A stretch of 64,000 bases of DNA, from contig CAVZZO010000003.1 in NCBI GenBank assembly GCA_963779755.1, forward strand, positions 480,001-544,000. The letters are read 5' to 3'. Numbering within the stretch: position 1 is the first letter of the stretch; every line of letters starts with the position of its first letter. Under the pieces are notes generated by a model, which saw nothing but the letters and a program-made list of their open reading frames with translations, did not search any database and was not told where the DNA came from. Origin of the DNA: an uncultured Gemmatimonadales bacterium (GTDB taxonomy: Bacteria; Gemmatimonadota; Gemmatimonadetes; Gemmatimonadales; GWC2-71-9). The translations under genes and the position numbers were made by a program. Positions 1 to 64,000 of the stretch are shown here, one piece after another.

Positions 1-409
1 GCTCCCGGCCGCGCCGGCCCTGGTGGTCGTCCCCCCGGTCGCCGTCTCCACGGCGGAGGCGTATCGCTGGGTAGACGAGGCCAGGCTGGCGGAGGGGCAC
101 CGCGGGGCGCTGGCACTCGACCTGGACGACCTGACCTCCTGGGGCAGCATCGGCCGGATGGCGGGTAACACGTTCGAATCCGCCGTGTTCGGCCGGCACC
201 CCGAGCTGCGCCAGGCCTACGAGGCCCTGGCCGCGACCCGGCCGCTGGTCTGCCGGTTGTCGGGCAGCGGCTCGTCGCTGTTTGCGGTCTATCGCTCCGA
301 GGGCGACCGGGAGGAGGCGCGGATGATGCTGGGACGGAAGCATGGAGCCGTCCTCAGCGTCCGCACCATGTCCGGTCCGCCGGCCGGCCCGGAAGAGCGT
401 GAGGCGTAA
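1..409 (+). CDS. ispE: 4-diphosphocytidyl-2-C-methyl-D-erythritol kinase, C-terminal part (5' truncated by window)
   Basis: PPVAVSTAEAY, N-x-FE and LSGSGSSLF GHMP C-terminal motifs; conserved ispE-tRNA(Gln)-prs order. Confidence 0.85.
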   Translation, partial: LPAAPALVVVPPVAVSTAEAYRWVDEARLAEGHRGALALDLDDLTSWGSIGRMAGNTFESAVFGRHPELRQAYEALAATRPLVCRLSGSGSSLFAVYRSEGDREEARMMLGRKHGAVLSVRTMSGPPAGPEEREA

Positions 410-493
410 GGCGTGAGGCGGGAAGCGCAGGGGAAACGGGAAAGGGGAATCGGGAAAGGTCCTGTTCCCCTTTTCCCTTTTCCCGCTTCCCGC
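397..493. repeat. Inverted heptamer tandem array
   Basis: GCGTGAG/GCGTAAG/GGAAAGG units (397-459) face TTTCCCT/CTTCCCG units (465-493); overlaps the ispE stop. Confidence 0.75.
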
Positions 494-517
494 AATTCTG
501 TACCTTCCCTGCAGCTC

Positions 518-588
518 TGGCCCTTCGTCCAATGGCAGGACATCAGACTTTGGATCTGAGAATGGTGGTTCGAATCCACCAGGGCCAA
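518..588 (+). tRNA. tRNA-Gln(TTG), CCA not encoded
   Basis: Acceptor stem TGGCCCT/AGGGCCA, anticodon arm TCAGA-CTTTGGA-TCTGA, T-arm GGTGG-TTCGAAT-CCACC. Confidence 0.95.
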
Positions 589-670
589 TGAGGACGGCAG
601 GGCATCGCTGGGGGCAATCTGGCCCCTCCTCAGCCTGCCGTCTTGCCGCCTTGCCGTCGTGCCGTCGTGC

Positions 671-700
671 TTGACCTAACCCCAAGCAACCAGCTACTTT
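671..700 (+). promoter_or_regulatory. Putative sigma70 promoter of prs
   Basis: TTGACC-18 bp-TACTTT just upstream of the prs ATG. Confidence 0.5.
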
Positions 701-713
701 CTCGGGCTGTCTT

Positions 714-1667
714 ATGGCCGATCTGTCGATGTCGCGCAGCCAGATGCTCCTCCTCGCCGGGTCGGGGAATCCCGCCTTGGCCGAAGAGCTCGCCGGGTAC
801 CTGGAACAGCCGCTCTGCCGGGTGACCAACCGGCGGTTTGCGGATGGCGAAATATTCGTCAAGATCGACGAAAACGTCCGGGGGCGGGATGTCTACATCA
901 TCCAGCCCACCAATCCGCCGGCCGAGAACCTGCTCGAGCTGCTGCTCCTCATGGATGCGGCCAAGCGGGCCAGCGCGGCGCGGATCACGGCGGTCATCCC
1001 CTACTTCGGGTATGCCCGCCAGGACCGGAAAGACCAGCCGCGGGTGGCCATCAGCGCCAAGCTCATGGCCAACATGGTTTCCACCGCGGGAGCGGACCGG
1101 GTGCTGGGAATGGATTTCCACCAGCACCAGATGCAGGGGTTCTTCGACCTGCCGGTAGATCACCTCTACGCGGCGCCGGTGCTGGTGAACCATTTCCGGC
1201 AGATCGCGCTGAAGGACCCGGTGGTGGTGGCGCCCGACGTGGGGTCGGCCAAGATGGCACGGGGCTTCGCCAAGCGGCTCAACGCCTCGCTGGCCATCAT
1301 CGACAAGCGGCGTCCCTCGGCCAACATCGCCGAGGTCGTGAATGTGGTCGGCGAGGTGCGGGGGCGCGATTGCGTCATCCCGGACGACATGGTCGATACC
1401 GCCGGCACCATGACGGAAGCGGTCCACGCGCTCAAGCGGCTGGGCGCCAACGATATTTACTGCTGCGCCACCCACGCCCTGCTCTCGGGGCCCGCGGTGG
1501 AGCGGCTGCAGGCCAGTCCGGTGAAGGAAGTGGTGGTGACCAACACCATCGCCATTCCGCCGGAGCGCCGGTTCGACCGGCTCAAGGTGCTGTCCATCGC
1601 CGGGCTGCTGGCCAAGGCGATCGGCTATACCCACAGCGACCAGTCAGTCAGCTCGCTGTTCGACTGA
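714..1667 (+). CDS. prs: Ribose-phosphate pyrophosphokinase
   Basis: FADGE, PYFGYARQDRK, DDMVDTAGT motifs. Confidence 0.97.
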   Translation: MADLSMSRSQMLLLAGSGNPALAEELAGYLEQPLCRVTNRRFADGEIFVKIDENVRGRDVYIIQPTNPPAENLLELLLLMDAAKRASAARITAVIPYFGYARQDRKDQPRVAISAKLMANMVSTAGADRVLGMDFHQHQMQGFFDLPVDHLYAAPVLVNHFRQIALKDPVVVAPDVGSAKMARGFAKRLNASLAIIDKRRPSANIAEVVNVVGEVRGRDCVIPDDMVDTAGTMTEAVHALKRLGANDIYCCATHALLSGPAVERLQASPVKEVVVTNTIAIPPERRFDRLKVLSIAGLLAKAIGYTHSDQSVSSLFD

Positions 1668-1687
1668 ACCAGGAAGGACACAGGACC

Positions 1688-2356
1688 ATGGCGGAATTGG
1701 CGACACTGCCGGCCGAGGCGCGGCAGGCGACGGGCAAGGGCGCGGCGCGCACGCTGCGCCGCGAAGGCAGGGTTCCCGCGGTGATCTACGGCCACGGGCG
1801 CGCGGCCGAGGCGCTGGCGATCGACGCCACCGCGCTGCAGAAGGTGCTGGGCAACGCCACCATGTCGACCGTCATCGACGTCTCGCTCGACGGCAAGGAG
1901 CCGGTCAAGGCGCTGATCCGCGAGATCCAGCGCAACCCGGTCCGCCCGGCCGAGATCCTGCATCTTGACCTCTACGAGGTGCGGAGCGATGAGACGGTCA
2001 CCGTCGAGGTGCCCGTGCACCTGATCGGCGTGCCCGACGGCGTGCGCAACGCCGGCGGCGTGCTGGATCACTCCCTGCGCGAACTGGAAATCGAGGTGCT
2101 GCCGGGCAACATTCCGGCCAGCATCGACATCGACGTCACCGCGCTGACCATCGGCCATTCCATCTTCGTGCGCGACGTGCAGCGGCCCGATATCGAGATC
2201 CTCAACGATCCCGACGTGCCCATCTGCTCCGTGGTGCCGCCGCGCACCGAGGAAGCCGCCGTCGTGACCGCCACCGAGGCGGTCGCCGAGGGTGAACCGG
2301 AGCTGATCCGGAAGCCCAAGCCCGAGGAGGAGGGCGAGGGCGAAGCCAAGGGCTGA
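1688..2356 (+). CDS. rplY: 50S ribosomal protein L25/Ctc
   Basis: GKGAARTLRREGRVPAVIYG; start taken as the ATG at 1688 after GGAAGGA, not the ORF-track start at 1370. Confidence 0.95.
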   Translation: MAELATLPAEARQATGKGAARTLRREGRVPAVIYGHGRAAEALAIDATALQKVLGNATMSTVIDVSLDGKEPVKALIREIQRNPVRPAEILHLDLYEVRSDETVTVEVPVHLIGVPDGVRNAGGVLDHSLRELEIEVLPGNIPASIDIDVTALTIGHSIFVRDVQRPDIEILNDPDVPICSVVPPRTEEAAVVTATEAVAEGEPELIRKPKPEEEGEGEAKG

Positions 2357-2359
2357 CCG

Positions 2360-2926
2360 CTGCGCGTCATCGTGGGCCTGGGAAACCCGGGCCCGGAGTA
2401 CGCGGCGACCCGGCATAATGCCGGGTTCCGGCTGGCCGACTTCCTGGCGGCGCGCTGGTCCCTTCCCCCCTTCCGGCGGGAGGGGCCGGCCCGGCTCACC
2501 GAGGGCCACTGGCAGGACCGGCCGGTCCGGCTGATCAAACCCCTGACCTACATGAACCGGAGCGGGGCGGCGCTTGCCCCGCTCCGGCTGCTTCCGGACT
2601 TCGATCCGGCAAACGACCTGCTCATCCTGGTGGATGATGTGGCGCTGCCCGTGGGACGCTTCCGCCTGCGGGGGTTCGGTTCGGCGGGCGGCCATAACGG
2701 CCTCAAGAGCATCGAGGGCGCGCTGCGGAGCCAGGATTATGCCCGCCTGCGGATTGGCGTGGGGCCGGTCCCCGAAGGGCTGGATGACCTGGCGGATTAT
2801 GTGCTGGACCAGTCGGACCCGGACGAGTGGGCCGCCCTGGAGGCGCTCCAGCCCCCGATGGCCGAGGCGGTGGAGTGCTGGATGGCCGAGGGAATCGAAC
2901 CCGCCATGAATCGGTATAACCGCTGA
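2360..2926 (+). CDS. pth: Peptidyl-tRNA hydrolase (probable CTG start)
   Basis: (L)[36 protein letters not shown]. Confidence 0.95.
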
Positions 2927-2936
2927 CGGAGGAGTC

Positions 2937-4985
<2,049 letters not shown>

Positions 4986-4988
<3 letters not shown>

Positions 4989-5037
4989 TCGTTAGCAGCC
5001 GTTGGTCGTTGGTCGTTAGTCATTGGTCGTTGGTCGT
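4986..5037. repeat. Heptamer array T(A/G)GTCGT, left arm
   Basis: TAGTCGT, TAGCAGCCGT, TGGTCGT x2, TAGTCAT, TGGTCGT x2; begins at the hppA TAG. Confidence 0.9.
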
Positions 5038-5435
5038 TCTTCCTTGCTCGGTCTTTCTTTGGCCTTGGGACTCGCTCTGCGACTTCGACTCACGTGTGAA
5101 ATGAGCCCGCTCAGCATGCGGGCAATCGCCTGCACATCAGCATCCAGAAGCCTCCAGTCTGATCCGGCGAGAAACCCCAGATCGTGTGCGATGATCAACT
5201 GGCATTCGATCTCCGTTGTGGACCCCCGGGCAATTCGTAAGAACCGCTGGAGATCTCCATCTGTGCCCCGCCCGCATCCTTCCGCGACGTTTGAGAGCAG
5301 CGAGATGGATGCGCGTCGCAGCTGGCTCGAGAGCCCAAACCGTTCGTCTTCAGGGAACCGGCTGGAGACTTGGTAGATCACCTTCACCAACCGGCGGCCC
5401 CGGCGCCAGACCTCCAACTCTTTGAAATTGGCCAT
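5016..5435 (-). CDS. Four-helix bundle protein (23S rRNA IVS protein-like)
   Basis: FKELEVW, FPEDERFGLSSQLRRASIS, NVAEGCGR, RFLRIARGSTTE; TATCAT 5 nt before the ATG. Confidence 0.92.
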   Translation of the reverse strand: MANFKELEVWRRGRRLVKVIYQVSSRFPEDERFGLSSQLRRASISLLSNVAEGCGRGTDGDLQRFLRIARGSTTEIECQLIIAHDLGFLAGSDWRLLDADVQAIARMLSGLISHVSRSRRASPKAKERPSKEERPTTND

Positions 5436-5502
5436 GTGATATGATACGGACGCTCTCGACTTGTCCCGTACCATTTTCACGCAATCATGACCATTTTCAC
5501 CC

Positions 5503-5583
5503 ACTAACGACTAACGACTAACGACTAACGACTAGCGACTAGCGACTAGCGACTCACGACTAGCGACTAGCGACCAGCGACCA
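5503..5583. repeat. Heptamer array ACTA(A/G)CG x11, right arm
   Basis: 11 tandem units plus a partial unit; reverse complement of the 4986-5037 array. Confidence 0.95.
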
Positions 5584-5604
5584 CCCAAACAGAGCTCCCA
5601 GCCC

Positions 5605-6702
5605 GTGCTCAGATTAGGCATTGTCGGTCTGCCCAATGTCGGTAAATCCACCCTCTTCAACGCCCTCACCCAGGCGGGGGCGCTGGTGGCCAACTACCCC
5701 TTTGCCACCATCGAGCCCAATACCGGCGTGGTGCAGGTGCCCGATCCCCGGCTGGATGCGCTGACCTCGATCGTGCATCCCCAGCGCACCGTCCCCGCCA
5801 CGGTCGAGTTCGTGGATATCGCGGGGCTGGTGAAGGGGGCGAGCCAGGGGGAAGGGCTGGGCAATCAGTTCCTCGCGAATATCCGCGAGGTGGACGCCAT
5901 CGTCCACGTGGTCCGCTGCTTCGAGGATCCCGATGTGCAGCATGTGATGAGCGAGGTCGACCCGGTGCGCGACCGCGAGATCGTCAACCTCGAGCTGGGC
6001 CTGGCCGACCTGGCCACGGTGGAGAAACGGCTGGATAAGAGCCAGCGCACCGCCAAGTCGGGCGACCCGCAGGCCAAGGTCGAAGCCCGGCTGCTGGAGA
6101 GGCTGCAGGAGGCGCTCTCGGCCGGCCGGCCGGCCCGCGCCGTCGAACCCTCCGACGAGGAGCGGCCGGTCTATCGCTCCTTCAACCTGCTCACCAGCAA
6201 GCCGGTGCTCTACGCCGCCAATGTGGCGGAGCAGGATGTGACGCAGGGCAACGAGCACGTCCGGGCGCTCGAAGCGGCCATCACGAAGGACAAGGAGCCG
6301 GCCGAAGTCGTCACCTTCAGTGCGAAGGTCGAAGCCGAGTTGGCCGAGTTGCCGCCGGAAGACCGGAATGACTTCCTGGAATCGCTGGGGCTGCACGAGT
6401 CCGGCCTCGACCGGCTGGCCCACGCCGCCTATCACCTCCTCGGCCTGCGCAGCTACTTCACCGCCGGCGAGAAGGAAGTCCGCGCCTGGACCATCCATGC
6501 CGGCGACAAGGCCCCCGCCGCCGCCGGCGTCATCCACAGCGATTTCGAAAAGGGATTCATCCGCGCGGAAACGGTGAGCTACGACGATTTCGTGGCCAGC
6601 GACGGGTGGAAAGGCGCCCGGGAACAGGGCCTGGTGCGGTCGGAGGGGAAAGAGTATGTGGTGCAGGACGGGGATGTGATGCTTTTTCGCTTCAATGTGT
6701 GA
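5605..6702 (+). CDS. ychF: Redox-regulated ATPase YchF (Obg family)
   Basis: GIVGLPNVGKSTLFNA, NYPFATIEPN, DIAGLVKGAS, EGKEYVVQDGD. Confidence 0.97.
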   Translation: MLRLGIVGLPNVGKSTLFNALTQAGALVANYPFATIEPNTGVVQVPDPRLDALTSIVHPQRTVPATVEFVDIAGLVKGASQGEGLGNQFLANIREVDAIVHVVRCFEDPDVQHVMSEVDPVRDREIVNLELGLADLATVEKRLDKSQRTAKSGDPQAKVEARLLERLQEALSAGRPARAVEPSDEERPVYRSFNLLTSKPVLYAANVAEQDVTQGNEHVRALEAAITKDKEPAEVVTFSAKVEAELAELPPEDRNDFLESLGLHESGLDRLAHAAYHLLGLRSYFTAGEKEVRAWTIHAGDKAPAAAGVIHSDFEKGFIRAETVSYDDFVASDGWKGAREQGLVRSEGKEYVVQDGDVMLFRFNV

Positions 6703-6710
6703 GGTTTGTT

Positions 6711-6790
6711 CCTCGACCCCCTTGACCCTCTCGACCATCTCGACCGCTCAAAGGGGTCGAGGGGGTCGAGAGGGTCGAGGAGGTCAAGGA
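6711..6790. repeat. Inverted 9-mer array (CTCGACCnn)4/(nnGGTCGAG)4
   Basis: Read directly; same family at 46641-46718 and 52819-52896. Confidence 0.9.
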
Positions 6791-7153
6791 AGGCTCCGAT
6801 TCCCCTTCGAGCCCGCACCACCGACTCCGCCGCCCGAGCGCAGTTCCTGAAGCTGGCCGCCTGGCTGGTTCCGGCGGTGGGGTTCATGCTGGCGCTGGTG
6901 GCGTGGAAACTCTTCTCCAGCGGTACCATCGAGCCGGCCGTCTTCTTCATCTTCCTCCTGCTGGACGTCGCTAGTCAGAGGCCACCTCCCCAGAAGCAGG
7001 GTCGCGAGCCCGATGCCGAGACCTCCCGGAGCGCGCGTATGTGCCCAGGGAGAGGACTCGTACTGTCTCCGTGGCGCACTTCAGCGCGCGGAGGGAGGCT
7101 CGGCGAGGGCTCGCGAAAGACGACTGGAATTGTCGGCGGTTTGTATCGACCTC

Positions 7154-7182
7154 TTGCCCTCGCCCTCGGCGGGCGGGATACT
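7154..7182 (+). promoter_or_regulatory. Putative leaderless promoter
   Basis: TTGCCC-17 bp-GATACT, 6 nt before the ATG at 7189. Confidence 0.45.
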
Positions 7183-7188
7183 CATCCC

Positions 7189-9498
7189 ATGCGCCGGCTC
7201 GCGTTGTTTCTCCTCGTGTTGGCGGGTTCGGTCACCGCTCCCCGCGACGCCGTTTCCCAGTCGCCGGAGGTCCGGGCCTCGCTCGAGCGGCTTTGGCGGG
7301 CGAGGCATGTTTCTTCCACCTCCCTGAGCCCCCTCAGGGATTCGCTCTTCCGTCCCTCGAGCAATGCCTCCAGGCTGGCGGGCCTCTTCCTGCACCAGCA
7401 CGCGGCCGCAGCGGACGGCAATGCGGATGCGCTCTTCTCCACCGAGCGCGACCTGGGACGCTTCGCCCAGGAGCATCGGGACTGGCCCTGGGCCTGGACC
7501 ATGCTGGCCGAGGCGCGAGTTCAGCTCACCCAAACGGCCCGGATCAGCAAGGCCGGCCCGTTGCAGCCCGAGGGCGCGACCTGGGCCGAGGGCGCCGCCG
7601 CCGCCGCGGACCGGGCTCTCGAGCTGGACTCGCTCTTCACCCCGGCGGCGGAGGTGTTGCTGCAGCTCCTGCATACACCCGGGTTCGCCGTGGACTCCAC
7701 CGCCGTCCTCTCCCTGGTCACCCGCATGACCGATGGCCCGGGGCAGGTTCCCTCGTCCCTGCTGATTGGACGCTTCGAACTGGAAGCCGCCAACGGCATC
7801 GGCCCGGCGGCAGAGAACACCTTCCGCCGGATCCAGTCCCAGCGGGGGGACAGTGCCTCCCGGGCGGCCGCCGCCGCCGCGGCGCTCGCCAACGCTCGGA
7901 AGAACCTGGTGGCCGACAGCCTCGAGCTGGCCGGAACCCTGCTGGCCGGCTATCTGGAGGCCGGCGGCGACACGGCAGTCTATGACTTCGAGGCCGCCGC
8001 CCTCTGCTTCGCCCGGGCGCTGGCCGATTCAGCGAGCCGGCTCTATTACCAGGGCGCAGGCCGCCTCGCCAGAGACAGTATGGCCCGCTCCCTGTACCGC
8101 AATGACATCCACCTGATTGGGGACTCGGCCGAGCTTGCAGCCTTCGATCTCCTCCCCCCCGATTCTCTGCGCGGCTGGCTGGAGTATTTCTGGAGCGCGC
8201 GCGACGCGCGCAGCGGCCATCCCATCGGCGCCCGGCTGGCGGAACACCGCCGGCGCGTGCTGTACGCCCGGCGCAACTATTCCCGGCCCGCCGGGGTGAA
8301 GGTTCGGAGCTGGCTCTGGAACACCCGGCCGGAGCAGCTGGAGCGAGAGACGCGTCCGGCCAGCCTGCCGGAGCAGGAAACCACGGCGGCATCGCTGCTG
8401 GACGCATTCACCCGGGTCGGGACCGCCGGGGAGCACCCGAGTGGCGTCTTCGATGACCGGGGCCTGACATATATCCGCCATGGCCCGCCCGATCGTACAG
8501 CCCGGTACGCGGGACTGGCATACCTCTACAGCGAATCCTGGCTGTATCGCCGGCCGGTCGCGCCGCTGGTGCTGCACTTCGTCACTCCGAGCCGGAATCC
8601 TCCCGATTTCCGGCTGGTGGAGTATCCGGCTGGTGACCTGATGGATGCCTGCCAGCTGGACGCCTGGTATTGCAGCCTGGCCGGCAAGCAGAGTATCGGG
8701 GCCATGACGGAACGGGACCAGTTCCGTCTGCGGGAACGGGAACAGGAGCGCATCCGGCGCGACACCACGACCGACGACTTTCCGCTCCCCCTGGCGAAGA
8801 ACCTCAAGGCCGCGTATCGGGTGTACCGGCTCCCGCCGGCGCGCGGCACGGGCACGCTGCTCCTCATCGCCGCCTCGGCCGATCCCAAGGTTCCGGATTC
8901 CCGCCCGATTCATCTGGCCTACCGGGTCTCGGCGGTGTATCCGGCAGTCCGGCACATCATTCAGCTGGATACCGCCCTCACCATCCCGCCGGGAAAGCAC
9001 CGGGCCAGCACCACCCTGCTGGCCTACCACTTCCCGGCGGGGCACGTGCAACTCACGGTGGCGGTGATAGACAGCGCCGCCGGCAGCTCGGCCCTGGGGG
9101 TGGAGGACAGTCTCGATCTACCCGACTTCTCCGGCTCGGCGCCGGTGCTGAGCGATCTGCTGGTCGGTCTCCCGGACAGCCGGGTCCGCTGGCAGGACGG
9201 CGGCGCAGCCTTCCCGCTCTCGCCGGGCCAGACCTTCCGGGAGGGCGCCACGGTGACGGTGGCCTATGCCGTCCGCGGCTTCAGCGGCGACGTGCGAACC
9301 ACCATCGAGATTCGCCGGGGCGACAAGGCACGAACCAGCGTGTCCTTCACCGAGCCGCTCGACCCGAAAGAGCTCCTGGTTCAGCGCCGCATCGGGCTCG
9401 GCAAGCTGGGCTGGGGGAATTACACGTTGCGGGTGACCCTGACGGAGCTGGCGACGGGACGGGAGCTGAGTCGGGAGACGGAGATTGTGGTGAAGTAG
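7189..9498 (+). CDS. Secreted GWxTD-domain-like protein with helical/TPR-like N-terminus
   Basis: Signal peptide MRRLALFLLVLAG; WLEYFWSARD, EHRRRVLYARRNY, FDDRGLTYIRHGPPD, ESWLY, and a C-terminal LSDLL beta-sandwich. Confidence 0.7.
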   Translation: MRRLALFLLVLAGSVTAPRDAVSQSPEVRASLERLWRARHVSSTSLSPLRDSLFRPSSNASRLAGLFLHQHAAAADGNADALFSTERDLGRFAQEHRDWPWAWTMLAEARVQLTQTARISKAGPLQPEGATWAEGAAAAADRALELDSLFTPAAEVLLQLLHTPGFAVDSTAVLSLVTRMTDGPGQVPSSLLIGRFELEAANGIGPAAENTFRRIQSQRGDSASRAAAAAAALANARKNLVADSLELAGTLLAGYLEAGGDTAVYDFEAAALCFARALADSASRLYYQGAGRLARDSMARSLYRNDIHLIGDSAELAAFDLLPPDSLRGWLEYFWSARDARSGHPIGARLAEHRRRVLYARRNYSRPAGVKVRSWLWNTRPEQLERETRPASLPEQETTAASLLDAFTRVGTAGEHPSGVFDDRGLTYIRHGPPDRTARYAGLAYLYSESWLYRRPVAPLVLHFVTPSRNPPDFRLVEYPAGDLMDACQLDAWYCSLAGKQSIGAMTERDQFRLREREQERIRRDTTTDDFPLPLAKNLKAAYRVYRLPPARGTGTLLLIAASADPKVPDSRPIHLAYRVSAVYPAVRHIIQLDTALTIPPGKHRASTTLLAYHFPAGHVQLTVAVIDSAAGSSALGVEDSLDLPDFSGSAPVLSDLLVGLPDSRVRWQDGGAAFPLSPGQTFREGATVTVAYAVRGFSGDVRTTIEIRRGDKARTSVSFTEPLDPKELLVQRRIGLGKLGWGNYTLRVTLTELATGRELSRETEIVVK

Positions 9499-9501
9499 TC
9501 G

Positions 9502-10645
9502 CTAGTGTTGCGTCTCAGAAATCATGTTAACGTCGCAGGGCTTTCTTGATGATCTCTGCGGGCGTCTTCGTCCAGATGAAGGGCCGAGGATCGGCATTCC
9601 AAGGGGCCAGGTAATGCTCAATGTGTCGAACCAGTGCGCGGACGGAGCGGAACGAGGCGCGGCGCCCGGACTGGCGCGTCAGGACGCCGAACCACGCTTC
9701 GATGAGATTGAGCCAGGACGCGCCCGTCGGGGTGAAATGAAAGTGCACGCGCGGGTGGACGGCGAGCCAGGCTTTGATGGCCGGCGTCGAGTGCGTCGAC
9801 GAATTATCGAGGATCACATGCAAGGGCTGCCGGGGGTAGGTCCGCGCCAGCTGCTTGAGGAAGCGGAGGAAGTCCGCGGCCGTGTGGCGCGGGGAGCACG
9901 TGCCGGGAACGCGACCCGAGCCGACTTCGAGCGCGGCGTAGAGGCTGGTGAGGCCATGGCGGCGATAGTCGTGAGTCTGGCGGGCCGGCAGGTGCGGGCG
10001 CAGCGGCAAGAGCGGCTGCGTCCGCTCGAGCGCCTGGATCTGCGTCTTCTCATCCACACTCAGCACGACGGCATTGGTGGGCGGGGCGAGATAGAGTCCG
10101 ACCACGTCCTGGATCTTGGCTTCGGCGGCCGGGTCGGTCGTGAACTTGAACGTCTCCTGGCGATGGGGCTGGAGCGCGTGGCCGCGCCAGAGGCGTTGCA
10201 CGGTGCTCGGGGAGACGCCCACTCGCTTGGCCAATTCCCGGGTACTCCATTGGGAGAGCCCCGGGGGCGGCGCCTGGAGGGTGAGCGCCAAGATCCGGGC
10301 CCGTTTGGCCTCGCTCACCGTTGCGGGGCGGCCGGCGCGGGGGCGCTCGCCCAAGCCCAGCACCCCTTCGGCGGCGTAGCGGGCGCGCACGCGACTGATC
10401 TGGACCGGGGTATAGCCGGTGCGCTCGGCGATGGTGGTCCCCGGCAAGCCCTCGGCCATCAGCAACACCGCCCGGGCGCGGCGACTCAGCCCCGCCGGCG
10501 TGGTCGACGCCCGCACCAATCCTTCCAGCAGTTCACGATCGTCGGCGGTCACGGCGATAGGGCGCGAGTGATTGGCCATGCGGTTCCTCCCGGGCGCATT
10601 CCCGAGAGGCAATATATTATCATGACTTCTGACGCGCTACACTAG
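9502..10645. mobile_element. IS630-family insertion sequence
   Basis: 28-bp imperfect terminal inverted repeats, CTAGTGTTGCGTCTCAGAAATCATGTTA versus reverse complement CTAGTGTAGCGCGTCAGAAGTCATGATA; CTAG (TA target) at both ends. Confidence 0.92.
9527..10579 (-). CDS. IS630 transposase
   Basis: N-terminal HTH (RRARAVLL, WSTRELA); DDE triad in SVDEKT, ILDNSS, WLNLIE. Confidence 0.95.
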   Translation of the reverse strand: MANHSRPIAVTADDRELLEGLVRASTTPAGLSRRARAVLLMAEGLPGTTIAERTGYTPVQISRVRARYAAEGVLGLGERPRAGRPATVSEAKRARILALTLQAPPPGLSQWSTRELAKRVGVSPSTVQRLWRGHALQPHRQETFKFTTDPAAEAKIQDVVGLYLAPPTNAVVLSVDEKTQIQALERTQPLLPLRPHLPARQTHDYRRHGLTSLYAALEVGSGRVPGTCSPRHTAADFLRFLKQLARTYPRQPLHVILDNSSTHSTPAIKAWLAVHPRVHFHFTPTGASWLNLIEAWFGVLTRQSGRRASFRSVRALVRHIEHYLAPWNADPRPFIWTKTPAEIIKKALRR

Positions 10646-10720
10646 TTGCTAGTCGGAAGCTAGCTCGGCGCGAGGGCCGGGTGTGCGCAGGCACAACCGC
10701 ACCGGAGGGTGGCGTGTGGT

Positions 10721-10790
10721 ATGACTAATGACTAATGACTAATGACTAATGACTAATGACTAATGACTAATGACTAGCGACTAGCGACCA
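10721..10790. repeat. Heptamer array ATGACTA x8 + GCGACTA + GCGACCA
   Basis: Read directly; overlaps the DUF4112 stop; same family as 5503-5583. Confidence 0.95.
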
Positions 10791-11240
10791 CACCTCCCCC
10801 AGCAACCAGACCCCCGCCCACGCCGCCAGGCCCAACAGCGCCAACATTCCACCCACCACTCCACTCAGCACCCACCGGCTCGCGCGCCGCGCGTTCGCCG
10901 GATTCGCCAGGAACTGTTCCAGCAGCTTCCGGTTCCGCGTGTTCGCCTTCCAGGCGAAATCGAAAACATCGCCCAGGAGCGGGACCATGCCCACCAGGGT
11001 GTCTATCCCGATGTTGAGCAGCATCCGGAGCAGAATGGCCGGGGGTGCGCCGATCGAGACCCCCACCACGAACCCATAGGCCGAGATGATCCCGCCGGCC
11101 AGATCTCCCAGGCCCGGAATGAGGCCGATGATCCCGTCGAGCCCGATGCGGAAGCCGGTACCGGGAATCGGCACCGCCTCGTCCATGAGCCGGGCGAGTC
11201 GGCGGAAGTGCTGCAGCCTGCGGGCCAGGATCTGGCTCAC
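10767..11240 (-). CDS. DUF4112 membrane protein
   Basis: LARLMDEAVPIPGTGFRIGLDGIIGLIPGLGD, GDVFDFAWKAN. Confidence 0.88.
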   Translation of the reverse strand: MSQILARRLQHFRRLARLMDEAVPIPGTGFRIGLDGIIGLIPGLGDLAGGIISAYGFVVGVSIGAPPAILLRMLLNIGIDTLVGMVPLLGDVFDFAWKANTRNRKLLEQFLANPANARRASRWVLSGVVGGMLALLGLAAWAGVWLLGEVWSLVASH

Positions 11241-11276
11241 CGTCCTCCCCGGGATGTTGCACTAGGTTCCTGGTCC

Positions 11277-12986
11277 ATGGGACCCCCATTCCGCCGCCCC
11301 CGCTTCGGATGGGCGATGCTGCTGGCGGCCACTCTGGCGTTCGGCACCGGACTGCTCCAGGCGGCCTGGCTGGCCTGGCGGCTCCACGTCCGCCACCGGC
11401 TCATCTGGCGGGGTCCGGACTACCTGTGGATGTCACCCGCCTCCTATCTCCTGCCCTTCCTGGCGCTCGCCCTGGCCAGCTGGGCGGTACTCGCGCTGGT
11501 TTGGTGGAAATGGCCGGCCATCGACGGCCGGCGCATCCTGGGCGGGATTCTCCTCTTCGCCGCCACCCTGTCGCTGACGCTGCTCATTCCCAACATGCAC
11601 CCCCTGGCACAGGTGCTCCTGGCCCTGGGGTTGGCCTGGGCCGGCAGCCGACTGGTATCCCGGGCGCCAGTCCGGCGGCTCGCCGCGCTGGCCCTGGGGA
11701 TGGCCGCCCTGATCGTTGTGCCGGCCGCCGGAAGTGAGTTCCGCGACGCGCGGCGCCACCGGGCCGCCATGGCCGCACTGCCCGAGGCACCGCCCGGCGC
11801 TCCCAGCATCCTGCTCATCATTCTGGACACCGTCCGTGCCGCAAGCCTGAGCCTCTACGGCTATCATCGCCCGACCACGCCCGCACTGGAGCGCTGGGCC
11901 CGCCAGGGCGTGGTTTTCGACTATGCCGTCAGCCCCGCTCCCTGGACGCTCACCTCGCACGCGAGCATGTTCACCGGCCACCGGGCTGCCGAGCTTTCGG
12001 CCGACTGGACCAGGCCGCTGGATGCAACATTCCCCACCCTGGCCGAAGTGTTGCGGGACCAGGGGTATTTCACCGCCGGGTTCGTCGCCAACACCTATTA
12101 CGCGGGGTGGGATTCCGGCCTCGATCGCGGTTTTGTGGAGTATCACGCCTATCAGCGCACCCTGGAACAGGTGCTCTGGTCGAGCACCCTGGCCCAGACC
12201 AATCTGGCCAAGTCCCTGCTCTGGAGCAGCGGCTGGGGCGACGTGCGGCACGCCCTGCTGCACCCCGACCTGACCATGGACCCGCTGCGCCTGGCCGACC
12301 GGAAGCGGGCGACCAGGGTTACCGACGAGTTTCTCACCTGGCAGGGGCAGCACGGGAAGCGTCCGTTCTTTGCCTTTCTGAACTACTTCGACGCTCATGA
12401 GGCGTACAAGCCGCCGCCCCGCTATCGCCACTTGTTCGCCGCCAGGCCGGACAAGCGTGATCTCTACGAGAGCTGCATCCGCTACCTCGACGACGAGCTC
12501 GACCGGCTGCTCACCACTCTGCAGCGGCGGGGGGTGCTCGACCGGACCATCGTGGTGATCGCCAGCGACCATGGCGAATACCTGGGCGAGCATGGGCTCT
12601 GGGGCCACGGCAAGGGTATGCACCTGGAGGTCCTGCACGTCCCGCTCGTCCTGCGCTATCCCGCCCATGTGCCGGCCGGCCGGCGGGTGGAGCACGTCGT
12701 CTCGCTTCAGAATCTTCCCGCCACCTTGCTGGCGCTGGCGGGCAGCCCGGCGGCGCTTCCGGGAGCATCGCTGAGCCGCGCCTGGGATAGTTCCGCGGCC
12801 CTGCCGGACTCGGCCGTCGCCAGCACTACCTACTACGAAGACGGCTGGCTGCCGCGAGCCCGCCAGCGCTGGATCGAGGCGGTCGTCACCGATTCCACCC
12901 ACCGGATCATCCAATCGGACGGGAGGCAGGAGCTGTACCGCTACCGGGGTGATCCGGGGGAAGTCACGAATCTTGCACCCAGGTGA
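11277..12986 (+). CDS. Membrane-anchored sulfatase-like hydrolase/transferase (alkaline phosphatase superfamily)
   Basis: N-terminal TM helices; ILDTVRA, WTLTSHASMFTG, NYFDAHEAY, SDHGE, HG. Confidence 0.85.
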   Translation: MGPPFRRPRFGWAMLLAATLAFGTGLLQAAWLAWRLHVRHRLIWRGPDYLWMSPASYLLPFLALALASWAVLALVWWKWPAIDGRRILGGILLFAATLSLTLLIPNMHPLAQVLLALGLAWAGSRLVSRAPVRRLAALALGMAALIVVPAAGSEFRDARRHRAAMAALPEAPPGAPSILLIILDTVRAASLSLYGYHRPTTPALERWARQGVVFDYAVSPAPWTLTSHASMFTGHRAAELSADWTRPLDATFPTLAEVLRDQGYFTAGFVANTYYAGWDSGLDRGFVEYHAYQRTLEQVLWSSTLAQTNLAKSLLWSSGWGDVRHALLHPDLTMDPLRLADRKRATRVTDEFLTWQGQHGKRPFFAFLNYFDAHEAYKPPPRYRHLFAARPDKRDLYESCIRYLDDELDRLLTTLQRRGVLDRTIVVIASDHGEYLGEHGLWGHGKGMHLEVLHVPLVLRYPAHVPAGRRVEHVVSLQNLPATLLALAGSPAALPGASLSRAWDSSAALPDSAVASTTYYEDGWLPRARQRWIEAVVTDSTHRIIQSDGRQELYRYRGDPGEVTNLAPR

Positions 12987-13126
12987 TCGGGTCCCTTCAA
13001 GCTTCGACCGGCTTGCCCTGATTCCACTCCTGCAACCATACCAGGAGCGGCTGGCAGCACTCCACTACGGCCCCGGCAAGAAGGTCCCGTGGAGGGCCCT
13101 GACTCCCGATTCCTGCTCCCTGATTC

Positions 13127-13573
13127 CTACTGCTTGATCAGCGTAGCATCCAGTGTTGCGGCCTCGTCGCCGCTGCCGAAATCGAAGGTCAGCCCCTGGG
13201 TAAAGTGGACGGTGAGGGTGTTGCCGTTGACCGAGAAGGTACCGGAGGTCACCTCATTGGTGGCGTCGGTCAGGGTGATCGCATTGCCGTTCACCGTTGC
13301 CGTTCCGGTCGCCGTATCCGGGCTGATCCCCTGGGTGGTGGTCACGGCGGTGTAGCCGCCCGAAGCATCGAAGGTGAGTTCGATGCCCAGACCGGAGGCG
13401 ATGCCGTCGATGGTATTGGACGGGTTGGCCTGAGAAGTAAGGGTGATCTGGGTTGCATCCCAGGTTCCGACCAGTGCACTCACACTGGGCCCGGTGGGCT
13501 TGTCGCTGCTGCAGGCGGCGCCGAGCAGGAGCAGGGAGGCCAGGGCAAGCCTCCGCGGAACGGTGGTGGGCAT
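13127..13573 (-). CDS. Lipoprotein, lipocalin-like beta fold
   Basis: Lipobox LGAAC; LVGTW; GGAGG RBS. Confidence 0.7.
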   Translation of the reverse strand: MPTTVPRRLALASLLLLGAACSSDKPTGPSVSALVGTWDATQITLTSQANPSNTIDGIASGLGIELTFDASGGYTAVTTTQGISPDTATGTATVNGNAITLTDATNEVTSGTFSVNGNTLTVHFTQGLTFDFGSGDEAATLDATLIKQ

Positions 13574-13730
13574 GGGGGGTGCCTCCTATTCCAGAGCTGA
13601 ATTGCCGGTGCGGGCCGGCCAAGGACCGCTGCACCGTGGGGTTTTCCAACTTAGAACCCGCCCGCCCGAAAGGAAACCGGGGTACAGAACCAGGGCCGCA
13701 TACGGAGCGGGCCGCCCGGCCCCCCCCCCG

Positions 13731-13797
13731 AATCCTGACTCCTCACTCCTCCTCCCTTGTCCCTTGTCCCTCGTCCCTCGTCCCTTGTCCCTTGCCC
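13731..13797. repeat. Heptamer array TCCCT(T/C)G upstream of rpsF
   Basis: About 6 units TCCCTTG/TCCCTCG preceded by TCCTGAC/TCCTCAC. Confidence 0.8.
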
Positions 13798-13888
13798 CCC
13801 TTGGGTTTACCTTCCCGCCCGTCAGCCAATTCTCCTCCTCGGTCTCACACCGGAACCGGGGCAGATTCACCGACCGAAGGAAGGTGTC

Positions 13889-14227
13889 ATGACCCGCCTG
13901 TACGAGGTGGTCTATATCTTCGACAGTGCCCTCGAAGAGACCGCCATCAATGAAAAACTCGAGCGGTTCCACCAGTTGGTCAGCCTGGGCGACGACAAGG
14001 CCCCCGAGCTGAACCACTGGGGCAAGCGCACCCTGGCCTACCCCATCGCCAAGCACGAGACCGGCTATTACGTCATCGCCAAGTTCGAGACCTCGGGCGA
14101 AAAGCTCCCCGAGTTCGAGCGGGCGGTGAAGCTGGACGATGGCGTCCTCCGGTTCCTCGTTGTCCTGAGTGAAGGCGAACAGACCGCCCCGGTGGGCGGC
14201 AAGTCGGACGAGGAGGACGAGGAATGA
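13889..14227 (+). CDS. rpsF: 30S ribosomal protein S6
   Basis: [22 protein letters not shown]. Confidence 0.95.
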
Positions 14228-14445
14228 AACGGGCCCAGAAGGTCTGCCCCATCTGCGAGACCAGCGTCCGCGTGGTGGATTACAAGGACGAGCGGCTCCT
14301 GTCCCGCTTCCTCACGGAACGGGGCAAGATCCTGCCGCGCCGGCTCTCGGGCTGCTGCGCCCGGCACCAGCGGCAGCTGAGCACCGCCATCAAGCGCGCC
14401 CGCGAGCTCGCCATTCTGCCCTACATCAAGGGCCATATCGGCTGA
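14224..14445 (+). CDS. rpsR: 30S ribosomal protein S18 (Zn-binding C+ form)
   Basis: [23 protein letters not shown]. Confidence 0.97.
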
Positions 14446-14462
14446 ACGGCACGCGTCCGGCA

Positions 14463-15434
14463 ATGGCGCCCCCCGCCCCCGTTCCTGCCCGGGCTCCGGG
14501 CCGGACGGCCGGCACGGCTCTGGCCGTGATCGGGTTCTTCCTGATCTCGCCAACGCCCCTGCTGCTGTTCGGGCCGCTGACGGCGCTGCTCCTGGCGGCG
14601 CGGCCCGTCAGCGGGCGCGAGTGGTGGTGGCTGGCCGGGTCCGCCACGGTGCTCGGCCTTTGGCTGGGGGCGCCTGCGGGGACGGTCGATCAGGTCGCCA
14701 ATGCCGCCGCGGTGCTGCTGAGCGGCGCCTGGCTGGTGCTGGCCTGGAAGGGTAGCGGCCCCGCCGCCCGGCGCGTGGCCTGGGCAGTGGGATTCGCCGG
14801 CTCCGCCCTGGTCTTCTGGTGCGCGGTCTGGGGCATCGGCTGGGCCGAGATCTCCTTCTCGCTGGTGCGGGAGTGGCGCCAGTTCGCCGGGCTCCTGCTG
14901 GATCAGAGCGGGGCCGGCGGGCCCGCCGCCGAGTTCCTGCAGCAGGTGATGGCGGCGGCGGGCCCCATGGCGCGGCTCTTCCCCGCCCGCCTCATTCTGG
15001 GAGGCACGCTGGGAACCCTGCTCGCGGCGGGGTGGCATCACCGGATCTCGGCGCATCCGGTGGGGCCGGCGCCGGGAAGCTTCGGCGAGTTCCGCTTCCC
15101 CGATGCCGTGGTCTGGCTGCTGATCGCGGCCATCGCAGTGCTGGTGCTGCCGGAGACACTGCAGCACCTGGCCAATCGACCCACCGTGGGGCCGCCACCC
15201 GCCATCCGGCTGGGCGCGCTCAACCTGCTGGTGGTCTGTGCGGCCCTCTACGGTGTGCGGGGTATGGCCGTGCTGGCGCGGCTCTTACACCCCGGCAACA
15301 TGGCGATCGTGTTCGCCTTTGTCGTGCTGCTTCTGTTACCTTTTACCCTGATAGGTCTGGCAGGACTGGGCCTGGCCGACACCTGGGTGGATTTCCGGCG
15401 GCGCCTGGAGCGCCGCTCGCTGGAGGATGAATGA
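14463..15434 (+). CDS. DUF2232/YybS-like membrane protein
   Basis: Multi-TM; GLADTWVDFRRR C-terminus; lies between rpsR and rplI. Confidence 0.75.
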   Translation: MAPPAPVPARAPGRTAGTALAVIGFFLISPTPLLLFGPLTALLLAARPVSGREWWWLAGSATVLGLWLGAPAGTVDQVANAAAVLLSGAWLVLAWKGSGPAARRVAWAVGFAGSALVFWCAVWGIGWAEISFSLVREWRQFAGLLLDQSGAGGPAAEFLQQVMAAAGPMARLFPARLILGGTLGTLLAAGWHHRISAHPVGPAPGSFGEFRFPDAVVWLLIAAIAVLVLPETLQHLANRPTVGPPPAIRLGALNLLVVCAALYGVRGMAVLARLLHPGNMAIVFAFVVLLLLPFTLIGLAGLGLADTWVDFRRRLERRSLEDE

Positions 15435-15880
15435 TCGAGCTCATTCTGCGGGAAGATGTCAAACACCTGGGCAAGGCCGGCCAGGTAGTCAAGGTGAAAC
15501 CGGGCTACGCCCGTAATTTCCTGCTGCCGCACGGGTTGGCGTACGAAGCGACCGAAGGCAACAAGAAGCGCATCCAGGCCGAATCCCGCGCCCGGAATGT
15601 GCGCCTCGCCGCCGAGAAGAACGAAGCCGAGGCCGTGGCGGCCCGGCTCAACGAGGTCACGCTCAGCATCCCGGGCAACGCGGGCGAAGAGGGTCGCCTC
15701 TTCGGCTCCGTCACCGCCCAGGATATCGCCACCGAGCTCAACGCGCTGGGCCACAGGATCGACCGCCGGCGCATCGACCTGGAGCATCCGCTCAAGACCC
15801 TGGGCGACCACTCGGTGTCCATCCGCCTGCACCCTGAAGTGGAGGCGACCATCCGGGTAACGATCGTTCCCCAGGGCTAA
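15431..15880 (+). CDS. rplI: 50S ribosomal protein L9
   Basis: LGKAGQVVKVKPGYARNFLLP, LFGSVT. Confidence 0.97.
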   Translation: MIELILREDVKHLGKAGQVVKVKPGYARNFLLPHGLAYEATEGNKKRIQAESRARNVRLAAEKNEAEAVAARLNEVTLSIPGNAGEEGRLFGSVTAQDIATELNALGHRIDRRRIDLEHPLKTLGDHSVSIRLHPEVEATIRVTIVPQG

Positions 15881-15892
15881 CCGGGCGCCCGG

Positions 15893-17719
15893 GTGGGGAT
15901 CACCTACGTCGACGGGCCCCGCCTGGCCCGGTCGCTGTTCGCCGCGTCCGACTGGGTCGCGGCTGGCCGCGAAGAGATCAACCGGATCAACGTCTTCCCC
16001 GTCCCCGACGGGGATACCGGCACCAATTTCAGCCTGACCCTCCGTTCCGTCGCCGACGCGCTCCGCGCGCTCGGCGACGCGTCGCTTCCGGACACCGCCG
16101 AGGCCATGGCTCGCGGCGCGGTGTTGGGGGCACGCGGCAATTCGGGCATGATGCTGGCCCATTTCCTCCTCGGCTTCGCCGATGCACTCCGCACCCGCGA
16201 GACGGCGGGCGTGCAGGATATCGCCCACGCGATCCGCCGGGGGGTGGAGCGGCTCTACACCTCCATCGACGAGCCGCGGGAAGGCACCATCCTCACCGTG
16301 GCGCGCGAGGCCGCCGAGGCTGCCGAGCGGGCGGCGGTGGATGTGGACGATATCCGCATCTTCATGCGGCGCATGCTGGAGGAGGGCGAAGCGGCCCTGG
16401 CCCGCACGCCCGAGCTGATGGAAGTCCTGAGGGAGGCGGGTGTGGTGGATGCCGGCGGCAAGGGCTTCGTCCGTATGATTGAAGGCGTGGTTCGCTTCAT
16501 CGAGGGCGACCCCATCCTGCCGGCCGCCGATTTCGCGCCGGAGAGCACCAGCCCGGCAGCGGAGGTCGAGGTGGCCGCCGAGCGCGACTACCAGTTCTGT
16601 ACCGAGGTGCTGGTACGGGGCGAGCAGCTGCCTGCGGCCAACGAGGCGCGTCAGAAGATGCGGCAGTTCGGCGGCTCGCTGGTGGTGCTGGTGGCGGGCG
16701 ACCTGCTCAAGATCCATGTGCATACCGACACCCCCGACGCGGTCTTCACCTCCGCCGCGCGCTGGGGCACCATCCAGAGCACCAAGGCCGACGATATGCG
16801 CGCCCAGCACCGCGCGCTGGGCCACACCGACCGCCGCCCGGTTGCCATCGTCACCGACAGTTCCGCCGATCTCGCCGACGCGGTGCTCGACCGGCATCAC
16901 ATCGCCCTGGTGCCGCTGCAGGTCATGTTCGGCGACCAGGTCTTCCAGGACCGGGTGGAGCTCAAGCCGCAGGAGTTCTATCGCCGGCTGCGGCAGGCGA
17001 AGCAGCTGCCCACGACCTCGCAGCCCGCGCCGGCCGAGTTCGTGCGGGTCTTCCGCGACGCCCTGAGCGAGGCGGACGAAGTCGTGGCCGTCCTGCTCGC
17101 CTCCCAGCTCTCCGGCACCTATCAGTCGGCCCAGGCCTCCCTGCGCGCCGCGACCCTGCAGGGCGTCCACCTGGTCGACAGCGCCAGCGCCTCCCTCGGG
17201 GTGGGCCTCCTGGCCCTGCGGGCCGCGGAGCTGGCCGAGAGCGGCTGGCGCGCCACCGACATCGCCCGGGAGCTGGAGCGGCTGCGGGGCCAGTCGGGCT
17301 GTTTCATCACGGTGGACCGGTTCGACAATCTCATCCGCTCCGGCCGGGTCACCCGGGGCAAGGCCTGGCTGGCAGGCATGCTGGATGTGAAGCCCATCCT
17401 GACGCTCGATAGCGCCGGACGGGTCCAGCCGCTCGACCGGGTGCGCGGCAAGGAGAACGTGGTCCCGCGGGTGCTGGCGCTGCTGGAGAAACGGCTCACC
17501 CCCCGCCCCAAGGCGATCCGCTTCGGCGTCGTGCATGCCGAGGCGCCGGAGATGGCCGAGCGGGTCCGCACCGCCCTGGTCGCGGCCTACCGGCCGCGGG
17601 ACTGCTTCGTCTCGCTGGCCACCGGCGTCCTGGGGACGCATGTGGGGGAGGGGGCATGGGCGATATTTTACATGGTGGAGGACGGCGGGCCGTCACGGAC
17701 GGCGCCCCGTACGGACTGA
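15893..17719 (+). CDS. DAK2 (FakA-like)-DegV (FakB-like) fusion protein
   Basis: NVFPVPDGDTGTN, GARGNSG, VVDAGG, KIHVHT; then IVTDSSAD, TTSQP, LSGTYQSA, LGTHVG. Confidence 0.9.
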   Translation: MGITYVDGPRLARSLFAASDWVAAGREEINRINVFPVPDGDTGTNFSLTLRSVADALRALGDASLPDTAEAMARGAVLGARGNSGMMLAHFLLGFADALRTRETAGVQDIAHAIRRGVERLYTSIDEPREGTILTVAREAAEAAERAAVDVDDIRIFMRRMLEEGEAALARTPELMEVLREAGVVDAGGKGFVRMIEGVVRFIEGDPILPAADFAPESTSPAAEVEVAAERDYQFCTEVLVRGEQLPAANEARQKMRQFGGSLVVLVAGDLLKIHVHTDTPDAVFTSAARWGTIQSTKADDMRAQHRALGHTDRRPVAIVTDSSADLADAVLDRHHIALVPLQVMFGDQVFQDRVELKPQEFYRRLRQAKQLPTTSQPAPAEFVRVFRDALSEADEVVAVLLASQLSGTYQSAQASLRAATLQGVHLVDSASASLGVGLLALRAAELAESGWRATDIARELERLRGQSGCFITVDRFDNLIRSGRVTRGKAWLAGMLDVKPILTLDSAGRVQPLDRVRGKENVVPRVLALLEKRLTPRPKAIRFGVVHAEAPEMAERVRTALVAAYRPRDCFVSLATGVLGTHVGEGAWAIFYMVEDGGPSRTAPRTD

Positions 17720-17756
17720 AGCACTCAGCGCGAACGCGGTTCGCAGGAGCACGACC

Positions 17757-18128
17757 ATCAAGACGCCACCCAGGGAACGACATCCCATCCCGGCCGAACT
17801 GCGGGTTGCCATCGAGGCCATGGAGGACCGGAAGGCGCGGGACCTGACGGTGCTGGATCTGCGGGGCCTGAGCGATGCCAGCGATTTCTTTCTGATTGCC
17901 ACCGGCACCTCGGATACCCACGTGCGCGGCATCGCCGATGCCGTACTCGACGCCATGCAGCGCCACGGCTGGCGGGCCCACCACATCGAGGGCCTCACCA
18001 CCGGCCGCTGGGTGCTGCTCGATTACGTGGACTTCGTAATCCACCTCTTCCATCCCGAAACCCGGTCGTTCTACCAGCTGGAGCGGCTGTGGAGCGATGC
18101 ACCGGCGTTGCAGGCGGGTGGGCGGTAA
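17757..18128 (+). CDS. rsfS: Ribosome silencing factor (start uncertain, possibly ATC)
   Basis: DRKARDLTVLDL, DFFLIATG, WVLLDYVDFVIHLF, FYQLERLWSD. Confidence 0.9.
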   Translation: MKTPPRERHPIPAELRVAIEAMEDRKARDLTVLDLRGLSDASDFFLIATGTSDTHVRGIADAVLDAMQRHGWRAHHIEGLTTGRWVLLDYVDFVIHLFHPETRSFYQLERLWSDAPALQAGGR

Positions 18129-18142
18129 CGGTATTTTCTATC

Positions 18143-19510
18143 GTGCCGCCCCGTAAAATCCCCTCCAGCGCCCTCGTGGCGCTGCTCGTCGTCGCCTGCC
18201 ACCAGGCTCCGCACCGGAACCAGATCGTTCTGGCGAGCCCCACGGCACCCGCCTCGCTGCTGCGGCTCCCCCGCAGCGGAGGCAACGCGGTTCTCTACCA
18301 TCTGCCCGACCTGAAACCCGCCGGCTGGCAGAGTCGCGAGGAGCTTCCCGAACTGACCGGCGTCCTGGGCGCCAACCTCGACCAGCAGACCGTCTACGCC
18401 CAGAGCAAGCGGCACCAGATCGTCAGCCTGGAGTTGGACAACGGGCGGACCGCCACCGTGCTCGACGGCGTCCGCTCCGCCGTGACGGGGCCCGACGGCG
18501 TCCTCTATGCCGTGCGGGACAGCAACACCGTCACCATGGTGCGCCACCGCACTCCGGTGCGCCTGCGCGGCCGGCTGCCGGCCGCGCCCGACGCCCTCTA
18601 CGGCACCCTGTCCGACGATCTCATCGCGGCGATCGGCGGCAAGTCGCCCCGGCTGGTCATCCTGACCACCGACGACTCCGCCACCACTGTCGCCGTCCCC
18701 GCGGGGACCACCGCCGCCACCTACTGGGGCGACCTGGTCGCCATTGCGGCCGATAGCGCCCTGGTGCTCTACTCCCCCTCCGGCACGTCGCCTTTCCTCA
18801 GCGTCGACGCGGGAAACCACGTGCGGGGGGTGAGCTTCTCCCCCTCCGGGCACCGCATCTACGTCGCCCGCGAATCGCACGATGTGGGCGTCATCGACCG
18901 CTTCACCCGCAGGGCGCTGCATTCGATCGACCTGCCCGGCTCCCCCGTCGACTTCCGGCTCGACCCCGCCGGGCGCTGGCTACTGGCCCGGCCGGCCGGC
19001 ATCGATTCGGTCTACGTGGTGGACCTCTCCATCGGCGAGTACCTGGACAGCTGGGAGACCCGCTGGACCGGCGATCTCCCCGCCGTGGCCGGCGACGGCA
19101 CGCTGCTGCTGGCCCAGGGGAAGAATCTCATCGCGCACGACCTGACGGCCGACGCCTGGCCCGAGACCGGCCGCCTCCAGGGCGGCGCCGACGATCTCTG
19201 GCTGGGCCTGGCCTGGACGCCCGAAGGCGGCACCCGCCCGGTACCGGCCCAGGATACCACCCTGGCCTCGGCCGACACGACGGAGGCCCGGGTCTATCTC
19301 CAGGTGAGCAGTTCCCAGAACAGCGCCTGGGCCGAGGATCTGGCGAACAAGCTGCGCCAGGCCGGCCTGCCGTCCTCCGTGCTCGACCCGCGCCAGGAAG
19401 GCGACGGCTACCGGGTAGTACTCGGCCCCTATGCCTCTCGCGATGAGGCCGAGGCCGCGGGCAAGAAGCTCGGCCGCCCCTTTTTCATCTACCAGCCGAG
19501 CACGCAGTAA
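18143..19510 (+). CDS. Lipoprotein with beta-propeller and C-terminal SPOR domain
   Basis: Lipobox LVVAC; YLQVSS and YRVVLGPYASRDEA SPOR motifs. Confidence 0.75.
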   Translation: MPPRKIPSSALVALLVVACHQAPHRNQIVLASPTAPASLLRLPRSGGNAVLYHLPDLKPAGWQSREELPELTGVLGANLDQQTVYAQSKRHQIVSLELDNGRTATVLDGVRSAVTGPDGVLYAVRDSNTVTMVRHRTPVRLRGRLPAAPDALYGTLSDDLIAAIGGKSPRLVILTTDDSATTVAVPAGTTAATYWGDLVAIAADSALVLYSPSGTSPFLSVDAGNHVRGVSFSPSGHRIYVARESHDVGVIDRFTRRALHSIDLPGSPVDFRLDPAGRWLLARPAGIDSVYVVDLSIGEYLDSWETRWTGDLPAVAGDGTLLLAQGKNLIAHDLTADAWPETGRLQGGADDLWLGLAWTPEGGTRPVPAQDTTLASADTTEARVYLQVSSSQNSAWAEDLANKLRQAGLPSSVLDPRQEGDGYRVVLGPYASRDEAEAAGKKLGRPFFIYQPSTQ

Positions 19511-19522
19511 AAGGAACTGCGG

Positions 19523-19683
19523 TTCACCGCGAAGGCGCGAAGAACGCAAAGTTCGCGGAGAAAATGGTGGAACGTCGAGCCTCAGTTGAAGAGCATGCGA
19601 GTCCCGGCTGATCGTTTTCGTTAACCAGTCCCCGTCGCGGAGTCCTCTTGGGCTGTCTTGGCCGATTTCGCGTCTTCGCGGTA
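19523..19683. repeat. REP-like inverted repeat
   Basis: ACCGCGAAGGCGCGAA ... TTCGCGTCTTCGCGGT; an exact reverse complement of the left arm recurs at 48180-48195. Confidence 0.75.
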
Positions 19684-19706
19684 CACTCTATTATCGGAAC
19701 CAGCCC

Positions 19707-22700
19707 ATGAAGCTCACCCGCCTCGAGCTGTCCGGCTTCAAGTCCTTCGCGGACACGGTCACCCTCAACTTCGACGAGGGGGTGACCGCCATCGTGGGGC
19801 CGAACGGCTGCGGAAAATCCAACGTCTCCGATGCGGTGCGCTGGGTGCTGGGCGAGCAGTCGGCCCGGCTCCTGCGCGGCGGCAAGATGGAAGACGTGAT
19901 CTTCCAGGGCGCCGCCACCCGCCGCCCGGTGAATGTCACCGAGGTTTCGCTCTACCTCGACAACAGCGACGGCGACCTGCCCATCGCCTATCGCGAGGTG
20001 GTCATCACCCGCCGGCTCTCCCGTTCCGGCCAGAGCGACTATCTGCTCAACAAGGCGCCCACCCGCCTGCGCGATATCCAGGACCTGATCCGCGGGACCG
20101 GGCTCGGCAGCGACGCCGGCGTGGTGATCGAAGCCAAGATGATCGATCTGCTCCTCTCCGACCGGGCGGAAGAGCGGCGCTCGCTCTTCGAGGAAGCGGC
20201 CGGTATCGGCCTCTACCGCGACCGGAAGCAGAGCACCGAGCGCCGCCTGGAAGAGACCGGACAGGACCTCCAGCGGGTGGAGGATCTCATCTCCGAGGTC
20301 CAGAGCCAGCTCCGCAGCCTGGCGCGCCAGCGGGGCCGGGCCGAGCGGCATGGCAAGCTCACCGAAGAGAAATTCGCCGTCCAGCTCACTCTTGCGCGCC
20401 GGCTGCTGGAGGAGCTGGAAGCACGGCTGGTCTCCATCCGCGCCCGGCGGGGCGAGCTGGATCACGAGCTGCCGCGGGCGCGGGAAACCCTGGCCGAGGC
20501 CGAGCAGCGCCGCGAACGCTGCGTCCGCGAGCGGGGCGGCTACGAAACCCGGCGGACCGAAATCACCCGCCGGCTGGGCGGCGTGCGCGTGGAGCTGGGC
20601 AAGCTGGACGGCGACCTCGCGCTGGCCGCTGAGCGCCTGACCAATGCCGCCTCCCGCCGGGTGCGGGCGGCCGAGGAGCGGGGACAGATGGAACAGCGCA
20701 GCCAGCTCGCCGCTCGCGAGCACGCGGCGGCGCTGGAGGAGCGCCAGGCGGCCATGGCGGAGCACGAGCGCATCCATGCCGAGCTGGAGGGCCGTTCCGC
20801 CGCCGAGGAGTTCGTGCGCCAGCGGTTGAGCGAGCAGCGCGCCGCGGTTCGCGCCCTGGAAGAAGAGCTGCAGCGGCATGTCCGGACCTTGCGCTCCCTG
20901 GAAGGCGAGCGCAGCGCCCTGGAAAGCGACCTCGCTTCCCTGCGCGAACGCTCCACCCAGCTCGAGGGGCGGCGCGAGTCCCTGGCCAATGCCCTGGAGG
21001 AAGGCGAACGCCGGCTGCAGGAAGCCGGGGAAAGCGCCGAACGGCAGGCCGGCGAGGTCAAGCGCGCCGCCGGCGATGCCGACCGCTGCCGCCACCTGGT
21101 GGGCGAGTACCGCCGCCAGGAAGCCCACGACCGCGCCACCGTCCGGGAAGTGGAAGAACTGGTGGCCCAGCTGACCGCCCGGCGCCAGGCGCTGGAAGAC
21201 CTGGAGCGCGACCGCGTCGGGCTGGCGCCGGGCGCCGCCGCCCTGCTCGCCGCCCGCGACCACTTCGGCGGCGCGGTGCTGGGCGTGCTGAGCGATTATC
21301 TCACCACCGAGCGTACCGATGCCGAGCTGGCCGAGCGCCTGCTGGGCGAATGGGTGCACGCCGTGCTGCTGCGCGACGAAGACGCCATCCCCGCCATCCA
21401 GGCCTGGCATGCGGAAGCGCAGCCCGGTGCCCTGGTCCTGCTGCCGGTCCGTCCCGGCCCCTCATTCACCCCCGAAGGCGACCCCCTGGCCGATCGTCTG
21501 CGGGCCGACGAGCCTGCCCGGGAGTGGGTCCGCGCCCTCCTCGGCGGATCGCGCGTGCTGGAGGCCGGCGGCCGCGCCCTGCGCCGCGCTAACGGGGCCA
21601 TTCTCCTGGCCGGCGCCGCCGCTCCCTCCGGGCCGCTGCGCCGCCGCGCCGAGTTGCAGTCGCTGAGCCAGGAGCTGGAACAGGGCCGGCAGCGGCAGGA
21701 CGCGGCCGAACATGCCCTGCGCGAAACCGCCGCCAGCCTGGAGTCGGCCGAGCACTCGCTGGTCCAGGCGACCGCGGCGCTGGAGGAGTCCCGGACCGCG
21801 GAGCGCCGGAGCCTGGCGGCGCGCGACGATGCCGCCCGGACGGCCGAGAACCTCCGCCGCGAGCACCAGGAGGCGGATAGCCAGCTGGCCGGCCTGGGGG
21901 AGCGGATCGAGCGCTCCGAAGTCCGCCTGGCCGAGATCGACACCGCCATGACCGAGGGAGAGCTGGGCCGGGTCCGCCTGGAGGAGAACCTGGGAGAATC
22001 CCGCGGCCAGCTGGCCGAGTTCGAGCGGGAACAGGAGAGCGCCCGCGAAAACCGGGTCCACTGGCAGGTGCAGGAGGCCCACGTCGCGGCGCGGGTGCAG
22101 GCCGCCGACGAGCGGCTGGAACGGGCTCGGGCAAGCGGGCACGAGGCAGAGACCCATGCCCGGGAGCTGGCCGGTGAGCTGGCCCGGCTGGAGGCCGACA
22201 GCGGTGATCTCGAGAGCCAGCAGGCCGTGTGGCAGGAGCAGCGGGCCGAGCTCCGGGTGGCCGTGCTCGAGCTGGAGGCCGCCGCCGGTGACGCCGAGCA
22301 GGAACTGGCCGCGGCGGAGGACGCGCTCCGCCGGGCGGAAGAAGATCTGACCACCGGCCGGCAGCGCCTGGAGGCCCTGAGCGAGGAGCGCCACCGGCTC
22401 GACCTCGAGCTCACCGAAGCCGACGCGCGCAACCGGTCAATCGTCGAGCGGGTGGAAACGGAATGGCGCCGGCCGATTGACGCGCTGCTGCAGGAAGCGC
22501 CGGTGCTCGATCTCGACCGCGAGACCCTCGAGTCGGAGGCCGCCCGGATCGTCGGCGCCCTGGAGGCGATCGGTCCCATCAACCCGCTCGCCGTGGAAGA
22601 GCACGCGGAAGAGAGCAAGCGGCTGGAGTTCCTGACCTCCCAGCGCGACGACCTGGTGGCCGGCCGGCAGTCGCTGCAGCAGGCCATTCGCGAGATCGAC

Positions 22701-23177
22701 GGCACCGCCCGGACCATGTTCCAGGACACCTTCGAGGCCATCAAGGGGCACTTCACTACCGTCTTCCAGACCCTCTTCGGCGGCGGCGAGTGCGACCTGC
22801 GGCTCACCACCCCGGACGACCCGCTCGAAAGCGAAATCGAGATTCATGCTGCCCCGCGCGGCAAGCGGACCCAGCGGATCCACCTGCTCTCCTCCGGCGA
22901 GCGCACCCTGGTAGCGGTGAGCCTGCTCTTCAGTATCTACCTTACCAAGCCCAGCCCCTTCTGCCTCATGGACGAGGTGGACGCCCCCCTGGACGACGCC
23001 AACGTCGGCCGCTTCACCCGGCTGCTGGACGAGTTCAAGGGCCAGACCCAGTTCATCGTCATCACCCACAATCCCCGGACCATGCAGGCCGCCGACGCGG
23101 TCTACGGGGTGACGATGCAGGAGCCGGGGGTCTCGACCATCGTGGGGGTGCGCCTGGGGGAAACGGCGGAGGTCTAG
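19707..23177 (+). CDS. smc: Chromosome segregation protein SMC
   Basis: GFKSF, Walker A GPNGCGKSN, long coiled coils, LSSGE signature, DEVDAPLD. Confidence 0.95.
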   Translation: MKLTRLELSGFKSFADTVTLNFDEGVTAIVGPNGCGKSNVSDAVRWVLGEQSARLLRGGKMEDVIFQGAATRRPVNVTEVSLYLDNSDGDLPIAYREVVITRRLSRSGQSDYLLNKAPTRLRDIQDLIRGTGLGSDAGVVIEAKMIDLLLSDRAEERRSLFEEAAGIGLYRDRKQSTERRLEETGQDLQRVEDLISEVQSQLRSLARQRGRAERHGKLTEEKFAVQLTLARRLLEELEARLVSIRARRGELDHELPRARETLAEAEQRRERCVRERGGYETRRTEITRRLGGVRVELGKLDGDLALAAERLTNAASRRVRAAEERGQMEQRSQLAAREHAAALEERQAAMAEHERIHAELEGRSAAEEFVRQRLSEQRAAVRALEEELQRHVRTLRSLEGERSALESDLASLRERSTQLEGRRESLANALEEGERRLQEAGESAERQAGEVKRAAGDADRCRHLVGEYRRQEAHDRATVREVEELVAQLTARRQALEDLERDRVGLAPGAAALLAARDHFGGAVLGVLSDYLTTERTDAELAERLLGEWVHAVLLRDEDAIPAIQAWHAEAQPGALVLLPVRPGPSFTPEGDPLADRLRADEPAREWVRALLGGSRVLEAGGRALRRANGAILLAGAAAPSGPLRRRAELQSLSQELEQGRQRQDAAEHALRETAASLESAEHSLVQATAALEESRTAERRSLAARDDAARTAENLRREHQEADSQLAGLGERIERSEVRLAEIDTAMTEGELGRVRLEENLGESRGQLAEFEREQESARENRVHWQVQEAHVAARVQAADERLERARASGHEAETHARELAGELARLEADSGDLESQQAVWQEQRAELRVAVLELEAAAGDAEQELAAAEDALRRAEEDLTTGRQRLEALSEERHRLDLELTEADARNRSIVERVETEWRRPIDALLQEAPVLDLDRETLESEAARIVGALEAIGPINPLAVEEHAEESKRLEFLTSQRDDLVAGRQSLQQAIREIDGTARTMFQDTFEAIKGHFTTVFQTLFGGGECDLRLTTPDDPLESEIEIHAAPRGKRTQRIHLLSSGERTLVAVSLLFSIYLTKPSPFCLMDEVDAPLDDANVGRFTRLLDEFKGQTQFIVITHNPRTMQAADAVYGVTMQEPGVSTIVGVRLGETAEV

Positions 23178-23183
23178 GGACGG

Positions 23184-23269
23184 AGGAATCAGGAATCAGG
23201 AATGAAGGGCTCCACCCCCCGGGTGGCGGGGAGGGGCCTCCATTCCCGATTCCTGGTTCCTGATTCCTT
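23184..23269. repeat. Inverted heptamer array (AGGAATC)n/(GATTCCT)n
   Basis: Directly after the smc stop. Confidence 0.8.
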
Positions 23270-23339
23270 GCTCTACCGCCCCACCCCTCCTCCCCCCTAT
23301 CCTTCCGGGGTCGAATTCCGCCTTTGGAGAACCCCGCGC

Positions 23340-24380
23340 ATGCTCGTGGTGATGCGGCAGGACGCCGGGCCGGAGGATATCCGCGCCGTGGTGCAGGCCA
23401 TAGAGGAGATGGGCTACCAGGCCCGGCCCATGCCGGGCCGGTCGCGTACGGCCGTGGGGGTGGTGGGCAACGAGGGCCGGGTGGACGAGTCACGCCTCAG
23501 CGCGCTGGCCGGCGTCCGGGAGTTGGTGCACATCACCAGGCCCTGGAAGCAGGTGTCCCGCGAGTGGAAGGCCGAACCCACCGTCGTGACCCTGCCGGGC
23601 GGGCTCACCATCGGAGGCGACGGCCTGGTCGTCATGGCCGGCCCCTGTTCGGTCGAGAGCGAAGCCCAGATCCTCGAGGCGGCCCATGCCGTGCGCGAGG
23701 CCGGCGCCACGATCCTGCGGGCCGGCGCCTACAAACCGCGCAGTTCCCCCTATGCCTTCCAGGGGCTGGGCCAGCCCGGCCTGGCCATGCTGGCGCGGGC
23801 CCGGGAGGAAACCGGGCTGCTCATCGTCACCGAGGCCATGGATCCGGCGGCGGTGGATCTGGTCGAGCCGGTCGCCGATATCATCCAGGTGGGCGCCCGC
23901 AACATGCAGAACTATTCCCTGCTCAAGCGGGTGGGCCGGAGCCGCAAGCCGGTGCTGCTGAAGCGCGGCGTTTCCGCCACCATTCAGGAGTTGCTGCTCT
24001 CGGCGGAGTACATCCTGGCCGAAGGCAATCCCGACGTCATCCTCTGCGAGCGCGGCATCCGCGGGTTCGATGCCATGCTGCGCAACTTCTTCGACCTGTC
24101 GGCCATCCCGTTGGTACACGCTCTGTCACACCTGCCCATCATCGCCGACCCCAGCCATGGCACCGGCCAGCGCGACATGGTCGTTCCCGTCGCGCGGGCG
24201 GCCGTGGCCGCCGGCGCCGACGGCCTGCTGGTTGAAGTGCATCCCCATCCCGAGCGCGCCCGTTCCGACGGAGCCCAGAGCCTCTATCCCGAGCAGTTCG
24301 AGCGGATGATGCGGGAGTGCCGCCAGATCGCCGACGCCATCGGGCGGCGAATCAGCGAGCCCGCGGAGGCGGGCGCGTGA
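23340..24380 (+). CDS. aroF: DAHP synthase type I-beta with N-terminal regulatory domain
   Basis: MAGPCSVE, GAYKPRSSPY, GARNMQN, CERGIR, DPSHGTG. Confidence 0.93.
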   Translation: MLVVMRQDAGPEDIRAVVQAIEEMGYQARPMPGRSRTAVGVVGNEGRVDESRLSALAGVRELVHITRPWKQVSREWKAEPTVVTLPGGLTIGGDGLVVMAGPCSVESEAQILEAAHAVREAGATILRAGAYKPRSSPYAFQGLGQPGLAMLARAREETGLLIVTEAMDPAAVDLVEPVADIIQVGARNMQNYSLLKRVGRSRKPVLLKRGVSATIQELLLSAEYILAEGNPDVILCERGIRGFDAMLRNFFDLSAIPLVHALSHLPIIADPSHGTGQRDMVVPVARAAVAAGADGLLVEVHPHPERARSDGAQSLYPEQFERMMRECRQIADAIGRRISEPAEAGA

Positions 24381-25045
24381 AGCGGTTCGCGGTCCTGCTG
24401 GCCATCCTGGTCCTGCTGCGCCCCGCCCCGGCCCGGGCCCAGCGCACCGACAGCCTGCTCGCCCGGGCCGCCCGAACCTACGCCGGGCTCCAGTCGTTCA
24501 GCGCCGATTTTCACCAGCTGATCACCGATCCCATGCTGGGCGACATGAAAAGCGCGGGGCACCTGGCTCAGCAGGGCCCGTCCCATTTCGCCATGCGCTT
24601 CACCGATCCGCCCCACGAGGCCATCGTTGTGGACGGAACGCACGCCTGGGTCTATACCCCCAGCACCACTCCGGGCCAGGTGCTGCGCTTCCCCGCCCCG
24701 GCGGGCGAGCAGTATGGTTTCAATCTGCTGGCCTGGCTGCTGGACCGGCCGCTGGAGCGCTACCAGGCGCACGGGGCCGGCAGCGCGATGCTCAACGGCC
24801 AGACCGCCGATGGTGTGCGGCTCATTCCCACCGACCCCGCCCTCCCCTTCGACAGCGCCACCGTCTGGCTCGGCCACCGCAGCGCGCTGCCGCAGAAGGT
24901 GGAAATCTACGGGCAGGGGCAGCGGGGTCTGTCGGGGACAGGCGTGCGCACGGTCACGCTGGACCAGATCCGCACCAATGAGCGCCTGCCGGCAAAGATG
25001 TTCCGGTTTACCGTCCCGGATGGAGTGCGGGTGGTGGATCAGTAG
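24377..25045 (+). CDS. lolA: Outer-membrane lipoprotein carrier LolA-like
   Basis: Signal peptide; FSADFHQ, IVVDGTHAWVY, FRFTVPDGVRVVD. Confidence 0.8.
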   Translation: MKRFAVLLAILVLLRPAPARAQRTDSLLARAARTYAGLQSFSADFHQLITDPMLGDMKSAGHLAQQGPSHFAMRFTDPPHEAIVVDGTHAWVYTPSTTPGQVLRFPAPAGEQYGFNLLAWLLDRPLERYQAHGAGSAMLNGQTADGVRLIPTDPALPFDSATVWLGHRSALPQKVEIYGQGQRGLSGTGVRTVTLDQIRTNERLPAKMFRFTVPDGVRVVDQ

Positions 25046-25110
25046 GTAAGGGGTGAGACGTAAGGCGGGCGGCGTGGGAACACCTCACCCCTGGCCTCTT
25101 ACGCCTTACC
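25043..25110. repeat. Inverted heptamer array between convergent stops
   Basis: GGTAAG/GGGTGAG/ACGTAAG versus CTCACCC/CTTACGC/CTTACCC. Confidence 0.7.
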
Positions 25111-25950
25111 CCTGAGGATCTCCTCCACCTGCTGCGCCCGGCGCTCGTCCAGCCCCGCCTCCCGGGCCAGCCGCAGGGTGGCCAGCCCCACGGCCCGGTA
25201 GAGCTGCCGGTCGCTTTCGCTCAGCGCCAGCAGATGAACCCGGAGCGGGGTGAGATCGCCCCGCCGGATGGGCCCGGTAAGGGCGGCCGCCGGACCCTGC
25301 GCCAGCACGTTGGCCAGCGCGCCCTCCGCCAGCGGCAGGTACATCTGCTCCGCGGTGGCGCGGTCGATTCCCGCTTCTTCGGCCAGACGCTGGGCCACCC
25401 CCAGTAAGCCCACCAGGTAGTTGGCCGCGATCACCGCGGCGGCATGATACTTTCCCTTCGCTTCACCCGGAATCACGATGGGGCGCATGGCCAGCAGGTT
25501 GCACAGCCGCCGGCCGGCATCGAGCGCGCGTTCGTCGCCTTCGAGGCCGGCCCAGGCGCCATGCAGCCGCTGAGCGGCCCGGGTCGGATCTGAGATGGTC
25601 TGCAGCGGGTGGAACGAGCCCAGCGCAGCGCCCGAAGGCTCCAGCGCCAGCAGGGCGGTGCGATCGAGGGGACCGGAGACGTGCAGCACGGCCTGGGCGG
25701 GGCCCACCGCGTCCAGCTGCGCGATCTGTTCCGCCACCCCCTCCACCATTTCGTCGCGCACACAGATGATCACCACGTCGGCCGCGCGGATGGCCGGCGC
25801 CCAGCCGTCGTCCAGCAGCGAGAACGGCGGCTGCACCGCCTCCTGCCGCCGTCCCAGCAGGGTGATGTGCTGGCCCCGGAGCGCCAGCGCACCCCCCAGG
25901 CCCCGCCCCATCCGGCCCTGGCCGATGATGGCCACTCGCATCGGCTTCAC
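25099..25950 (-). CDS. Rossmann-like + DUF2520 oxidoreductase (PanG-like)
   Basis: IIGQGRMG, HVSG, FHPLQT, YHAAAVIAAN, LTGPIRRGD. Confidence 0.85.
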   Translation of the reverse strand: MKPMRVAIIGQGRMGRGLGGALALRGQHITLLGRRQEAVQPPFSLLDDGWAPAIRAADVVIICVRDEMVEGVAEQIAQLDAVGPAQAVLHVSGPLDRTALLALEPSGAALGSFHPLQTISDPTRAAQRLHGAWAGLEGDERALDAGRRLCNLLAMRPIVIPGEAKGKYHAAAVIAANYLVGLLGVAQRLAEEAGIDRATAEQMYLPLAEGALANVLAQGPAAALTGPIRRGDLTPLRVHLLALSESDRQLYRAVGLATLRLAREAGLDERRAQQVEEILRGKA

Positions 25951-26771
25951 AGGCCCAGTGCCCGCCAGAGGAGACGGCCACCCATGAGGGCGAGGACCAG
26001 GGCGAAGATCCAGTAGAGCGTGGCCGTCCGGGAGGCGCGGTTGAGATAGACGCCCAGCGGGATGGTGGCGAGGGCGCCCAGCATGAGCGGCAGCCCCAGG
26101 CGCAGGTCGACATAGCCGATCATGAGATGCGACATGGCGGGCGCCCCCGAACCGGTGGCGTACCCGAGGCAGCCGGCGGCCGTGGCCAGGGCCACCGCGG
26201 CCAGCGAGCTGGGCGCGACGTTACGCACCGGCAGACTGGTGGCATACAGGAAGGTGGGGATCGCAATGAGCCCGCCTCCGATCCCCAGCAGTCCCGATAC
26301 GACGCCGCCGCCGGCCCCGATGACGCCCAGCAGCAGCGGATGCCCGTGCGGGTGCCGCCCGCTGCCCCGTTCCCGGTCGCCGTGGAAGTACGCGCGCCGC
26401 ACCATATCCGCCGCCGAAAACAGGAGAAACGCGCCGAACGCGCCGCGCAGCCAGACCAGATCGTGCAGGGTGGTCACCAGCCGCGCGGTCAGAAAGGCCG
26501 AAATGATGGCGGGAATGCCGTATCCCAGCGACGAGCGCCAGGCCACCGCCCCCGCCCGGCTGTAGCGCCAGGTCCCCCGCAGGGACGACACCAGCGCCAC
26601 GCTGAGGCTGGTGGCGTGGGCCACCGCGGTCTGGGCCGTCAGCGACGCCGACGAATGGCTGTAGATGTAGTAGAGGATCGGGACCATGATGATCCCGCCT
26701 CCGATGCCTACCAGGGGGGCAATGACCCCCACCAGCAGGCCGGTCGCGAAGGCCGCAAGGAGTTCAGCGAT
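25947..26771 (-). CDS. TauE/SafE sulfite-exporter family (start uncertain: ATC 26771 or GTG 26732)
   Basis: Duplicated GIGGG motifs, ATSL, multiple TM helices. Confidence 0.85.
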   Translation of the reverse strand: MAELLAAFATGLLVGVIAPLVGIGGGIIMVPILYYIYSHSSASLTAQTAVAHATSLSVALVSSLRGTWRYSRAGAVAWRSSLGYGIPAIISAFLTARLVTTLHDLVWLRGAFGAFLLFSAADMVRRAYFHGDRERGSGRHPHGHPLLLGVIGAGGGVVSGLLGIGGGLIAIPTFLYATSLPVRNVAPSSLAAVALATAAGCLGYATGSGAPAMSHLMIGYVDLRLGLPLMLGALATIPLGVYLNRASRTATLYWIFALVLALMGGRLLWRALGL

Positions 26772-28386
26772 TGGCGGGCTCCACCTTGCGGCCGCCCTCC
26801 TTCGTCGCCAGCTCCATCAGGGCCCGGGGGCTGGGCGCCCGCCGGAGCAGATCCATGGCCGTCTGCAGCTGGTTGTCGTCCTTCGCGCGCCGCCGCAGCT
26901 CGGCGTCGCGACCGAACACATAGCGGGCAATCTCGAAGGCGAGGTTCTCGTCCAGCATGCGGGCGGCATTGTCGGCCACGGCGTTGCTCACATTCACCCC
27001 GTTCGCCCGCATCCGCCGTGTCAGTTCATGACGCATGGCCGGCGTGACGGTGAAGTCCTCGGAACTGATGCTGTGCTGTTCCTTCAGTTCCAGCGCATAC
27101 GCGGTGATGGCGTCCCGGTACTCCTGGACCTTGCTGCCCACCGCCGCGATGAAGGCCCGCTCCGCCGCCGTGGTGGTGTCCCGCCGCACCAGCAGGTCGG
27201 GCACGATGCCGCCGCCGCCCCGCACCACCCGGCCCGCGTCGGTATGATAGATCGGCGCGGAATCGGGAATCTCGGCCGCCGGCGTGGTGTCGGCCTCGGC
27301 CATCCGCAGCTGGTCTTCTTCGTCCTTTGCCGTCCGCTGGATGGTCCGGCCGCTGGGCGTGTACCAGCGCGCCGTGGTGAGCTTGAGCGCGACACTGTCG
27401 CCCAGGCTGTAGAGCGTCTGGACCAGGCCCTTGCCGAAGGTGGGCGTGCCCACCACCACGGCGCGGTCGTGGTCCTGCAGCGCGCCGGCGATGATTTCCG
27501 CCGCGCTCGCCGTCCCCTCGTTCACCAGCGTCACGATCGGCAGCTTGGGCCAGAGCTCGGGGGAGTGGTCCACGTACTCATGGTTGCTGCCCCGGGCGCG
27601 GCCCCGGGCGGAGACGATCTCGTCGTTGGGATCGAGGAACATGTCGGAGATGCTCACCGCCTGGTCCAGCAGGCCGCCGGGATTACCCCGGAGATCGAAG
27701 ATCATCCCCTTCATCCCCTGGGCCAGCATCGACTTGATCTCCGCGCGCAACTCGTCGGCGGAGGTCTCGGCCACCGGGCTCATCGAGATGTAGCCGATGC
27801 CGTTGGAGAACATGATACCGGGCTGCACCGAGCGTACGTGGATCTGCCCCCGCGCCAGCTTGATCTTGAACGGCTCCGCCATGTCGGCCCGCTCGATGGT
27901 CAGCGTCACGCTGGTGCCGGGCGCCCCGCGCAGCGTGTTCACCGCCTGCTCGTTGGTCCAATCCTTGGTGGATTTGCCGTCCACCTCGATGATCCGGTCG
28001 CCGGTCTGAATGCCGGCCCGCTCGGCGGGCGTGTCCGGCAGCGGCGCGATGATCGTGATGTAGTTATCGCGCACGTCGATCTGGATGCCCAGGCCGCCGT
28101 AGTTTCCGGTCGTCGTTTCGGTGAGGGCCTGGTAGGCTTTGTCTTCCAGCAGCACGCTGTAAGGATCGTGCAACTCGTAAAGCAGGCCGCTGGTGGCGTT
28201 GTGGTAGAGCTGGCCTTCGCCCAGAGAGTCGACATAGTACTGCTGCACATGCGCCAGGACATCCTCGAACAGCCGGGCCTGCTGGTACATGTTGCCGTTC
28301 GACGCCGCGACCCGCTGCAGCAGCCAGCCGCCCGTGAAGAACGAGATCACCGCCACCAGTCCGATTACGCCCCAACGTTGCCGCAT
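26764..28386 (-). CDS. ctpA: S41 carboxyl-terminal processing protease
   Basis: DPYS, PDZ (GGLGI), DLRGNPGG, TASAAEI, TFGKGLVQ. Confidence 0.92.
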   Translation of the reverse strand: MRQRWGVIGLVAVISFFTGGWLLQRVAASNGNMYQQARLFEDVLAHVQQYYVDSLGEGQLYHNATSGLLYELHDPYSVLLEDKAYQALTETTTGNYGGLGIQIDVRDNYITIIAPLPDTPAERAGIQTGDRIIEVDGKSTKDWTNEQAVNTLRGAPGTSVTLTIERADMAEPFKIKLARGQIHVRSVQPGIMFSNGIGYISMSPVAETSADELRAEIKSMLAQGMKGMIFDLRGNPGGLLDQAVSISDMFLDPNDEIVSARGRARGSNHEYVDHSPELWPKLPIVTLVNEGTASAAEIIAGALQDHDRAVVVGTPTFGKGLVQTLYSLGDSVALKLTTARWYTPSGRTIQRTAKDEEDQLRMAEADTTPAAEIPDSAPIYHTDAGRVVRGGGGIVPDLLVRRDTTTAAERAFIAAVGSKVQEYRDAITAYALELKEQHSISSEDFTVTPAMRHELTRRMRANGVNVSNAVADNAARMLDENLAFEIARYVFGRDAELRRRAKDDNQLQTAMDLLRRAPSPRALMELATKEGGRKVEPANR

Positions 28387-28407
28387 GCCGTCCTCCGTGC
28401 TCCGTCC

Positions 28408-29046
28408 CTAGCGGACGCCCGGCGCCGACAATTCGGGCCAGGTCTCCGCAATGATTTCCCATGCCGCATCCACCACCAGTTCCGGCGGCTGGTTCGCGTT
28501 CAGGTGCCGGATTCCCGGCCCGCTGGCGGCCCGGTAACAGGCGGCCACCCGTTCCTGAAACCCGGGATCCTCCCGGTCCAGCCGGTCCTGCGACTTGCCG
28601 GCCTGTTGCTGCCGGCTCCGCCCCACCCCCGGCGGCAGATCCAGCACCAGCGTCAGGCCCGGTGCCAGCCCGCCGGTGGCCAGCCGGTTCAGCCACTCGA
28701 CCCGCTCCATATCCAGCCCCCGCCCCGCCGCCTGGTAGGCCCGGGTGCTGAGGTCGTACCGGTCGGAGAGGACCAGGCGCCCCGCTTCCAGGGCCGGCCG
28801 GATCACATGATGCACCAGGTCGGCCCGGGCGGCGGTGATATAGAGCAATTCCTGGCCGGCATCAAAGGGGCGCCCCGCATGGAGCAGCTCGTGCCGCAAC
28901 GCTTCGGCCAGCCGGGTGCCACCGGGCTCCCGGACCACCACCGGCTCCCGGCCGGCGTCCCGCAGGCGGCGCTCCAGCGCGGCCACCAGGGTGGACTTGC
29001 CCGCGCCGTCCACCCCCTCCACCACCAGAAAGCGGCCGGGCGGCAT
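28408..29046 (-). CDS. tmk: Thymidylate kinase
   Basis: EGVDGAGKST, REPGGT, LSDRY, AYQ. Confidence 0.95.
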   Translation of the reverse strand: MPPGRFLVVEGVDGAGKSTLVAALERRLRDAGREPVVVREPGGTRLAEALRHELLHAGRPFDAGQELLYITAARADLVHHVIRPALEAGRLVLSDRYDLSTRAYQAAGRGLDMERVEWLNRLATGGLAPGLTLVLDLPPGVGRSRQQQAGKSQDRLDREDPGFQERVAACYRAASGPGIRHLNANQPPELVVDAAWEIIAETWPELSAPGVR

Positions 29047-29405
29047 TACCCGAGCGTAATGATGTTGCTCGTCGCGCCCTTCTCGATGCCCTCACTGATC
29101 TGCTGGTTCACCTTGAGCATCACCTTCTCAAAGTTGGACCGCGCCACCACGTACGCCTGGCCCACCGGACTGGTTTCCAGATCGCGCACCGCCTGCTCGT
29201 AGGACTGGGCGGTACCCTCGTCCGGCTCCTGACCGCTGGTCAGCGCGGTTTCCATCTGGCGCGCCAGCTTCTGGATGCTCTCCAGCCGGTCACGGCTCTC
29301 CTGGTCGTCCCGGAGGCTGCTTTCCGCGCGCCGCAGCGCCTTCGCCTCCGGCGTCTGGCCGATGAGCCGTCCCAGTTCCTGCGCCTTCTCCCAGATTGCG
29401 CTCAC
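29046..29405 (-). CDS. YlbF/Com-family regulator
   Basis: IWEKAQELGRLIGQTPE helical pattern. Confidence 0.65.
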   Translation of the reverse strand: MSAIWEKAQELGRLIGQTPEAKALRRAESSLRDDQESRDRLESIQKLARQMETALTSGQEPDEGTAQSYEQAVRDLETSPVGQAYVVARSNFEKVMLKVNQQISEGIEKGATSNIITLG

Positions 29406-30253
29406 TCGCTCCTCCGTGCCAGCAGGTACCGCGGCCGGCCGTACAGGTCATGGAAAATTTGCGGACCGGCCCAGCCGGCCTCTGCCGCCGCCCGTGCCGA
29501 GGCCTCGGCCCGGCGGCTGTCCACCTCCAGGGCGATCCATCCGCCCGCCCGCACCGTCCGGACCGCCTGCCTCAGGAGCCGCGCCGTGGCCTCCAGCCCG
29601 GTGGGGCCGCAGACGAGCGCCGCCGCCGGCTCCCACTCGCGCACCCCCGCCTCGAGCCCGGCGTACTCCGCCTCCGTAAGATAGGGAGGGTTGGCGATGA
29701 CTGCGTCCAGCGATCCCTCCGCCACCCCGCTCAGGAGATCGGTCCGCAGCAGCCGGGGCCGGAGTTCCAGCCGGGCCGCGTTCTCCGCCGCCAGCCGCAA
29801 CGCGGCCGCCGAGCGGTCGGTGGCGATCACCTCGTCCGCCAGGCCTTCCTGCAGCAGGCTGAGCGCCAGGCACCCGCTCCCCGTGCCTGCGTCGGCCATC
29901 CGGCCGCCGCTGGTCCGGTCCCGCAGCAGGTCCACCAGCCCTTCGGTTTCGGGCCGGGGGATGAGGCCGCGCTCGTCCACCCGCAGCAGCAGATGACGAA
30001 ACCCGGCCACCCCCGAGGCGTAGGCCAGCGGCGCCCCCGCCGCCCGCCGCGACACCGCCCGCTCCAGCGCCGCCGCCAGATCGGGCTTCACAGCCAGTTC
30101 CTCATCCAGCCAGGCCCGGCCCACCGGCCGGCCGCTCACCCCGCTCCACAGCAACCCGGCGTCGCGCCGCGCCTCCGGCAGGCCCGCCGCCGTCAAACGG
30201 GCGGCCGCCTGCCGCAGCAGCGGGCCCAGCCGCGCCGGCGCGATCTTAATCAC
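29402..30253 (-). CDS. prmC: Release factor glutamine methyltransferase
   Basis: LIPRPETE, DAGTGSG, NPPY; follows prfA. Confidence 0.95.
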   Translation of the reverse strand: MIKIAPARLGPLLRQAAARLTAAGLPEARRDAGLLWSGVSGRPVGRAWLDEELAVKPDLAAALERAVSRRAAGAPLAYASGVAGFRHLLLRVDERGLIPRPETEGLVDLLRDRTSGGRMADAGTGSGCLALSLLQEGLADEVIATDRSAAALRLAAENAARLELRPRLLRTDLLSGVAEGSLDAVIANPPYLTEAEYAGLEAGVREWEPAAALVCGPTGLEATARLLRQAVRTVRAGGWIALEVDSRRAEASARAAAEAGWAGPQIFHDLYGRPRYLLARRSE

Positions 30254-31310
30254 TCGCCGCCCACTGCTCTTCCCGGCTGGCCAGCCGCAGCGCGTTCACC
30301 AGCTCGTCCAGATCGCCGTTCAGCACGTCGGCCAGATTGTGCACCGAGAGGTTGATGCGGTGATCGGTGATGCGGCTCTGGGGAAAGTTGTAGGTGCGGA
30401 TCTTGGCGGAGCGGTCGCCCGTGCCCACCATGGAACGGCGCTCCCGGCTGCGCGCCGCCTCCTGCTCGGCGATCATCCGGTCCAGCAGCCGAGCCCGCAG
30501 GACTTCCATCGCCTTGAGCTTGTTCTGCAACTGCGATTTCTGATCCTGCTGCTGCACCACCAGGCCGGTGGGCAGGTGGGTGATGCGCACGGCGCTGTCG
30601 GTGGTATTGACACTCTGGCCGCCGGGGCCGGACGAGCGGAACACGTCGATCTTGAGATCGCCGGGATCGACCTTCACGTCCACCTCTTCCGCCTCCGGCA
30701 GTACGGCCACGGTGGCGGCGGAGGTGTGAATCCGGCCCTGCGCCTCGGTGGCGGGCACCCGCTGCACCCGGTGGACCCCGGACTCCCGCCGCAGCAGGCC
30801 GAAGGCCTCGGGACCCCGCAGGGCCACAACCGCTTCCTTCAGGCCGCCCACGTTTCCCTCGCTCAGGCTGATCGGTTCGACCGACAGCCCGTGCCGCTCA
30901 GCGAAGCGGGAATACATGCGGAACAGATCGGCCGCAAAGAGCGCCGCCTCGTCCCCGCCGGTTCCGGCGCGGATCTCCAGAATGGCGTCGCGATCGTCGT
31001 GGGGATCGCGCGGGAGCAGCCGCTCCCGCAGCTCCTCGCGCAGGGCGGCGATCTCGGGCTCCAGCCGCGCGAGATCGGCGCGGGCCATGGCGGCCAGCTC
31101 CGGGTCGTCCGCCTGGGCCAGGGGCCGCGCGTCTTCCAGCTCGCGCTCCTGCCGCCGCAGCCGCTCGGCCAGCTGCACAATGGGCGCGAGCCGCGCGTGC
31201 TCGCGCCCCAGGGTCTTCAGCCTGGCCGAGTCCCGGGCGATCGAGGGGTCGGCCAGCATCCGGGCGACCTCCTCCGCGCGGGCAAGCGCCTGGCGGAGTC
31301 TGGTCTCCAT
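30246..31310 (-). CDS. prfA: Peptide chain release factor 1
   Basis: PAT tripeptide, [11 protein letters not shown]. Confidence 0.97.
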
Positions 31311-31313
31311 GGA

Positions 31314-31532
31314 TTATGCCTGCGTCTTGGCCGCCGTGTCTGCATACTTGCGGCGGAACCGGTCCACCCGGCCGGCCGTATCCACCAGACGCTGCTTGCC
31401 GGTGAAGTAGGGATGGCACTTGGCGCACACCTCCACGTGAATGGAGGGGTTGGTCGAGCGGGTCTCGAAGGTGTTCCCGCAGGCGCACTGCACCGTGATC
31501 TTGTAGTACTTCGGATGAATATTGGCCTTCAC
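31314..31532 (-). CDS. rpmE: 50S ribosomal protein L31
   Basis: [25 protein letters not shown]. Confidence 0.97.
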
Positions 31533-31675
31533 GTGTCTCTCCTCGACCGGGCGCGCCGGCCTGCGGCTAAGCCTTTGTCCAGAGACGGCTTGGATCTGCC
31601 AAAGCTGGGAAATTTATCCGCCCGCCCATGCCGCAGGCAAGCCGGCGCTCTCCGGACCGGCTCCCGGCCGCGAAA

Positions 31676-31704
31676 TTGACACCGCCCCCGGGTCCAAATA
31701 ACGT
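31676..31704 (+). promoter_or_regulatory. sigma70 promoter upstream of the Crp/Fnr gene
   Basis: TTGACA-17 bp-TAACGT. Confidence 0.6.
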
Positions 31705-31755
31705 ACCTTCACGTACTTCCGAGGCCGCCCCTTCACCCCAGCACGACGAGGCATC

Positions 31756-32433
31756 GTGGCACTCACCCCGCTCGAGGTCCTGAGACAGGTTCCGCTGTTC
31801 CGGGAGCTCCCCGAATCCGAACTCGTCGCCTTCGCCGACCTGACCCGCGAACGCGCCTATCCCAAGGGCAGCGTCATCCTGTTCGAAAAGGACAAGGGCG
31901 ACTCGCTCTACCTCGTCGCCTCCGGGCAGGTCAAGGTGGTGCTCATCGGCGAGGACGGCCGCGAGGTGATTCTCTCCGTGCTGGGCGAGGGCAGCTTCTT
32001 CGGCGAGATGGCCCTGATCGACGACAGCCCCCGCTCCGCGCATGTCATCGCCATGGAAGATTCCGTCCTGCTCACCCTGCGGCGGGAAGATTTCCAGCAG
32101 CGGCTGCGCTCCTCCCCCGAGGTGGCCATCAGTCTTCTCCGCGAGTTGTCCCGCCGGCTCCGCCGCGCCGACGAGAAGATCGGCAGCCTGGTCCTGCTCG
32201 ACGTCAACGGCCGGGTGGCCGATCTGCTGCTGCGCGCCGCCAGCGAGGAAGGGGGAGAGTGCATCAAGAGAAAACTCACGCACCACACCATTGCGCAGAT
32301 GATCGGCTCCAGCCGCGAGACCGTTTCCCGGACCATGCGCGATTTCGTGGAGCGCGGCTTTATCCAGGTGACCCGCAAGGACATAACCATCACCGACCGC
32401 CCCGCCCTGATGGAAGCCGCCGGCTGGTCGTGA
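31756..32433 (+). CDS. Crp/Fnr family regulator (cNMP-binding)
   Basis: FGEMALID..PRSA, HTH GSSRETVSR. Confidence 0.92.
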   Translation: MALTPLEVLRQVPLFRELPESELVAFADLTRERAYPKGSVILFEKDKGDSLYLVASGQVKVVLIGEDGREVILSVLGEGSFFGEMALIDDSPRSAHVIAMEDSVLLTLRREDFQQRLRSSPEVAISLLRELSRRLRRADEKIGSLVLLDVNGRVADLLLRAASEEGGECIKRKLTHHTIAQMIGSSRETVSRTMRDFVERGFIQVTRKDITITDRPALMEAAGWS

Positions 32434-32517
32434 TGCGTATCACCCCCGGCCGGTGACGGCCGCCACGCCGGGGGCGGCCCCCGCCGCCCGGCACGCTTCT
32501 CGCTTTGCCAGACGCTC

Positions 32518-33387
32518 GTGACGTACACCGCAACCTTCCACGGCACCCGGGGCTCCATTGCCTCGCCCGGCCCGCAGACCACGCGCTACGGCGGCAACAC
32601 CGCCTGTGTGGCGGTGAGCCTGGGAGGCGATGACCTCGTCATCCTCGATGCCGGAACCGGCATCCGTCCGCTGGGACTCACCATGGCGCAGGGCGGTCGG
32701 AACGATCTGAAGGTCGATATCCTGCTGTCGCACACCCACTGGGATCACATCCAGGGCCTGCCCTTCTTCCAGCCGCTGTACACCGCGGGGAACCGGGTGC
32801 GCATCTTCGGCGCGGCCCAGAACGATGTGCCGCTGGAAGCGGTGCTCGACCGGCTAATGGATCCGGTGGCCTTCCCGGTTCCCCTGCGCTCGCTGGCGGC
32901 CGAGCTCATCGTACGGGAAATCCTCCCCGAGGACACCATACAGCTCGATGGGTTCCGCATCAGCAGTTTTCAGTTGCGCCACCCCGGGACCACGCTGGGC
33001 TACCGCCTCGAGCCGGCGGCAGGTGGCACGGCCCTGGCCTACCTGACCGACAACGAGCTGGGTCCCGGCGGGTCCTACAATGTCGGGGCGGCCTGGCGCC
33101 GGCGGCTGGCCGGCTTCCTCAAGGGAACCGGCACCCTGATCCACGACGCGACCTACCATGATACCGCCATCGCCGCCCGGGCCGGCTGGGGACACTCCAG
33201 CCCCCGGCAGGCCATAGACCTTGCCGCGGAGGCCGGAATCGCACATCTCGTGCTGTTCCACCACGATCCGGAGCACAGTGACACCTTCCTTGATCGCATG
33301 GTCGAGGAGGCCCGTAACTACGCGCAGGAAGTGGCCCCGGGCTTGCGGGTGGATGGGGCGTGTGAAGGGGACCGACTCACCCTCTAG
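32518..33387 (+). CDS. MBL-fold metallo-hydrolase (RNase Z / cNMP phosphodiesterase-like)
   Basis: GTRGS, YGGNT, DAGTG, SHTHWDH, WGHS, FHHDP. Confidence 0.85.
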   Translation: MTYTATFHGTRGSIASPGPQTTRYGGNTACVAVSLGGDDLVILDAGTGIRPLGLTMAQGGRNDLKVDILLSHTHWDHIQGLPFFQPLYTAGNRVRIFGAAQNDVPLEAVLDRLMDPVAFPVPLRSLAAELIVREILPEDTIQLDGFRISSFQLRHPGTTLGYRLEPAAGGTALAYLTDNELGPGGSYNVGAAWRRRLAGFLKGTGTLIHDATYHDTAIAARAGWGHSSPRQAIDLAAEAGIAHLVLFHHDPEHSDTFLDRMVEEARNYAQEVAPGLRVDGACEGDRLTL

Positions 33388-33400
33388 CGAGGAACGGGTT

Positions 33401-34093
33401 ATGCGCAGGTTTATCCTGTTGCTGTGCCTCACTTTGGCTTTCATCACCGTCCCGGCAGCCGCCCAGCAGGACGGGCGGCCCGGCATCGCGGTGTTGCCCT
33501 TCGAGAACGGCGGGTCCTACGGACAGGACAAGGAGGACTTCACCGCCCTGGAACAGGGAATTCCGGCCCTGCTGATCACCAGCCTGCAGCAGAATCCGGC
33601 CGCGCGGGTGGTGGATCGTAGTGATATTCACCAGCTGCTGACTGAGCAGAACATGGCCGCCGAGGGCCGGGTGGATGCCGCCACGGCCGCCCGGATCGGC
33701 AAGCTGATCGGCGCCCGCTATATGATCATGGGCACCTTCGTGGATTACTACGGCAAGTTCCGCATCGATGCCCGCATCGTGGACGTCGAGACGGGCGAGA
33801 TCCTCAAGGTGGTCTCCGTGGGGCCCCAGGATCGGGAAAAGCTCTACCAGATGCTGCAGCAGACGGCAGACAAGATCATGGCCGGCACCAACCTGCCGCC
33901 GCTGCCGGCTGAGGTGTCCCAGGCGCGGGCGAGGAACATCCCGGCCGAGGCGCTGACGCTCTACAGCCGCGGGTTGCTTTACCAGGACCGCGGCGACCGC
34001 GACAAGGCGATCGAGTATTACCGGAAGGCACTCGCCGTCTATCCCGACTTCACCGAGCCCGGCGAGGCGCTGAAGCAGATTCAGAGTTCCTGA
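33401..34093 (+). CDS. Secreted CsgG/FlgO/TolB-N-like protein with C-terminal TPR
   Basis: Signal peptide; IAVLPFEN, AARIGKLIGA, RIVDVETGEI; TPR YSRG..AIEYYRKAL. Confidence 0.75.
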   Translation: MRRFILLLCLTLAFITVPAAAQQDGRPGIAVLPFENGGSYGQDKEDFTALEQGIPALLITSLQQNPAARVVDRSDIHQLLTEQNMAAEGRVDAATAARIGKLIGARYMIMGTFVDYYGKFRIDARIVDVETGEILKVVSVGPQDREKLYQMLQQTADKIMAGTNLPPLPAEVSQARARNIPAEALTLYSRGLLYQDRGDRDKAIEYYRKALAVYPDFTEPGEALKQIQSS

Positions 34094-34137
34094 CCCTTGC
34101 GAGCGCCGCACTCGACGGTCGAGTCCACAAGACCGCG

Positions 34138-34773
34138 CTAGTGGATTCGACCGATCTCTATGCCTGCCATAAGGTCCACCGTACTGCCGGCCCAGGGTCG
34201 GACCGAGCGTGCCAGCGCCGTCAGGGTGAGCGCCGTATGACCCGCCACCTGCAACCCGGCGCCGATCGTTACGTGGATCGTCGGGCCGCTGGCCTGTGAT
34301 CCCTTGAGCCTCAGTGCCCAGCCAGCCCCGAGCCCGACCACCGGCTGGAGCCGACCTACCAACGGTCTGAGCCCCAACGTCAGTTCCGGCAGCAGGAGCA
34401 CGGTGGGATCGGAGACCTGGAATCCACCGACGTGAACGGTGCGCTGTGCATCGAAGACTGGAAGCGATGCAGCCAGGAACACCCTGCGGTGTACAGCCCA
34501 CGAGCGGTACGCGCTCACAACCGGTGCGGTGCCGGTCCCAACCAGGTCGTAGTGGCTGACTCCGGCACGAAACCCCAGAATCTGGGCGCTAGCCTCGTGC
34601 GAGCACAGCAAGGCGCTGATGACAACTCCGAGAATGAACTGGAGCCGCAGATGGACCCGGCCACGACAACCGCATGCGTTAGTGCTCCGGCCAGACGGGC
34701 GTGAAAAGCCGCTCAAGGTCGCGTTACCGTCCATATTGTCCCTGCAGTCCCGTGTAGGCCGGTAAGCGTCCAA
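34138..34773 (-). CDS. Probable outer-membrane beta-barrel protein (start uncertain)
   Basis: Signal-like segment ending ASA-Q, then alternating beta strands. Confidence 0.5.
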   Translation of the reverse strand: MDAYRPTRDCRDNMDGNATLSGFSRPSGRSTNACGCRGRVHLRLQFILGVVISALLCSHEASAQILGFRAGVSHYDLVGTGTAPVVSAYRSWAVHRRVFLAASLPVFDAQRTVHVGGFQVSDPTVLLLPELTLGLRPLVGRLQPVVGLGAGWALRLKGSQASGPTIHVTIGAGLQVAGHTALTLTALARSVRPWAGSTVDLMAGIEIGRIH

Positions 34774-36012
34774 GGTGAAACTCCAGACGAGCCTGTCGGT
34801 ACTGAGAATGCACCAATCATATCGTCGTCGTTAGTGCTCCGCCAATCGAGTATTGCATCGACGACCCAGCCGGCGACAATAACTGGCAGCGGTAGGCAGT
34901 TCTCTGTGCACCTGATCCACGAGACAGATACATACACGCTCACCGTTCCAAGATATCCATAGAGCCTCTGAGTTGAGGCATCACTTGTCTCGAATGAGCA
35001 CTTCGATCCATGGTCATCCTCCCAGACAATCCCGCCAACCTTGCCGCCGCCAAGGATCGCATTCGCGATGTCAAAATTGGCCCCGATCTGGACGATGCCG
35101 GTCCACAAATCATGGTCCTGGTTGAAGTAATAAGGGGTGTACAGGTCCTCGTTTGCGCATCCCAAAGTGATCGTGTGCCCCACCGAATCCGCAGCGAATA
35201 CCATGATCGCAACTTCGGGCGATCCCCGCAGCCAGCCCTCATACTGCGACACGTTGGCAATGTTCATCTTACACGCCAGCAGCTTGGCCCCGGTTGGTGT
35301 CGGCGGGCAGGGATCCTCCGGAGGCGGGTCCCCACCGCCTCCCCCACCTCCACCGCCTCCCCCGGTGCAGTCGTCTAGGTCAGGGGGACACGCATCTTGC
35401 GACTGGGGCCTGATCAGGGACTCACGTGCCGCGGCGAAGTCGACCTCTGATGGGAGGACCGCAATGACTGGCGTGATCGGAGGAGATCTCGGATCCAGTA
35501 CGTAGCGATGGCCTTTCGTATCGAACGCCACGGGCGCCATTCCATCGCGAACTGCCGTCGCCACGAGTACATTGTCATCACCGGCCCATTGTGCGCGATG
35601 CGCTGGGATCGGGAGGTAGACCTCGCGTGAGCTGTCCAGCGTCACCGCTGCAGAGAACTGTTCCGGTGTGGAATTGTCCGCTGCGGCGACCGCCTTGAGC
35701 GCAAGAGCGGAGGCAGACTCCAGTAACGGCTTCAACTCGACCTTGCCCTCTCGTAATGGAGATTCTCGGAGTCGGGCATGAACCACCGATCGCACATCGG
35801 GATTAGCAAGAGCCGAAGCAAGCGCTTTAGCGAGACGCTCGAGCTTGGCTTCTTCAACTGTTTCGGTGGGTGTTAGTGTGCGAGGAACTGCCGGTGCGCG
35901 ACTAACTGTCTCAGGTGTCGGCCCCGTTGATTGCTGATGTTCGGCCTCGCAACCTGCCGATATAATCGAGGCGGTGAGCCCCCCCCCAAGCTACCAAGCT
36001 TCGCAGGCGCAT
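34713..36012 (-). pseudogene. Lipoprotein (DUF3103-like) frameshifted at a G9 tract; 432 aa if G8
   Basis: AGAAGGA RBS and ATG at 36012; removing one G at 35979-35987 gives MRLRSLVAWGGLTASIISAGC, continuous with ORF 34713..35795. Confidence 0.75.
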
Positions 36013-36517
36013 GTTTTCCTTCTCGCTATGGAAAGGCGTAAACAGCTGGACGTATCTTGGCAGACAATGTTCTTAATCGAAGGTGAAAGGAGCCTGAAGG
36101 TCTGATGAGAGTATCGGGCTGTACGCCACATACGACCGAGCCTAGAGCTAGACTTCACACTCCAGATGCGTGGCACGCGGTTTCACGAATGTCGCACTAT
36201 TGTTGATATCATCTCGATATGTGACGTGTGGACCTAGAGAATGTCGCCTACGCCCGTCACATCCATCCCTAAGCGGCATGCCGAACCATGGGTGTGAGTG
36301 TCCCAGAAGCGGCGCGGGAGCCGGTTGCTCTCGGCCTCGCCCGGAGCTTGATTGTCGCCGGATACGCCGCTTGGGCTGAGCCGTGGCCCCTTCACGCAAA
36401 CCCGTTCGCAGTGGCGGATGGCTCATTTCAGAGCGCGCCGCAATACCCTGCCGGTGGTTCTGCCGGAAGCCGACCGAGAGTGCAGCTACTCGAAGGAGTG
36501 TGGACGCGCGCGGCTTC

Positions 36518-37765
36518 CTAGCTCACCGGGAGCTGGCGGCGCCAGACCCAGAGGCCGGCCACCAGCCCCAGATGCACCGGCAGCGCCAGCGCGAGCAGCT
36601 CGCCGTCGTGCTGGATGAACCCCGGCAGCAGCTTCACCACCAGGCCCAGCACTCCCAGCCCGAACACCGCCGTGGCCACCAAGAGGGCGCGCCGCAGCGC
36701 CGCGCGTGGGGCCGCCGTCCAGCCCAGCCGCGGCAGCAGCACCACCAGCGGCAGGGCCAGCAGGTTCCAGGCGAAGAGATTCTCGTTGCGCGCCGCCACG
36801 GCATGATCCGTCAGCGACCAGAGCCCGGTCATCAGCAGCCCTGCCACCCCGGCCAGCAGCGCCCAGAGGGTTCCCACCCCGATGAATCCGGCGCGCGCGC
36901 CGGCGCTCCGCGCCGCCCGCCAGCCCAGCAGCCCCAGGACGGCGCCGGTGATGCCCCCAACCAGCAGGAACACGCCGGTCCACCGCGGGGGGCGGGGTGG
37001 CGGGGGCAGCAGGCTGCTCGCGAACACCCGCTCTTCGCTCCGGACCAGGGGGATGCGCCCGCCTTCCGGCCCGGGCACCGTCACTTTGTCGAGATGGTCG
37101 CGCAGCGACATGGGAATGAACATGCCCTCCCAGACCGAGAGCGGCCGGTCCACCGGCTGGCCCAGGAGCAGCATGAGGCCGCTGTAGATCAGCGGGTCGC
37201 GCGCGGTGAGGCGCGCCGTCTCGGACCGGTAGGTGGTTTCCGCCGGCAGCTGCCGGGTCTGGCGCCGGATTTCACCCCCCAGCGCCCGGTCCAGGGCATC
37301 GCGCAGCCGGGTGGCGCAGTTGTCCCGGTAATAGTCGTAGCGGTAGAACTTGTTGTCGCCCTGGATATTCCAGGTGAGGAAATTCTGCAGCCGCCGCGCT
37401 TCGGCCTGGGTGAAGTTCAGCTCCTGCACCCAGATCGACCGGTCCATCCGGGTATAGAACGTCATCAGCCCGATGGCATCCTGGCTTCCCATCCAGTAGC
37501 GCATCCGCCCCTGCAGGAAATGGAGCAGGAACCCGGACTGGGCAAAATCGAACCGGCCGTAGTCGTAGGCGATGTCGGTGCCCCGGGCCGGATCGTGGAT
37601 CCAGATGGCGTCGTGGCCGAACAGCTCCCACACCGCCCGGCCCTGGCCGAAGGTGATGAGCGAAATCGTGAGGCCCCGGCCGGAATCGGCCTGCGCCACC
37701 AGCGCCCCCGGCCGGTGAAGAACAGCCAGAAGAACCACCAGGAGGCGCAGCCGGCACAGTCTCAT
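36518..37765 (-). CDS. DUF4105 (Lnb-like) membrane protein
   Basis: ELFGHDAI, YDYGRFDF, YRYDYYRDNCATR, C-terminal TM helices. Confidence 0.85.
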   Translation of the reverse strand: MRLCRLRLLVVLLAVLHRPGALVAQADSGRGLTISLITFGQGRAVWELFGHDAIWIHDPARGTDIAYDYGRFDFAQSGFLLHFLQGRMRYWMGSQDAIGLMTFYTRMDRSIWVQELNFTQAEARRLQNFLTWNIQGDNKFYRYDYYRDNCATRLRDALDRALGGEIRRQTRQLPAETTYRSETARLTARDPLIYSGLMLLLGQPVDRPLSVWEGMFIPMSLRDHLDKVTVPGPEGGRIPLVRSEERVFASSLLPPPPRPPRWTGVFLLVGGITGAVLGLLGWRAARSAGARAGFIGVGTLWALLAGVAGLLMTGLWSLTDHAVAARNENLFAWNLLALPLVVLLPRLGWTAAPRAALRRALLVATAVFGLGVLGLVVKLLPGFIQHDGELLALALPVHLGLVAGLWVWRRQLPVS

Positions 37766-37788
37766 GCAATCCCTGTTCTGTGGTTGGA

Positions 37789-37903
37789 CCACGACACGGA
37801 GGCACGGAGCCACGGAGATTTCACGGAGAGCACCGATTGGACGACATCACAATCGGCTGCCCTCCGCCGCTCTCCGTGTTTCCGTGCCTCCGTGTCGCCG
37901 GTG
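37789..37903. repeat. Inverted CACGGAG-type array
   Basis: Perfect 16-bp stem GACACGGAGGCACGGA / TCCGTGCCTCCGTGTC plus extra units. Confidence 0.8.
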
Positions 37904-37952
37904 CAGTCCTGGAGACACTCCGTGCCCTGGCCTTGACACCACACCGGCAGCT

Positions 37953-38960
37953 TCACAGTGCCACGTCGCGTCCCTCGTCCGCCGAGCGGTAGATGGCGTC
38001 GATGATCGTGTGCAGGGTCAACTGCTCCTGCAGATCGATCGGCTTGGCCTCCCCGCTGATTGCGGCCAGGAAGTGGGCCCACTCCGCCCGGAAACTGGCG
38101 AAGAAGGCATTCTCGCGGCTGACCGAACCGGTGGGAGCGACGTCGGTCGGGACGCCGTGCAGCTCCTTCCAGACATGCAGCGGGTTGATGCCGGCCGACC
38201 CCTTGGTGCCGCGGAGCCCCACGCCGAATCGCTCCCCGCTGCCCACGTGGTGCCAGGTAACATCCACGAACAGAGTGGTCCCGTTCTGGCAAACCACGAA
38301 CGCGCTGCCCGACTGCTCCACCCCTCCCCCGCGCGGCGGCTGCAGGCCGGCACTCACCCTTACCGGCTGCGGCGTGCCGGTGAGCCACAGGCTCAGGTCG
38401 AGCACCGACAGCCCGAGATCGAGCATGGCGCCGCCGCCCGACTGCTCGCGCCGCTGGCGCCAGCCGAGCTGCGCCCGGCTGGGCCGGAACACGTGCCAGC
38501 TGCCCCGGACGCTCTCGATGTTCCCCAGCTCGCCGCTCTGGACGAAGCTGCGGACGATCTGGGAATCGGGACGGTAGCGGTGGTTCATCCCGGGCATGAG
38601 GACCAGCTGCCGCTTCTCGACCGCCTTGAGAATGCGCTGAACGCTGGAGGTGGTGAGGGCCAGCGGCTTCTCCACCAGGACGTGCAGCCCGGCCGAGAGG
38701 GCGGCCATGATATGGGATTCGTGCAGATGGTTGGGCGTGCAGACCAGCACCGCCTCGAGCGGCTCGTAGCGCAACAGGTCGTCGATGTCGTCGAAGGCGT
38801 CGGGGACCTTGAACCGGTCGGCCAGGGCGCGGGCCTTGAGCCGGTCGTTATCGCAGATCGCGAGCACCTGGACGGCCTTCATCTTCTTCAGCACGGGCAG
38901 GTGCCCCACCTGGGTGATGGCCCCCGCCCCGATGATCCCGACCTTCAGCGGATCGCTCAC
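37953..38960 (-). CDS. Gfo/Idh/MocA oxidoreductase
   Basis: GIIGAG, TPNHLH, HVLVEKP, GGGAMLDLG. Confidence 0.92.
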   Translation of the reverse strand: MSDPLKVGIIGAGAITQVGHLPVLKKMKAVQVLAICDNDRLKARALADRFKVPDAFDDIDDLLRYEPLEAVLVCTPNHLHESHIMAALSAGLHVLVEKPLALTTSSVQRILKAVEKRQLVLMPGMNHRYRPDSQIVRSFVQSGELGNIESVRGSWHVFRPSRAQLGWRQRREQSGGGAMLDLGLSVLDLSLWLTGTPQPVRVSAGLQPPRGGGVEQSGSAFVVCQNGTTLFVDVTWHHVGSGERFGVGLRGTKGSAGINPLHVWKELHGVPTDVAPTGSVSRENAFFASFRAEWAHFLAAISGEAKPIDLQEQLTLHTIIDAIYRSADEGRDVAL

Positions 38961-39610
38961 CGGCGCACTCCCGGAATGTGGTAGCCGACTCCCACGCTGA
39001 ACGCGACGGTCTTGAGGTCGCTCGCCAGGACGCCCCGGCCGCCCAGATTGAGCACCAGCGAGCGGGTCAGCAGCACCTCCACCCCGGCGGTCAGGTTCAG
39101 CCCCGCGCCGGCCATGTCCAGGGCATCTTCCACAAAGGTACCGTTGATCGCCTGCCCCGAGCCATTGCGGATGTGAATCCCCGCCCCCAGCCCCAGGTAG
39201 GGGCGATACTTCGCCTGCCGGGCGAACATGTACTGCAGATCGGCGTCGAACGCCAGGTCGGACCAGTGCACCGCCCCGAGATTGATGCTGAAGTCGTTGG
39301 TCGGGTCCACCACCACCTGCGAAAGCTGGTTCTCGAATTTGCGGATTTCGCTGCTCTTGAAATCGCTGCGGAAATAGGAGCCGCCCACCAGCAGCCGGAG
39401 GCCCGGCGCAAACTGCCCCAGGTCCACCCGGACGCCCACCTGGGCCGTCCCCTTGAGCTTGTCCGACGTGAGGATGCCCAACTCGGCCTGGATGCCGGTA
39501 AAGCGGATGTTGTCGTAGGAAAAGCGGTCCAGCGGCTGCTGGGCTCGCGCGGCCGCCGGCGCCAGCAACATCAGGCCAGCCAGGGCCGCAGGGCAGAGAG
39601 AAAGGCGCAT
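38957..39610 (-). CDS. Outer-membrane beta-barrel protein
   Basis: Signal peptide ARA-Q; RPYLGLGAG; terminal VGVGYH. Confidence 0.65.
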   Translation of the reverse strand: MRLSLCPAALAGLMLLAPAAARAQQPLDRFSYDNIRFTGIQAELGILTSDKLKGTAQVGVRVDLGQFAPGLRLLVGGSYFRSDFKSSEIRKFENQLSQVVVDPTNDFSINLGAVHWSDLAFDADLQYMFARQAKYRPYLGLGAGIHIRNGSGQAINGTFVEDALDMAGAGLNLTAGVEVLLTRSLVLNLGGRGVLASDLKTVAFSVGVGYHIPGVRR

Positions 39611-39612
39611 GA

Positions 39613-40941
39613 TCAGTAGAGTCGTTGGAGGTCGGTATTGGGAAAATAGGCGCGCAGGATGTCGCGGTAACCGAAGCCGGCGCGGGCCCGCCCCACGGCG
39701 CCCCACTGGCAGAACCCCACGCCGTGGCCGGCGCCGTGGCCGTCGGCCACCAGGCGGACGACCTGCCCCCGGGCCCGCGTCTGCTCCAGGCTGAATGCGG
39801 CGCTGCGCAAGGGCTCGTTCGCGTCGGCCCGCAGCACCTGGCGGATGGCCGGTCCCTGCACCGAAACCTCGCCCCGTCCCAGATCCAGGGCCAGCCGGGC
39901 CACCCGGTAGGAGGCCGTCCGGCCGGCGACCCGCACCGAGCGGATCACCGCGCCCGCGGCCAGGGGATGGCCGGTCACCGGCGGCAGGGTCTGGCGCAGG
40001 ATCTGGCGCAGCCGCTCGCCGGTCCATGCCACAGTCCAATGATAGCGGGGCGAGATCCGGCAGTAGGCCTCGCCGTCCGGATCGGTATCGGCGACGGAGC
40101 GGAGATACGGCCGGTCGGCACCGGCGAAGACTTCGGTGCCGTCCGCGGTCCGCCCGCCGCAGGTGGAAAAGAAGAAGGCATCGATCGGGGCGCCGTCCCA
40201 GGTCAGGATCTGCCCCGCGGTGCCGCTCACCGCCAGCCAGCTCTCCTGCGTCTCGGCGCCCACGCCTCCATAGACCTGATCCACCACCGTGCCGTAGAAG
40301 TCGAACCCCAGCGCGCGCCACTTGCCCCGGTTGCGCAGGGCAAAGGTCCGGGACACCACCGCCTGCGCCTTCAGCGCTTCCTCCTCCTCGGGAGCGCGCT
40401 TGCCCATCTCGCTGGAGACCACGCCCGCCAGATAGTTCTCAAGCGCCACCCGGTTCACTACCGTGAGGCCGGCGGGATCGCGCAGCACCACCACCTCGCC
40501 CCGGTAGTCGCGGCCGTCCACCCGGATGAACCCCTGGGGGGATCCGGCCCGGATCAGCAGCGAATCGGCCGGCCCGCCGCCCGCCACGCTCGCGCCGCCC
40601 GGCACCGGCCGCAGTGATACGGTGGCACCCGCGGGGACCTCGGCGAGCAGGCTGCTGTCGGGCGCGGTGACGGTGAGGGCCGCGCCGCCGCCCAGCGACA
40701 CCGTGGCCAGCCGGGTGCCCAGCGCCACCCGGATCCGGGGCTCGCCCGGTGCCGGAACGACGGCGGCGGGAATCCCGGCTTCCGGCACGGGCGCCGCGGG
40801 AGGCGCCTCGGCCGGCGGAAGCCCCGGAGCCGGCGCCGGCGGCAGGGGCGCCGGTTCCGGCTGGCTGCATGCGAGATAGAGAACACTCAGGACCCCGGCC
40901 AGCCACCGGGCCGGTCGGGGCATCCGGCGGGCGAGCCTCAC
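39613..40941 (-). CDS. SpoIID/LytB lytic transglycosylase lipoprotein
   Basis: LENYLAGVVSSEM, ALKAQAVVSRT, DQVYGG, GHGVGFCQWGA. Confidence 0.92.
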   Translation of the reverse strand: MRLARRMPRPARWLAGVLSVLYLACSQPEPAPLPPAPAPGLPPAEAPPAAPVPEAGIPAAVVPAPGEPRIRVALGTRLATVSLGGGAALTVTAPDSSLLAEVPAGATVSLRPVPGGASVAGGGPADSLLIRAGSPQGFIRVDGRDYRGEVVVLRDPAGLTVVNRVALENYLAGVVSSEMGKRAPEEEEALKAQAVVSRTFALRNRGKWRALGFDFYGTVVDQVYGGVGAETQESWLAVSGTAGQILTWDGAPIDAFFFSTCGGRTADGTEVFAGADRPYLRSVADTDPDGEAYCRISPRYHWTVAWTGERLRQILRQTLPPVTGHPLAAGAVIRSVRVAGRTASYRVARLALDLGRGEVSVQGPAIRQVLRADANEPLRSAAFSLEQTRARGQVVRLVADGHGAGHGVGFCQWGAVGRARAGFGYRDILRAYFPNTDLQRLY

Positions 40942-41438
40942 CCGCGGTAGTTCCCGAACTGGAGCTCGGGGCCGAAGTCTTCGGCGCGGAGGAAGGCGAT
41001 GACGGCCTGCAGCTCGTCGCGCGAGGGAGCGGAGACGCGGATCTCCTCGCCCTGGATGGAGGTCTGTACCTTCTTGAAGCCCTGATCGCGGATGGCGCGG
41101 CTGATCTTCTTTGAGGTTTCCTGATCGAGCCCCTGGGTCAGGCCGATCACCTGGCGCATGGTGCCGCCCGCGGCGGCCTCGGGATCGCCGGTCTTCAGGT
41201 TCTTCACCGGTACTCCGCGCTTCACCAGCTTGCCGCGCAGGATTTCCAGCAGGGCGCGGAGTTTGTAATCGTCCTCCGCCTGGAGCACCAGCTCCGCCTT
41301 GCCGCGGTCGAAATCGATGGTGGCACGGCTGCCTTTGAAGTCGAACCGCTGGGCGACTTCCTTCAGCGCCTGATTGACGGCGTTATCGACCTCCTGCAGG
41401 TCGGCGCCGGTGGAGATATCGAAAGAGGGATTGGCCAT
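40938..41438 (-). CDS. yajQ: YajQ family nucleotide / c-di-GMP-binding protein
   Basis: PSFDI, EVDNA, RFDFKG, RDELQ, LQFGNYR. Confidence 0.93.
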   Translation of the reverse strand: MANPSFDISTGADLQEVDNAVNQALKEVAQRFDFKGSRATIDFDRGKAELVLQAEDDYKLRALLEILRGKLVKRGVPVKNLKTGDPEAAAGGTMRQVIGLTQGLDQETSKKISRAIRDQGFKKVQTSIQGEEIRVSAPSRDELQAVIAFLRAEDFGPELQFGNYRG

Positions 41439-41447
41439 AATCGGGAG

Positions 41448-41486
41448 GGCAAGACGGCAAGACGGCAGGACGGCCGGACGGCCGTC
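41448..41486. repeat. 8-mer array GGCAAGAC
   Basis: 4-5 units ending at the sigma-factor stop; reverse-complement-like units at 634-670. Confidence 0.65.
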
Positions 41487-42356
41487 CTAGGTCAGAAAGC
41501 TCTCCAGCGCCTTGGCCCGGCTCACGTGCCGCAGCCGGGTGAGCGCCTTTTCCTTGATCTGACGGACGCGCTCCCGGGTGATGCCGAGCAGGCTGCCGAT
41601 TTCCTCCAGCGTCATCGGTTCCGGGCCGTCGAGCCCGAAATAGAGCCGGAGAATTTTCGCTTCCCGCTCTTTCAGCGTGGAGAGCACCTCTTCGATGGAC
41701 TCGCTGAGCGCGTGCTCGAAGGTCTCGGAATCGGGCCCCGGGTTCTGGTTATCGGGGAGATAGTCCAGCAGCTTGTTGTCTTCCCCCGGGGTGAGGGGAG
41801 CGTCGAGCGAGAGATGGTTCTGCGAGATGGAGAGGGTCTTCTGGACCTCTTCCATGGAGATGTCCATGCCCTCGGCAATTTCCGAGGGCGTGGGCTCCCG
41901 CCCCAGCTCCTGCAGCAACGCGCTGGAACGCTTGCCGATCCGGTGCAGGGTCCCGGCGCGGTTGAGCGGCACCCGCACGATGCGGCTCTGCTCCGCCAGG
42001 GCCTGCAGAATGGCCTGGCGGATCCACCATACGGCGTAGGAGATGAACTTGATGCCCTTGGTTTCGTCGAACTTGTGGGCGGCGCGGATCAGCCCGAGGT
42101 TGCCCTCGTTGATCAGGTCGGCCAGGGAGACGCCCTGGTTCTGGTACTTCTTGGCCACCGACACCACGAACCGCAGGTTGCTGCGCACCAGTTTGTCGAG
42201 CGCTTCCTCTTCGCCGGTGCGGATGCGCTGGGCCAGCGACACTTCGTCGTCCTGCGAGATCAGCGGGTACTTGCTGATCTCCCGCAGGTACTGGTCCAGC
42301 GACCCTTCGTCCGACGTGGGGCCGCGCCGGCCGCGGCCGATCTGCATGGGGCGCAT
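41487..42356 (-). CDS. RpoD/SigA-family sigma factor lacking region 1.1
   Basis: YLREI, NLRFVVSVAKKY, DLINEGNLGL, FISYAVWWIRQ, TRERVRQI. Confidence 0.93.
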   Translation of the reverse strand: MRPMQIGRGRRGPTSDEGSLDQYLREISKYPLISQDDEVSLAQRIRTGEEEALDKLVRSNLRFVVSVAKKYQNQGVSLADLINEGNLGLIRAAHKFDETKGIKFISYAVWWIRQAILQALAEQSRIVRVPLNRAGTLHRIGKRSSALLQELGREPTPSEIAEGMDISMEEVQKTLSISQNHLSLDAPLTPGEDNKLLDYLPDNQNPGPDSETFEHALSESIEEVLSTLKEREAKILRLYFGLDGPEPMTLEEIGSLLGITRERVRQIKEKALTRLRHVSRAKALESFLT

Positions 42357-42510
42357 AAACTCAGGACCTCGACGGAGTGAACGACGGCATTGCTAACAGA
42401 CCGCAGGCGCGCGTGCCTCGCCCGCGCTGATCCGGCGAAGAACTCCGCAATGCAGGAAACACATGATCATGGTGATGCATGACACACTGGACGTAGCGGC
42501 CCTCCCAAGA

Positions 42511-42539
42511 ACCTTACCCTGCCCTCCGGCGGGGCGCAA
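42511..42539 (-). promoter_or_regulatory. Putative promoter of the sigma factor gene
   Basis: TTGCGC-17 bp-TAAGGT on the minus strand. Confidence 0.4.
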
Positions 42540-42554
42540 CGGGGGGCGCGCCCC

Positions 42555-44048
42555 TCAGACGTCATAGGTATCGATCTGTGCCCGCTGCAACGTGCCGGAG
42601 TAGTCGACGTAGCAGACCTTCGTCTCGGAATAGAACTCGTAGACTTCCCAGCCGCCCTCCCGGTGCCCGTTGCCGGTCTGCTTCACTCCGCCGAACGGCA
42701 GGTGCGCTTCCGCGCCGATGGTCGGCGCGTTGATGTAGGTAATGCCGTTATCCAGCCGCTGCATCGCCCGGAACGCCGCGTCCACGTTCCGCGTGTAGAG
42801 CGAGCTCGACAGGCCGTAGCGCACATCGTTGTTCACCGTGATGGCCTCCTCCAGGGAGCTCACCCGGATGACGCTCAGCACCGGGCCGAAGATCTCTTCC
42901 TGCTCCAGCCGCGAGCCCGGCTTTACGCCGGCGAAGATCGTCGGCTGGTAGAACCAGCCCTGCCCCAGCCGTGCGCCCCGGGGCCGCTTGCCGCCGATCA
43001 CCAGCTCCGACCCCTCCTCCTGGCCGATCTCCACGTACTCCTCCACCTTGCGCCGCGCCGCCTCGTGGATCAGCGGCCCCACATCGGTCCTGGCCGCGCG
43101 GCCGTCCCCCAGCCGCAGCTTGCCGACCGCCTCCGCCAGCCGGGCGATGAACTTGTCGTGGATCCGGCGGTGGAGAATCAGCCGGCTGGTGGCCGTACAG
43201 CGCTGCCCCGTGGTGCCGAAGGCGCCCCAGAGCACCCCGTCCAGCGCCAGGTCCAGGTTGGCGTCGTCCATGACGATCTGCGCGTTCTTGCCGCCCATCT
43301 CCAGCGAGAAGCGCTTGTGCATCCGCCCGCAGCTCTCGCCGATGATCGACCCCGTGCCGGTCGAGCCGGTGAAGGAAATGACCGGTACGTCGGGATGCTC
43401 CACCAGGGCCTTCCCCACCTTGCGGCCGCTGCCGTGCACCAGCTGGATCACGCCCGGCGGAAAGCCGGCCTCGTCGGCCAGCTGCACCAGCAGATGGCCG
43501 GTGTGCGGCACGTCGCCCGAGGGCTTGAAGATCACCGTGTTTCCGCAGAGCAGCGCGGGGAACATCTTCCAGGTGGGAATGGCCATGGGAAAATTGAAGG
43601 GGGTGATGAGCCCCGCCACGCCGATGGGGCGCCGGTAGCTCATGGCCCACTTCTCCCGCAGCTCGGAGGGCACGGTATGCCCGAAGAGCCGCCGCCCTTC
43701 CGAGGCGGCGTAGTAGGCGGTGTCGATCCCCTCCTGCACGTCGCCCCGGGTCTCGGTCAGGACCTTGCCCATCTCCCGCGTCATGGCATCGGCGATCTCT
43801 TCCTTGTGATCGGCCAGCAGGTCGCCCAGCGCGCGCAGCAGGTCGCCCCGCGCCGGCGCCGGCGTGCTCGACCAGGCGGCAAAGGCTCCCCGGGCCGCGC
43901 GCACCGCCGCGCTCACGTCCACCGGATCGGAATCGGGGAACCGCCCGATCAGATCGCCGGTATCGGCCGGATTCCGGTTTTCGAAATACTCCCCGCTATG
44001 AGGAGCGACCCACTTGCCGCCGATGAAATTCTTGAAAGTCTTTGCCAT
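42555..44048 (-). CDS. Aldehyde dehydrogenase
   Basis: ITPFNFP, FTGST, LEMGGK, GQRC, EEIFGP. Confidence 0.95.
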   Translation of the reverse strand: MAKTFKNFIGGKWVAPHSGEYFENRNPADTGDLIGRFPDSDPVDVSAAVRAARGAFAAWSSTPAPARGDLLRALGDLLADHKEEIADAMTREMGKVLTETRGDVQEGIDTAYYAASEGRRLFGHTVPSELREKWAMSYRRPIGVAGLITPFNFPMAIPTWKMFPALLCGNTVIFKPSGDVPHTGHLLVQLADEAGFPPGVIQLVHGSGRKVGKALVEHPDVPVISFTGSTGTGSIIGESCGRMHKRFSLEMGGKNAQIVMDDANLDLALDGVLWGAFGTTGQRCTATSRLILHRRIHDKFIARLAEAVGKLRLGDGRAARTDVGPLIHEAARRKVEEYVEIGQEEGSELVIGGKRPRGARLGQGWFYQPTIFAGVKPGSRLEQEEIFGPVLSVIRVSSLEEAITVNNDVRYGLSSSLYTRNVDAAFRAMQRLDNGITYINAPTIGAEAHLPFGGVKQTGNGHREGGWEVYEFYSETKVCYVDYSGTLQRAQIDTYDV

Positions 44049-44105
44049 TGCTCCGCTACGATTAAAGTGAAGTCCTGCCTCGGCCTCCTCGACCGTTCGA
44101 CCCGC

Positions 44106-44569
44106 TCAGCCCTGGCACATCCACGTCGCGGCGGCCCGCGCATAGCCAATGCGCGGGAGCATCACCGAAGCCCCGATGGCCAGCCCCCAGGCCACCACCA
44201 GCAGCGCCATGACATGGGCGGCCGGCAGCCGCCGGCGCCAGGTGGAAACGGCGCCCCAGATCCCTACCAGCACCACCAGCACCGTCGCCCCAAGATAGAG
44301 GAAGAGCGGCAACCCGCAGGGGTGCGCGTAAGGCCACTGGCTCAGCCCCACCGCCAGGGCCACCCCCAGCAGCACCCGGATCCAGCTGCCCAGCACCGCG
44401 CCCCGCGGATTGGCGGGCGTCTCGGGCCGGGCGGCCTTCCCGGGCTTCGCCGGAGGAACCCCGCCCGCCTCGGGACGCGCCGGCGGCCCCGCCGCCGGGG
44501 TACCCGACTTCGCCATCAGGCGGTCGATCTCCGCCAGTTCCTTGTCCCAGTCGCGCGGTTGGTCGGGGC

Positions 44570-44573
<4 letters not shown>
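44106..44573 (-). CDS. Hypothetical membrane protein
   Basis: 3 TM helices; overlaps the upstream stop. Confidence 0.7.
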
Positions 44574-45987
<1,414 letters not shown>

Positions 45988-45991
<4 letters not shown>

Positions 45992-46632
45992 GGCGCCGGC
46001 GCGCCTCCGTAGAGAGTCACCCCCGAAGGGCGGATCCGGAGTCCGCTGATCCCCGCCGGGATGGTGAAAGGAATCGCGGCAGAACCGTTTCCGCCAATCG
46101 CCCGCTGCACCAGCCGGGGGACCATGTCACGCGGGAACGGGAAGCTCCCGATGGTGAGCTGATCCACCTTCCACTCCGCCCGACCGGCGCGCACCAGGAA
46201 GATGGGGCCGCCGGCCTCGAAGCGTTCGCGCGGGTGGATCATGCCGGCCAGCGGCCCCAGCAGGTTCCGGGGAATCCGCCGCGTGTCCAGCACTCCGCCC
46301 ACGCCCACCCGGCCGTCTCCCAGCACGACCTGCAGCGAGTCGATCTCCGAGCGCACCGCCGGATCGAGTCCGGCGCCCACCAGCGAGGCCATCTCATTCG
46401 CGCTCAGCACCACGGAGTCGGTCCGGGCGCGTCGCAGCGAATCCACCCGCGCCTCGGCCGTCCGCAGAGCCCGGGTGCCGGGATGACCCACCGCCGGGTC
46501 CTCCGCTCCCGGCCGGTGCATGGCGTGGCGAACCGCGGCGCCGATCCGGTCGCGGTAGAGCCAGGCGCCCAGAAGCAGCACCAGCACCAGTACGGCGGCC
46601 AGCAGCTTGAACGGCCAGGTAAGGCAACCCAT
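45988..46632 (-). CDS. Hypothetical membrane-anchored protein
   Basis: N-terminal TM; 4-bp overlap with the next gene. Confidence 0.65.
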
Positions 46633-46640
46633 GAGACCGG

Positions 46641-46718
46641 CTCGACCTTCTCAGCCCTCTCGACCTCCTCGACCCGGTCGAGAAGGTCGAGGGGGTCGAG
46701 AGGGTCGAGAGAGTCGGG
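46641..46718. repeat. Inverted 9-mer array CTCGACC/GGTCGAG
   Basis: 4 left and 5 right units with almost no loop. Confidence 0.9.
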
Positions 46719-46721
46719 TCC

Positions 46722-47273
46722 TCATGAAGCCAGCGGCGTGGTATAACGCACTGTATACATTGCACCCCCCGGAGCGGTGCGGCTCTCGTAGAGCACCAGA
46801 CGGTCGGCGGCGAACGCGATCTCCGGCGCCGCCGGGACCGCCGACCAGGCATCGCGGGGTAACCGCCCGTCCCGCCTCACCCGGCCCAGAGTAATGTGCG
46901 GATGAAAGGGACGGCCCTCGCCTTCGAACCCCAGCGCCGACAGCTCCTGTTCCACCCGGTGGACCAGCAGCTCCAGCTCGCCCGCGGGCTCCAGACCGAA
47001 CCACAGGACCCGGGCGCGCTGCGGATCGGGAAAGGCCCCGAACTCGGCGCCGGCCAGCGGAATGGGAGCCTGCCCCTGCCCAGCCCGGTCCATGGCCTGC
47101 CCCAGCGATTCGGTAATCTCCGGCGGCACCTCGCCGAAGAAATGAACCGTGATGTGCAACCCGTCCGGCTGCACCCACTTCACCGGCCAGTCGCGCCGGC
47201 GCAGGTCGGCCAGGAAACGTCCCAGCTCGTCGCGGGCGGGCGCGGGTACGGGAATGCCGGCAAAGGCGCGCAT
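46722..47273 (-). CDS. thpR: RNA 2',3'-cyclic phosphodiesterase (2H)
   Basis: MRAF, LHITVHF and PHITLGR HxT motifs. Confidence 0.9.
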   Translation of the reverse strand: MRAFAGIPVPAPARDELGRFLADLRRRDWPVKWVQPDGLHITVHFFGEVPPEITESLGQAMDRAGQGQAPIPLAGAEFGAFPDPQRARVLWFGLEPAGELELLVHRVEQELSALGFEGEGRPFHPHITLGRVRRDGRLPRDAWSAVPAAPEIAFAADRLVLYESRTAPGGAMYTVRYTTPLAS

Positions 47274-48070
47274 CAGCTCCGGACCGGTAGCAGGCTCCCG
47301 CGCCGATAGCCGCGGGGATCCAGCTCCACTCCGGCAAAACCCAGCCCGAGCAGCGTGGGCTCGATCTGCGCCCAGGCGGATCGCGCCGTGGCAAAGTGGG
47401 CGGGCAGCATCTCCACCCGCGCGCGGTCTCCCAGATGCCGCACCCGCAGGTCGCCGTCGATGCCGAGCGACCGAAGAAACTCCTCGGCCGCTTCCACCTG
47501 CCGCAACCGCTCCGGCGTCACCGGCACCCCGTACCGCAGCCGGCTGGCCAGGCAGGGAGCCGCCGGCGCGTCCCAGACGGGAAGGCCCAGCTCCCGCGCC
47601 GCGCCGCGCACATCGTCCTTGCGCCAGCCCAGCTCCGCCAGCGGCGACTGGATCTTCCACTCCCGGCCGGCGGCCCAGCCGGGACGGTGCTCGCCCAGGT
47701 CGTCGGCATTGGTGCCATCAAGCACGGCGTCAAAGCCCCACTCCTCCGCCACCATGCGCAGCCGTTGCCACAGCTCGGTCTTGCAGAAATAGCAGCGGTT
47801 CACCGGATTGGCGGCGTAACGCTCGTCCTCCAGCTCGTAGGTATCCACCTCGTGCAGCGGCAGATCGAACCGGGCGGCGATCTCGCCCGCGATCCGGTGC
47901 TGCTCCGCGGGAAAGGACGCGCTGCGGCCGATTACGGCGAGCATGCGCGCGCGCCCCAGCGCGCGCCGCGCGGCAACCGCCAGCACGGCGGAATCCACGC
48001 CCCCGGAGTACCCCACCAGGACGGAGCCCAGGGAATGGAGATGCGCTTCCAGCGCCTGCAGCTGCGACAT
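47273..48070 (-). CDS. larE: LarE-family ATP-dependent sulfur transferase
   Basis: SGGVDS PP-loop, RCYFCK, DGTNADD, HRPG, PCLASR. Confidence 0.9.
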   Translation of the reverse strand: MSQLQALEAHLHSLGSVLVGYSGGVDSAVLAVAARRALGRARMLAVIGRSASFPAEQHRIAGEIAARFDLPLHEVDTYELEDERYAANPVNRCYFCKTELWQRLRMVAEEWGFDAVLDGTNADDLGEHRPGWAAGREWKIQSPLAELGWRKDDVRGAARELGLPVWDAPAAPCLASRLRYGVPVTPERLRQVEAAEEFLRSLGIDGDLRVRHLGDRARVEMLPAHFATARSAWAQIEPTLLGLGFAGVELDPRGYRRGSLLPVRS

Positions 48071-48206
48071 GCGGGAAACGTAATCCCGCCCCGGGGGAGA
48101 GGGAAACATGCAGGAACCGCGACGCCGAGCCGGGAAGCCCGGAGGATTCCGTCATGCCTCCGGATCGCGGTTAGAGTCTTTCGCGCCTTCGCGGTAAATT
48201 GCCCGC

Positions 48207-48638
48207 ATGGATGCGTCCCCTCTGGTGATCAGCACCGAGCTGGAGATTCCACCGGGCGAGCTCGAGTACCGCGCATCCCGCTCGGGCGGGCCGGGCGGGC
48301 AGCACGTGAACACCTCGTCCACCCGCATCGAACTGCGCTGGAACGTGCGGGAAAGTCCCAGCCTGAACGACGAACAGCGCGGGCTGCTGCTGCAGCGGCT
48401 CGCGTCGCGCCTCGACCGCAACGGGACCCTCCGGCTGGTCTCGGGAGCGCGCCGCAGCCAGCTGCAGAACCGGGAAACCGTGACGGAACGGCTGCAGAAG
48501 CTTGTGGCCGGCGCCCTGGTCCCCCGGCGCCCCCGCCGCAAGACCCGGCCCCCCCGGGCTGCGGTGGAACGACGGCTGGAATCCAAACGACGCCGGAGCC
48601 GGACGAAGCAGGAACGCCGGCGGCCACCGGATGAGTAA
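48207..48638 (+). CDS. arfB: Alternative ribosome rescue factor B
   Basis: SGGPGGQHVN, RSQLQNR, basic C-terminal tail. Confidence 0.93.
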   Translation: MDASPLVISTELEIPPGELEYRASRSGGPGGQHVNTSSTRIELRWNVRESPSLNDEQRGLLLQRLASRLDRNGTLRLVSGARRSQLQNRETVTERLQKLVAGALVPRRPRRKTRPPRAAVERRLESKRRRSRTKQERRRPPDE

Positions 48639-49164
48639 CCCGCCCGCGGGGCGAAACGTCACCGTCACCCGCACCTGGCTCGAGCTGCGGGAACAGGACC
48701 GCCTCACGGGGGCCGAGCTGCCGGCCGGCGCCACCGTACAGGTGCTGCAGCCCTGCCCCGCCGCGACCTATCGCCGGCTGTATCGTACCACCGGCAGCGC
48801 CTACCACTGGCGAGACCGCTGGGACTGGAGCGATGAAACCATCCACGCCCATCTTGCACGCGCCGGCATCACACTCCACGTGATGGAGATAGACGGTGAG
48901 ATCGCCGGCTGGTACGAGTTGGCCGGCGGCGAGGCGGGAGAGACGGAGTTGGCCTACTTCGGCCTCCTCCCCGGCTATGCCGGCCGGGGGCTGGGCAAGG
49001 CACTGCTGACCGACGCGGTGCGCCGCGCCCGGGCCGGGGGCGCCCGCCGAGTCTGGCTGCATACCTGCACCCTGGACGATCCCGCCGCCCTGCCCAACTA
49101 TCTCCGCCGCGGATTCGTTCCCTTCAGGGAAGAGCAGTATCAGGTGGACCTGACGGACGATTGA
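48631..49164 (+). CDS. GNAT N-acetyltransferase
   Basis: YFGL..GRGLGK, WLHTCTLD, NYLRRGF. Confidence 0.85.
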   Translation: MSNPPAGRNVTVTRTWLELREQDRLTGAELPAGATVQVLQPCPAATYRRLYRTTGSAYHWRDRWDWSDETIHAHLARAGITLHVMEIDGEIAGWYELAGGEAGETELAYFGLLPGYAGRGLGKALLTDAVRRARAGGARRVWLHTCTLDDPAALPNYLRRGFVPFREEQYQVDLTDD

Positions 49165-49200
49165 CGCCGGCCTGCCGGCGGCATTGCTTCAATCCAGCCC

Positions 49201-50028
49201 ATGGCCTCCAGCAAATCAGACTTCCCCAGCCGGCATCCCTCCCGGAGCACCGCCCTGGTGACCGGCGCCTCCAGCGGCATAGGCCGGGAGCTCGCGCGGG
49301 TGCTGGCGGCGCAGGGTCATGACCTGATCCTCACCGCCCGGCACGACGGGCCCCTGCGCGAGCTTGCCGCCGAAGTGCAGTCCCGCCACGGAATCACCGC
49401 CCGGGTGCTGCCGGAGGACCTCGCGACTACCGGTGGACCCGGACGGCTGCATGCCCGGCTGGCCGACGACGGGCTCGCGGTCGACGTGCTGGTCAACAAT
49501 GCCGGCTTCGGCGAGTACGGCCCCTTTGCCGCAAGCGACCCGGAACGCGACGCGGCCATGCTGCAGCTCAATGTCCAGGCTCTCACCCTGCTGACCCGCC
49601 TGCTTCTGCCCGGCATGCTGGCCCGCGGGCAGGGGCGCATCCTGAATGTCGCCTCCACCGCCGCGTTCTTTCCCGGCCCGCTGATGGCCGTGTACTATGC
49701 CTCCAAGGCGTACGTGCTGTCCCTGTCCGAAGCCCTGGCGGCCGAGGTGTCGGGCACCGGCGTGACGGTGACCTGTCTCTGCCCCGGACCGACACGTACC
49801 GGGTTCCAGGAGGAAGCGCATATGGAAGGAGTCCGGCTCGTCCGCCGGCCCCTCATGGATGCCGCCCGGGTGGCGCGCGCCGGCTACGCGGGCATGCGCC
49901 GGGGCCGCACCATCGTCGTTCCCGGAATGCTCAACCGCCTGATGATCCTGGCGCCCCGGTTCCTGCCGCGCCGCATGGCCGCGGCGCTGGTGCGCTGGGC
50001 CCAGGCGCCCGCCGGGGCCGGCGCATGA
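49201..50028 (+). CDS. Short-chain dehydrogenase/reductase
   Basis: TGASSGIG, NNAG, YYASK. Confidence 0.93.
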   Translation: MASSKSDFPSRHPSRSTALVTGASSGIGRELARVLAAQGHDLILTARHDGPLRELAAEVQSRHGITARVLPEDLATTGGPGRLHARLADDGLAVDVLVNNAGFGEYGPFAASDPERDAAMLQLNVQALTLLTRLLLPGMLARGQGRILNVASTAAFFPGPLMAVYYASKAYVLSLSEALAAEVSGTGVTVTCLCPGPTRTGFQEEAHMEGVRLVRRPLMDAARVARAGYAGMRRGRTIVVPGMLNRLMILAPRFLPRRMAAALVRWAQAPAGAGA

Positions 50029-51488
50029 CCGGGCCCCGCCCCGCAACGGCGGCACCGGCCCCGGACGACGCAGAGGAGACCGCCCTGGCACGGCGCATCT
50101 TCGAAGCGCAGCAGGCGCATCGGCCGGTCATGGCCGCCACCAGCGCGGGCCAGCGAATCGAGCGCCTGCAGCGGCTCAAGCGCCTGCTGCTCGAGCGCCG
50201 GGAGCAGGCCTGCTCGGCGCTGCACCGCGACTTCCGCAAGCATCCGGCGGAAACGGAATTGACGGAGATCCAGCCAGTGCTGGCCGAGCTGAACCACTCC
50301 ATCCGCCACCTGCGTCGCTGGATGGCGCCGCGACCGGTGTCCGGGTCCATTCTGCTGCTGGGCACCCGAAGCCGCATCGAATACGAGCCCAGGGGCGTGG
50401 TGCTCATCCTGGCTCCGTGGAATTACCCGCTGGCGCTGATCCTGATCCCGCTCATCGCCGCCGTCGCCGCCGGGAACTGCGTGATCCTCCGCCCCAGCGA
50501 GAAAGTCCCGGCGACCGCCGCGTTCCTGCGCGAGCTGCTGCGGGCAGCCTTCCCCCCTGAAGAGGCGGCGGTGGTGCTGGGCGGCATTGCCACGGCCGAT
50601 GCCCTGCTGGAGTTGCCGTTCGATCACTTCTTTTTCACCGGCAGCACGCCCGTCGGCCGCAAGGTGATGGCAGCGGCGGCCCGGAAGCTCGCGTCAGTAA
50701 CGCTGGAGCTGGGCGGGAAGTCGCCGGCCATCGTCGAGGCCTCCGCCGACCTGGCGCTCTCGGCGGACCGGATCGTCTGGGGCAAGTTCCTCAATGCCGG
50801 CCAGACCTGTATCGCGCCCGATCACGTGCTGGTGGAAGCCTCGGTCGCCGAGCGGTTCGTGGCGGAAGCCGGCGCCGCCATCCACCGGCTCTACGGCGCG
50901 ACGCCCGAGGCGCGCCAGGCCAATTCCAGCTTCTGCCGCATGGTGGATGCGGCGGCGTTCACCCGGGTCGAGGGGTTGCTGCGGGAAGCGACGCATCAGG
51001 GCGCCACGGTCGTGACGGGTGGAGAGACGGCGCCCGCCGACCGGTACATTGCCCCGACCCTGCTCACCGGGGTCCACCCGGAGATGAGCCTCATGCGGGA
51101 GGAGATCTTCGGGCCCCTGCTGCCGGTGCTCACCTGGCGGTCGCCCGATGAGCTCTGGCAGCTGGCCAAGCGCGGCGGCAGCCCGCTCGCGCTCTACGTC
51201 TTCAGCCGCAGGCGCGGATTCGTGGCTGAGGTAAAAAGGAACATCCAGGCGGGGGGCATGGGCGTGAACACCACGATGCTGCACTATGCCAATCCGTCGC
51301 TCCCCTTCGGCGGGATCGGCGAAAGTGGTCTCGGGGCCTACCATGGCGAATACGGCTTCCAGGCCCTCTCTCATTCCCGCGCACTGCTGGAGCAGGGGCG
51401 GTTCTCGCTGGCCGGGCTCTTCTATCCTCCCTACACCAAGAGCGTCCGGAAGCTGGTGGAGATGGTGACGGGCTGGGTGCTTCGGTAG
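50025..51488 (+). CDS. Aldehyde dehydrogenase (family 3-like)
   Basis: PWNYP, FTGS, LELGGKSP, NAGQTCIAPD, EEIFGP. Confidence 0.92.
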   Translation: MTGPRPATAAPAPDDAEETALARRIFEAQQAHRPVMAATSAGQRIERLQRLKRLLLERREQACSALHRDFRKHPAETELTEIQPVLAELNHSIRHLRRWMAPRPVSGSILLLGTRSRIEYEPRGVVLILAPWNYPLALILIPLIAAVAAGNCVILRPSEKVPATAAFLRELLRAAFPPEEAAVVLGGIATADALLELPFDHFFFTGSTPVGRKVMAAAARKLASVTLELGGKSPAIVEASADLALSADRIVWGKFLNAGQTCIAPDHVLVEASVAERFVAEAGAAIHRLYGATPEARQANSSFCRMVDAAAFTRVEGLLREATHQGATVVTGGETAPADRYIAPTLLTGVHPEMSLMREEIFGPLLPVLTWRSPDELWQLAKRGGSPLALYVFSRRRGFVAEVKRNIQAGGMGVNTTMLHYANPSLPFGGIGESGLGAYHGEYGFQALSHSRALLEQGRFSLAGLFYPPYTKSVRKLVEMVTGWVLR

Positions 51489-51623
51489 AGGAATAAGGAA
51501 CCAGGGACAAGGGACCAGGGAAGCGTGTACCAGGAGGTTGGTCCCTGGTCCCTGATCCCTGATCCCTGATCCCTGATCCCTGATCCCTGATTCCTGATTC
51601 CTGATCCCTGATTCCTGGTCCCT
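51489..51623. repeat. Inverted heptamer array between convergent stops
   Basis: AGG(A/G)A(C/T)n x4-5 (51489-51521) versus G(A/G)T(C/T)CCT x12 (51540-51623). Confidence 0.92.
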
Positions 51624-52809
51624 ATCCCCCCCCTTCCTGCCTCTGGTACCGCCGTATCGCGCTGATCCCCATCGCCGGGCCCAGCGCCAGCACCGGAAAG
51701 GCCCATCGCCACCCCGCCGACTCGGCGAGATGCGGCACCAGCTCGATCGTCACCGTGGTGAGCAGAAATCCCAGGGAGGTCTGCAGGGTCAGCGCGGTCC
51801 CGACGGCGTGGGGCGGGGCCACTTCGGTCACCATGGCACTGAACTGGGCGGAATCGGCCACCACAAAGAAGCCCCAGATTACCGTGACCAGCCCCACCAG
51901 CCAGAGGGGCGCGCCGAACAGAAACCCGACCAGAAGAGAGATGAATCCGCTCACCGCCATCGCCAGGTTCACCGTGCGCCCATATCCCCACCGGCCAGCG
52001 ACCCAACCACCCCAGACACAGCCCGCACCGCCGGCGGCAATGGTGAGAAAGGCCAGCACGCTCACCGGTCCCGCCGCCCGGCCTGCGGGTACGCCCGCGG
52101 CGGCCGCGCTGGCGGCCAGAAACACGGGCGCCCAGGTCCACATGGCATACAGCTCCCACATGTGCCCCAGGTAGCCGCCGATGGCCAGCCGGGTCTCCCG
52201 GTGCCGCAGCACCAGGCCAACCAGCCCCCAGTGGAAGGGACGGCGTGGAAAGGGAGCCGGGCCATCCCGATACCCGGCGAGAACGAGCAGACCCCCGATG
52301 GCAGCGGCCGTGCTGGCCGCCAGCAGCACCCCGTTGGCAGAGGCGTGGGGCAGAGCCTTGATCAGATAAGGGGTCGCCTTCCCCACCGTCAGGGCGCCGA
52401 CGATAGTACCGATCGCTAGGCCTCTGCCGTTCCGGAACCAGGTTGAGATCATCTTCATGGCCGGCGGATAGACCCCAGCCAGGAAGAAGCCGGTCAGAAA
52501 CCGGCCCGCCAGCCCTCCGGCCGGGCCCATCGCGAGCGCCACCCCGGCGTTGGCCAGGGCCGCGCCGAGGGCACTGGCGCCGAAATACAGCCGGGCGGGA
52601 ACGAGATCGGCCAGGTTGAGCACCGCCGCCAGCGCGGTCCCCGCGACGAATCCCAGCTGCACCACCCCGGTCACCCAGGCGGTATCGGTGGCGCTCATCC
52701 CCCAGCGGCTGCCCAGGGCGCCGGCCACCGCGCTCCCCGCAAACCAGAGCGACATGCCGAGCAGCTCGGCAAGGGAAAGGAGGGCGAGGGCGGTGGACTT
52801 CCGTCGCAT
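51622..52809 (-). CDS. MFS transporter
   Basis: About 12 TM helices; SLWF, GVYPPAMK, GYLGHMWELYAMW, ADSAQFS. Confidence 0.9.
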   Translation of the reverse strand: MRRKSTALALLSLAELLGMSLWFAGSAVAGALGSRWGMSATDTAWVTGVVQLGFVAGTALAAVLNLADLVPARLYFGASALGAALANAGVALAMGPAGGLAGRFLTGFFLAGVYPPAMKMISTWFRNGRGLAIGTIVGALTVGKATPYLIKALPHASANGVLLAASTAAAIGGLLVLAGYRDGPAPFPRRPFHWGLVGLVLRHRETRLAIGGYLGHMWELYAMWTWAPVFLAASAAAAGVPAGRAAGPVSVLAFLTIAAGGAGCVWGGWVAGRWGYGRTVNLAMAVSGFISLLVGFLFGAPLWLVGLVTVIWGFFVVADSAQFSAMVTEVAPPHAVGTALTLQTSLGFLLTTVTIELVPHLAESAGWRWAFPVLALGPAMGISAIRRYQRQEGGG

Positions 52810-52818
52810 CACGATCCG

Positions 52819-52896
52819 CTTGACCCTCTCGACCCGCTCGACCCGCTCGAACGCCCAGGCAGGTGGAGCGGGCTGAGGGAGTCGAGGAAGTCGGGG
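52819..52896. repeat. Inverted 9-mer array CTCGACC/GTCGAG (degenerate)
   Basis: Same family as 6711 and 46641. Confidence 0.75.
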
Positions 52897-52965
52897 TTGG
52901 GTTCCATGTGCAAGTCTCCCTTCCAGACGCATCTCCCGCCCGTCCAACAACCGGGGAGATATCCC

Positions 52966-55203
52966 ATGTGGCGCGCTGCCTGTTTCACGGCCGCCCTGGC
53001 GCTGGCGGCGGGAAGCCTGTCCGCCCAGGGCAGGATTGACGAGGTCCGGCGTCCGATCGCGGTAGCCCTGCCGCGGCCGGCCATTGTGCGCACCGCCTCG
53101 ACCGTGCGGGTCACGGTGGACGGGAGAATCGCGAAGGTGCGCGTCGAAGAGCAGTTCCGCAATGTAGGAGGCAGGATGGCGGAAGGCACCTACCTCTACC
53201 CGCTCCCGGGGGAGGCGGTGTTTTCCAATTTCTCGCTCCGCATCGGCGATCAGGACATTCGCGGCGAGATGATGCGGGCGGACGAAGCCCGGGCGGTCTA
53301 CGAGGACATCGTCCGCCGCATGCGCGACCCGGCCCTGCTGACGCTCGAAGGTCACGGCCTCATTCGCGCGCGGGTGTTCCCCATTCCGCCGGGCGAGACC
53401 CGCCAGGTGGTGCTGGAGTACACCCAGCTGCTGGCCCGTGAGGGCGACGCCCTCCGGTTCCGCTATGCCATCGGCGATCGCGGCGTCCGGCAGGCCCGGG
53501 GCGATCGGGTCGTGGATGCCGGCGGCAGCTTCGCGTTACAGGTGTTCCTGCCCGACTCGCTCGGCATCGAGACCCCCTACTCGCCGACCCACACCATCCG
53601 CACCCGACATGAGCACGGCCGGACGGTCGTCACGCTGGATCCCGAAGCCTCGGGGGATGTGGAGCTGTTTCTCCCGCTCAGCAAGGGACTGGTCGGCACC
53701 AGTCTGGTCACCCACGCCGATGCCGGCGAGCGCGGCTATTTCATGCTGCTCATTGCGCCGCCCGCCGCTGCCGCCGGCCGGCAGGTGGCCCGGGACCTGA
53801 CCCTGGTGGTGGACGTCTCCGGATCCATGTCCGGCACCAAACTGGAGCAAGCCCGCACCGCACTTCTGCAGGCGCTGGGGACACTGCGCCAGGGCGATCG
53901 CTTCCAGCTCATCGCCTTCTCCGGCGACGTGCGCCGGTTCCGCGCCGGCTATACCGCCGCCACGCCGGAGGCGCTGGCCGCGGCCCGCGAGTTCGTCACC
54001 GCGCTCGAGGCGGGCGGCGGCACCAACATCGCCGGTGCGCTCGATGCCGCCCTCGCGGCCACTCCCGACCCGGACCATCTGCCGCTGGTGGTGTTTCTCA
54101 CCGACGGGCTCCCCAGTGTCGGCGAGCGCGCGCCGGACCGGATTGCCGATGCGGCCGGCGCCAGAATCGGCGCGCAGCGGATCTTCACCGTGGGGGTGGG
54201 CCAGGACGTGAACACCTATCTGCTCGATCGCCTGGCCCGCGAAGGCCGCGGCTCGGCGGAGTACATACCGCCGGGAGGCGATGTGGAGGTGGCCGTCGGC
54301 AGCCTGATGGGCAAGATCCAGCATCCGGCGCTGGTGAATCTCCACATCGTGCGAAGCCCGGTCCGGTTCACGCAGCCCTACCCCGCCACGCTGCCCGATC
54401 TCTTCTATGGCGAGGAGCTGGTGGTGTTCGGGCGGTATCATGGCAGCGGGTCGGGGGACGTGGTGGTGGAGGGCGAGCGGAACGGCCGGACCGAGCGCTT
54501 CCGGGTGAGCGCGAAATTCCCCGAAACGGAAACCGGCAGCGAGTTCATCCCCCGGCTCTGGGCCAGCCGGCGGATCGGCGATCTTACCCGGCAGGCGCGG
54601 CTGGAAGGCGCCTCGCCCGCGATCGTCTCGGAGATCCGCGAGCTGGGGCTGCGCTACGGCATCATGACCGAATACACCAGCTACCTGGTGCTGGAGCCGG
54701 GCGCGCGGCGGGATGAGGCGGCGACCTTCATCGACGGCATCCCGGCGACCCCAGGTACCCGCAGCAACGCGTTCGCGGCGGCACCCGCGGCCCAGACCGG
54801 CGCCGTGGCATTCGAGCGAGCCCAGGCCAGTTCCAGGCTGGTCGCCACCAAGAGCCTGGACCAGGCGGATGAGGCCGCCAGGGATCGCATGCATGTCCTC
54901 ACGATCCGCGACGGCAATGCCCAGCCGGTACGCCGCGTCGGTGGCCGGATCTTTGCGCTGCGAGACAGCGTCTGGACGGATCTGGCGCACCAGGATAGCG
55001 TGCGGATAGTCGAGATCTCCCCTTTCAGCGATGCCTACTTCAGGGCGGTGCGCGCCATGCCCGAGCTGACCCCCTTCCTGGCGGCAGGCGACCGGGTCCT
55101 GATTGCCGGCCGGCGGGTGAGTATCCGGATTACACCGGGGGCGAAAGACTCATTCTCCGCCGGGGAGCTGCAGAACCTGGTGCGCGACTTCCGGGGGCAA
55201 TGA
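52966..55203 (+). CDS. Secreted VIT + vWA domain protein (inter-alpha-trypsin inhibitor-like)
   Basis: Signal peptide; VIT (EGTYLYPLP, RDPALL); MIDAS DVSGSM, GGTN, FLTDG; TEYTSYLV. Confidence 0.9.
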   Translation: MWRAACFTAALALAAGSLSAQGRIDEVRRPIAVALPRPAIVRTASTVRVTVDGRIAKVRVEEQFRNVGGRMAEGTYLYPLPGEAVFSNFSLRIGDQDIRGEMMRADEARAVYEDIVRRMRDPALLTLEGHGLIRARVFPIPPGETRQVVLEYTQLLAREGDALRFRYAIGDRGVRQARGDRVVDAGGSFALQVFLPDSLGIETPYSPTHTIRTRHEHGRTVVTLDPEASGDVELFLPLSKGLVGTSLVTHADAGERGYFMLLIAPPAAAAGRQVARDLTLVVDVSGSMSGTKLEQARTALLQALGTLRQGDRFQLIAFSGDVRRFRAGYTAATPEALAAAREFVTALEAGGGTNIAGALDAALAATPDPDHLPLVVFLTDGLPSVGERAPDRIADAAGARIGAQRIFTVGVGQDVNTYLLDRLAREGRGSAEYIPPGGDVEVAVGSLMGKIQHPALVNLHIVRSPVRFTQPYPATLPDLFYGEELVVFGRYHGSGSGDVVVEGERNGRTERFRVSAKFPETETGSEFIPRLWASRRIGDLTRQARLEGASPAIVSEIRELGLRYGIMTEYTSYLVLEPGARRDEAATFIDGIPATPGTRSNAFAAAPAAQTGAVAFERAQASSRLVATKSLDQADEAARDRMHVLTIRDGNAQPVRRVGGRIFALRDSVWTDLAHQDSVRIVEISPFSDAYFRAVRAMPELTPFLAAGDRVLIAGRRVSIRITPGAKDSFSAGELQNLVRDFRGQ

Positions 55204-55697
55204 CCACATCGCTGGATACCTTGTATCGCGAATATCACGCGTCGCTCGTCCGCATGATCTACCGCCGGACGGGCGATGCGGATCGCGCAGAGGACCTGGC
55301 GCAGGAGGTGTTTGCCCGCGCCGCCGCCGCCCCGCCGCACAACCCGCGCCCCTGGCTCTTTGCGGTGGCGCTCAACCTGGTGCGGGAAGACGGCCGACGT
55401 TCGGTGCGGCAGGGCCGCCGGCTGCAGCTGCTCAAGGCGGAGCTGCCGCAGTCCACCCCGGCGCCGGATCAGGAATTCGATCGCAACGAAAAGACCGCCG
55501 CGGTGCGCGCGGCCCTGGCCCAGCTGACGGAGCGGGATCGCGAGGCGTTGCTGCTCAAGGCCGAAGGATTCAACTACGACGAAATCGCCGCCACACTGGG
55601 GCTGGCGAAAGGTGCGGTGGGCACCACCCTGGCGCGGGCGCGCCGGCGGCTGGTGGAAGCCTTCCGCGCGGGAGCGAAGGACCATGCAGCATCTTGA
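55200..55697 (+). CDS. ECF sigma-70 factor
   Basis: AEDLAQEVF, WLFAVALN, YDEIAATLG, TLARARRRL. Confidence 0.92.
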   Translation: MTTSLDTLYREYHASLVRMIYRRTGDADRAEDLAQEVFARAAAAPPHNPRPWLFAVALNLVREDGRRSVRQGRRLQLLKAELPQSTPAPDQEFDRNEKTAAVRAALAQLTERDREALLLKAEGFNYDEIAATLGLAKGAVGTTLARARRRLVEAFRAGAKDHAAS

Positions 55698-56829
55698 CGA
55701 CGGCGTGCTCAACGCCCTGCTCGACGGCGAGCTGACCGGCGCGGAACGCGCCGAAGCCGACCGGCACCTCGAATCCTGCCAGGAATGCCGCGACCGACTG
55801 GCGGAAGCGCGGGCGTTCATGGCGGAGGCCGATGGGCTGGTGGAGGCGCTGGAAGCGCCTCCAGCCAGGGAGAAACGGGAAACGGGAATGGGGAAGGATC
55901 GAGACCCCGGAATTCGTCCCAGGCGGATGGACTACCGTGCTCTGGCCTGGGCAGCCACCGTGGTGCTGGCCCTGGGGCTCGGCTATGTGGGCGGCGCGCG
56001 TCTGCACCTGCCCGTCTCCCCGGAAGAACAGCAGGCCCTGGAGCAGCCCCGGCGGCAGGCGGCCGATCGCGCCGTCACTCCGGAGCACCGCGAGGCAGTT
56101 CCGCCCGCGGCGCCCCAGCCGACGACCGAAAAGGGAGCAAAACAGTCGGCCGTCGAGGTCCCCTCACCCACGCCCACGGCGGAAGTACCCGCGACCGCGG
56201 AGCCGGGGCAGCCCACTCAAGGGAAAACCGCGGAAGGTGCTCCGCGGGGAGACCTCGCGGTCAGCCCCGAGTCTCCCGCCGAGACCATCCTCAGTATCGA
56301 GAAAGGCCGCCGCGACGAGTCGGCCGCCTACATCGATGGCGTTCCCACCAGCGCGGAATACCGGGGCAACGCCTTCGCTCCCGCGCCGTCCGCGGCCGCA
56401 CGGGTACTGGCGCCCCGGGACCAGCTGGCCGGTGCCGCCCCCAGCGACGGAGGGCAGTTCCGGCGCATCACCTGGGATACCGCGATCACCGTGCTGGGCG
56501 GTGCGGTTCGGCTGATCGATGGCCTGACGCCGAACGAACTGGGCATGGCGGACGGCGGTGCCGTGGGGGGGTTTGAAACCGGCCGCCCGGTGGTGCGTAT
56601 CAGGTACCTGTTCGGGGGGCGGGATACCCTCGATCTGCTCGAACAGCGGCTTTCCGCAGTGCGGCAAGAACGCAAGACAGCCATGGATTCTGCGATGGTG
56701 CTGGCCGAGAGGGCCCTCCCGGGCGGGGGCTCGGAAGTCCGCTGGCGGGCACCGGGGGGCTTCCTACTCGTGCTACGGTCTGCACTTACGGCCGAAAGGC
56801 TGGCGGAGCTGGCCGCCCGGGTCAGGTAA
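55684..56829 (+). CDS. zf-HC2 anti-sigma factor, single TM
   Basis: H...LLDGEL...HLESCQEC (ZAS), TM ALAWAATVVLALGLGY. Confidence 0.88.
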   Translation: MQHLDDGVLNALLDGELTGAERAEADRHLESCQECRDRLAEARAFMAEADGLVEALEAPPAREKRETGMGKDRDPGIRPRRMDYRALAWAATVVLALGLGYVGGARLHLPVSPEEQQALEQPRRQAADRAVTPEHREAVPPAAPQPTTEKGAKQSAVEVPSPTPTAEVPATAEPGQPTQGKTAEGAPRGDLAVSPESPAETILSIEKGRRDESAAYIDGVPTSAEYRGNAFAPAPSAAARVLAPRDQLAGAAPSDGGQFRRITWDTAITVLGGAVRLIDGLTPNELGMADGGAVGGFETGRPVVRIRYLFGGRDTLDLLEQRLSAVRQERKTAMDSAMVLAERALPGGGSEVRWRAPGGFLLVLRSALTAERLAELAARVR

Positions 56830-57124
56830 GTCACGCTGTGGCGCGGTTTTCGCAGAGCAGGATTCACGTCGGATTTATCGAATTCTCATGCAGTCCACGT
56901 TACATTGGCACGTCGATTGGAGTAGTGAAAGGGCTGGAGCGATGGGCACCGTTGCAATGCGCAAGAAACGAATTTCTCCCTCGTTTTTTCGCGGGCCGGT
57001 GATATATTGTCCCTCGCTTTCTGGCAGGCCGTGTTTCTGACGCGGCCTTCTTTGTAGGGGTTGCAGGGGCCCCCGCGTGGGGGCGGGCAGTTCAAACACC
57101 ACCTTGACGCTGGAGGCAGTTGGT

Positions 57125-57703
57125 ATGAAGCGCATCATGACGGCGGTTGCTGCTCTGGCCCTCGTCTCACTGGCTGGCGCCGGCGCGCTTAACGCGCAGA
57201 CCCGGGCGAGCTTTTTCGTGAGCGGCGGCCTCACCAATCCTCTCGGGACCTTCAACGACATCGCGAAGCTCGGGTGGAACGGCCAGGCAGGCGTGCAGTT
57301 CGCCATGCCGAGCTGGCCGGTCGCCATTCGGGTGGACGGCATGTACGGCCAGAACACCACGGACAGCGCCGTACTTCCGGCCGGCGTGACCGGCAAAACC
57401 AAGATTTTCGCTGGCACGGGCAACTTGGTCTACCAGTTCAAGACCGCCAGCAACATCAAGCCCTACATCCTGGGCGGCGGCGGCGTGGCCAATGTGAAGG
57501 GTGAGGCGACCAGCGGCGGAACCACCTCCTCGGCCTCCGAGACCAAGGCGCTGATCAACGGCGGCCTCGGCATCAAGAGCGCCATGAGCGCGGTGGATAT
57601 CGGCGTCGAGGGTCGCATCTTCGACGTCTTCACCAGTGGCAACAGCACCACCTTCATCACCGTGAACCTGGTGGTCGGGTTCGGCGGCAAGGGCGGGATG
57701 TAA
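57125..57703 (+). CDS. OmpA/OmpW-like outer-membrane beta-barrel
   Basis: Signal peptide; KPYILGGGG; GGAGG RBS; strongly biased codon usage. Confidence 0.8.
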   Translation: MKRIMTAVAALALVSLAGAGALNAQTRASFFVSGGLTNPLGTFNDIAKLGWNGQAGVQFAMPSWPVAIRVDGMYGQNTTDSAVLPAGVTGKTKIFAGTGNLVYQFKTASNIKPYILGGGGVANVKGEATSGGTTSSASETKALINGGLGIKSAMSAVDIGVEGRIFDVFTSGNSTTFITVNLVVGFGGKGGM

Positions 57704-57719
57704 GTTCCGCTCCTCCGGG

Positions 57720-57760
57720 AACAGAACAGCCCCGCTTTCGCGGGGCTGTTCTGTTTTTTT
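57720..57760 (+). terminator. Intrinsic terminator
   Basis: Stem AACAGAACAGCCCCGC-TTTC-GCGGGGCTGTTCTGTT followed by a T run. Confidence 0.9.
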
Positions 57761-57777
57761 AGCTGCCGGCGATGCCC

Positions 57778-58374
57778 TCAGAACCGGGCGCCCGGCCCCG
57801 AGGGCGGCGGGATATCACGGGTCGGCTCCGGCGGCTCGATGATGATGGGTACCGACGGCAGGGGCGGCAGCGTAGACTGGCCCGGCCGGCACACCGGGCG
57901 CTGCTCCACCACCAGCACCGAGTCGTTCCGGCGGGCCATACGCCCCTTCTGGCTCAGATGAACCGTCCGGGTGCCGATGGGAGTATAAATCACGGCCTGT
58001 CCGGAGAGGACATAGGGCAGATGGGGCGGCTCGGAGTCGGGCAGGCTCCGCAGGGTCGCCATGCGGAGCGCGAGCCGGGTGGAATCGCGCATGCCGAGGG
58101 TGAACTGGTCCTTGAAGACGCCGCTGGCCACCGAATCGCCCGCCAGCACCAGGGCGATGGTCAGATCGCTCCCCTGGATGCTGAAGTCGTTCCGGTTGCA
58201 ACTGGTGATGATGAGCCCCAGGGTGGGATGCTCCCCATTCCAGTCGGGGAGGGCCACCTCCGAGAGCAGAAACGTGGGATCGTCATAGAGCCAGCCCCCG
58301 AGCGGGGTACACCCCGGCAGGAAGAGCAGTAACAGGAGGCCCACATCCGCGGCCCGGCGCCTGGTAGCGGTCAC
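57778..58374 (-). CDS. LEA_2/WHy-like lipoprotein
   Basis: Lipobox LPGC; N-x-N-D-F motif; Pro-rich tail. Confidence 0.55.
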   Translation of the reverse strand: MTATRRRAADVGLLLLLFLPGCTPLGGWLYDDPTFLLSEVALPDWNGEHPTLGLIITSCNRNDFSIQGSDLTIALVLAGDSVASGVFKDQFTLGMRDSTRLALRMATLRSLPDSEPPHLPYVLSGQAVIYTPIGTRTVHLSQKGRMARRNDSVLVVEQRPVCRPGQSTLPPLPSVPIIIEPPEPTRDIPPPSGPGARF

Positions 58375-58627
58375 CCGGAGACTTTCGCAATGAGATCAGG
58401 GTTCGTGTCGCGGCGGCCTGTCGCAGCACGATCGAGGGCCAGACCATGGGGAGACGAGCCAAGGTTCGCCTACCGCACAGCCCACCGGCAGCGCAATGTA
58501 GCGCAGGACAGCCATTTACGGCATGGCCGAGGCGGGCGGGCGCGGGCGGGCGGGTGTCGCAATTCTGGTACACAATGTCGTAAAGGGGGACTTCAGCCGG
58601 GAGAGGAAAACGCCGAGTATAAGAGGG

Positions 58628-59977
58628 TCAGTCCAGTCCCGCCCCATACTCGGAGGTGTCCTCATGCTGCGCGCTCGCCCGCTGGTTGCTCTGCTCCTGG
58701 TCCTGTTGGCACTCGGGTCCTCGGCCTGCGCCGATGCGACCGGTCCCCGGCCCGACAATCAGCCCTGCACCGAAGGACAGGGAACCGCGGGCAGAACCTG
58801 CCAGTAGCACCTGGACATCGAGATCCACCGCGCACGCCCGCTCGTCTTCTGGCGCGGGCGGCGCGGGCGGTCCATTCGCTATTTCCTGCTCGAGCCGGAT
58901 GATCCAGGCGCCGAGCTCATGGGCTTCAGCAATCTGTATGGCGATGTTCCATTCAGCCTTCGCCTTCTCGTGGTCTCCGAATCGCCAGCACGCCAGCCCC
59001 AAACGATAGTGATAATCGGCGGCCATCGCGGGAGGCATCCGGTCCTCCCGGCCTTCGAGATTTCTGACCGCTCGATAGTATCCCAGGATATCTCCAGTGG
59101 TACTGCAGACGTCGAGCAACTCGATGGCTGCGTTGGTCTGGTCTCCCCAATCCGAGGACTCGCGCTGTACTCGGCGCAAAGCCACTGAAGCGCCACCCGT
59201 GCACCCCAGAGCACGAAGCATTCCGGCAAGGTTCCCCAGGGACCTCAACTCCTCGTCTTCGTTGGGGGCCAGACGGACGGCCTCCCAGTAGCTGATGGCC
59301 GCGTCAACCGGCCGGCCCCGGTTCTCGAGAATAGTGCCAAGATCGTTCACAGCTGCAGCCTGCAGGTCCGTAAAGGAATGTTCCCTGGCCTCGACGAGCC
59401 CCTCCTGCGCCAGTCGCATGGCCTCTGGGAGGTTGCCCCGGTACCGCAGCAGCATCACTCGCCCCAGCTTGGCCCTGATGGCTATCCACGGATCCGCACT
59501 GACCCGCGCCAGCTCCTCCACCTCCGCCCAGGCGGCGGCGGCTTCGGACCAGCGCGCTGCCTTGCGGTAGAGGCGGGCGCGCAGCAGATGGATCTGCACC
59601 AGCGCCCTGGCCGGAAGGCTCGAGCCGGCCCACCGCAATGCCGTGGCCGCCACGAGAAGCGCCGACGCTTCCTCGCCCCAGTGCTCCAGGGCGACGGCAT
59701 AGGCGGTGAGAGCGCGGGCGCTCTCGCAGGCATCGTCCTGGCGGGCGGCAACCGTCAGGGCGTGCAAATAGGGAATGTCGGGGTCGGACTCGGGAGCCGC
59801 GGCCAGCTCCTGGGCCAGCTCCTCGAGGGCGGCGAGGTCCCCCGGCGGGTTCCAGAGGAGCCGAAGCGCCAGGCAGGAAAGCGTCGCCCCCTGGGTCGGG
59901 GTTCGCTGCAGGCGCTCGAGCAGGGGAGCAATATCCTGCAGCGTCGGCCGCTCCGTCGCGGCGTGGCCGCCGGTCAT
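58628..59977 (-). CDS. Cytoplasmic TPR-repeat protein
   Basis: Repeated TPR patterns (RARLYRKAARWSEA, LGTILENRGRPVDAA, YRLGLACWRFGDHEKAK); no signal peptide or HTH seen. Confidence 0.8.
   Translation of the reverse strand: MTGGHAATERPTLQDIAPLLERLQRTPTQGATLSCLALRLLWNPPGDLAALEELAQELAAAPESDPDIPYLHALTVAARQDDACESARALTAYAVALEHWGEEASALLVAATALRWAGSSLPARALVQIHLLRARLYRKAARWSEAAAAWAEVEELARVSADPWIAIRAKLGRVMLLRYRGNLPEAMRLAQEGLVEAREHSFTDLQAAAVNDLGTILENRGRPVDAAISYWEAVRLAPNEDEELRSLGNLAGMLRALGCTGGASVALRRVQRESSDWGDQTNAAIELLDVCSTTGDILGYYRAVRNLEGREDRMPPAMAADYHYRLGLACWRFGDHEKAKAEWNIAIQIAEAHELGAWIIRLEQEIANGPPAPPAPEDERACAVDLDVQVLLAGSARGSLSFGAGLIVGPGTGRIGAGRGPECQQDQEQSNQRASAQHEDTSEYGAGLD
58664..58807 (+). CDS. 47-aa lipoprotein-signal peptide (candidate signalling propeptide)
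   Basis: GGAGG RBS; MLRARPLVALLLVLLALGSSA-C; mature CADATGPRPDNQPCTEGQGTAGRTCQ. Confidence 0.7.
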   Translation: MLRARPLVALLLVLLALGSSACADATGPRPDNQPCTEGQGTAGRTCQ

Positions 59978-60243
59978 GCAGGCCGGCTGCCGCGTATGAA
60001 GACTGGGGCCGGCGGAGGGACCATGGCGCAATCTCCCGAATCAGGAAGCGCGTACCCAGGCAAGGCGGGCACGGCAGTCGCCTATGGAGTTAACCTCTGA
60101 ATTGGGGACGCGCCAGACCCTCCCCCCAAACGATGCACCCGCACGATTCCCGATCGCAAGCCGTCCGGGAGATCCTCCGGCCCTTCGCCGTTTGGGCGAC
60201 GAGAACGAAGATCTCCCGGACGCCCGCTACGCCTGCCGGCGGC

Positions 60244-60834
60244 TCAACTCCCCACTCGGACAGTGAAGTTCCCGTGGTCCAGCGGCAGGGGCTGCAGGTC
60301 TGCCCCGGAAGGGATGGTCCCCTGTTCACAGAAGTCCCGCCCCACCTGCGGATCTGCGTTCCGGAAGGCCAGCAGCTGGGTCGAAACGTCAGGGTCGGCG
60401 CTTGCCCCCGGACCGTTGTCGAACAACTCCATGGCAAAGGCCGTGTTTTCCATGAACGAAGAGCCGGCAGGTTTCACCTCCGAGACGAGCCCGGAGATCC
60501 TGGCCGAGTGGCCATCGGTTTCGATCGTGAGGCAATCAATCGGCCCGTGCAGGATGGTCGCGCCCACCACGATCTGCCATTGGCCGCTCACGCTGCCATC
60601 GGCCTGCTTGACGGCGGAGAAGCCAAAGGTACGCAACCCGAGACCGGGCGGAACGGGCGGCGGGAAGTATGTAATGTGCGCGCTGCCCGTCGCCGAGCCC
60701 GCCACCCCGGCGGCCCCCAGCGAGTTCACCGGCCGGCCGCCCAGGGCCGCATCCGGTGAGGCAGGGCCGAGCCGGTCGGATTGGCAGGCGGCAATCAGGA
60801 TCAGCAGCAATCCGGCGATTCCGATGTGCTTCAT
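60244..60834 (-). CDS. Lipoprotein of unknown function
   Basis: Lipobox IAAC. Confidence 0.7.
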   Translation of the reverse strand: MKHIGIAGLLLILIAACQSDRLGPASPDAALGGRPVNSLGAAGVAGSATGSAHITYFPPPVPPGLGLRTFGFSAVKQADGSVSGQWQIVVGATILHGPIDCLTIETDGHSARISGLVSEVKPAGSSFMENTAFAMELFDNGPGASADPDVSTQLLAFRNADPQVGRDFCEQGTIPSGADLQPLPLDHGNFTVRVGS

Positions 60835-60966
60835 GGCGCTCGCTCCCGCGTCTGGTAGGAAGGCCGGGCCGGCAGCGGCCCGTCATGCTTCCTGCCACGG
60901 TACCTGGCTGACGGCGGGGCTCGCTACCAGAATCTTGCTCTGCCCGGGAAAGGTGGAGGCCGGACC

Positions 60967-61887
60967 ATGAAGCCGCTGGACTGCTATCCCACACCGCTCG
61001 ACCGGGTCCTCCTGGCCACGGACCTGGTGCGTATCGGCGCGTTCCGCGCGCCGGTGGACCACCCGCTGTTCCCCGACTCCGGCCCGATCTCCGATCCCGT
61101 CTTCGTGTTTCCCCGCACCAGTGTGGAGATCCGGCATGAAGGGGAGCGCTGGTTCACGGCCGACCCCTGCACCGTCACCTACTACAATCCGGGCCAGCGG
61201 TATACCAGGCGGGCCCTGGATCCCAGGGGCGATGCCTGTGACTGGTTCGGTCTCCGGCCGGATGCACTCATGGAGGCGCTGGCCTGCGCCGATCCCGCGG
61301 TGGCAGAGCGGCCCGACCGGCCGTTCACCTTCAGCCACAGCCCCTCCGATTCTCAGACGTATGCCCTGCAGCGGCTCATCGTACGGCACCTGCGTGAGGC
61401 GCCGGTTCCCGACCCTCTGGTAGTGGAGGAAGCGACCTTGCACGTGCTCGCCAGGCTGCTGGAATTGTTACCGCTGGTCTGGCGGGTCAGCGGCCAGGCG
61501 CCAGCGAGGCGAGGGGAAGGTTCTCTGGCGCGCGGCGTCCGGACGCATCTGTTGCGGCACCTGGGGGAGACCATGTCGCTGGAGGAGATTGCGGGGGCGG
61601 TGGGATGTTCGGTGTTTCACCTCTGCCGCGTCTTCCGCCGGGAGACGGGAACCACCGTCCACCGGTATCGCCAGCAGCTGCGGCTGCGCCGCTCGCTCGA
61701 GCTGGTAGCGCAGGGGCGGGCGGACCTGAGCCGGGTGGCATTCGAGCTGGGGTTCTCCAGCCATAGCCACTTCTCTTCGGCCTTCGCCGGGACCTTCTCC
61801 ATGACGCCGTCGGAGTTCAGGCGGCAGGCCAGCTCCCGCCGTATTCGGGAGCTGGCTTCGCAACTGGAATTGCCGGTGGCGGGCTAG
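60967..61887 (+). CDS. AraC family transcriptional regulator
   Basis: SVFHLCRVFRRETG, ELGFSSHSHFSSAF..F.MTPSEFR. Confidence 0.92.
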   Translation: MKPLDCYPTPLDRVLLATDLVRIGAFRAPVDHPLFPDSGPISDPVFVFPRTSVEIRHEGERWFTADPCTVTYYNPGQRYTRRALDPRGDACDWFGLRPDALMEALACADPAVAERPDRPFTFSHSPSDSQTYALQRLIVRHLREAPVPDPLVVEEATLHVLARLLELLPLVWRVSGQAPARRGEGSLARGVRTHLLRHLGETMSLEEIAGAVGCSVFHLCRVFRRETGTTVHRYRQQLRLRRSLELVAQGRADLSRVAFELGFSSHSHFSSAFAGTFSMTPSEFRRQASSRRIRELASQLELPVAG

Positions 61888-61930
61888 AGCCGGAGGCGCA
61901 GAATGGAAGAGCCGGTCTGACAGACCGGAC

Positions 61931-62161
61931 TCAGGCGCGGGAGGATCCCCAGCCGGGTTCCTGCTGGGGCAGCAAGCGCCAGATGAAGCGTTCGCGGAGA
62001 TCTTCCGGGGTATCCGTAGGCTTGCCCAGCCCGGGGAGCACCCACTGCCGCCCCTCGCCCGTCACCACCCATTGCAGCTCAAATCGAGTGGCCAGCCCGC
62101 GCCAGGACCCGGCCCGCCACAATTCGGCGCGATAGGAACGTCCCGCGAGCTGGAAGGTCAT
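61931..62161 (-). CDS. Small hypothetical protein (76 aa)
   Basis: MTFQLAGRSYRAELW...; globular-looking, fills the gap behind comM. Confidence 0.35.
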   Translation of the reverse strand: MTFQLAGRSYRAELWRAGSWRGLATRFELQWVVTGEGRQWVLPGLGKPTDTPEDLRERFIWRLLPQQEPGWGSSRA

Positions 62162-62253
62162 GGCTGCGAGAACGGCGTCGTGCACCTTCGTAACCTCTAT
62201 GAAAAACGATTGCGGAATTTGCGGCCCCCGCCGGCCCGGGGAGGTGATCCAGA

Positions 62254-63798
62254 TCACAAAGCCGCCCCCGCCATTCGCCGGTCCAGGCTGCGGTACTGGA
62301 TGGCCTCGCTCACATGCGCGGGCGTCAGGGCCTCCTCCCCGGCCAGGTCCGCGATGGTCCGGCCGATCTTGAGCACCCGGTGGTAGGCCCGGGCCGAAAG
62401 CCCGAGCCGGGTGATGGCCGACCGGAGCAGGGCCTCGACCGCATCCGAAATGCGGCAGTACTGCCGGACATCGCGCGCCGCCATATGGGCGTTGGCATAG
62501 ACCCCAGGCTGGCCCCGGAAGCGCTCCCGCTGCAGCTGCCGGGCCGCCTCCACCCGGCTCCGGATGGCGGCGCTGGGCTCCTCGGCGCTGGTGGCGGCCA
62601 GGTCGCGGTAGGCCACGGCCGGCACGGAGAGGTGAATGTCGATCCGGTCCAGCAGCGGGCCGGACACCCGGGCGCGATACCGCTCCACCATCTGCGGGCC
62701 GCACCGGCAGCCATGGACGCCGTCGCCGAAGTAGCCGCAGGGACAGGGATTCATGGCGGCCGCCAGCATGAACCGGGCGGGGTAGGTCAGGCTCACCGCC
62801 GCCCGGCTCAGGGTCACCAGGCCGTCTTCCATGGGCTGGCGCATGACCTCCAGGACGTTCTTCCGGAACTCGGGCAGCTCGTCGAGAAACAGCACACCCC
62901 CATGCGCCAGGCTCACCTCGCCCGGGCGCGGGTTGGAGCCGCCCCCGATGAGACCGGCGTCGCTGATGGTATGGTGGGGCGCGCGGAAGGGACGGATGGC
63001 GCAGAGCGCCTGGCCCGGCGCCAGCAGCCCCGCCACGCTGTGGATCTTGGTGGTCTCCAGGGCCTCGTCCAGGCTCATGCCCGGCAGAATGGTCGGGAGC
63101 CGGCGGGCCAGCATGGTCTTCCCCGCTCCGGGCGGGCCGATCAGCAGGATGTTATGCGCACCGGCGGCCGCCACCTCCAGCGCCCGCTTGGCCGCGGCCT
63201 GGCTCCGAACGTCGCTGAAGTCCACCACGTCCAGCGACCGCTCGGCCATGATGGCGGAGAGATCCACCCGGACCGGCGGGAGGGGGTCCTCGCCGGTGAG
63301 GTGACGGCAGACCTCCTGGAGGGTGCGGGCGCCCCGGACCTCGATGCCGTCCACCACCGCCGCTTCGGTGACGTTGGCCTCGGGCAGCAGGATACCGGCG
63401 GCTCCGGAGTCCCGCGCCGCCAGGGTCATGGAAAGCGCCCCCCGGACCGGCCGGAGGTCGCCCTCCAGGCCGACTTCACCCAGCAGGAAATGCTGGCGCA
63501 ATGGCTCCTGGGGCAGCTGCCCGCTGGCGGCCAGCAGGCCAATGGCGATAGGCAGGTCGAAGGCGGAGCCGTCCTTGCGGACGTCGGCCGGGGCGAGGTT
63601 GACGGTGATGCGCTTGAGCGGGAACCCGAAGCCGGCGTTCTGGAGGGCGGCATTGACCCGCTCCCTTCCCTCCTTCACCGCGCCCTGGGGGAGCCCCACG
63701 GTGGAGAAAGACGGGAGGCCATTGGTGATATCCACCTCGACCTCGACGGGATAGGCGTCGATCCCCAGGACGGCAGCCGAGCGCACGCGGGCAAGCAT
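62254..63798 (-). CDS. comM: YifB/ComM Mg-chelatase-like AAA+ ATPase
   Basis: VNLAPAD, GPPGAGKT, PFRAPHHT, FLDELPEF, NPCPCG. Confidence 0.95.
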   Translation of the reverse strand: MLARVRSAAVLGIDAYPVEVEVDITNGLPSFSTVGLPQGAVKEGRERVNAALQNAGFGFPLKRITVNLAPADVRKDGSAFDLPIAIGLLAASGQLPQEPLRQHFLLGEVGLEGDLRPVRGALSMTLAARDSGAAGILLPEANVTEAAVVDGIEVRGARTLQEVCRHLTGEDPLPPVRVDLSAIMAERSLDVVDFSDVRSQAAAKRALEVAAAGAHNILLIGPPGAGKTMLARRLPTILPGMSLDEALETTKIHSVAGLLAPGQALCAIRPFRAPHHTISDAGLIGGGSNPRPGEVSLAHGGVLFLDELPEFRKNVLEVMRQPMEDGLVTLSRAAVSLTYPARFMLAAAMNPCPCGYFGDGVHGCRCGPQMVERYRARVSGPLLDRIDIHLSVPAVAYRDLAATSAEEPSAAIRSRVEAARQLQRERFRGQPGVYANAHMAARDVRQYCRISDAVEALLRSAITRLGLSARAYHRVLKIGRTIADLAGEEALTPAHVSEAIQYRSLDRRMAGAAL

Positions 63799-64000
63799 GG
63801 AGGCCAAGGTGACGCCGACCGGGCCTGCGGCGGGTACCCGGCGGATGCGCGGGGGAGCAAATATGTGCGGGCGGCAAGGCGCGGGGAGGCTGATATTCGG
63901 CGGCTGCGCAAGATGCCCGGCCGGGTGCGCAATTCTCGGGCGAATTTCTGCACTCCGACCTGTTTTCGGGCGGAAATAGCGGGCATGAAATCTGCTTCTT

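Follow-up and report, generated by a model that had tools for sequence, protein, structure and literature searches.

Receptor-plug fragments in an anti-sigma factor and a VIT-vWA protein of one Gemmatimonadales operon: a candidate shared bait for periplasmic proteolysis

Results

A plug segment shared by two neighbours of an ECF sigma factor

In a 64,000-nucleotide stretch of an uncultured Gemmatimonadales genome (hereafter the window), the genes for a VIT-vWA protein, an ECF sigma factor and an anti-sigma factor follow one another on the forward strand, and both the VIT-vWA protein and the anti-sigma factor carry a short segment homologous to the plug of TonB-dependent receptors from the same genome. 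The preferred reading, to which a probability of about 40% is given, is that these receptor-plug pieces act as interchangeable bait, mimicking an unfolded plug for a periplasmic proteolysis common to both proteins.

The initial annotation had described an ungapped 29-residue likeness between the two proteins, and this was confirmed with exact coordinates: residues 581-609 of the vWA protein (54706..54792) and 209-237 of the anti-sigma factor (56308..56394) are identical at 17 of 29 positions. BLASTP between the proteins returned a single HSP (E 5e-8, composition correction off). The best ungapped 29-residue score was 91, compared with a mean of 32 (sd 3.8, maximum 48) in 60 local shuffles, and shuffled sequences reached at best 12/29 identities. 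The copies share 64% of their DNA positions (56/87), and the synonymous codon differences noted earlier are extensive, with 12 of the 17 identical residues encoded by different codons. Synonymous sites are near saturation (pS 0.67, pN 0.23). The copies are therefore not a recent neutral DNA duplication, the case that the annotation had set against its own claim; such a duplication, or an assembly artefact, is excluded by the 64% DNA identity and the saturated third positions. The dN/dS between the copies is 0.17, compared with a median of 0.42 for ordinary linkers, in a window picked for its similarity and holding only ∼18 synonymous sites.

The resemblance to a receptor plug, also proposed at the outset, had been understated: two receptors of this genome (A and B) have plugs to which the segment is homologous. 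Each copy is identical to a plug from the genome's own TonB-dependent receptor at 17 of 24 positions and to the other copy at 13 of 24; because each is closer to the receptor than to its neighbour, this is more than a look-alike. The vWA fragment (residues 581-603; 54706..54774, forward strand) shares 17 of 24 residues with receptor A (G000 C1, near 1154960), and the anti-sigma fragment (residues 203-231; 56290..56376, forward strand) is 19/29 identical to both receptors and 77.6% identical to receptor A in DNA over 85 nt (E 1.6e-11). An HMM built from receptors only recovered both fragments (iE 3.9e-8 for the anti-sigma factor, 9.4e-8 for the vWA protein). The anti-sigma match begins six residues upstream of the 29-residue segment, at 56290; the plug-derived part of the segment stops at NAF, and its final six residues are ordinary Ala/Pro linker. 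When eight receptor blocks were compared with the 36,462 six-frame ORFs of this genome, these two neighbours were the only non-receptor matches (iE <0.1).

In structural terms, the segment comprises the IRG strand, the DG-x-P strand and the following loop of the plug, and aligns to PfeA at E 0.018. In this genome it corresponds to receptor positions 176-204, with the TonB box at ∼120 and so some 50 residues earlier. The suggested comparison with PF07715 held in part: the donor receptors match this family above cut-off and homology to the plug segment stands, but the whole plug domain (∼107 positions) has no match, and the Pfam Plug profile matched neither the full proteins nor the isolated segments. 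The same strands as in PF07715 are thus present, but as 23-29 residues lacking the plug fold and placed in non-receptor proteins.

Architecture and predicted regulation of the operon

The exported VIT-vWA protein (745 aa; 52966..55203, forward strand) has Pfam VIT (46-152) and VWA (277-432) domains and a signal peptide called by reading the sequence, and its predicted model matches ITIH1 (6fpy, E 2.7e-39). The MIDAS motif DxSxS (D283, S285, S287; 53812..53832, forward strand) continues with T353 and D380 and is invariant across 46 aligned orthologues. With a VIT domain, a vWA domain with intact MIDAS and a modelled ITIH heavy-chain-like fold, the protein has the features of an ITIH-like VIT-vWA protein. 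Assignment to the marine proteobacterial sortase targets (TIGR03788) was rejected at 302.9 bits, below the cut-off of 551.65. The C-terminal linker that holds the plug fragment is variable, as is the linker of the anti-sigma factor, and is predicted to be disordered (pLDDT <50 over residues 582-616, where the columns have no alignment depth).

The ECF sigma factor (165 aa; 55200..55697, forward strand) matches Sigma70_r2 and r4_2 in Pfam and TIGR02937 above cut-off, and its gene start overlaps the vWA stop codon. The anti-sigma factor (381 aa; 55684..56829, forward strand) consists of a zf-HC2 domain (Pfam), one predicted transmembrane helix (from ∼55942), a long periplasmic Ala/Pro linker in which the plug fragment is predicted as coil (pLDDT 51-61), and a conserved C-terminal domain (56458..56826, forward strand). 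This last domain had no Pfam match; its predicted model adopts the MucB/RseB C-domain fold (VIA-align Z 10.2, rmsd 2.3, 93 aligned against 6jau; Z 8.7 against 2v42 residues 216-313; next row 6.7). A Pfam/TIGR profile search of the operon proteins gave no FecR match at E 0.1, and an ESM Atlas search returned zf-HC2 clusters of Gemmatimonadota only.

Upstream of the vWA gene lies a promoter motif of the ECF type (TGTGCAA, 16 nt, C[A/G]TCTC; 52907..52937, forward strand), which is present in 44/44 orthologous upstream regions. It is by far the best site of the genome (score 31.9, next 20.8, with a matrix built including this site). The sigma factor encoded in the operon is predicted to recognise this motif; the operon is probably self-activating, and the predicted regulon is essentially the operon itself. 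Receptors A and B, on another contig, lack the promoter (scores -2.0 and 6.4), so a regulatory link from the operon to these receptors is unsupported. A weak site elsewhere (17.3, near control level) precedes a lipoprotein-receptor pair.

Receptor pieces in related operons

The initial annotation had envisaged a conserved epitope shared by the two proteins, and the survey of relatives refutes this by the annotation's own test, orthologues that lack the motif. The full motif occurs in one of 87 linkers of vWA proteins and three of 157 anti-sigma factors, the shared epitope in 0 of 40 orthologous loci, and this operon is the only one with the long motif in the vWA protein as well as the anti-sigma factor. 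In genome G150 the anti-sigma factor carries it and the vWA linker does not. About nine in ten orthologues have no detectable receptor piece.

Other lineages carry different receptor N-terminal pieces, often resembling their own receptors; the own receptor ranked first among 62, at the protein or DNA level, for 6 of 10 rankable fragments. Matches above the shuffle maximum were found in 7 of 143 anti-sigma factors and 4 of 86 vWA linkers (143 of the 157 and 86 of the 87 were scored), and in further sets in 10/77 anti-sigma factors and 3/120 vWA proteins (one marginal); the sets overlap and include kin. All pieces map to receptor positions 39-234 of the 750 scanned. None derives from the barrel, yet column information is similar across the barrel and the N-terminal part. 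The pieces occupy different sites, in different order, among lineages. Some relatives have a TonB-box-like strand or the segment just beyond it, a few anti-sigma relatives have a carboxypeptidase regulatory-like domain, and whole receptor N-terminal modules are found in related anti-sigma factors (P0157) and in YfbK fusions.

Across 250 genomes of the family, short-frame matches comprised 47 cut or frameshifted receptors, two anti-sigma factors (this operon) and three YfbK-type vWA fusions; these counts cover 52 of the 53 matches in frames <1000 aa among the best 150 of 205, and frames ≥1000 aa were mostly assigned to receptors by length. No other kind of protein with a receptor piece was seen among the 52. 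A control with paralogous anti-sigma factors gave 0/25 matches, a sample too small to show specificity. In a quick tree of anti-sigma cores, the long motif falls in three clades (support 100). These branches, though well supported, are by themselves compatible with a single origin; it is the differing insertion sites and lineage-specific tails that argue for independent origin.

Retention varies widely. Between P0124 and P0126 the motif is kept at 26/29 positions, compared with 40/59 and 43/73 linker positions and 69/106 positions of the folded domain (binomial p 0.003-0.007), and 26/29 exceeds every non-overlapping window (maximum 23). Compared with P0003, its closest relative, this vWA protein has its least conserved block at the motif (10/23, against 39/57 for the rest of the linker), and the motif is eroded in P0122 (10/23), absent from P0123 (4/23) and down to 7/28 in L289. 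In L110 (22/29) more is lost from it than from the linker (48/59, 65/73). Both eroded relatives still have the tail R-G/S-N-A-F (9/10, compared with 11/36; post-hoc p 0.02). Relatives likely keep gaining and losing receptor pieces.

Discussion

Bait, docking or neutral capture

Under the bait reading, which takes up the common protease that the initial annotation gave as its second option, the anti-sigma linker would also be cut by a periplasmic protease or chaperone-protease whose normal substrates are receptor plugs that have misfolded or been extracted by TonB. This cut would set off the familiar two-step proteolysis, and the sigma factor would be released. The main predicted output of the sigma factor, the VIT-vWA protein bearing the same bait, would absorb protease activity and damp the signal, and the operon would thereby sense misfolded transporters. 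As any plug-like piece would suffice, selection would act weakly and differently in each lineage, with gain, erosion and replacement of pieces as the outcome. This reading is favoured by the recipient bias (only the two neighbours carry pieces in this genome), the donor bias (no barrel) and the tracking of own receptors, as well as by the retention in P0124/P0126, the survival of the tail and the dN/dS of 0.17. The operon being the only strong promoter site and the RseB-like end of the anti-sigma factor also speak for it. It is weakened by the majority of orthologues without a piece, by the erosion in P0003, P0122, P0123, L110 and L289, by the similarity-chosen dN/dS window and the small paralogue control, and by receptors A and B lacking the promoter. 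A bolder version, rather doubtful at present, is that the ECF module re-samples its own receptor genes, the captured pieces being a shared, updatable bait and the vWA protein a feedback decoy; the anti-sigma factor would be cut whenever the machinery clearing unfolded receptors is active. If true, sensor specificity would be written through fragment capture, and bacterial ITIH-like proteins would gain a first function.

Neutral capture and decay is a serious contender, given a slightly lower probability than bait. Receptor bits would enter tolerant linkers in frame through illegitimate recombination or ectopic gene conversion, with remains of the N-terminal module of an ancestral receptor as a possible seed, and would then erode with no function. 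In this lineage one capture may have been copied to the neighbouring gene, and barrel strands would be purged as harmful. This agrees with the erosion or loss seen in L110, in L289 and in each of the three nearest relatives, and with the scarcity of pieces among orthologues, and the whole modules of P0157 and the YfbK fusions could seed conversion. The tail of P0003, which resembles the anti-sigma tail, together with an AP-x-x-QTG end that is native in 44 of 120 vWA proteins, is in keeping with a single capture followed by local copying. Against it stand the unusually high retention in P0124/P0126, the differing sites and order among lineages, which in-place conversion does not predict, and the fact that 2/2 non-receptor matches of the genome sit in one operon. 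Functional docking is a good deal less probable. Here the pieces would bind something that the real receptor interacts with (TonB, its own plug or its assembly factors), tying both proteins to the transport machinery, a wiring of the kind proposed for ECF255 (PMC7826278). The TonB-box-like strand or following segment of some relatives would suit such a role, since TonB unfolds that part in BtuB (PMC5413942), but the piece of this genome has no TonB box and begins ∼50 residues past it, a single binding site would hardly accept the non-overlapping pieces used by different lineages, and a short-window scan shows no general TonB-box enrichment over reversed controls. As the other of its two mechanisms, the initial annotation had suggested that the two proteins display one epitope, with IDG at its core, and compete through it for the same binding site, setting self-inhibition against anti-sigma engagement; the MIDAS of the vWA domain would be a candidate for that site. 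Both copies do retain I-D-G with an acidic residue, and the MIDAS is intact and invariant. This is nevertheless very improbable, as the closest vWA protein (P0003) and both closest anti-sigma factors (P0122, P0123) no longer have the IDG core, while the MIDAS and both folded domains are conserved. The motif-free vWA linker of G150 and, weakly given the missing alignment depth, the modelled disorder of the segment also count against it.

Relation to known systems

Control through periplasmic proteolysis is established for RpoE-RseA-RseB and AlgU-MucA-MucB. The present anti-sigma factor resembles RseA/MucA in being of Class I type, with a predicted disordered periplasmic part and, in the model, a MucB/RseB C-domain fold. 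It differs in that the anti-sigma chain itself includes the RseB-like domain, the N-terminus is zf-HC2, the predicted regulon is roughly the operon, and receptor-derived sequence lies inside the anti-sigma factor. FecI/FecR/FecA signalling is unlike this system, which has neither a FecR-type anti-sigma factor nor an adjacent receptor gene driven by the sigma factor.

Among described systems, ECF255 (Casas-Pastor et al. 2021, PMC7826278), 98% of which is from Bacteroidetes, comes closest; this group likewise combines an ECF sigma factor with a one-helix anti-sigma factor at +1 and an often secreted vWA protein at -1. There, a carboxypeptidase regulatory-like domain of receptor type is common to the two neighbours, whereas short lineage-specific plug pieces are found here; the ECF255 anti-sigma factor has TonB_C, against only zf-HC2 and the RseB-like C-domain; and its partner is vWA + DUF3520 + carboxypeptidase regulatory-like, against VIT + VWA. 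Of the ECF255 promoter given there (TATGGAT / GCATCT), the -10 agrees with the present motif, and the -35 is TGTGCAA instead. The YfbK-type vWA proteins (CarboxypepD_reg, partial plug, vWF_A and YfbK_C; L111, L125, L396) also have a receptor N-terminus fused and come from the same family of bacteria, but the fusion is a large N-terminal one rather than a short piece in a linker near the C-terminus, and the vWA family is another one. By analogy only, the alpha-2-macroglobulin bait region is an exposed cleavable segment that samples proteases in a large secreted protein; the fold is unrelated, and its trapping chemistry would not be expected in a VIT-vWA protein. Piecewise receptor capture was not found in titles and the beginnings of abstracts, a scope that may miss an ECF-group description in supplements.

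ITIH-like VIT-vWA proteins of bacteria are uncharacterised, as are the signals to which most ECF anti-sigma factors respond, and the operon offers a defined promoter and one main output for testing. Since natural variants with intact, eroded, replaced and absent pieces exist, a bait or mimic function is testable by linker swaps. Even if neutral, repeated copying within a lineage from one gene region into two neighbours would be an unusual form of sub-domain shuffling.

Two wider patterns were considered and rejected. Of 41 operons, 31 had both parts; 30 operons apart from this one showed an excess of own-pair similarity (permutation p 0.0003), which follows composition-preserving shuffles (z ≤2.7, against 9.2 here). 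A family-wide short motif in both proteins, TonB-box-like or IRGGR, did no better than reversed controls in a 10-residue window scan. Short-motif likeness is visible by eye in L057, L068, L070, L072 and L287.

Two products of one operon share a receptor plug fragment

The operon encodes an exported VIT-vWA protein (52966-55203), an ECF sigma factor (55200-55697) and a zf-HC2 anti-sigma factor (55684-56829). The segment shared by the vWA protein (residues 581-609, 54706-54792) and the anti-sigma (residues 209-237, 56308-56394) is a real feature: the gap-free alignment has 17 of 29 residues identical, its best score of 91 compares with a maximum of 48 over 60 local shuffles, and 12 of the 17 shared residues are encoded by different codons. 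The initial annotation had reported these exact positions, the gap-free identity and synonymous codon differences, all of which were reproduced. The nearest sigma relatives in named records are from Gemmatimonadota, chiefly Gemmatimonadales, and 156 of the 251 family genomes contain a sigma match with E no higher than 1e-45, in some cases to a paralogue.

The resemblance to a TonB-receptor plug, also pointed out there, holds. The motif is matched best in the genome by two large contig C1 receptors, A (near 1154310) and B (near 1101487), in each of which CarboxypepD_reg and Plug (PF07715) domains score above cut-off. The barrel family had no match in the N-terminal 700 residues scanned of A and B, and was matched in a receptor paralogue. 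Over a 24-codon core, each linker copy agrees with receptor A at 17/24, whereas the copies agree with each other at only 13/24; the anti-sigma gene aligns with receptor A over 85 nt at 77.6% identity (E 1.6e-11). Receptor-only HMMs for 8 receptor blocks, run over the genome's 36,462 ORFs, matched the anti-sigma (iE 3.9e-8), the vWA protein (9.4e-8) and no other non-receptor ORF under iE 0.1. A third receptor paralogue (L418, C3:882022-884952) has the plug and lacks the N-terminal extension.

In a weak PfeA alignment (E 0.018), the piece corresponds to the IRG and DG-x-P strands together with the loop that follows. According to PMC5413942, TonB unfolds the 50 residues following the Ton box of BtuB; by offset, the piece would start about where that part stops. 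In the vWA model (mean pLDDT 84, ITIH1 fold at E 2.7e-39) residues 582-616 score below 50, and the motif is coil in the anti-sigma model; both regions are predicted to be disordered, with little alignment depth in those columns. From residue ~259 onward, the predicted anti-sigma model folds like the MucB/RseB C-domain (Z 10.2 and 8.7).

The piece is sparse and eroded among orthologues

The initial annotation had proposed a conserved epitope displayed by both proteins, a claim that fails among relatives. The motif occurs in 0 of 40 loci from relatives, and its profile picks out three of the 157 distinct anti-sigmas (own, L110 and L109, with L339 weak) and one of the 87 vWA linkers (own). In the closest vWA protein (P0003; 94/107 in VIT, 130/156 in the vWA domain) the motif is the least conserved block, with 10/23 residues kept and IDG lost. 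Among the closest anti-sigmas, P0122 keeps 10/23 with IDG changed (folded domain 84/124) and P0123 4/23 (81/124). Therefore, the family does not work by a fixed shared epitope. The five-residue motif tail persists in both eroded copies (9/10 vs 11/36 elsewhere, post-hoc p 0.02). The anti-sigma family's folded domain bears its own conserved LIDGL-x-P motif (56515-56535), which looks like the plug IDGVP and can mislead motif searches.

Plug pieces recur across family genomes

A motif scan over 250 family genomes gave 205 matches, 150 of them listed; among the 52 inspected of 53 listed rows outside the genome under study with frames below 1000 aa, 47 were receptors, two orthologous anti-sigmas and three YfbK-type vWA fusions. 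With a profile from 41 receptors, matches above the shuffle maximum were obtained for 7/143 and 10/77 anti-sigmas, 4/86 vWA linkers and 3/120 vWAs, one marginal, in overlapping sets that include kin. All fall at receptor positions 39-234, spanning N-terminal extension, plug entry and plug core. Among relatives, P0124 carries ~70 residues of plug, P0103 has a plug-entry piece of 24 residues at the vWA site also occupied here, and in L109 the piece sits in a loop of the folded domain. Tails go with host lineage (NAF, TGF, NGF). Of ten rankable fragments, six had the own receptor in first place among 62, on either protein or DNA; its ranks for the remaining four were 18/25, 32/32, 7/2 and 24/29. 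In a quick tree the long motif falls into three clades, a result that is by itself still compatible with a single origin. For the pair studied here, the shared tails favour one capture plus local copying over two captures.

YfbK-type vWA proteins with a fused receptor N-terminal extension and partial plug occur at L111, L125 and L396. Four same-family anti-sigmas (P0157, P0165, P0166, P0174) hold an entire CarboxypepD_reg domain within the linker, followed in P0157 and P0165 by a TonB-box-like strand.

Interpretation of the plug pieces

ECF sigmas can be freed by proteolysis. Plug pieces in both linkers may serve as interchangeable bait, our preferred reading, to which we assign a probability of about 0.4 and in which bait is an analogy: the pieces would give both linkers the appearance of an unfolded plug, an activity clearing unfolded plugs would cleave the anti-sigma, and the induced vWA protein would dampen that activity. 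Neutral capture and decay, a serious contender though short of probable, explains the erosion as well as bait does; it explains less well the recipient bias and the retention in P0124/P0126. Docking of the pieces on TonB or a receptor fits worse than either and is unlikely, and a model in which an IDG epitope competes for the vWA domain's MIDAS, likewise a worse fit, is very improbable.

Evidence for selection on the piece is mixed. P0124/P0126 retain 26/29 of the motif, compared with roughly 60-68% of the linker and domain, and dN/dS between the two copies is 0.17 against a linker median of 0.42 (14 disjoint pairs), the former from a short window picked for similarity. Against selection, the motif decays in L110 and L289 and the majority of orthologues carry no piece. 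Paralogous anti-sigmas without a vWA partner gave 0/25 matches, a sample too small to decide.

As described in PMC7826278, ECF255 already couples an anti-sigma with a vWA protein, both bearing a receptor-type domain, and has a -10 element in common with the present operon, though its -35 element differs (TATGGAT against TGTGCAA). The present operon lacks the domain set that defines ECF255. Literature searches found no piecewise plug capture.

Regulation and genome surroundings

TGTGCAA, 16 nt and C[A/G]TCTC precede the vWA gene in 44/44 orthologues. Three genome sites score >18 (control 1), and genome-wide scoring found no site at receptors A and B. Because the operon site is far ahead of all others and A and B have none, the vWA protein is the sigma's main predicted output. 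Weak promoter-like sites near control level at C3:896590 (17.3) and C3:622641 (16.3) precede two similar predicted lipoproteins, the former with a PD40 repeat and a TonB-dependent receptor gene next downstream; either could be a minor target of this sigma or of its paralogue. A paralogous sigma (55% identical) and anti-sigma pair without VIT-vWA (L419, C1:1779390-1781030) is preceded by a related site, TGCAAC...CGTC.

Downstream of the anti-sigma lies a small outer-membrane beta-barrel gene (57125-57703), at which no sigma promoter site was found; among 77 distinct loci with sufficient DNA, three have a homologue after the anti-sigma. Between convergent genes, 51500-51620 is a run of head-to-tail 7-nt repeats of GATCCCT type, and simple repeats of a similar sort also occur upstream of several vWA orthologues. 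Genome G016 has two operon copies (L048, L054) and G078 two sigma copies of equal score (C12, C25), which may reflect duplication or a binning artefact. The same 176-aa ORF match on two small contigs (C2:5120-5650, C4:26158-26688) suggests duplicated sequence.

Follow-up and report, generated by a model that had tools for sequence, protein, structure and literature searches.

A reading frame of 47 codons, predicted to encode an exported peptide and lying across the end of a gene for a TPR protein, raises the question of whether the two form an RRNPP-like communication pair in a member of the Gemmatimonadota, as the original prediction has proposed, or whether the small product serves another purpose. 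In the following, the window denotes the whole stretch of DNA analysed, 64 kb in length. Both reading frames, with the coordinates and features that had been described for them, have been confirmed by translation (Table 1), and the 47-aa product reads MLRARPLVALLLVLLALGSSAC followed directly by ADATGPRPDNQPCTEGQGTAGRTCQ. The genes had been described as convergent, which holds in so far as they occupy opposite strands and stand tail-to-tail in relatives, whereas in the window the small ORF is wholly contained in the final 180 nt of the TPR gene, antisense to it and codon against codon.

Table 1. Features of the overlapping gene pair, in window coordinates.
Feature	Position	Strand	Description
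Whole TPR ORF	58628..59977	-	449 aa from ATG
TPR structured part, residues 1-394	58796..59977	-	20 helices (model); generic TPR matches in Pfam
TPR C-terminal tail, residues 395-449 and stop	58628..58795	-	Read-through, antisense to the small ORF
Predicted micro-lipoprotein precursor gene (P0003)	58664..58807	+	47 codons and stop; from translation and homologous ORFs
GGAGG, putative ribosome-binding site	58652..58656	+	7 nt upstream of the small-ORF ATG
Predicted signal peptide, residues 1-21	58664..58726	+	Basic n-region, hydrophobic core, S-S-A, then Cys
Predicted mature part, residues 22-47	58727..58804	+	Cys+1, ADATGP tether, linker, Cys35...Cys46 loop
Cys35...Cys46 loop of the small-ORF product	58766-58801	+	Putative disulfide
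Intergenic region 5' of the small ORF, necessarily holding its promoter	58375..58663	+	

Long antisense ORFs are common in this DNA of ~67% G+C, and the small frame could accordingly be a chance product of the codon usage in the TPR tail, with only the TPR gene being real. Such a view draws on the in-register position opposite a G+C-rich gene, a setting with few stops in which hydrophobic codons face polar ones, on the codon-position G+C, which neither separates the two frames nor favours one of them, and on the lack of any match to the exact window peptide in the public protein collection. A search with the window peptide alone has likewise returned no candidate, and the gene is missing from the public protein set of this genome, probably because it is hidden inside another gene. 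The lipobox pattern, which matches 12 start sites across the 64-kb window, is not decisive for the small ORF either; it is homology, and not such pattern counts or codon-position G+C, that decides on its reality. In six of seven related Gemmatimonadota loci, a homologous ORF of 42-45 codons stands tail-to-tail with the TPR gene and outside of it, each time with its own GGAGG 5-7 nt 5' of the ATG (6/6), and these ORFs match the window peptide in tblastn at E-values from 6e-10 to 1.5e-5; in the seventh locus, L006, the TPR gene has no small ORF beside it. The homologous ORFs have been kept under purifying selection, with dN/dS below 1 (0.19-0.96) in all 21 pairs, differences by codon position of 349/193/405, and 13 invariant columns in the 24-column peptide alignment, at which synonymous codons vary. 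Moreover, of the two overlapping stretches it is the TPR tail that appears to be the lineage-specific, disordered addition. An origin by chance, already contradicted by the related loci, by dN/dS and by the stop gaps given below, is barely credible, and, judged by its homologues, the reading frame of 47 codons is a genuine gene.

Regarding the product, sequence comparison indicates that it is a member of a large, unnamed family of predicted micro-lipoproteins in the Gemmatimonadota. A profile built from the seven peptides has retrieved 446 protein clusters (E <= 0.1), which with few exceptions are 41-47 aa long, while a scan of six family members has found no Pfam family at E <= 10, and the best NCBIfam matches (E 0.045-1.4, far below the cut-offs) have been to lipoprotein signal-sequence models only. 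In the seven-sequence alignment C22, A23, D24, G27, P28, C35 and C46 are invariant. The conservation of single positions has been drawn from the best 120 of the 446 clusters, which are possibly close relatives, so that the values may be inflated; in this sample, the three Cys, the n-region, the h-region, a small residue at each of -3 and -1, and the Cys at +1 are kept in 120 of 120, the last of these also in 7/7 aligned sequences. Eight signal-peptide positions are kept in at least 90% of the same best 120, namely R-17, L-12, V-9, F-7, A-6, L-5, A-3 and A-1, with conservation values of 1.00, 0.97, 0.98, 0.93, 0.97 and 0.95 for the first six. The lipobox is formed by A, S or T at -3, A, S or T at -2 and A at -1, without the usual Leu at -3, and fits the permissive lipobox pattern of PROSITE; the site is also compatible with an A-x-A site of signal peptidase I. 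From these patterns we infer that the Cys at +1 is lipidated and that the remaining two are joined by a disulfide. The small ORF of locus L003, found by six-frame reading, has a Tyr in its hydrophobic core.

Behind the Cys, the motif D-x(2,3)-[TL]-G-P recurs in two other predicted lipoproteins of the window (13127..13573 and 60244..60834), which suggests that ADATGP may be a general lipoprotein tether. The family loop follows the pattern C-D-x-x-N-x-x-[TV]-C and is succeeded by one basic residue; variation is found in the linker and at four positions of the loop, giving 80 distinct linkers and 68 distinct loops among the best 120 of 446. The window peptide is an outlier, with a loop of 12 residues versus 9 and without the family Asp after the second Cys, and the Gly-rich C-terminal motif by which the original prediction had hoped to recognise homologues has turned out to be peculiar to it. 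A PglB-type glycosylation sequon (D-x-N-x-S/T) in the loop has been considered and rejected, as it would fit only some of the loops (e.g., CDYNNSNTC) and not others (e.g., CDTSNPVTC).

The intergenic region that precedes the small ORF is common to it and a divergent LEA_2 lipoprotein gene (57778..58374), and no sigma-70-type consensus has been found in 58200-60300. Over the same range, a terminator scan has returned one terminator-like hairpin, which equals the chance expectation. Rfam models (57000-61000, E <= 1) have given sub-threshold matches only, none within 58375-59977, and the operator-like repeat of the related loci has no match in the window at up to 3 mismatches.

The TPR protein lacks a signal peptide and is thus inferred from its sequence to be cytoplasmic. 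It had been described as consisting of TPRs throughout and as free of an HTH: the latter agrees with the absence of any HTH family match at E <= 0.01, and the former with the all-helical repeats of the AlphaFold2 model, although one Pfam repeat alone exceeds its cut-off (TPR_2, 28.3 bits, cut-off 27). The model, based on a 57-sequence alignment, predicts a 20-helix superhelix over residues 17-394 (pLDDT 90.1, pTM 0.84); TPR_12 matches 48 of the 57 family members, and the family extends to 152 clusters (E <= 1e-10). The ATG is also where the close homologues P0004 and P0005 start, so that a TTG at 60031 as alternative start lacks support. Distant homologues end near window residue 393 and do not have the tail, which in the window protein (residues 391-449) reaches a block-mean pLDDT of 39-67, with residues 399-401, 403-420 and 445-449 below 50. 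In P0004, P0005 and P0009, the tail is antisense-compatible with the peptide at 7/7 positions opposite C22, A23, D24, G27, P28, C35 and C46, and its polar run of Q, E, D and N is the antisense counterpart of the signal peptide's hydrophobic core. As judged from sequence and model, the tail is a lineage-specific overprint, predicted to be disordered. The locus presents a clean case of natural overprinting, in which the TPR gene has lost its stop and its reading frame now continues along the strand opposite a conserved gene, and this explains why a 'disordered tail' is oddly well conserved.

Beside the TPR homologues, adjacent peptide genes had been expected, and this expectation has been borne out in six of the seven loci. 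The stops of the two genes are separated by 22, 6, 5, 1, 8 and 144 nt in these six, against -180 nt in the window, and in a 23-row tree of the TPR family the window protein and those of the loci fall on opposite sides of the midpoint. Only the pair itself is common to the window and the loci. The flanking genes of the latter are of AraC-type, REC, MerR, LemA and GspH-like families, with a stand-alone receiver-domain gene near the pair in all six; their sole counterpart in the window is a weak match to REC at 45.8 kb. An AraC regulator as third partner has been dismissed, the window AraC gene (60967..61887) not being orthologous to the AraC-type genes of the loci (E 0.23 and 2.3). The small gene is single-copy and lies in a chromosomal housekeeping context.

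Taking these observations together, the best reading, to which we give a little less than an even chance, is that of an envelope micro-lipoprotein whose gene is genetically locked to that of a cytoplasmic TPR protein. The precursor would be exported by Sec, its invariant Cys lipidated and the chain cut just in front of it by signal peptidase II, leaving an envelope-anchored lipopeptide of ~25 residues (20-24 in most relatives) that would consist of a short tether of the ADATGP type and one disulfide-closed loop. Its gene is packed tail-to-tail against that of a TPR superhelix protein of ~395 residues, which here has lost the usual stop of the family and runs for ~55 extra codons across the antisense strand of the small gene into a tail predicted to be disordered. 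With stops 1-22 nt apart in five relatives and the 180-nt overlap here, there is no room for termination; the transcripts should therefore overlap, and the expression of one gene would be expected to interfere with the other. Several points count against the micro-lipoprotein reading. Translation, lipidation, disulfide and overlapping transcripts are deduced from sequence, and with A, S or T at -3 of the lipobox, cleavage by signal peptidase I could instead yield a non-lipidated secreted peptide. The genes could stay neighbours through tight packing alone, functionally uncoupled, while, conversely, the persistence of a convergent pair on either side of a deep split could point to a closer functional tie such as binding. 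L006 manages with the TPR gene alone, the window peptide deviates from its family in loop length and in the Asp after the second Cys, and the TPR protein is given no role.

Such a role would be provided by RRNPP-like communication, in which a peptide released from the exported precursor, e.g., the C-terminal loop, would be re-imported and bound in the groove of the HTH-less TPR protein, acting in a Rap-like manner; we regard this as unlikely. The in silico signature of RRNPP systems comprises five points: the propeptide is small (10-100 aa) and bears a Sec-type signal, the receptor has 250-500 aa and contains TPRs, and the two genes are adjacent (PMC10075063). All five points are found in the pair, with a propeptide of 47 aa (41-47 aa in most relatives), a secretion signal recognised by pattern and by eye, a 449-aa receptor with a TPR_2 match and a 20-helix model, and genes that overlap in the window and are neighbours in six of seven related loci. 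Lipobox-type propeptides occur in known RRNPPA systems as well, 211 of 2,734 classified RRNPPA propeptides being predicted as Sec/SPII (PMC9765709). Further in favour of signalling, the pairing has been kept on both sides of the TPR family tree, the Rap structures 4gyo, 8rst, 6t3h and 6t46 align over ~390 columns with TM 0.47/0.57, and relatives differ in the linker and at four positions of the loop. Stand-alone receiver-domain proteins, as encoded near the pair in the six loci, are the kind of target on which Rap acts. Against it, none of the 57 TPR-family members matches a model specific to Rap, Rgg, NprR, PlcR or AimR, no RRNPP protein is found among 60 listed out of 157 PDB sequence matches, and receptor homology to Rap, Rgg, NprR, PlcR, PrgX or AimR is not detected by sequence. 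The fold comparison suggested in the original prediction has placed Rap chains at ranks 25-46 with 12-14% identity, below LGN/Pins and with scores no better than those of LGN/Pins or designed TPRs. The convergent, overlapping order also departs from the usual RRNPP layout, which is same-direction or divergent, and L006 would possess a receptor without a peptide gene. Signalling would further require the peptide to leave its lipid anchor and to pass two membranes on its way back in, both of them hypothetical steps; Pfam scans of 48 window proteins contain no oligopeptide permease family, the adjacency of which is not required. A complex prediction of TPR residues 1-396 with the 47-aa precursor, run without controls, has scored 0.02 (mark 0.32) and bears on binding in neither direction. 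The conserved signal peptide, Cys+1, tether and loop frame, with a mature end that is not a free linear tail, fit a structural mini-lipoprotein better than a pro-pheromone with a diversifying active end. Of the proposed RRNPP-like pair, the five-point signature and the conserved pairing hence persist, whereas RRNPP-specific matches are lacking and the peptide looks like a structural mini-lipoprotein. A bolder variant, which we likewise regard as unlikely, would be a first TPR-receptor/peptide module outside the Firmicutes, of RRNPP-independent origin, with the Cys loop or the signal peptide as ligand and cross-regulation by overlapping transcripts.

A cell-autonomous relation appears distinctly improbable; here the TPR protein would bind the signal peptide of the precursor or a cleaved fragment of it, either as a reporter of lipoprotein processing or as an export chaperone, dedicated to a protein too short for co-translational targeting. 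It would account for a signal-peptide conservation far beyond the needs of export (best 120 of 446), and, lacking a signal peptide, the TPR protein would meet in its own compartment no other form than the precursor or the cleaved signal peptide. That fragments of this kind can be ligands of TPR-type receptors is exemplified by the enterococcal pheromones, which Eep produces from lipoprotein signal peptides, the precursors being processed by Lgt, Lsp and Eep (PMC4173765). The conservation has, however, been gauged within the peptide family alone and in a sample where close relatives may inflate it; binding between TPR protein and precursor is purely hypothetical, and the strongly conserved mature part would be left unexplained. 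Very improbable is an antimicrobial or modified peptide, i.e., the precursor of a bacteriocin or RiPP, with maturation or immunity as the task of the TPR protein. The short, Cys-containing, exported peptide would suit it, and 8 of the 57 TPR-family members weakly match HaaT, a TPR model from RiPP biosynthesis (best E 1.4e-6), but generic TPR cross-matches of this sort are numerous. Beside the pair, there is no conserved gene for a modifying enzyme, a transporter or immunity, and a single-copy gene in housekeeping surroundings speaks against it too.

A literature search of titles and abstracts has found no description of this gene pair or peptide family, which encompasses at least 446 clusters of predicted exported peptides of 41-47 residues that have neither a name nor a family model. 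Should the TPR protein indeed read the peptide, the known range of peptide-TPR signalling would extend beyond the Firmicutes, and such signalling would become testable in the Gemmatimonadota, a widespread and poorly studied soil phylum.

Among known systems, the pair resembles Rap-Phr and RRNPP(A) in placing a cytoplasmic TPR protein of 250-500 aa beside a gene for a small Sec-exported peptide, in line with the five-point signature (PMC10075063). With Rap it shares the absence of an HTH, and in the predicted model the whole structured TPR part aligns (TM 0.47/0.57). It differs in its host, a diderm phylum, while known pairs come from Firmicutes and their mobile elements, in a TPR family that has no sequence-level relationship to these receptors, in convergent and overlapping genes, and in a peptide that keeps an invariant Cys predicted to be lipidated and a Cys-Cys loop. 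The enterococcal sex pheromones (Eep, PptAB; PrgX-type receptor) likewise arise from a lipoprotein precursor processed at the Cys, which is predicted here, and the conserved signal peptide of the window family could be the functional part as well. They derive from ordinary lipoproteins whose genes lie apart from that of the receptor, whereas here the mature part has only ~25 residues and the gene abuts that of the TPR protein. The TPR protein itself finds its best structural match in LGN/Pins superhelices (5a7d, E 2e-6), and GPSM2 of this type is the best PDB-sequence match to the TPR-family profile (E 4e-15); these are eukaryotic scaffold proteins, and the likeness, at 15-20% identity, is that of a generic TPR fold. 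In precursor length (40-55 aa), lipobox and very short mature part, the peptide compares with LptM, the entericidins and YhfL/DUF4223. The LptM signal-sequence model matches it weakly (E 0.57-1.4), and a YhfL cluster with an atlas score of 0.82 serves as a lead only. All matches stay below the family cut-offs, and those weak matches extend over the signal peptide only, whereas the ADATGP tether and the nine-residue Cys loop are specific to the peptide family of the window.

The final 180 nt of the TPR ORF contain the whole of the small ORF, which is read from the opposite strand with its triplets in register, so that the two genes do stand on opposite strands, as originally predicted, whereas mere convergence has given way to nesting. 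Codon is set against codon, with M1 of the small ORF opposite H, C22 opposite A and D24 opposite I. The claimed 47-residue translation and its strong ribosome-binding site, a GGAGG motif, have been recovered; a TTG start at 60031 for the TPR ORF is not supported, since close homologues begin where the ATG lies. In G+C-rich genes, the in-register antisense frame often holds long ORFs in which hydrophobic codons are mirrored by polar ones, and a chance "signal peptide" facing the Q/E/D-rich TPR tail was therefore a serious possibility at the outset; codon-position G+C does not discriminate between the two frames. With one genome scanned per species, seven related loci have come up, all in Gemmatimonadota MAGs, with TPR homologues of 29-34% identity to the window protein. 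In five of them, a lipobox pattern has led to an ORF of 42-45 codons (counted from the start codon aligning with the peptide family) that directly follows the TPR stop and is read in the opposite orientation, and six-frame reading of locus L003 has added a homologous ORF that the pattern had not caught; small peptide ORFs beside TPR homologues, as expected from the original prediction, are thus present in six of the seven loci. Each of the six has a GGAGG 5-7 nt ahead of its ATG and is matched by the window peptide in tblastn (E 6e-10 to 1.5e-5), and no second copy occurs in the window or in any locus. Stop-to-stop gaps of 22, 6, 5, 1, 8 and 144 nt place the small ORF of these loci outside the TPR gene, and it is therefore not a by-product of TPR codons. 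The seven aligned peptides share 13 invariant columns (M1, R3, R5, V13, A16, A21, C22, A23, D24, G27, P28, C35, C46), at which synonymous codons vary; all 21 pairs have dN/dS values of 0.19-0.96, and 349, 193 and 405 nucleotide differences fall on codon positions 1, 2 and 3. These comparisons mark the small ORF as a genuine gene, conserved and under selection, and a chance ORF is essentially excluded. The remaining locus, L006, lacks the small ORF after the TPR stop and throughout its 8.4 kb; as its TPR protein nests, with weak support in a 23-row tree, in the clade of the peptide-bearing loci, this absence looks secondary, and the small ORF has probably been lost or moved there.

Coordinates of the features discussed (window positions unless a locus is named)
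Feature	Position	Strand	Remarks
TPR ORF (protein P0001)	58628..59977	-	449 residues counted from ATG
Small ORF	58664..58807	+	47 residues, MLRARPLVALLLVLLALGSSAC and, after the predicted cleavage point, ADATGPRPDNQPCTEGQGTAGRTCQ
GGAGG motif	58652-58656	+	7 nt ahead of small-ORF ATG
Terminator-like hairpin, T-rich tail	58863..58879	+	56 nt past small-ORF stop, inside TPR coding region; one is the count expected from shuffled sequence and may mean nothing
Predicted lipoprotein	13127..13573	-	AAC-SSDKPTGP
Predicted lipoprotein	60244..60834	-	AAC-QSDRLGP
768-aa ORF	52897..55203	+	precedes ECF sigma factor
ECF sigma factor	55200..55697	+	frame overlaps next; unit ~2 kb from pair
zf-HC2 anti-sigma protein	55612..56829	+
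CsgG-like protein	33221..34093	+	290 aa; curli secretion channel family; C-terminal TPR repeat
Com_YlbF (YlbF/YmcA) protein	29046..29405	-	flanked by thymidylate kinase and PrmC; ComK, a competence regulator, is described as controlled by this family
DDE_3 transposase	9527..10612	-	HTH domains; sole mobile-element gene seen in window
930-aa protein	6706..9498	+	adjoins transposase; no Pfam family at E <= 1e-5
Stretch (2.4 kb)	34094..36517		no ORF passing crude G+C-by-codon-position filter
Stretch (1.4 kb)	51489..52896		as preceding
Upstream motif, L001	3676-3714		tandem direct repeats ~21 nt apart
Upstream motif, L007	5246-5284		tandem direct repeats ~21 nt apart
Upstream motif, L002	5161-5178		single
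Upstream motif, L004	5181-5198		single
Upstream motif, L005	1174-1191		single
TPR gene, L006	3155..4489		longer convergent ORF after its stop, in the small ORF's place
QueC gene, L006	5055..5771

A profile of the seven peptides has retrieved 446 clusters at E <= 0.1 among 979 candidates. In the best-scoring 120 of these 446, a selection possibly biased towards similar sequences, lengths range over 41-81 aa (nearly all 41-47 aa) and names, where any, read "hypothetical protein" from Gemmatimonadales; the same 120 share a signal peptide MSRRIRxLxALxLVSFALxAxA with eight positions at a frequency of at least 0.9, a conserved C-A-D-[AST]-[TS]-G-P at +1 to +7, a linker of 3-7 residues (80 distinct sequences), a nine-residue loop C-D-x-x-N-x-x-[TV]-C in 120 of 120 (68 distinct sequences) and usually a single H, K or R as last residue (105 of 120). 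The window peptide departs from this pattern as an outlier: its loop CTEGQGTAGRTC is 12 residues long, its second Cys is not followed by Asp, and its last residue is Q; the Gly-rich C-terminal motif originally put forward is therefore peculiar to it and no family trait. Pfam has given no family for six members even at E <= 10, NCBIfam only matches that stay far below threshold, to lipoprotein signal-sequence models, and a protein atlas only unnamed clusters of 41-42 aa; the exact window peptide is absent from the public protein collection, most likely because gene callers assigned that DNA to the TPR gene. Lipoproteins are marked by an invariant Cys preceded by small residues at -3 and -1, as found here, and the proposed lipoprotein signal holds to this extent; the sequence is, however, also compatible with cleavage by signal peptidase I at an A-x-A site, for which reason lipidation at that Cys is treated as putative. 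Two further conserved Cys remain for pairing, and the disulfide loop that had been suggested may form between them. Since D-x(2,3)-[TL]-G-P, similar to ADATGP of the small peptide, recurs in two further predicted window lipoproteins no more than nine residues past the lipobox Cys, the ADATGP segment is suggested to serve the organism's lipoproteins in general, as a tether or for sorting, and not to be part of a signal; the pattern may be typical of the phylum.

The window is ordinary chromosome, encoding ribosomal proteins S6 and L9, SMC, RF-1, PrmC, H+-pyrophosphatase and PRPP synthetase, and the pair is neighboured by the ECF sigma and zf-HC2 anti-sigma factors, an OMP beta-barrel protein, a LEA_2 lipoprotein, a 196-aa lipoprotein, an AraC regulator and a Mg-chelatase-like ATPase. 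In the six loci, the small ORF instead has a divergent AraC-type gene as its neighbour, beyond which come a stand-alone receiver gene, a MerR-type gene and LemA, and the TPR gene has a GspH-like pseudopilin gene upstream of it; save for a single weak match to REC at 45.8 kb, these neighbours have no counterparts in the window, and the pair alone is common to both. Between the small ORF and the AraC-type gene, five loci carry the motif TGCCGCAAAA[AT]CGCCCTA, which looks like an operator; L003 has no exact match and a similar inexact stretch upstream, seen by eye, and the motif is missing from L006 and from the window (0 matches with up to 3 mismatches). The TPR tree, whose 23 rows were picked from ~157 family members to span subfamilies, places the loci clade and the window clade on opposite sides of the midpoint, both with other subfamilies as nearer relatives (support 100/99).

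Close relatives of the TPR protein are few (homologues P0004 at 63%, P0005 at 60% and P0006-P0008 at 33-36% identity), and an exhaustive profile-free search has given 152 representative clusters at E <= 1e-10, mostly of 380-445 aa, with all named members in Gemmatimonadota. The claimed all-TPR protein of about 450 aa is reflected in a confident AlphaFold2 model (57-sequence alignment, mean pLDDT 90.1, pTM 0.84) with 20 helices within residues 17-394, and its cytoplasmic location is probable, as neither it nor the homologues inspected have a signal peptide. Residues 391-449 are of low confidence (block-mean pLDDT 39-67). A conserved ...EVSASLAQL-type helix, aligning to residues ~379-393, forms the C-terminal end of distant homologues and of all six complete locus proteins, and an extension of 35-55 residues beyond it is found only in the window clade (P0001, P0004, P0005 and P0009). 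In the protein sequences of the latter three, the tail residues opposite C22, A23, D24, G27, P28, C35 and C46 are antisense-compatible (7/7 each), and a Q/E/D/N/K run mirrors the hydrophobic core of the small ORF. Together with homologues ending earlier, this argues that the tail arose by read-through after loss of an ancestral stop and that its conservation would be imposed by the gene on the opposite strand. In the window lineage, the TPR reading frame thus overprints the small gene.

What the comparisons show is a small gene that has the features of an exported lipoprotein and is packed tail-to-tail with the TPR gene; the best reading, which we hold tentatively, adds an envelope-anchored product and overlapping transcripts that interfere. 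The precursor would be exported via Sec, lipidated and cleaved at Cys22 and its loop closed by a disulfide, leaving a peptide of ~25 residues anchored in the envelope. With stops 1-22 nt apart in five loci and a 180-nt overlap in the window, the transcripts would overlap, by which expression of either gene should interfere with the other. However, this reading gives the TPR protein no role, and tight packing by itself could keep the genes adjacent, because hardly any neutral breakpoint lies between them. For RRNPP-type signalling between peptide and TPR protein speak the five-part computational signature and the deep conservation of the pair; it is nevertheless unlikely, as specific similarity is lacking altogether, the peptide looks conserved and structural, and the steps of release and import are unsupported. 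Intracellular recognition of the unusually conserved signal peptide, or of the precursor, by the TPR protein is more doubtful still, and a RiPP or bacteriocin reading of the small ORF is highly improbable.

A literature search of titles and abstract openings has found no description of the pair or the peptide family; a module of TPR protein and small exported peptide is of a known kind, and appears here in a new phylum, with a peptide of lipoprotein type and with overlapping genes. In its account of detection, PMC10075063 names five computational RRNPP criteria (a propeptide of small size, its secretion signal, a receptor of 250-500 aa, TPRs in that receptor and adjacent genes), and its "relaxed" level admits lipoprotein-type signals; Sec/SPII propeptides make up 211 of 2,734 classified in the data given by PMC9765709. 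All five features are found in the pair, and the proposed RRNPP likeness stands in this respect, but membership of that group by common descent finds no support: the matches of 57 family members in Pfam and NCBIfam are generic TPR matches only, none of them to a model specific for Rap, Rgg, NprR, PlcR or AimR, and the family profile has matched designed TPRs, OGT and LGN in the PDB, with no RRNPP protein in the best 60 of 157 matches. In the fold search, too, Rap has not come out as the closest structure, since LGN/Pins stands at the top (E 2e-6) and the Rap proteins 4gyo, 8rst, 6t3h and 6t46 follow at ranks 25-46 (E ~1e-4, TM 0.47/0.57, 12-14% identity). As the whole structured part of the window protein can be aligned with Rap and an HTH is absent, the modelled architecture is compatible with Rap, yet not specifically Rap-like.
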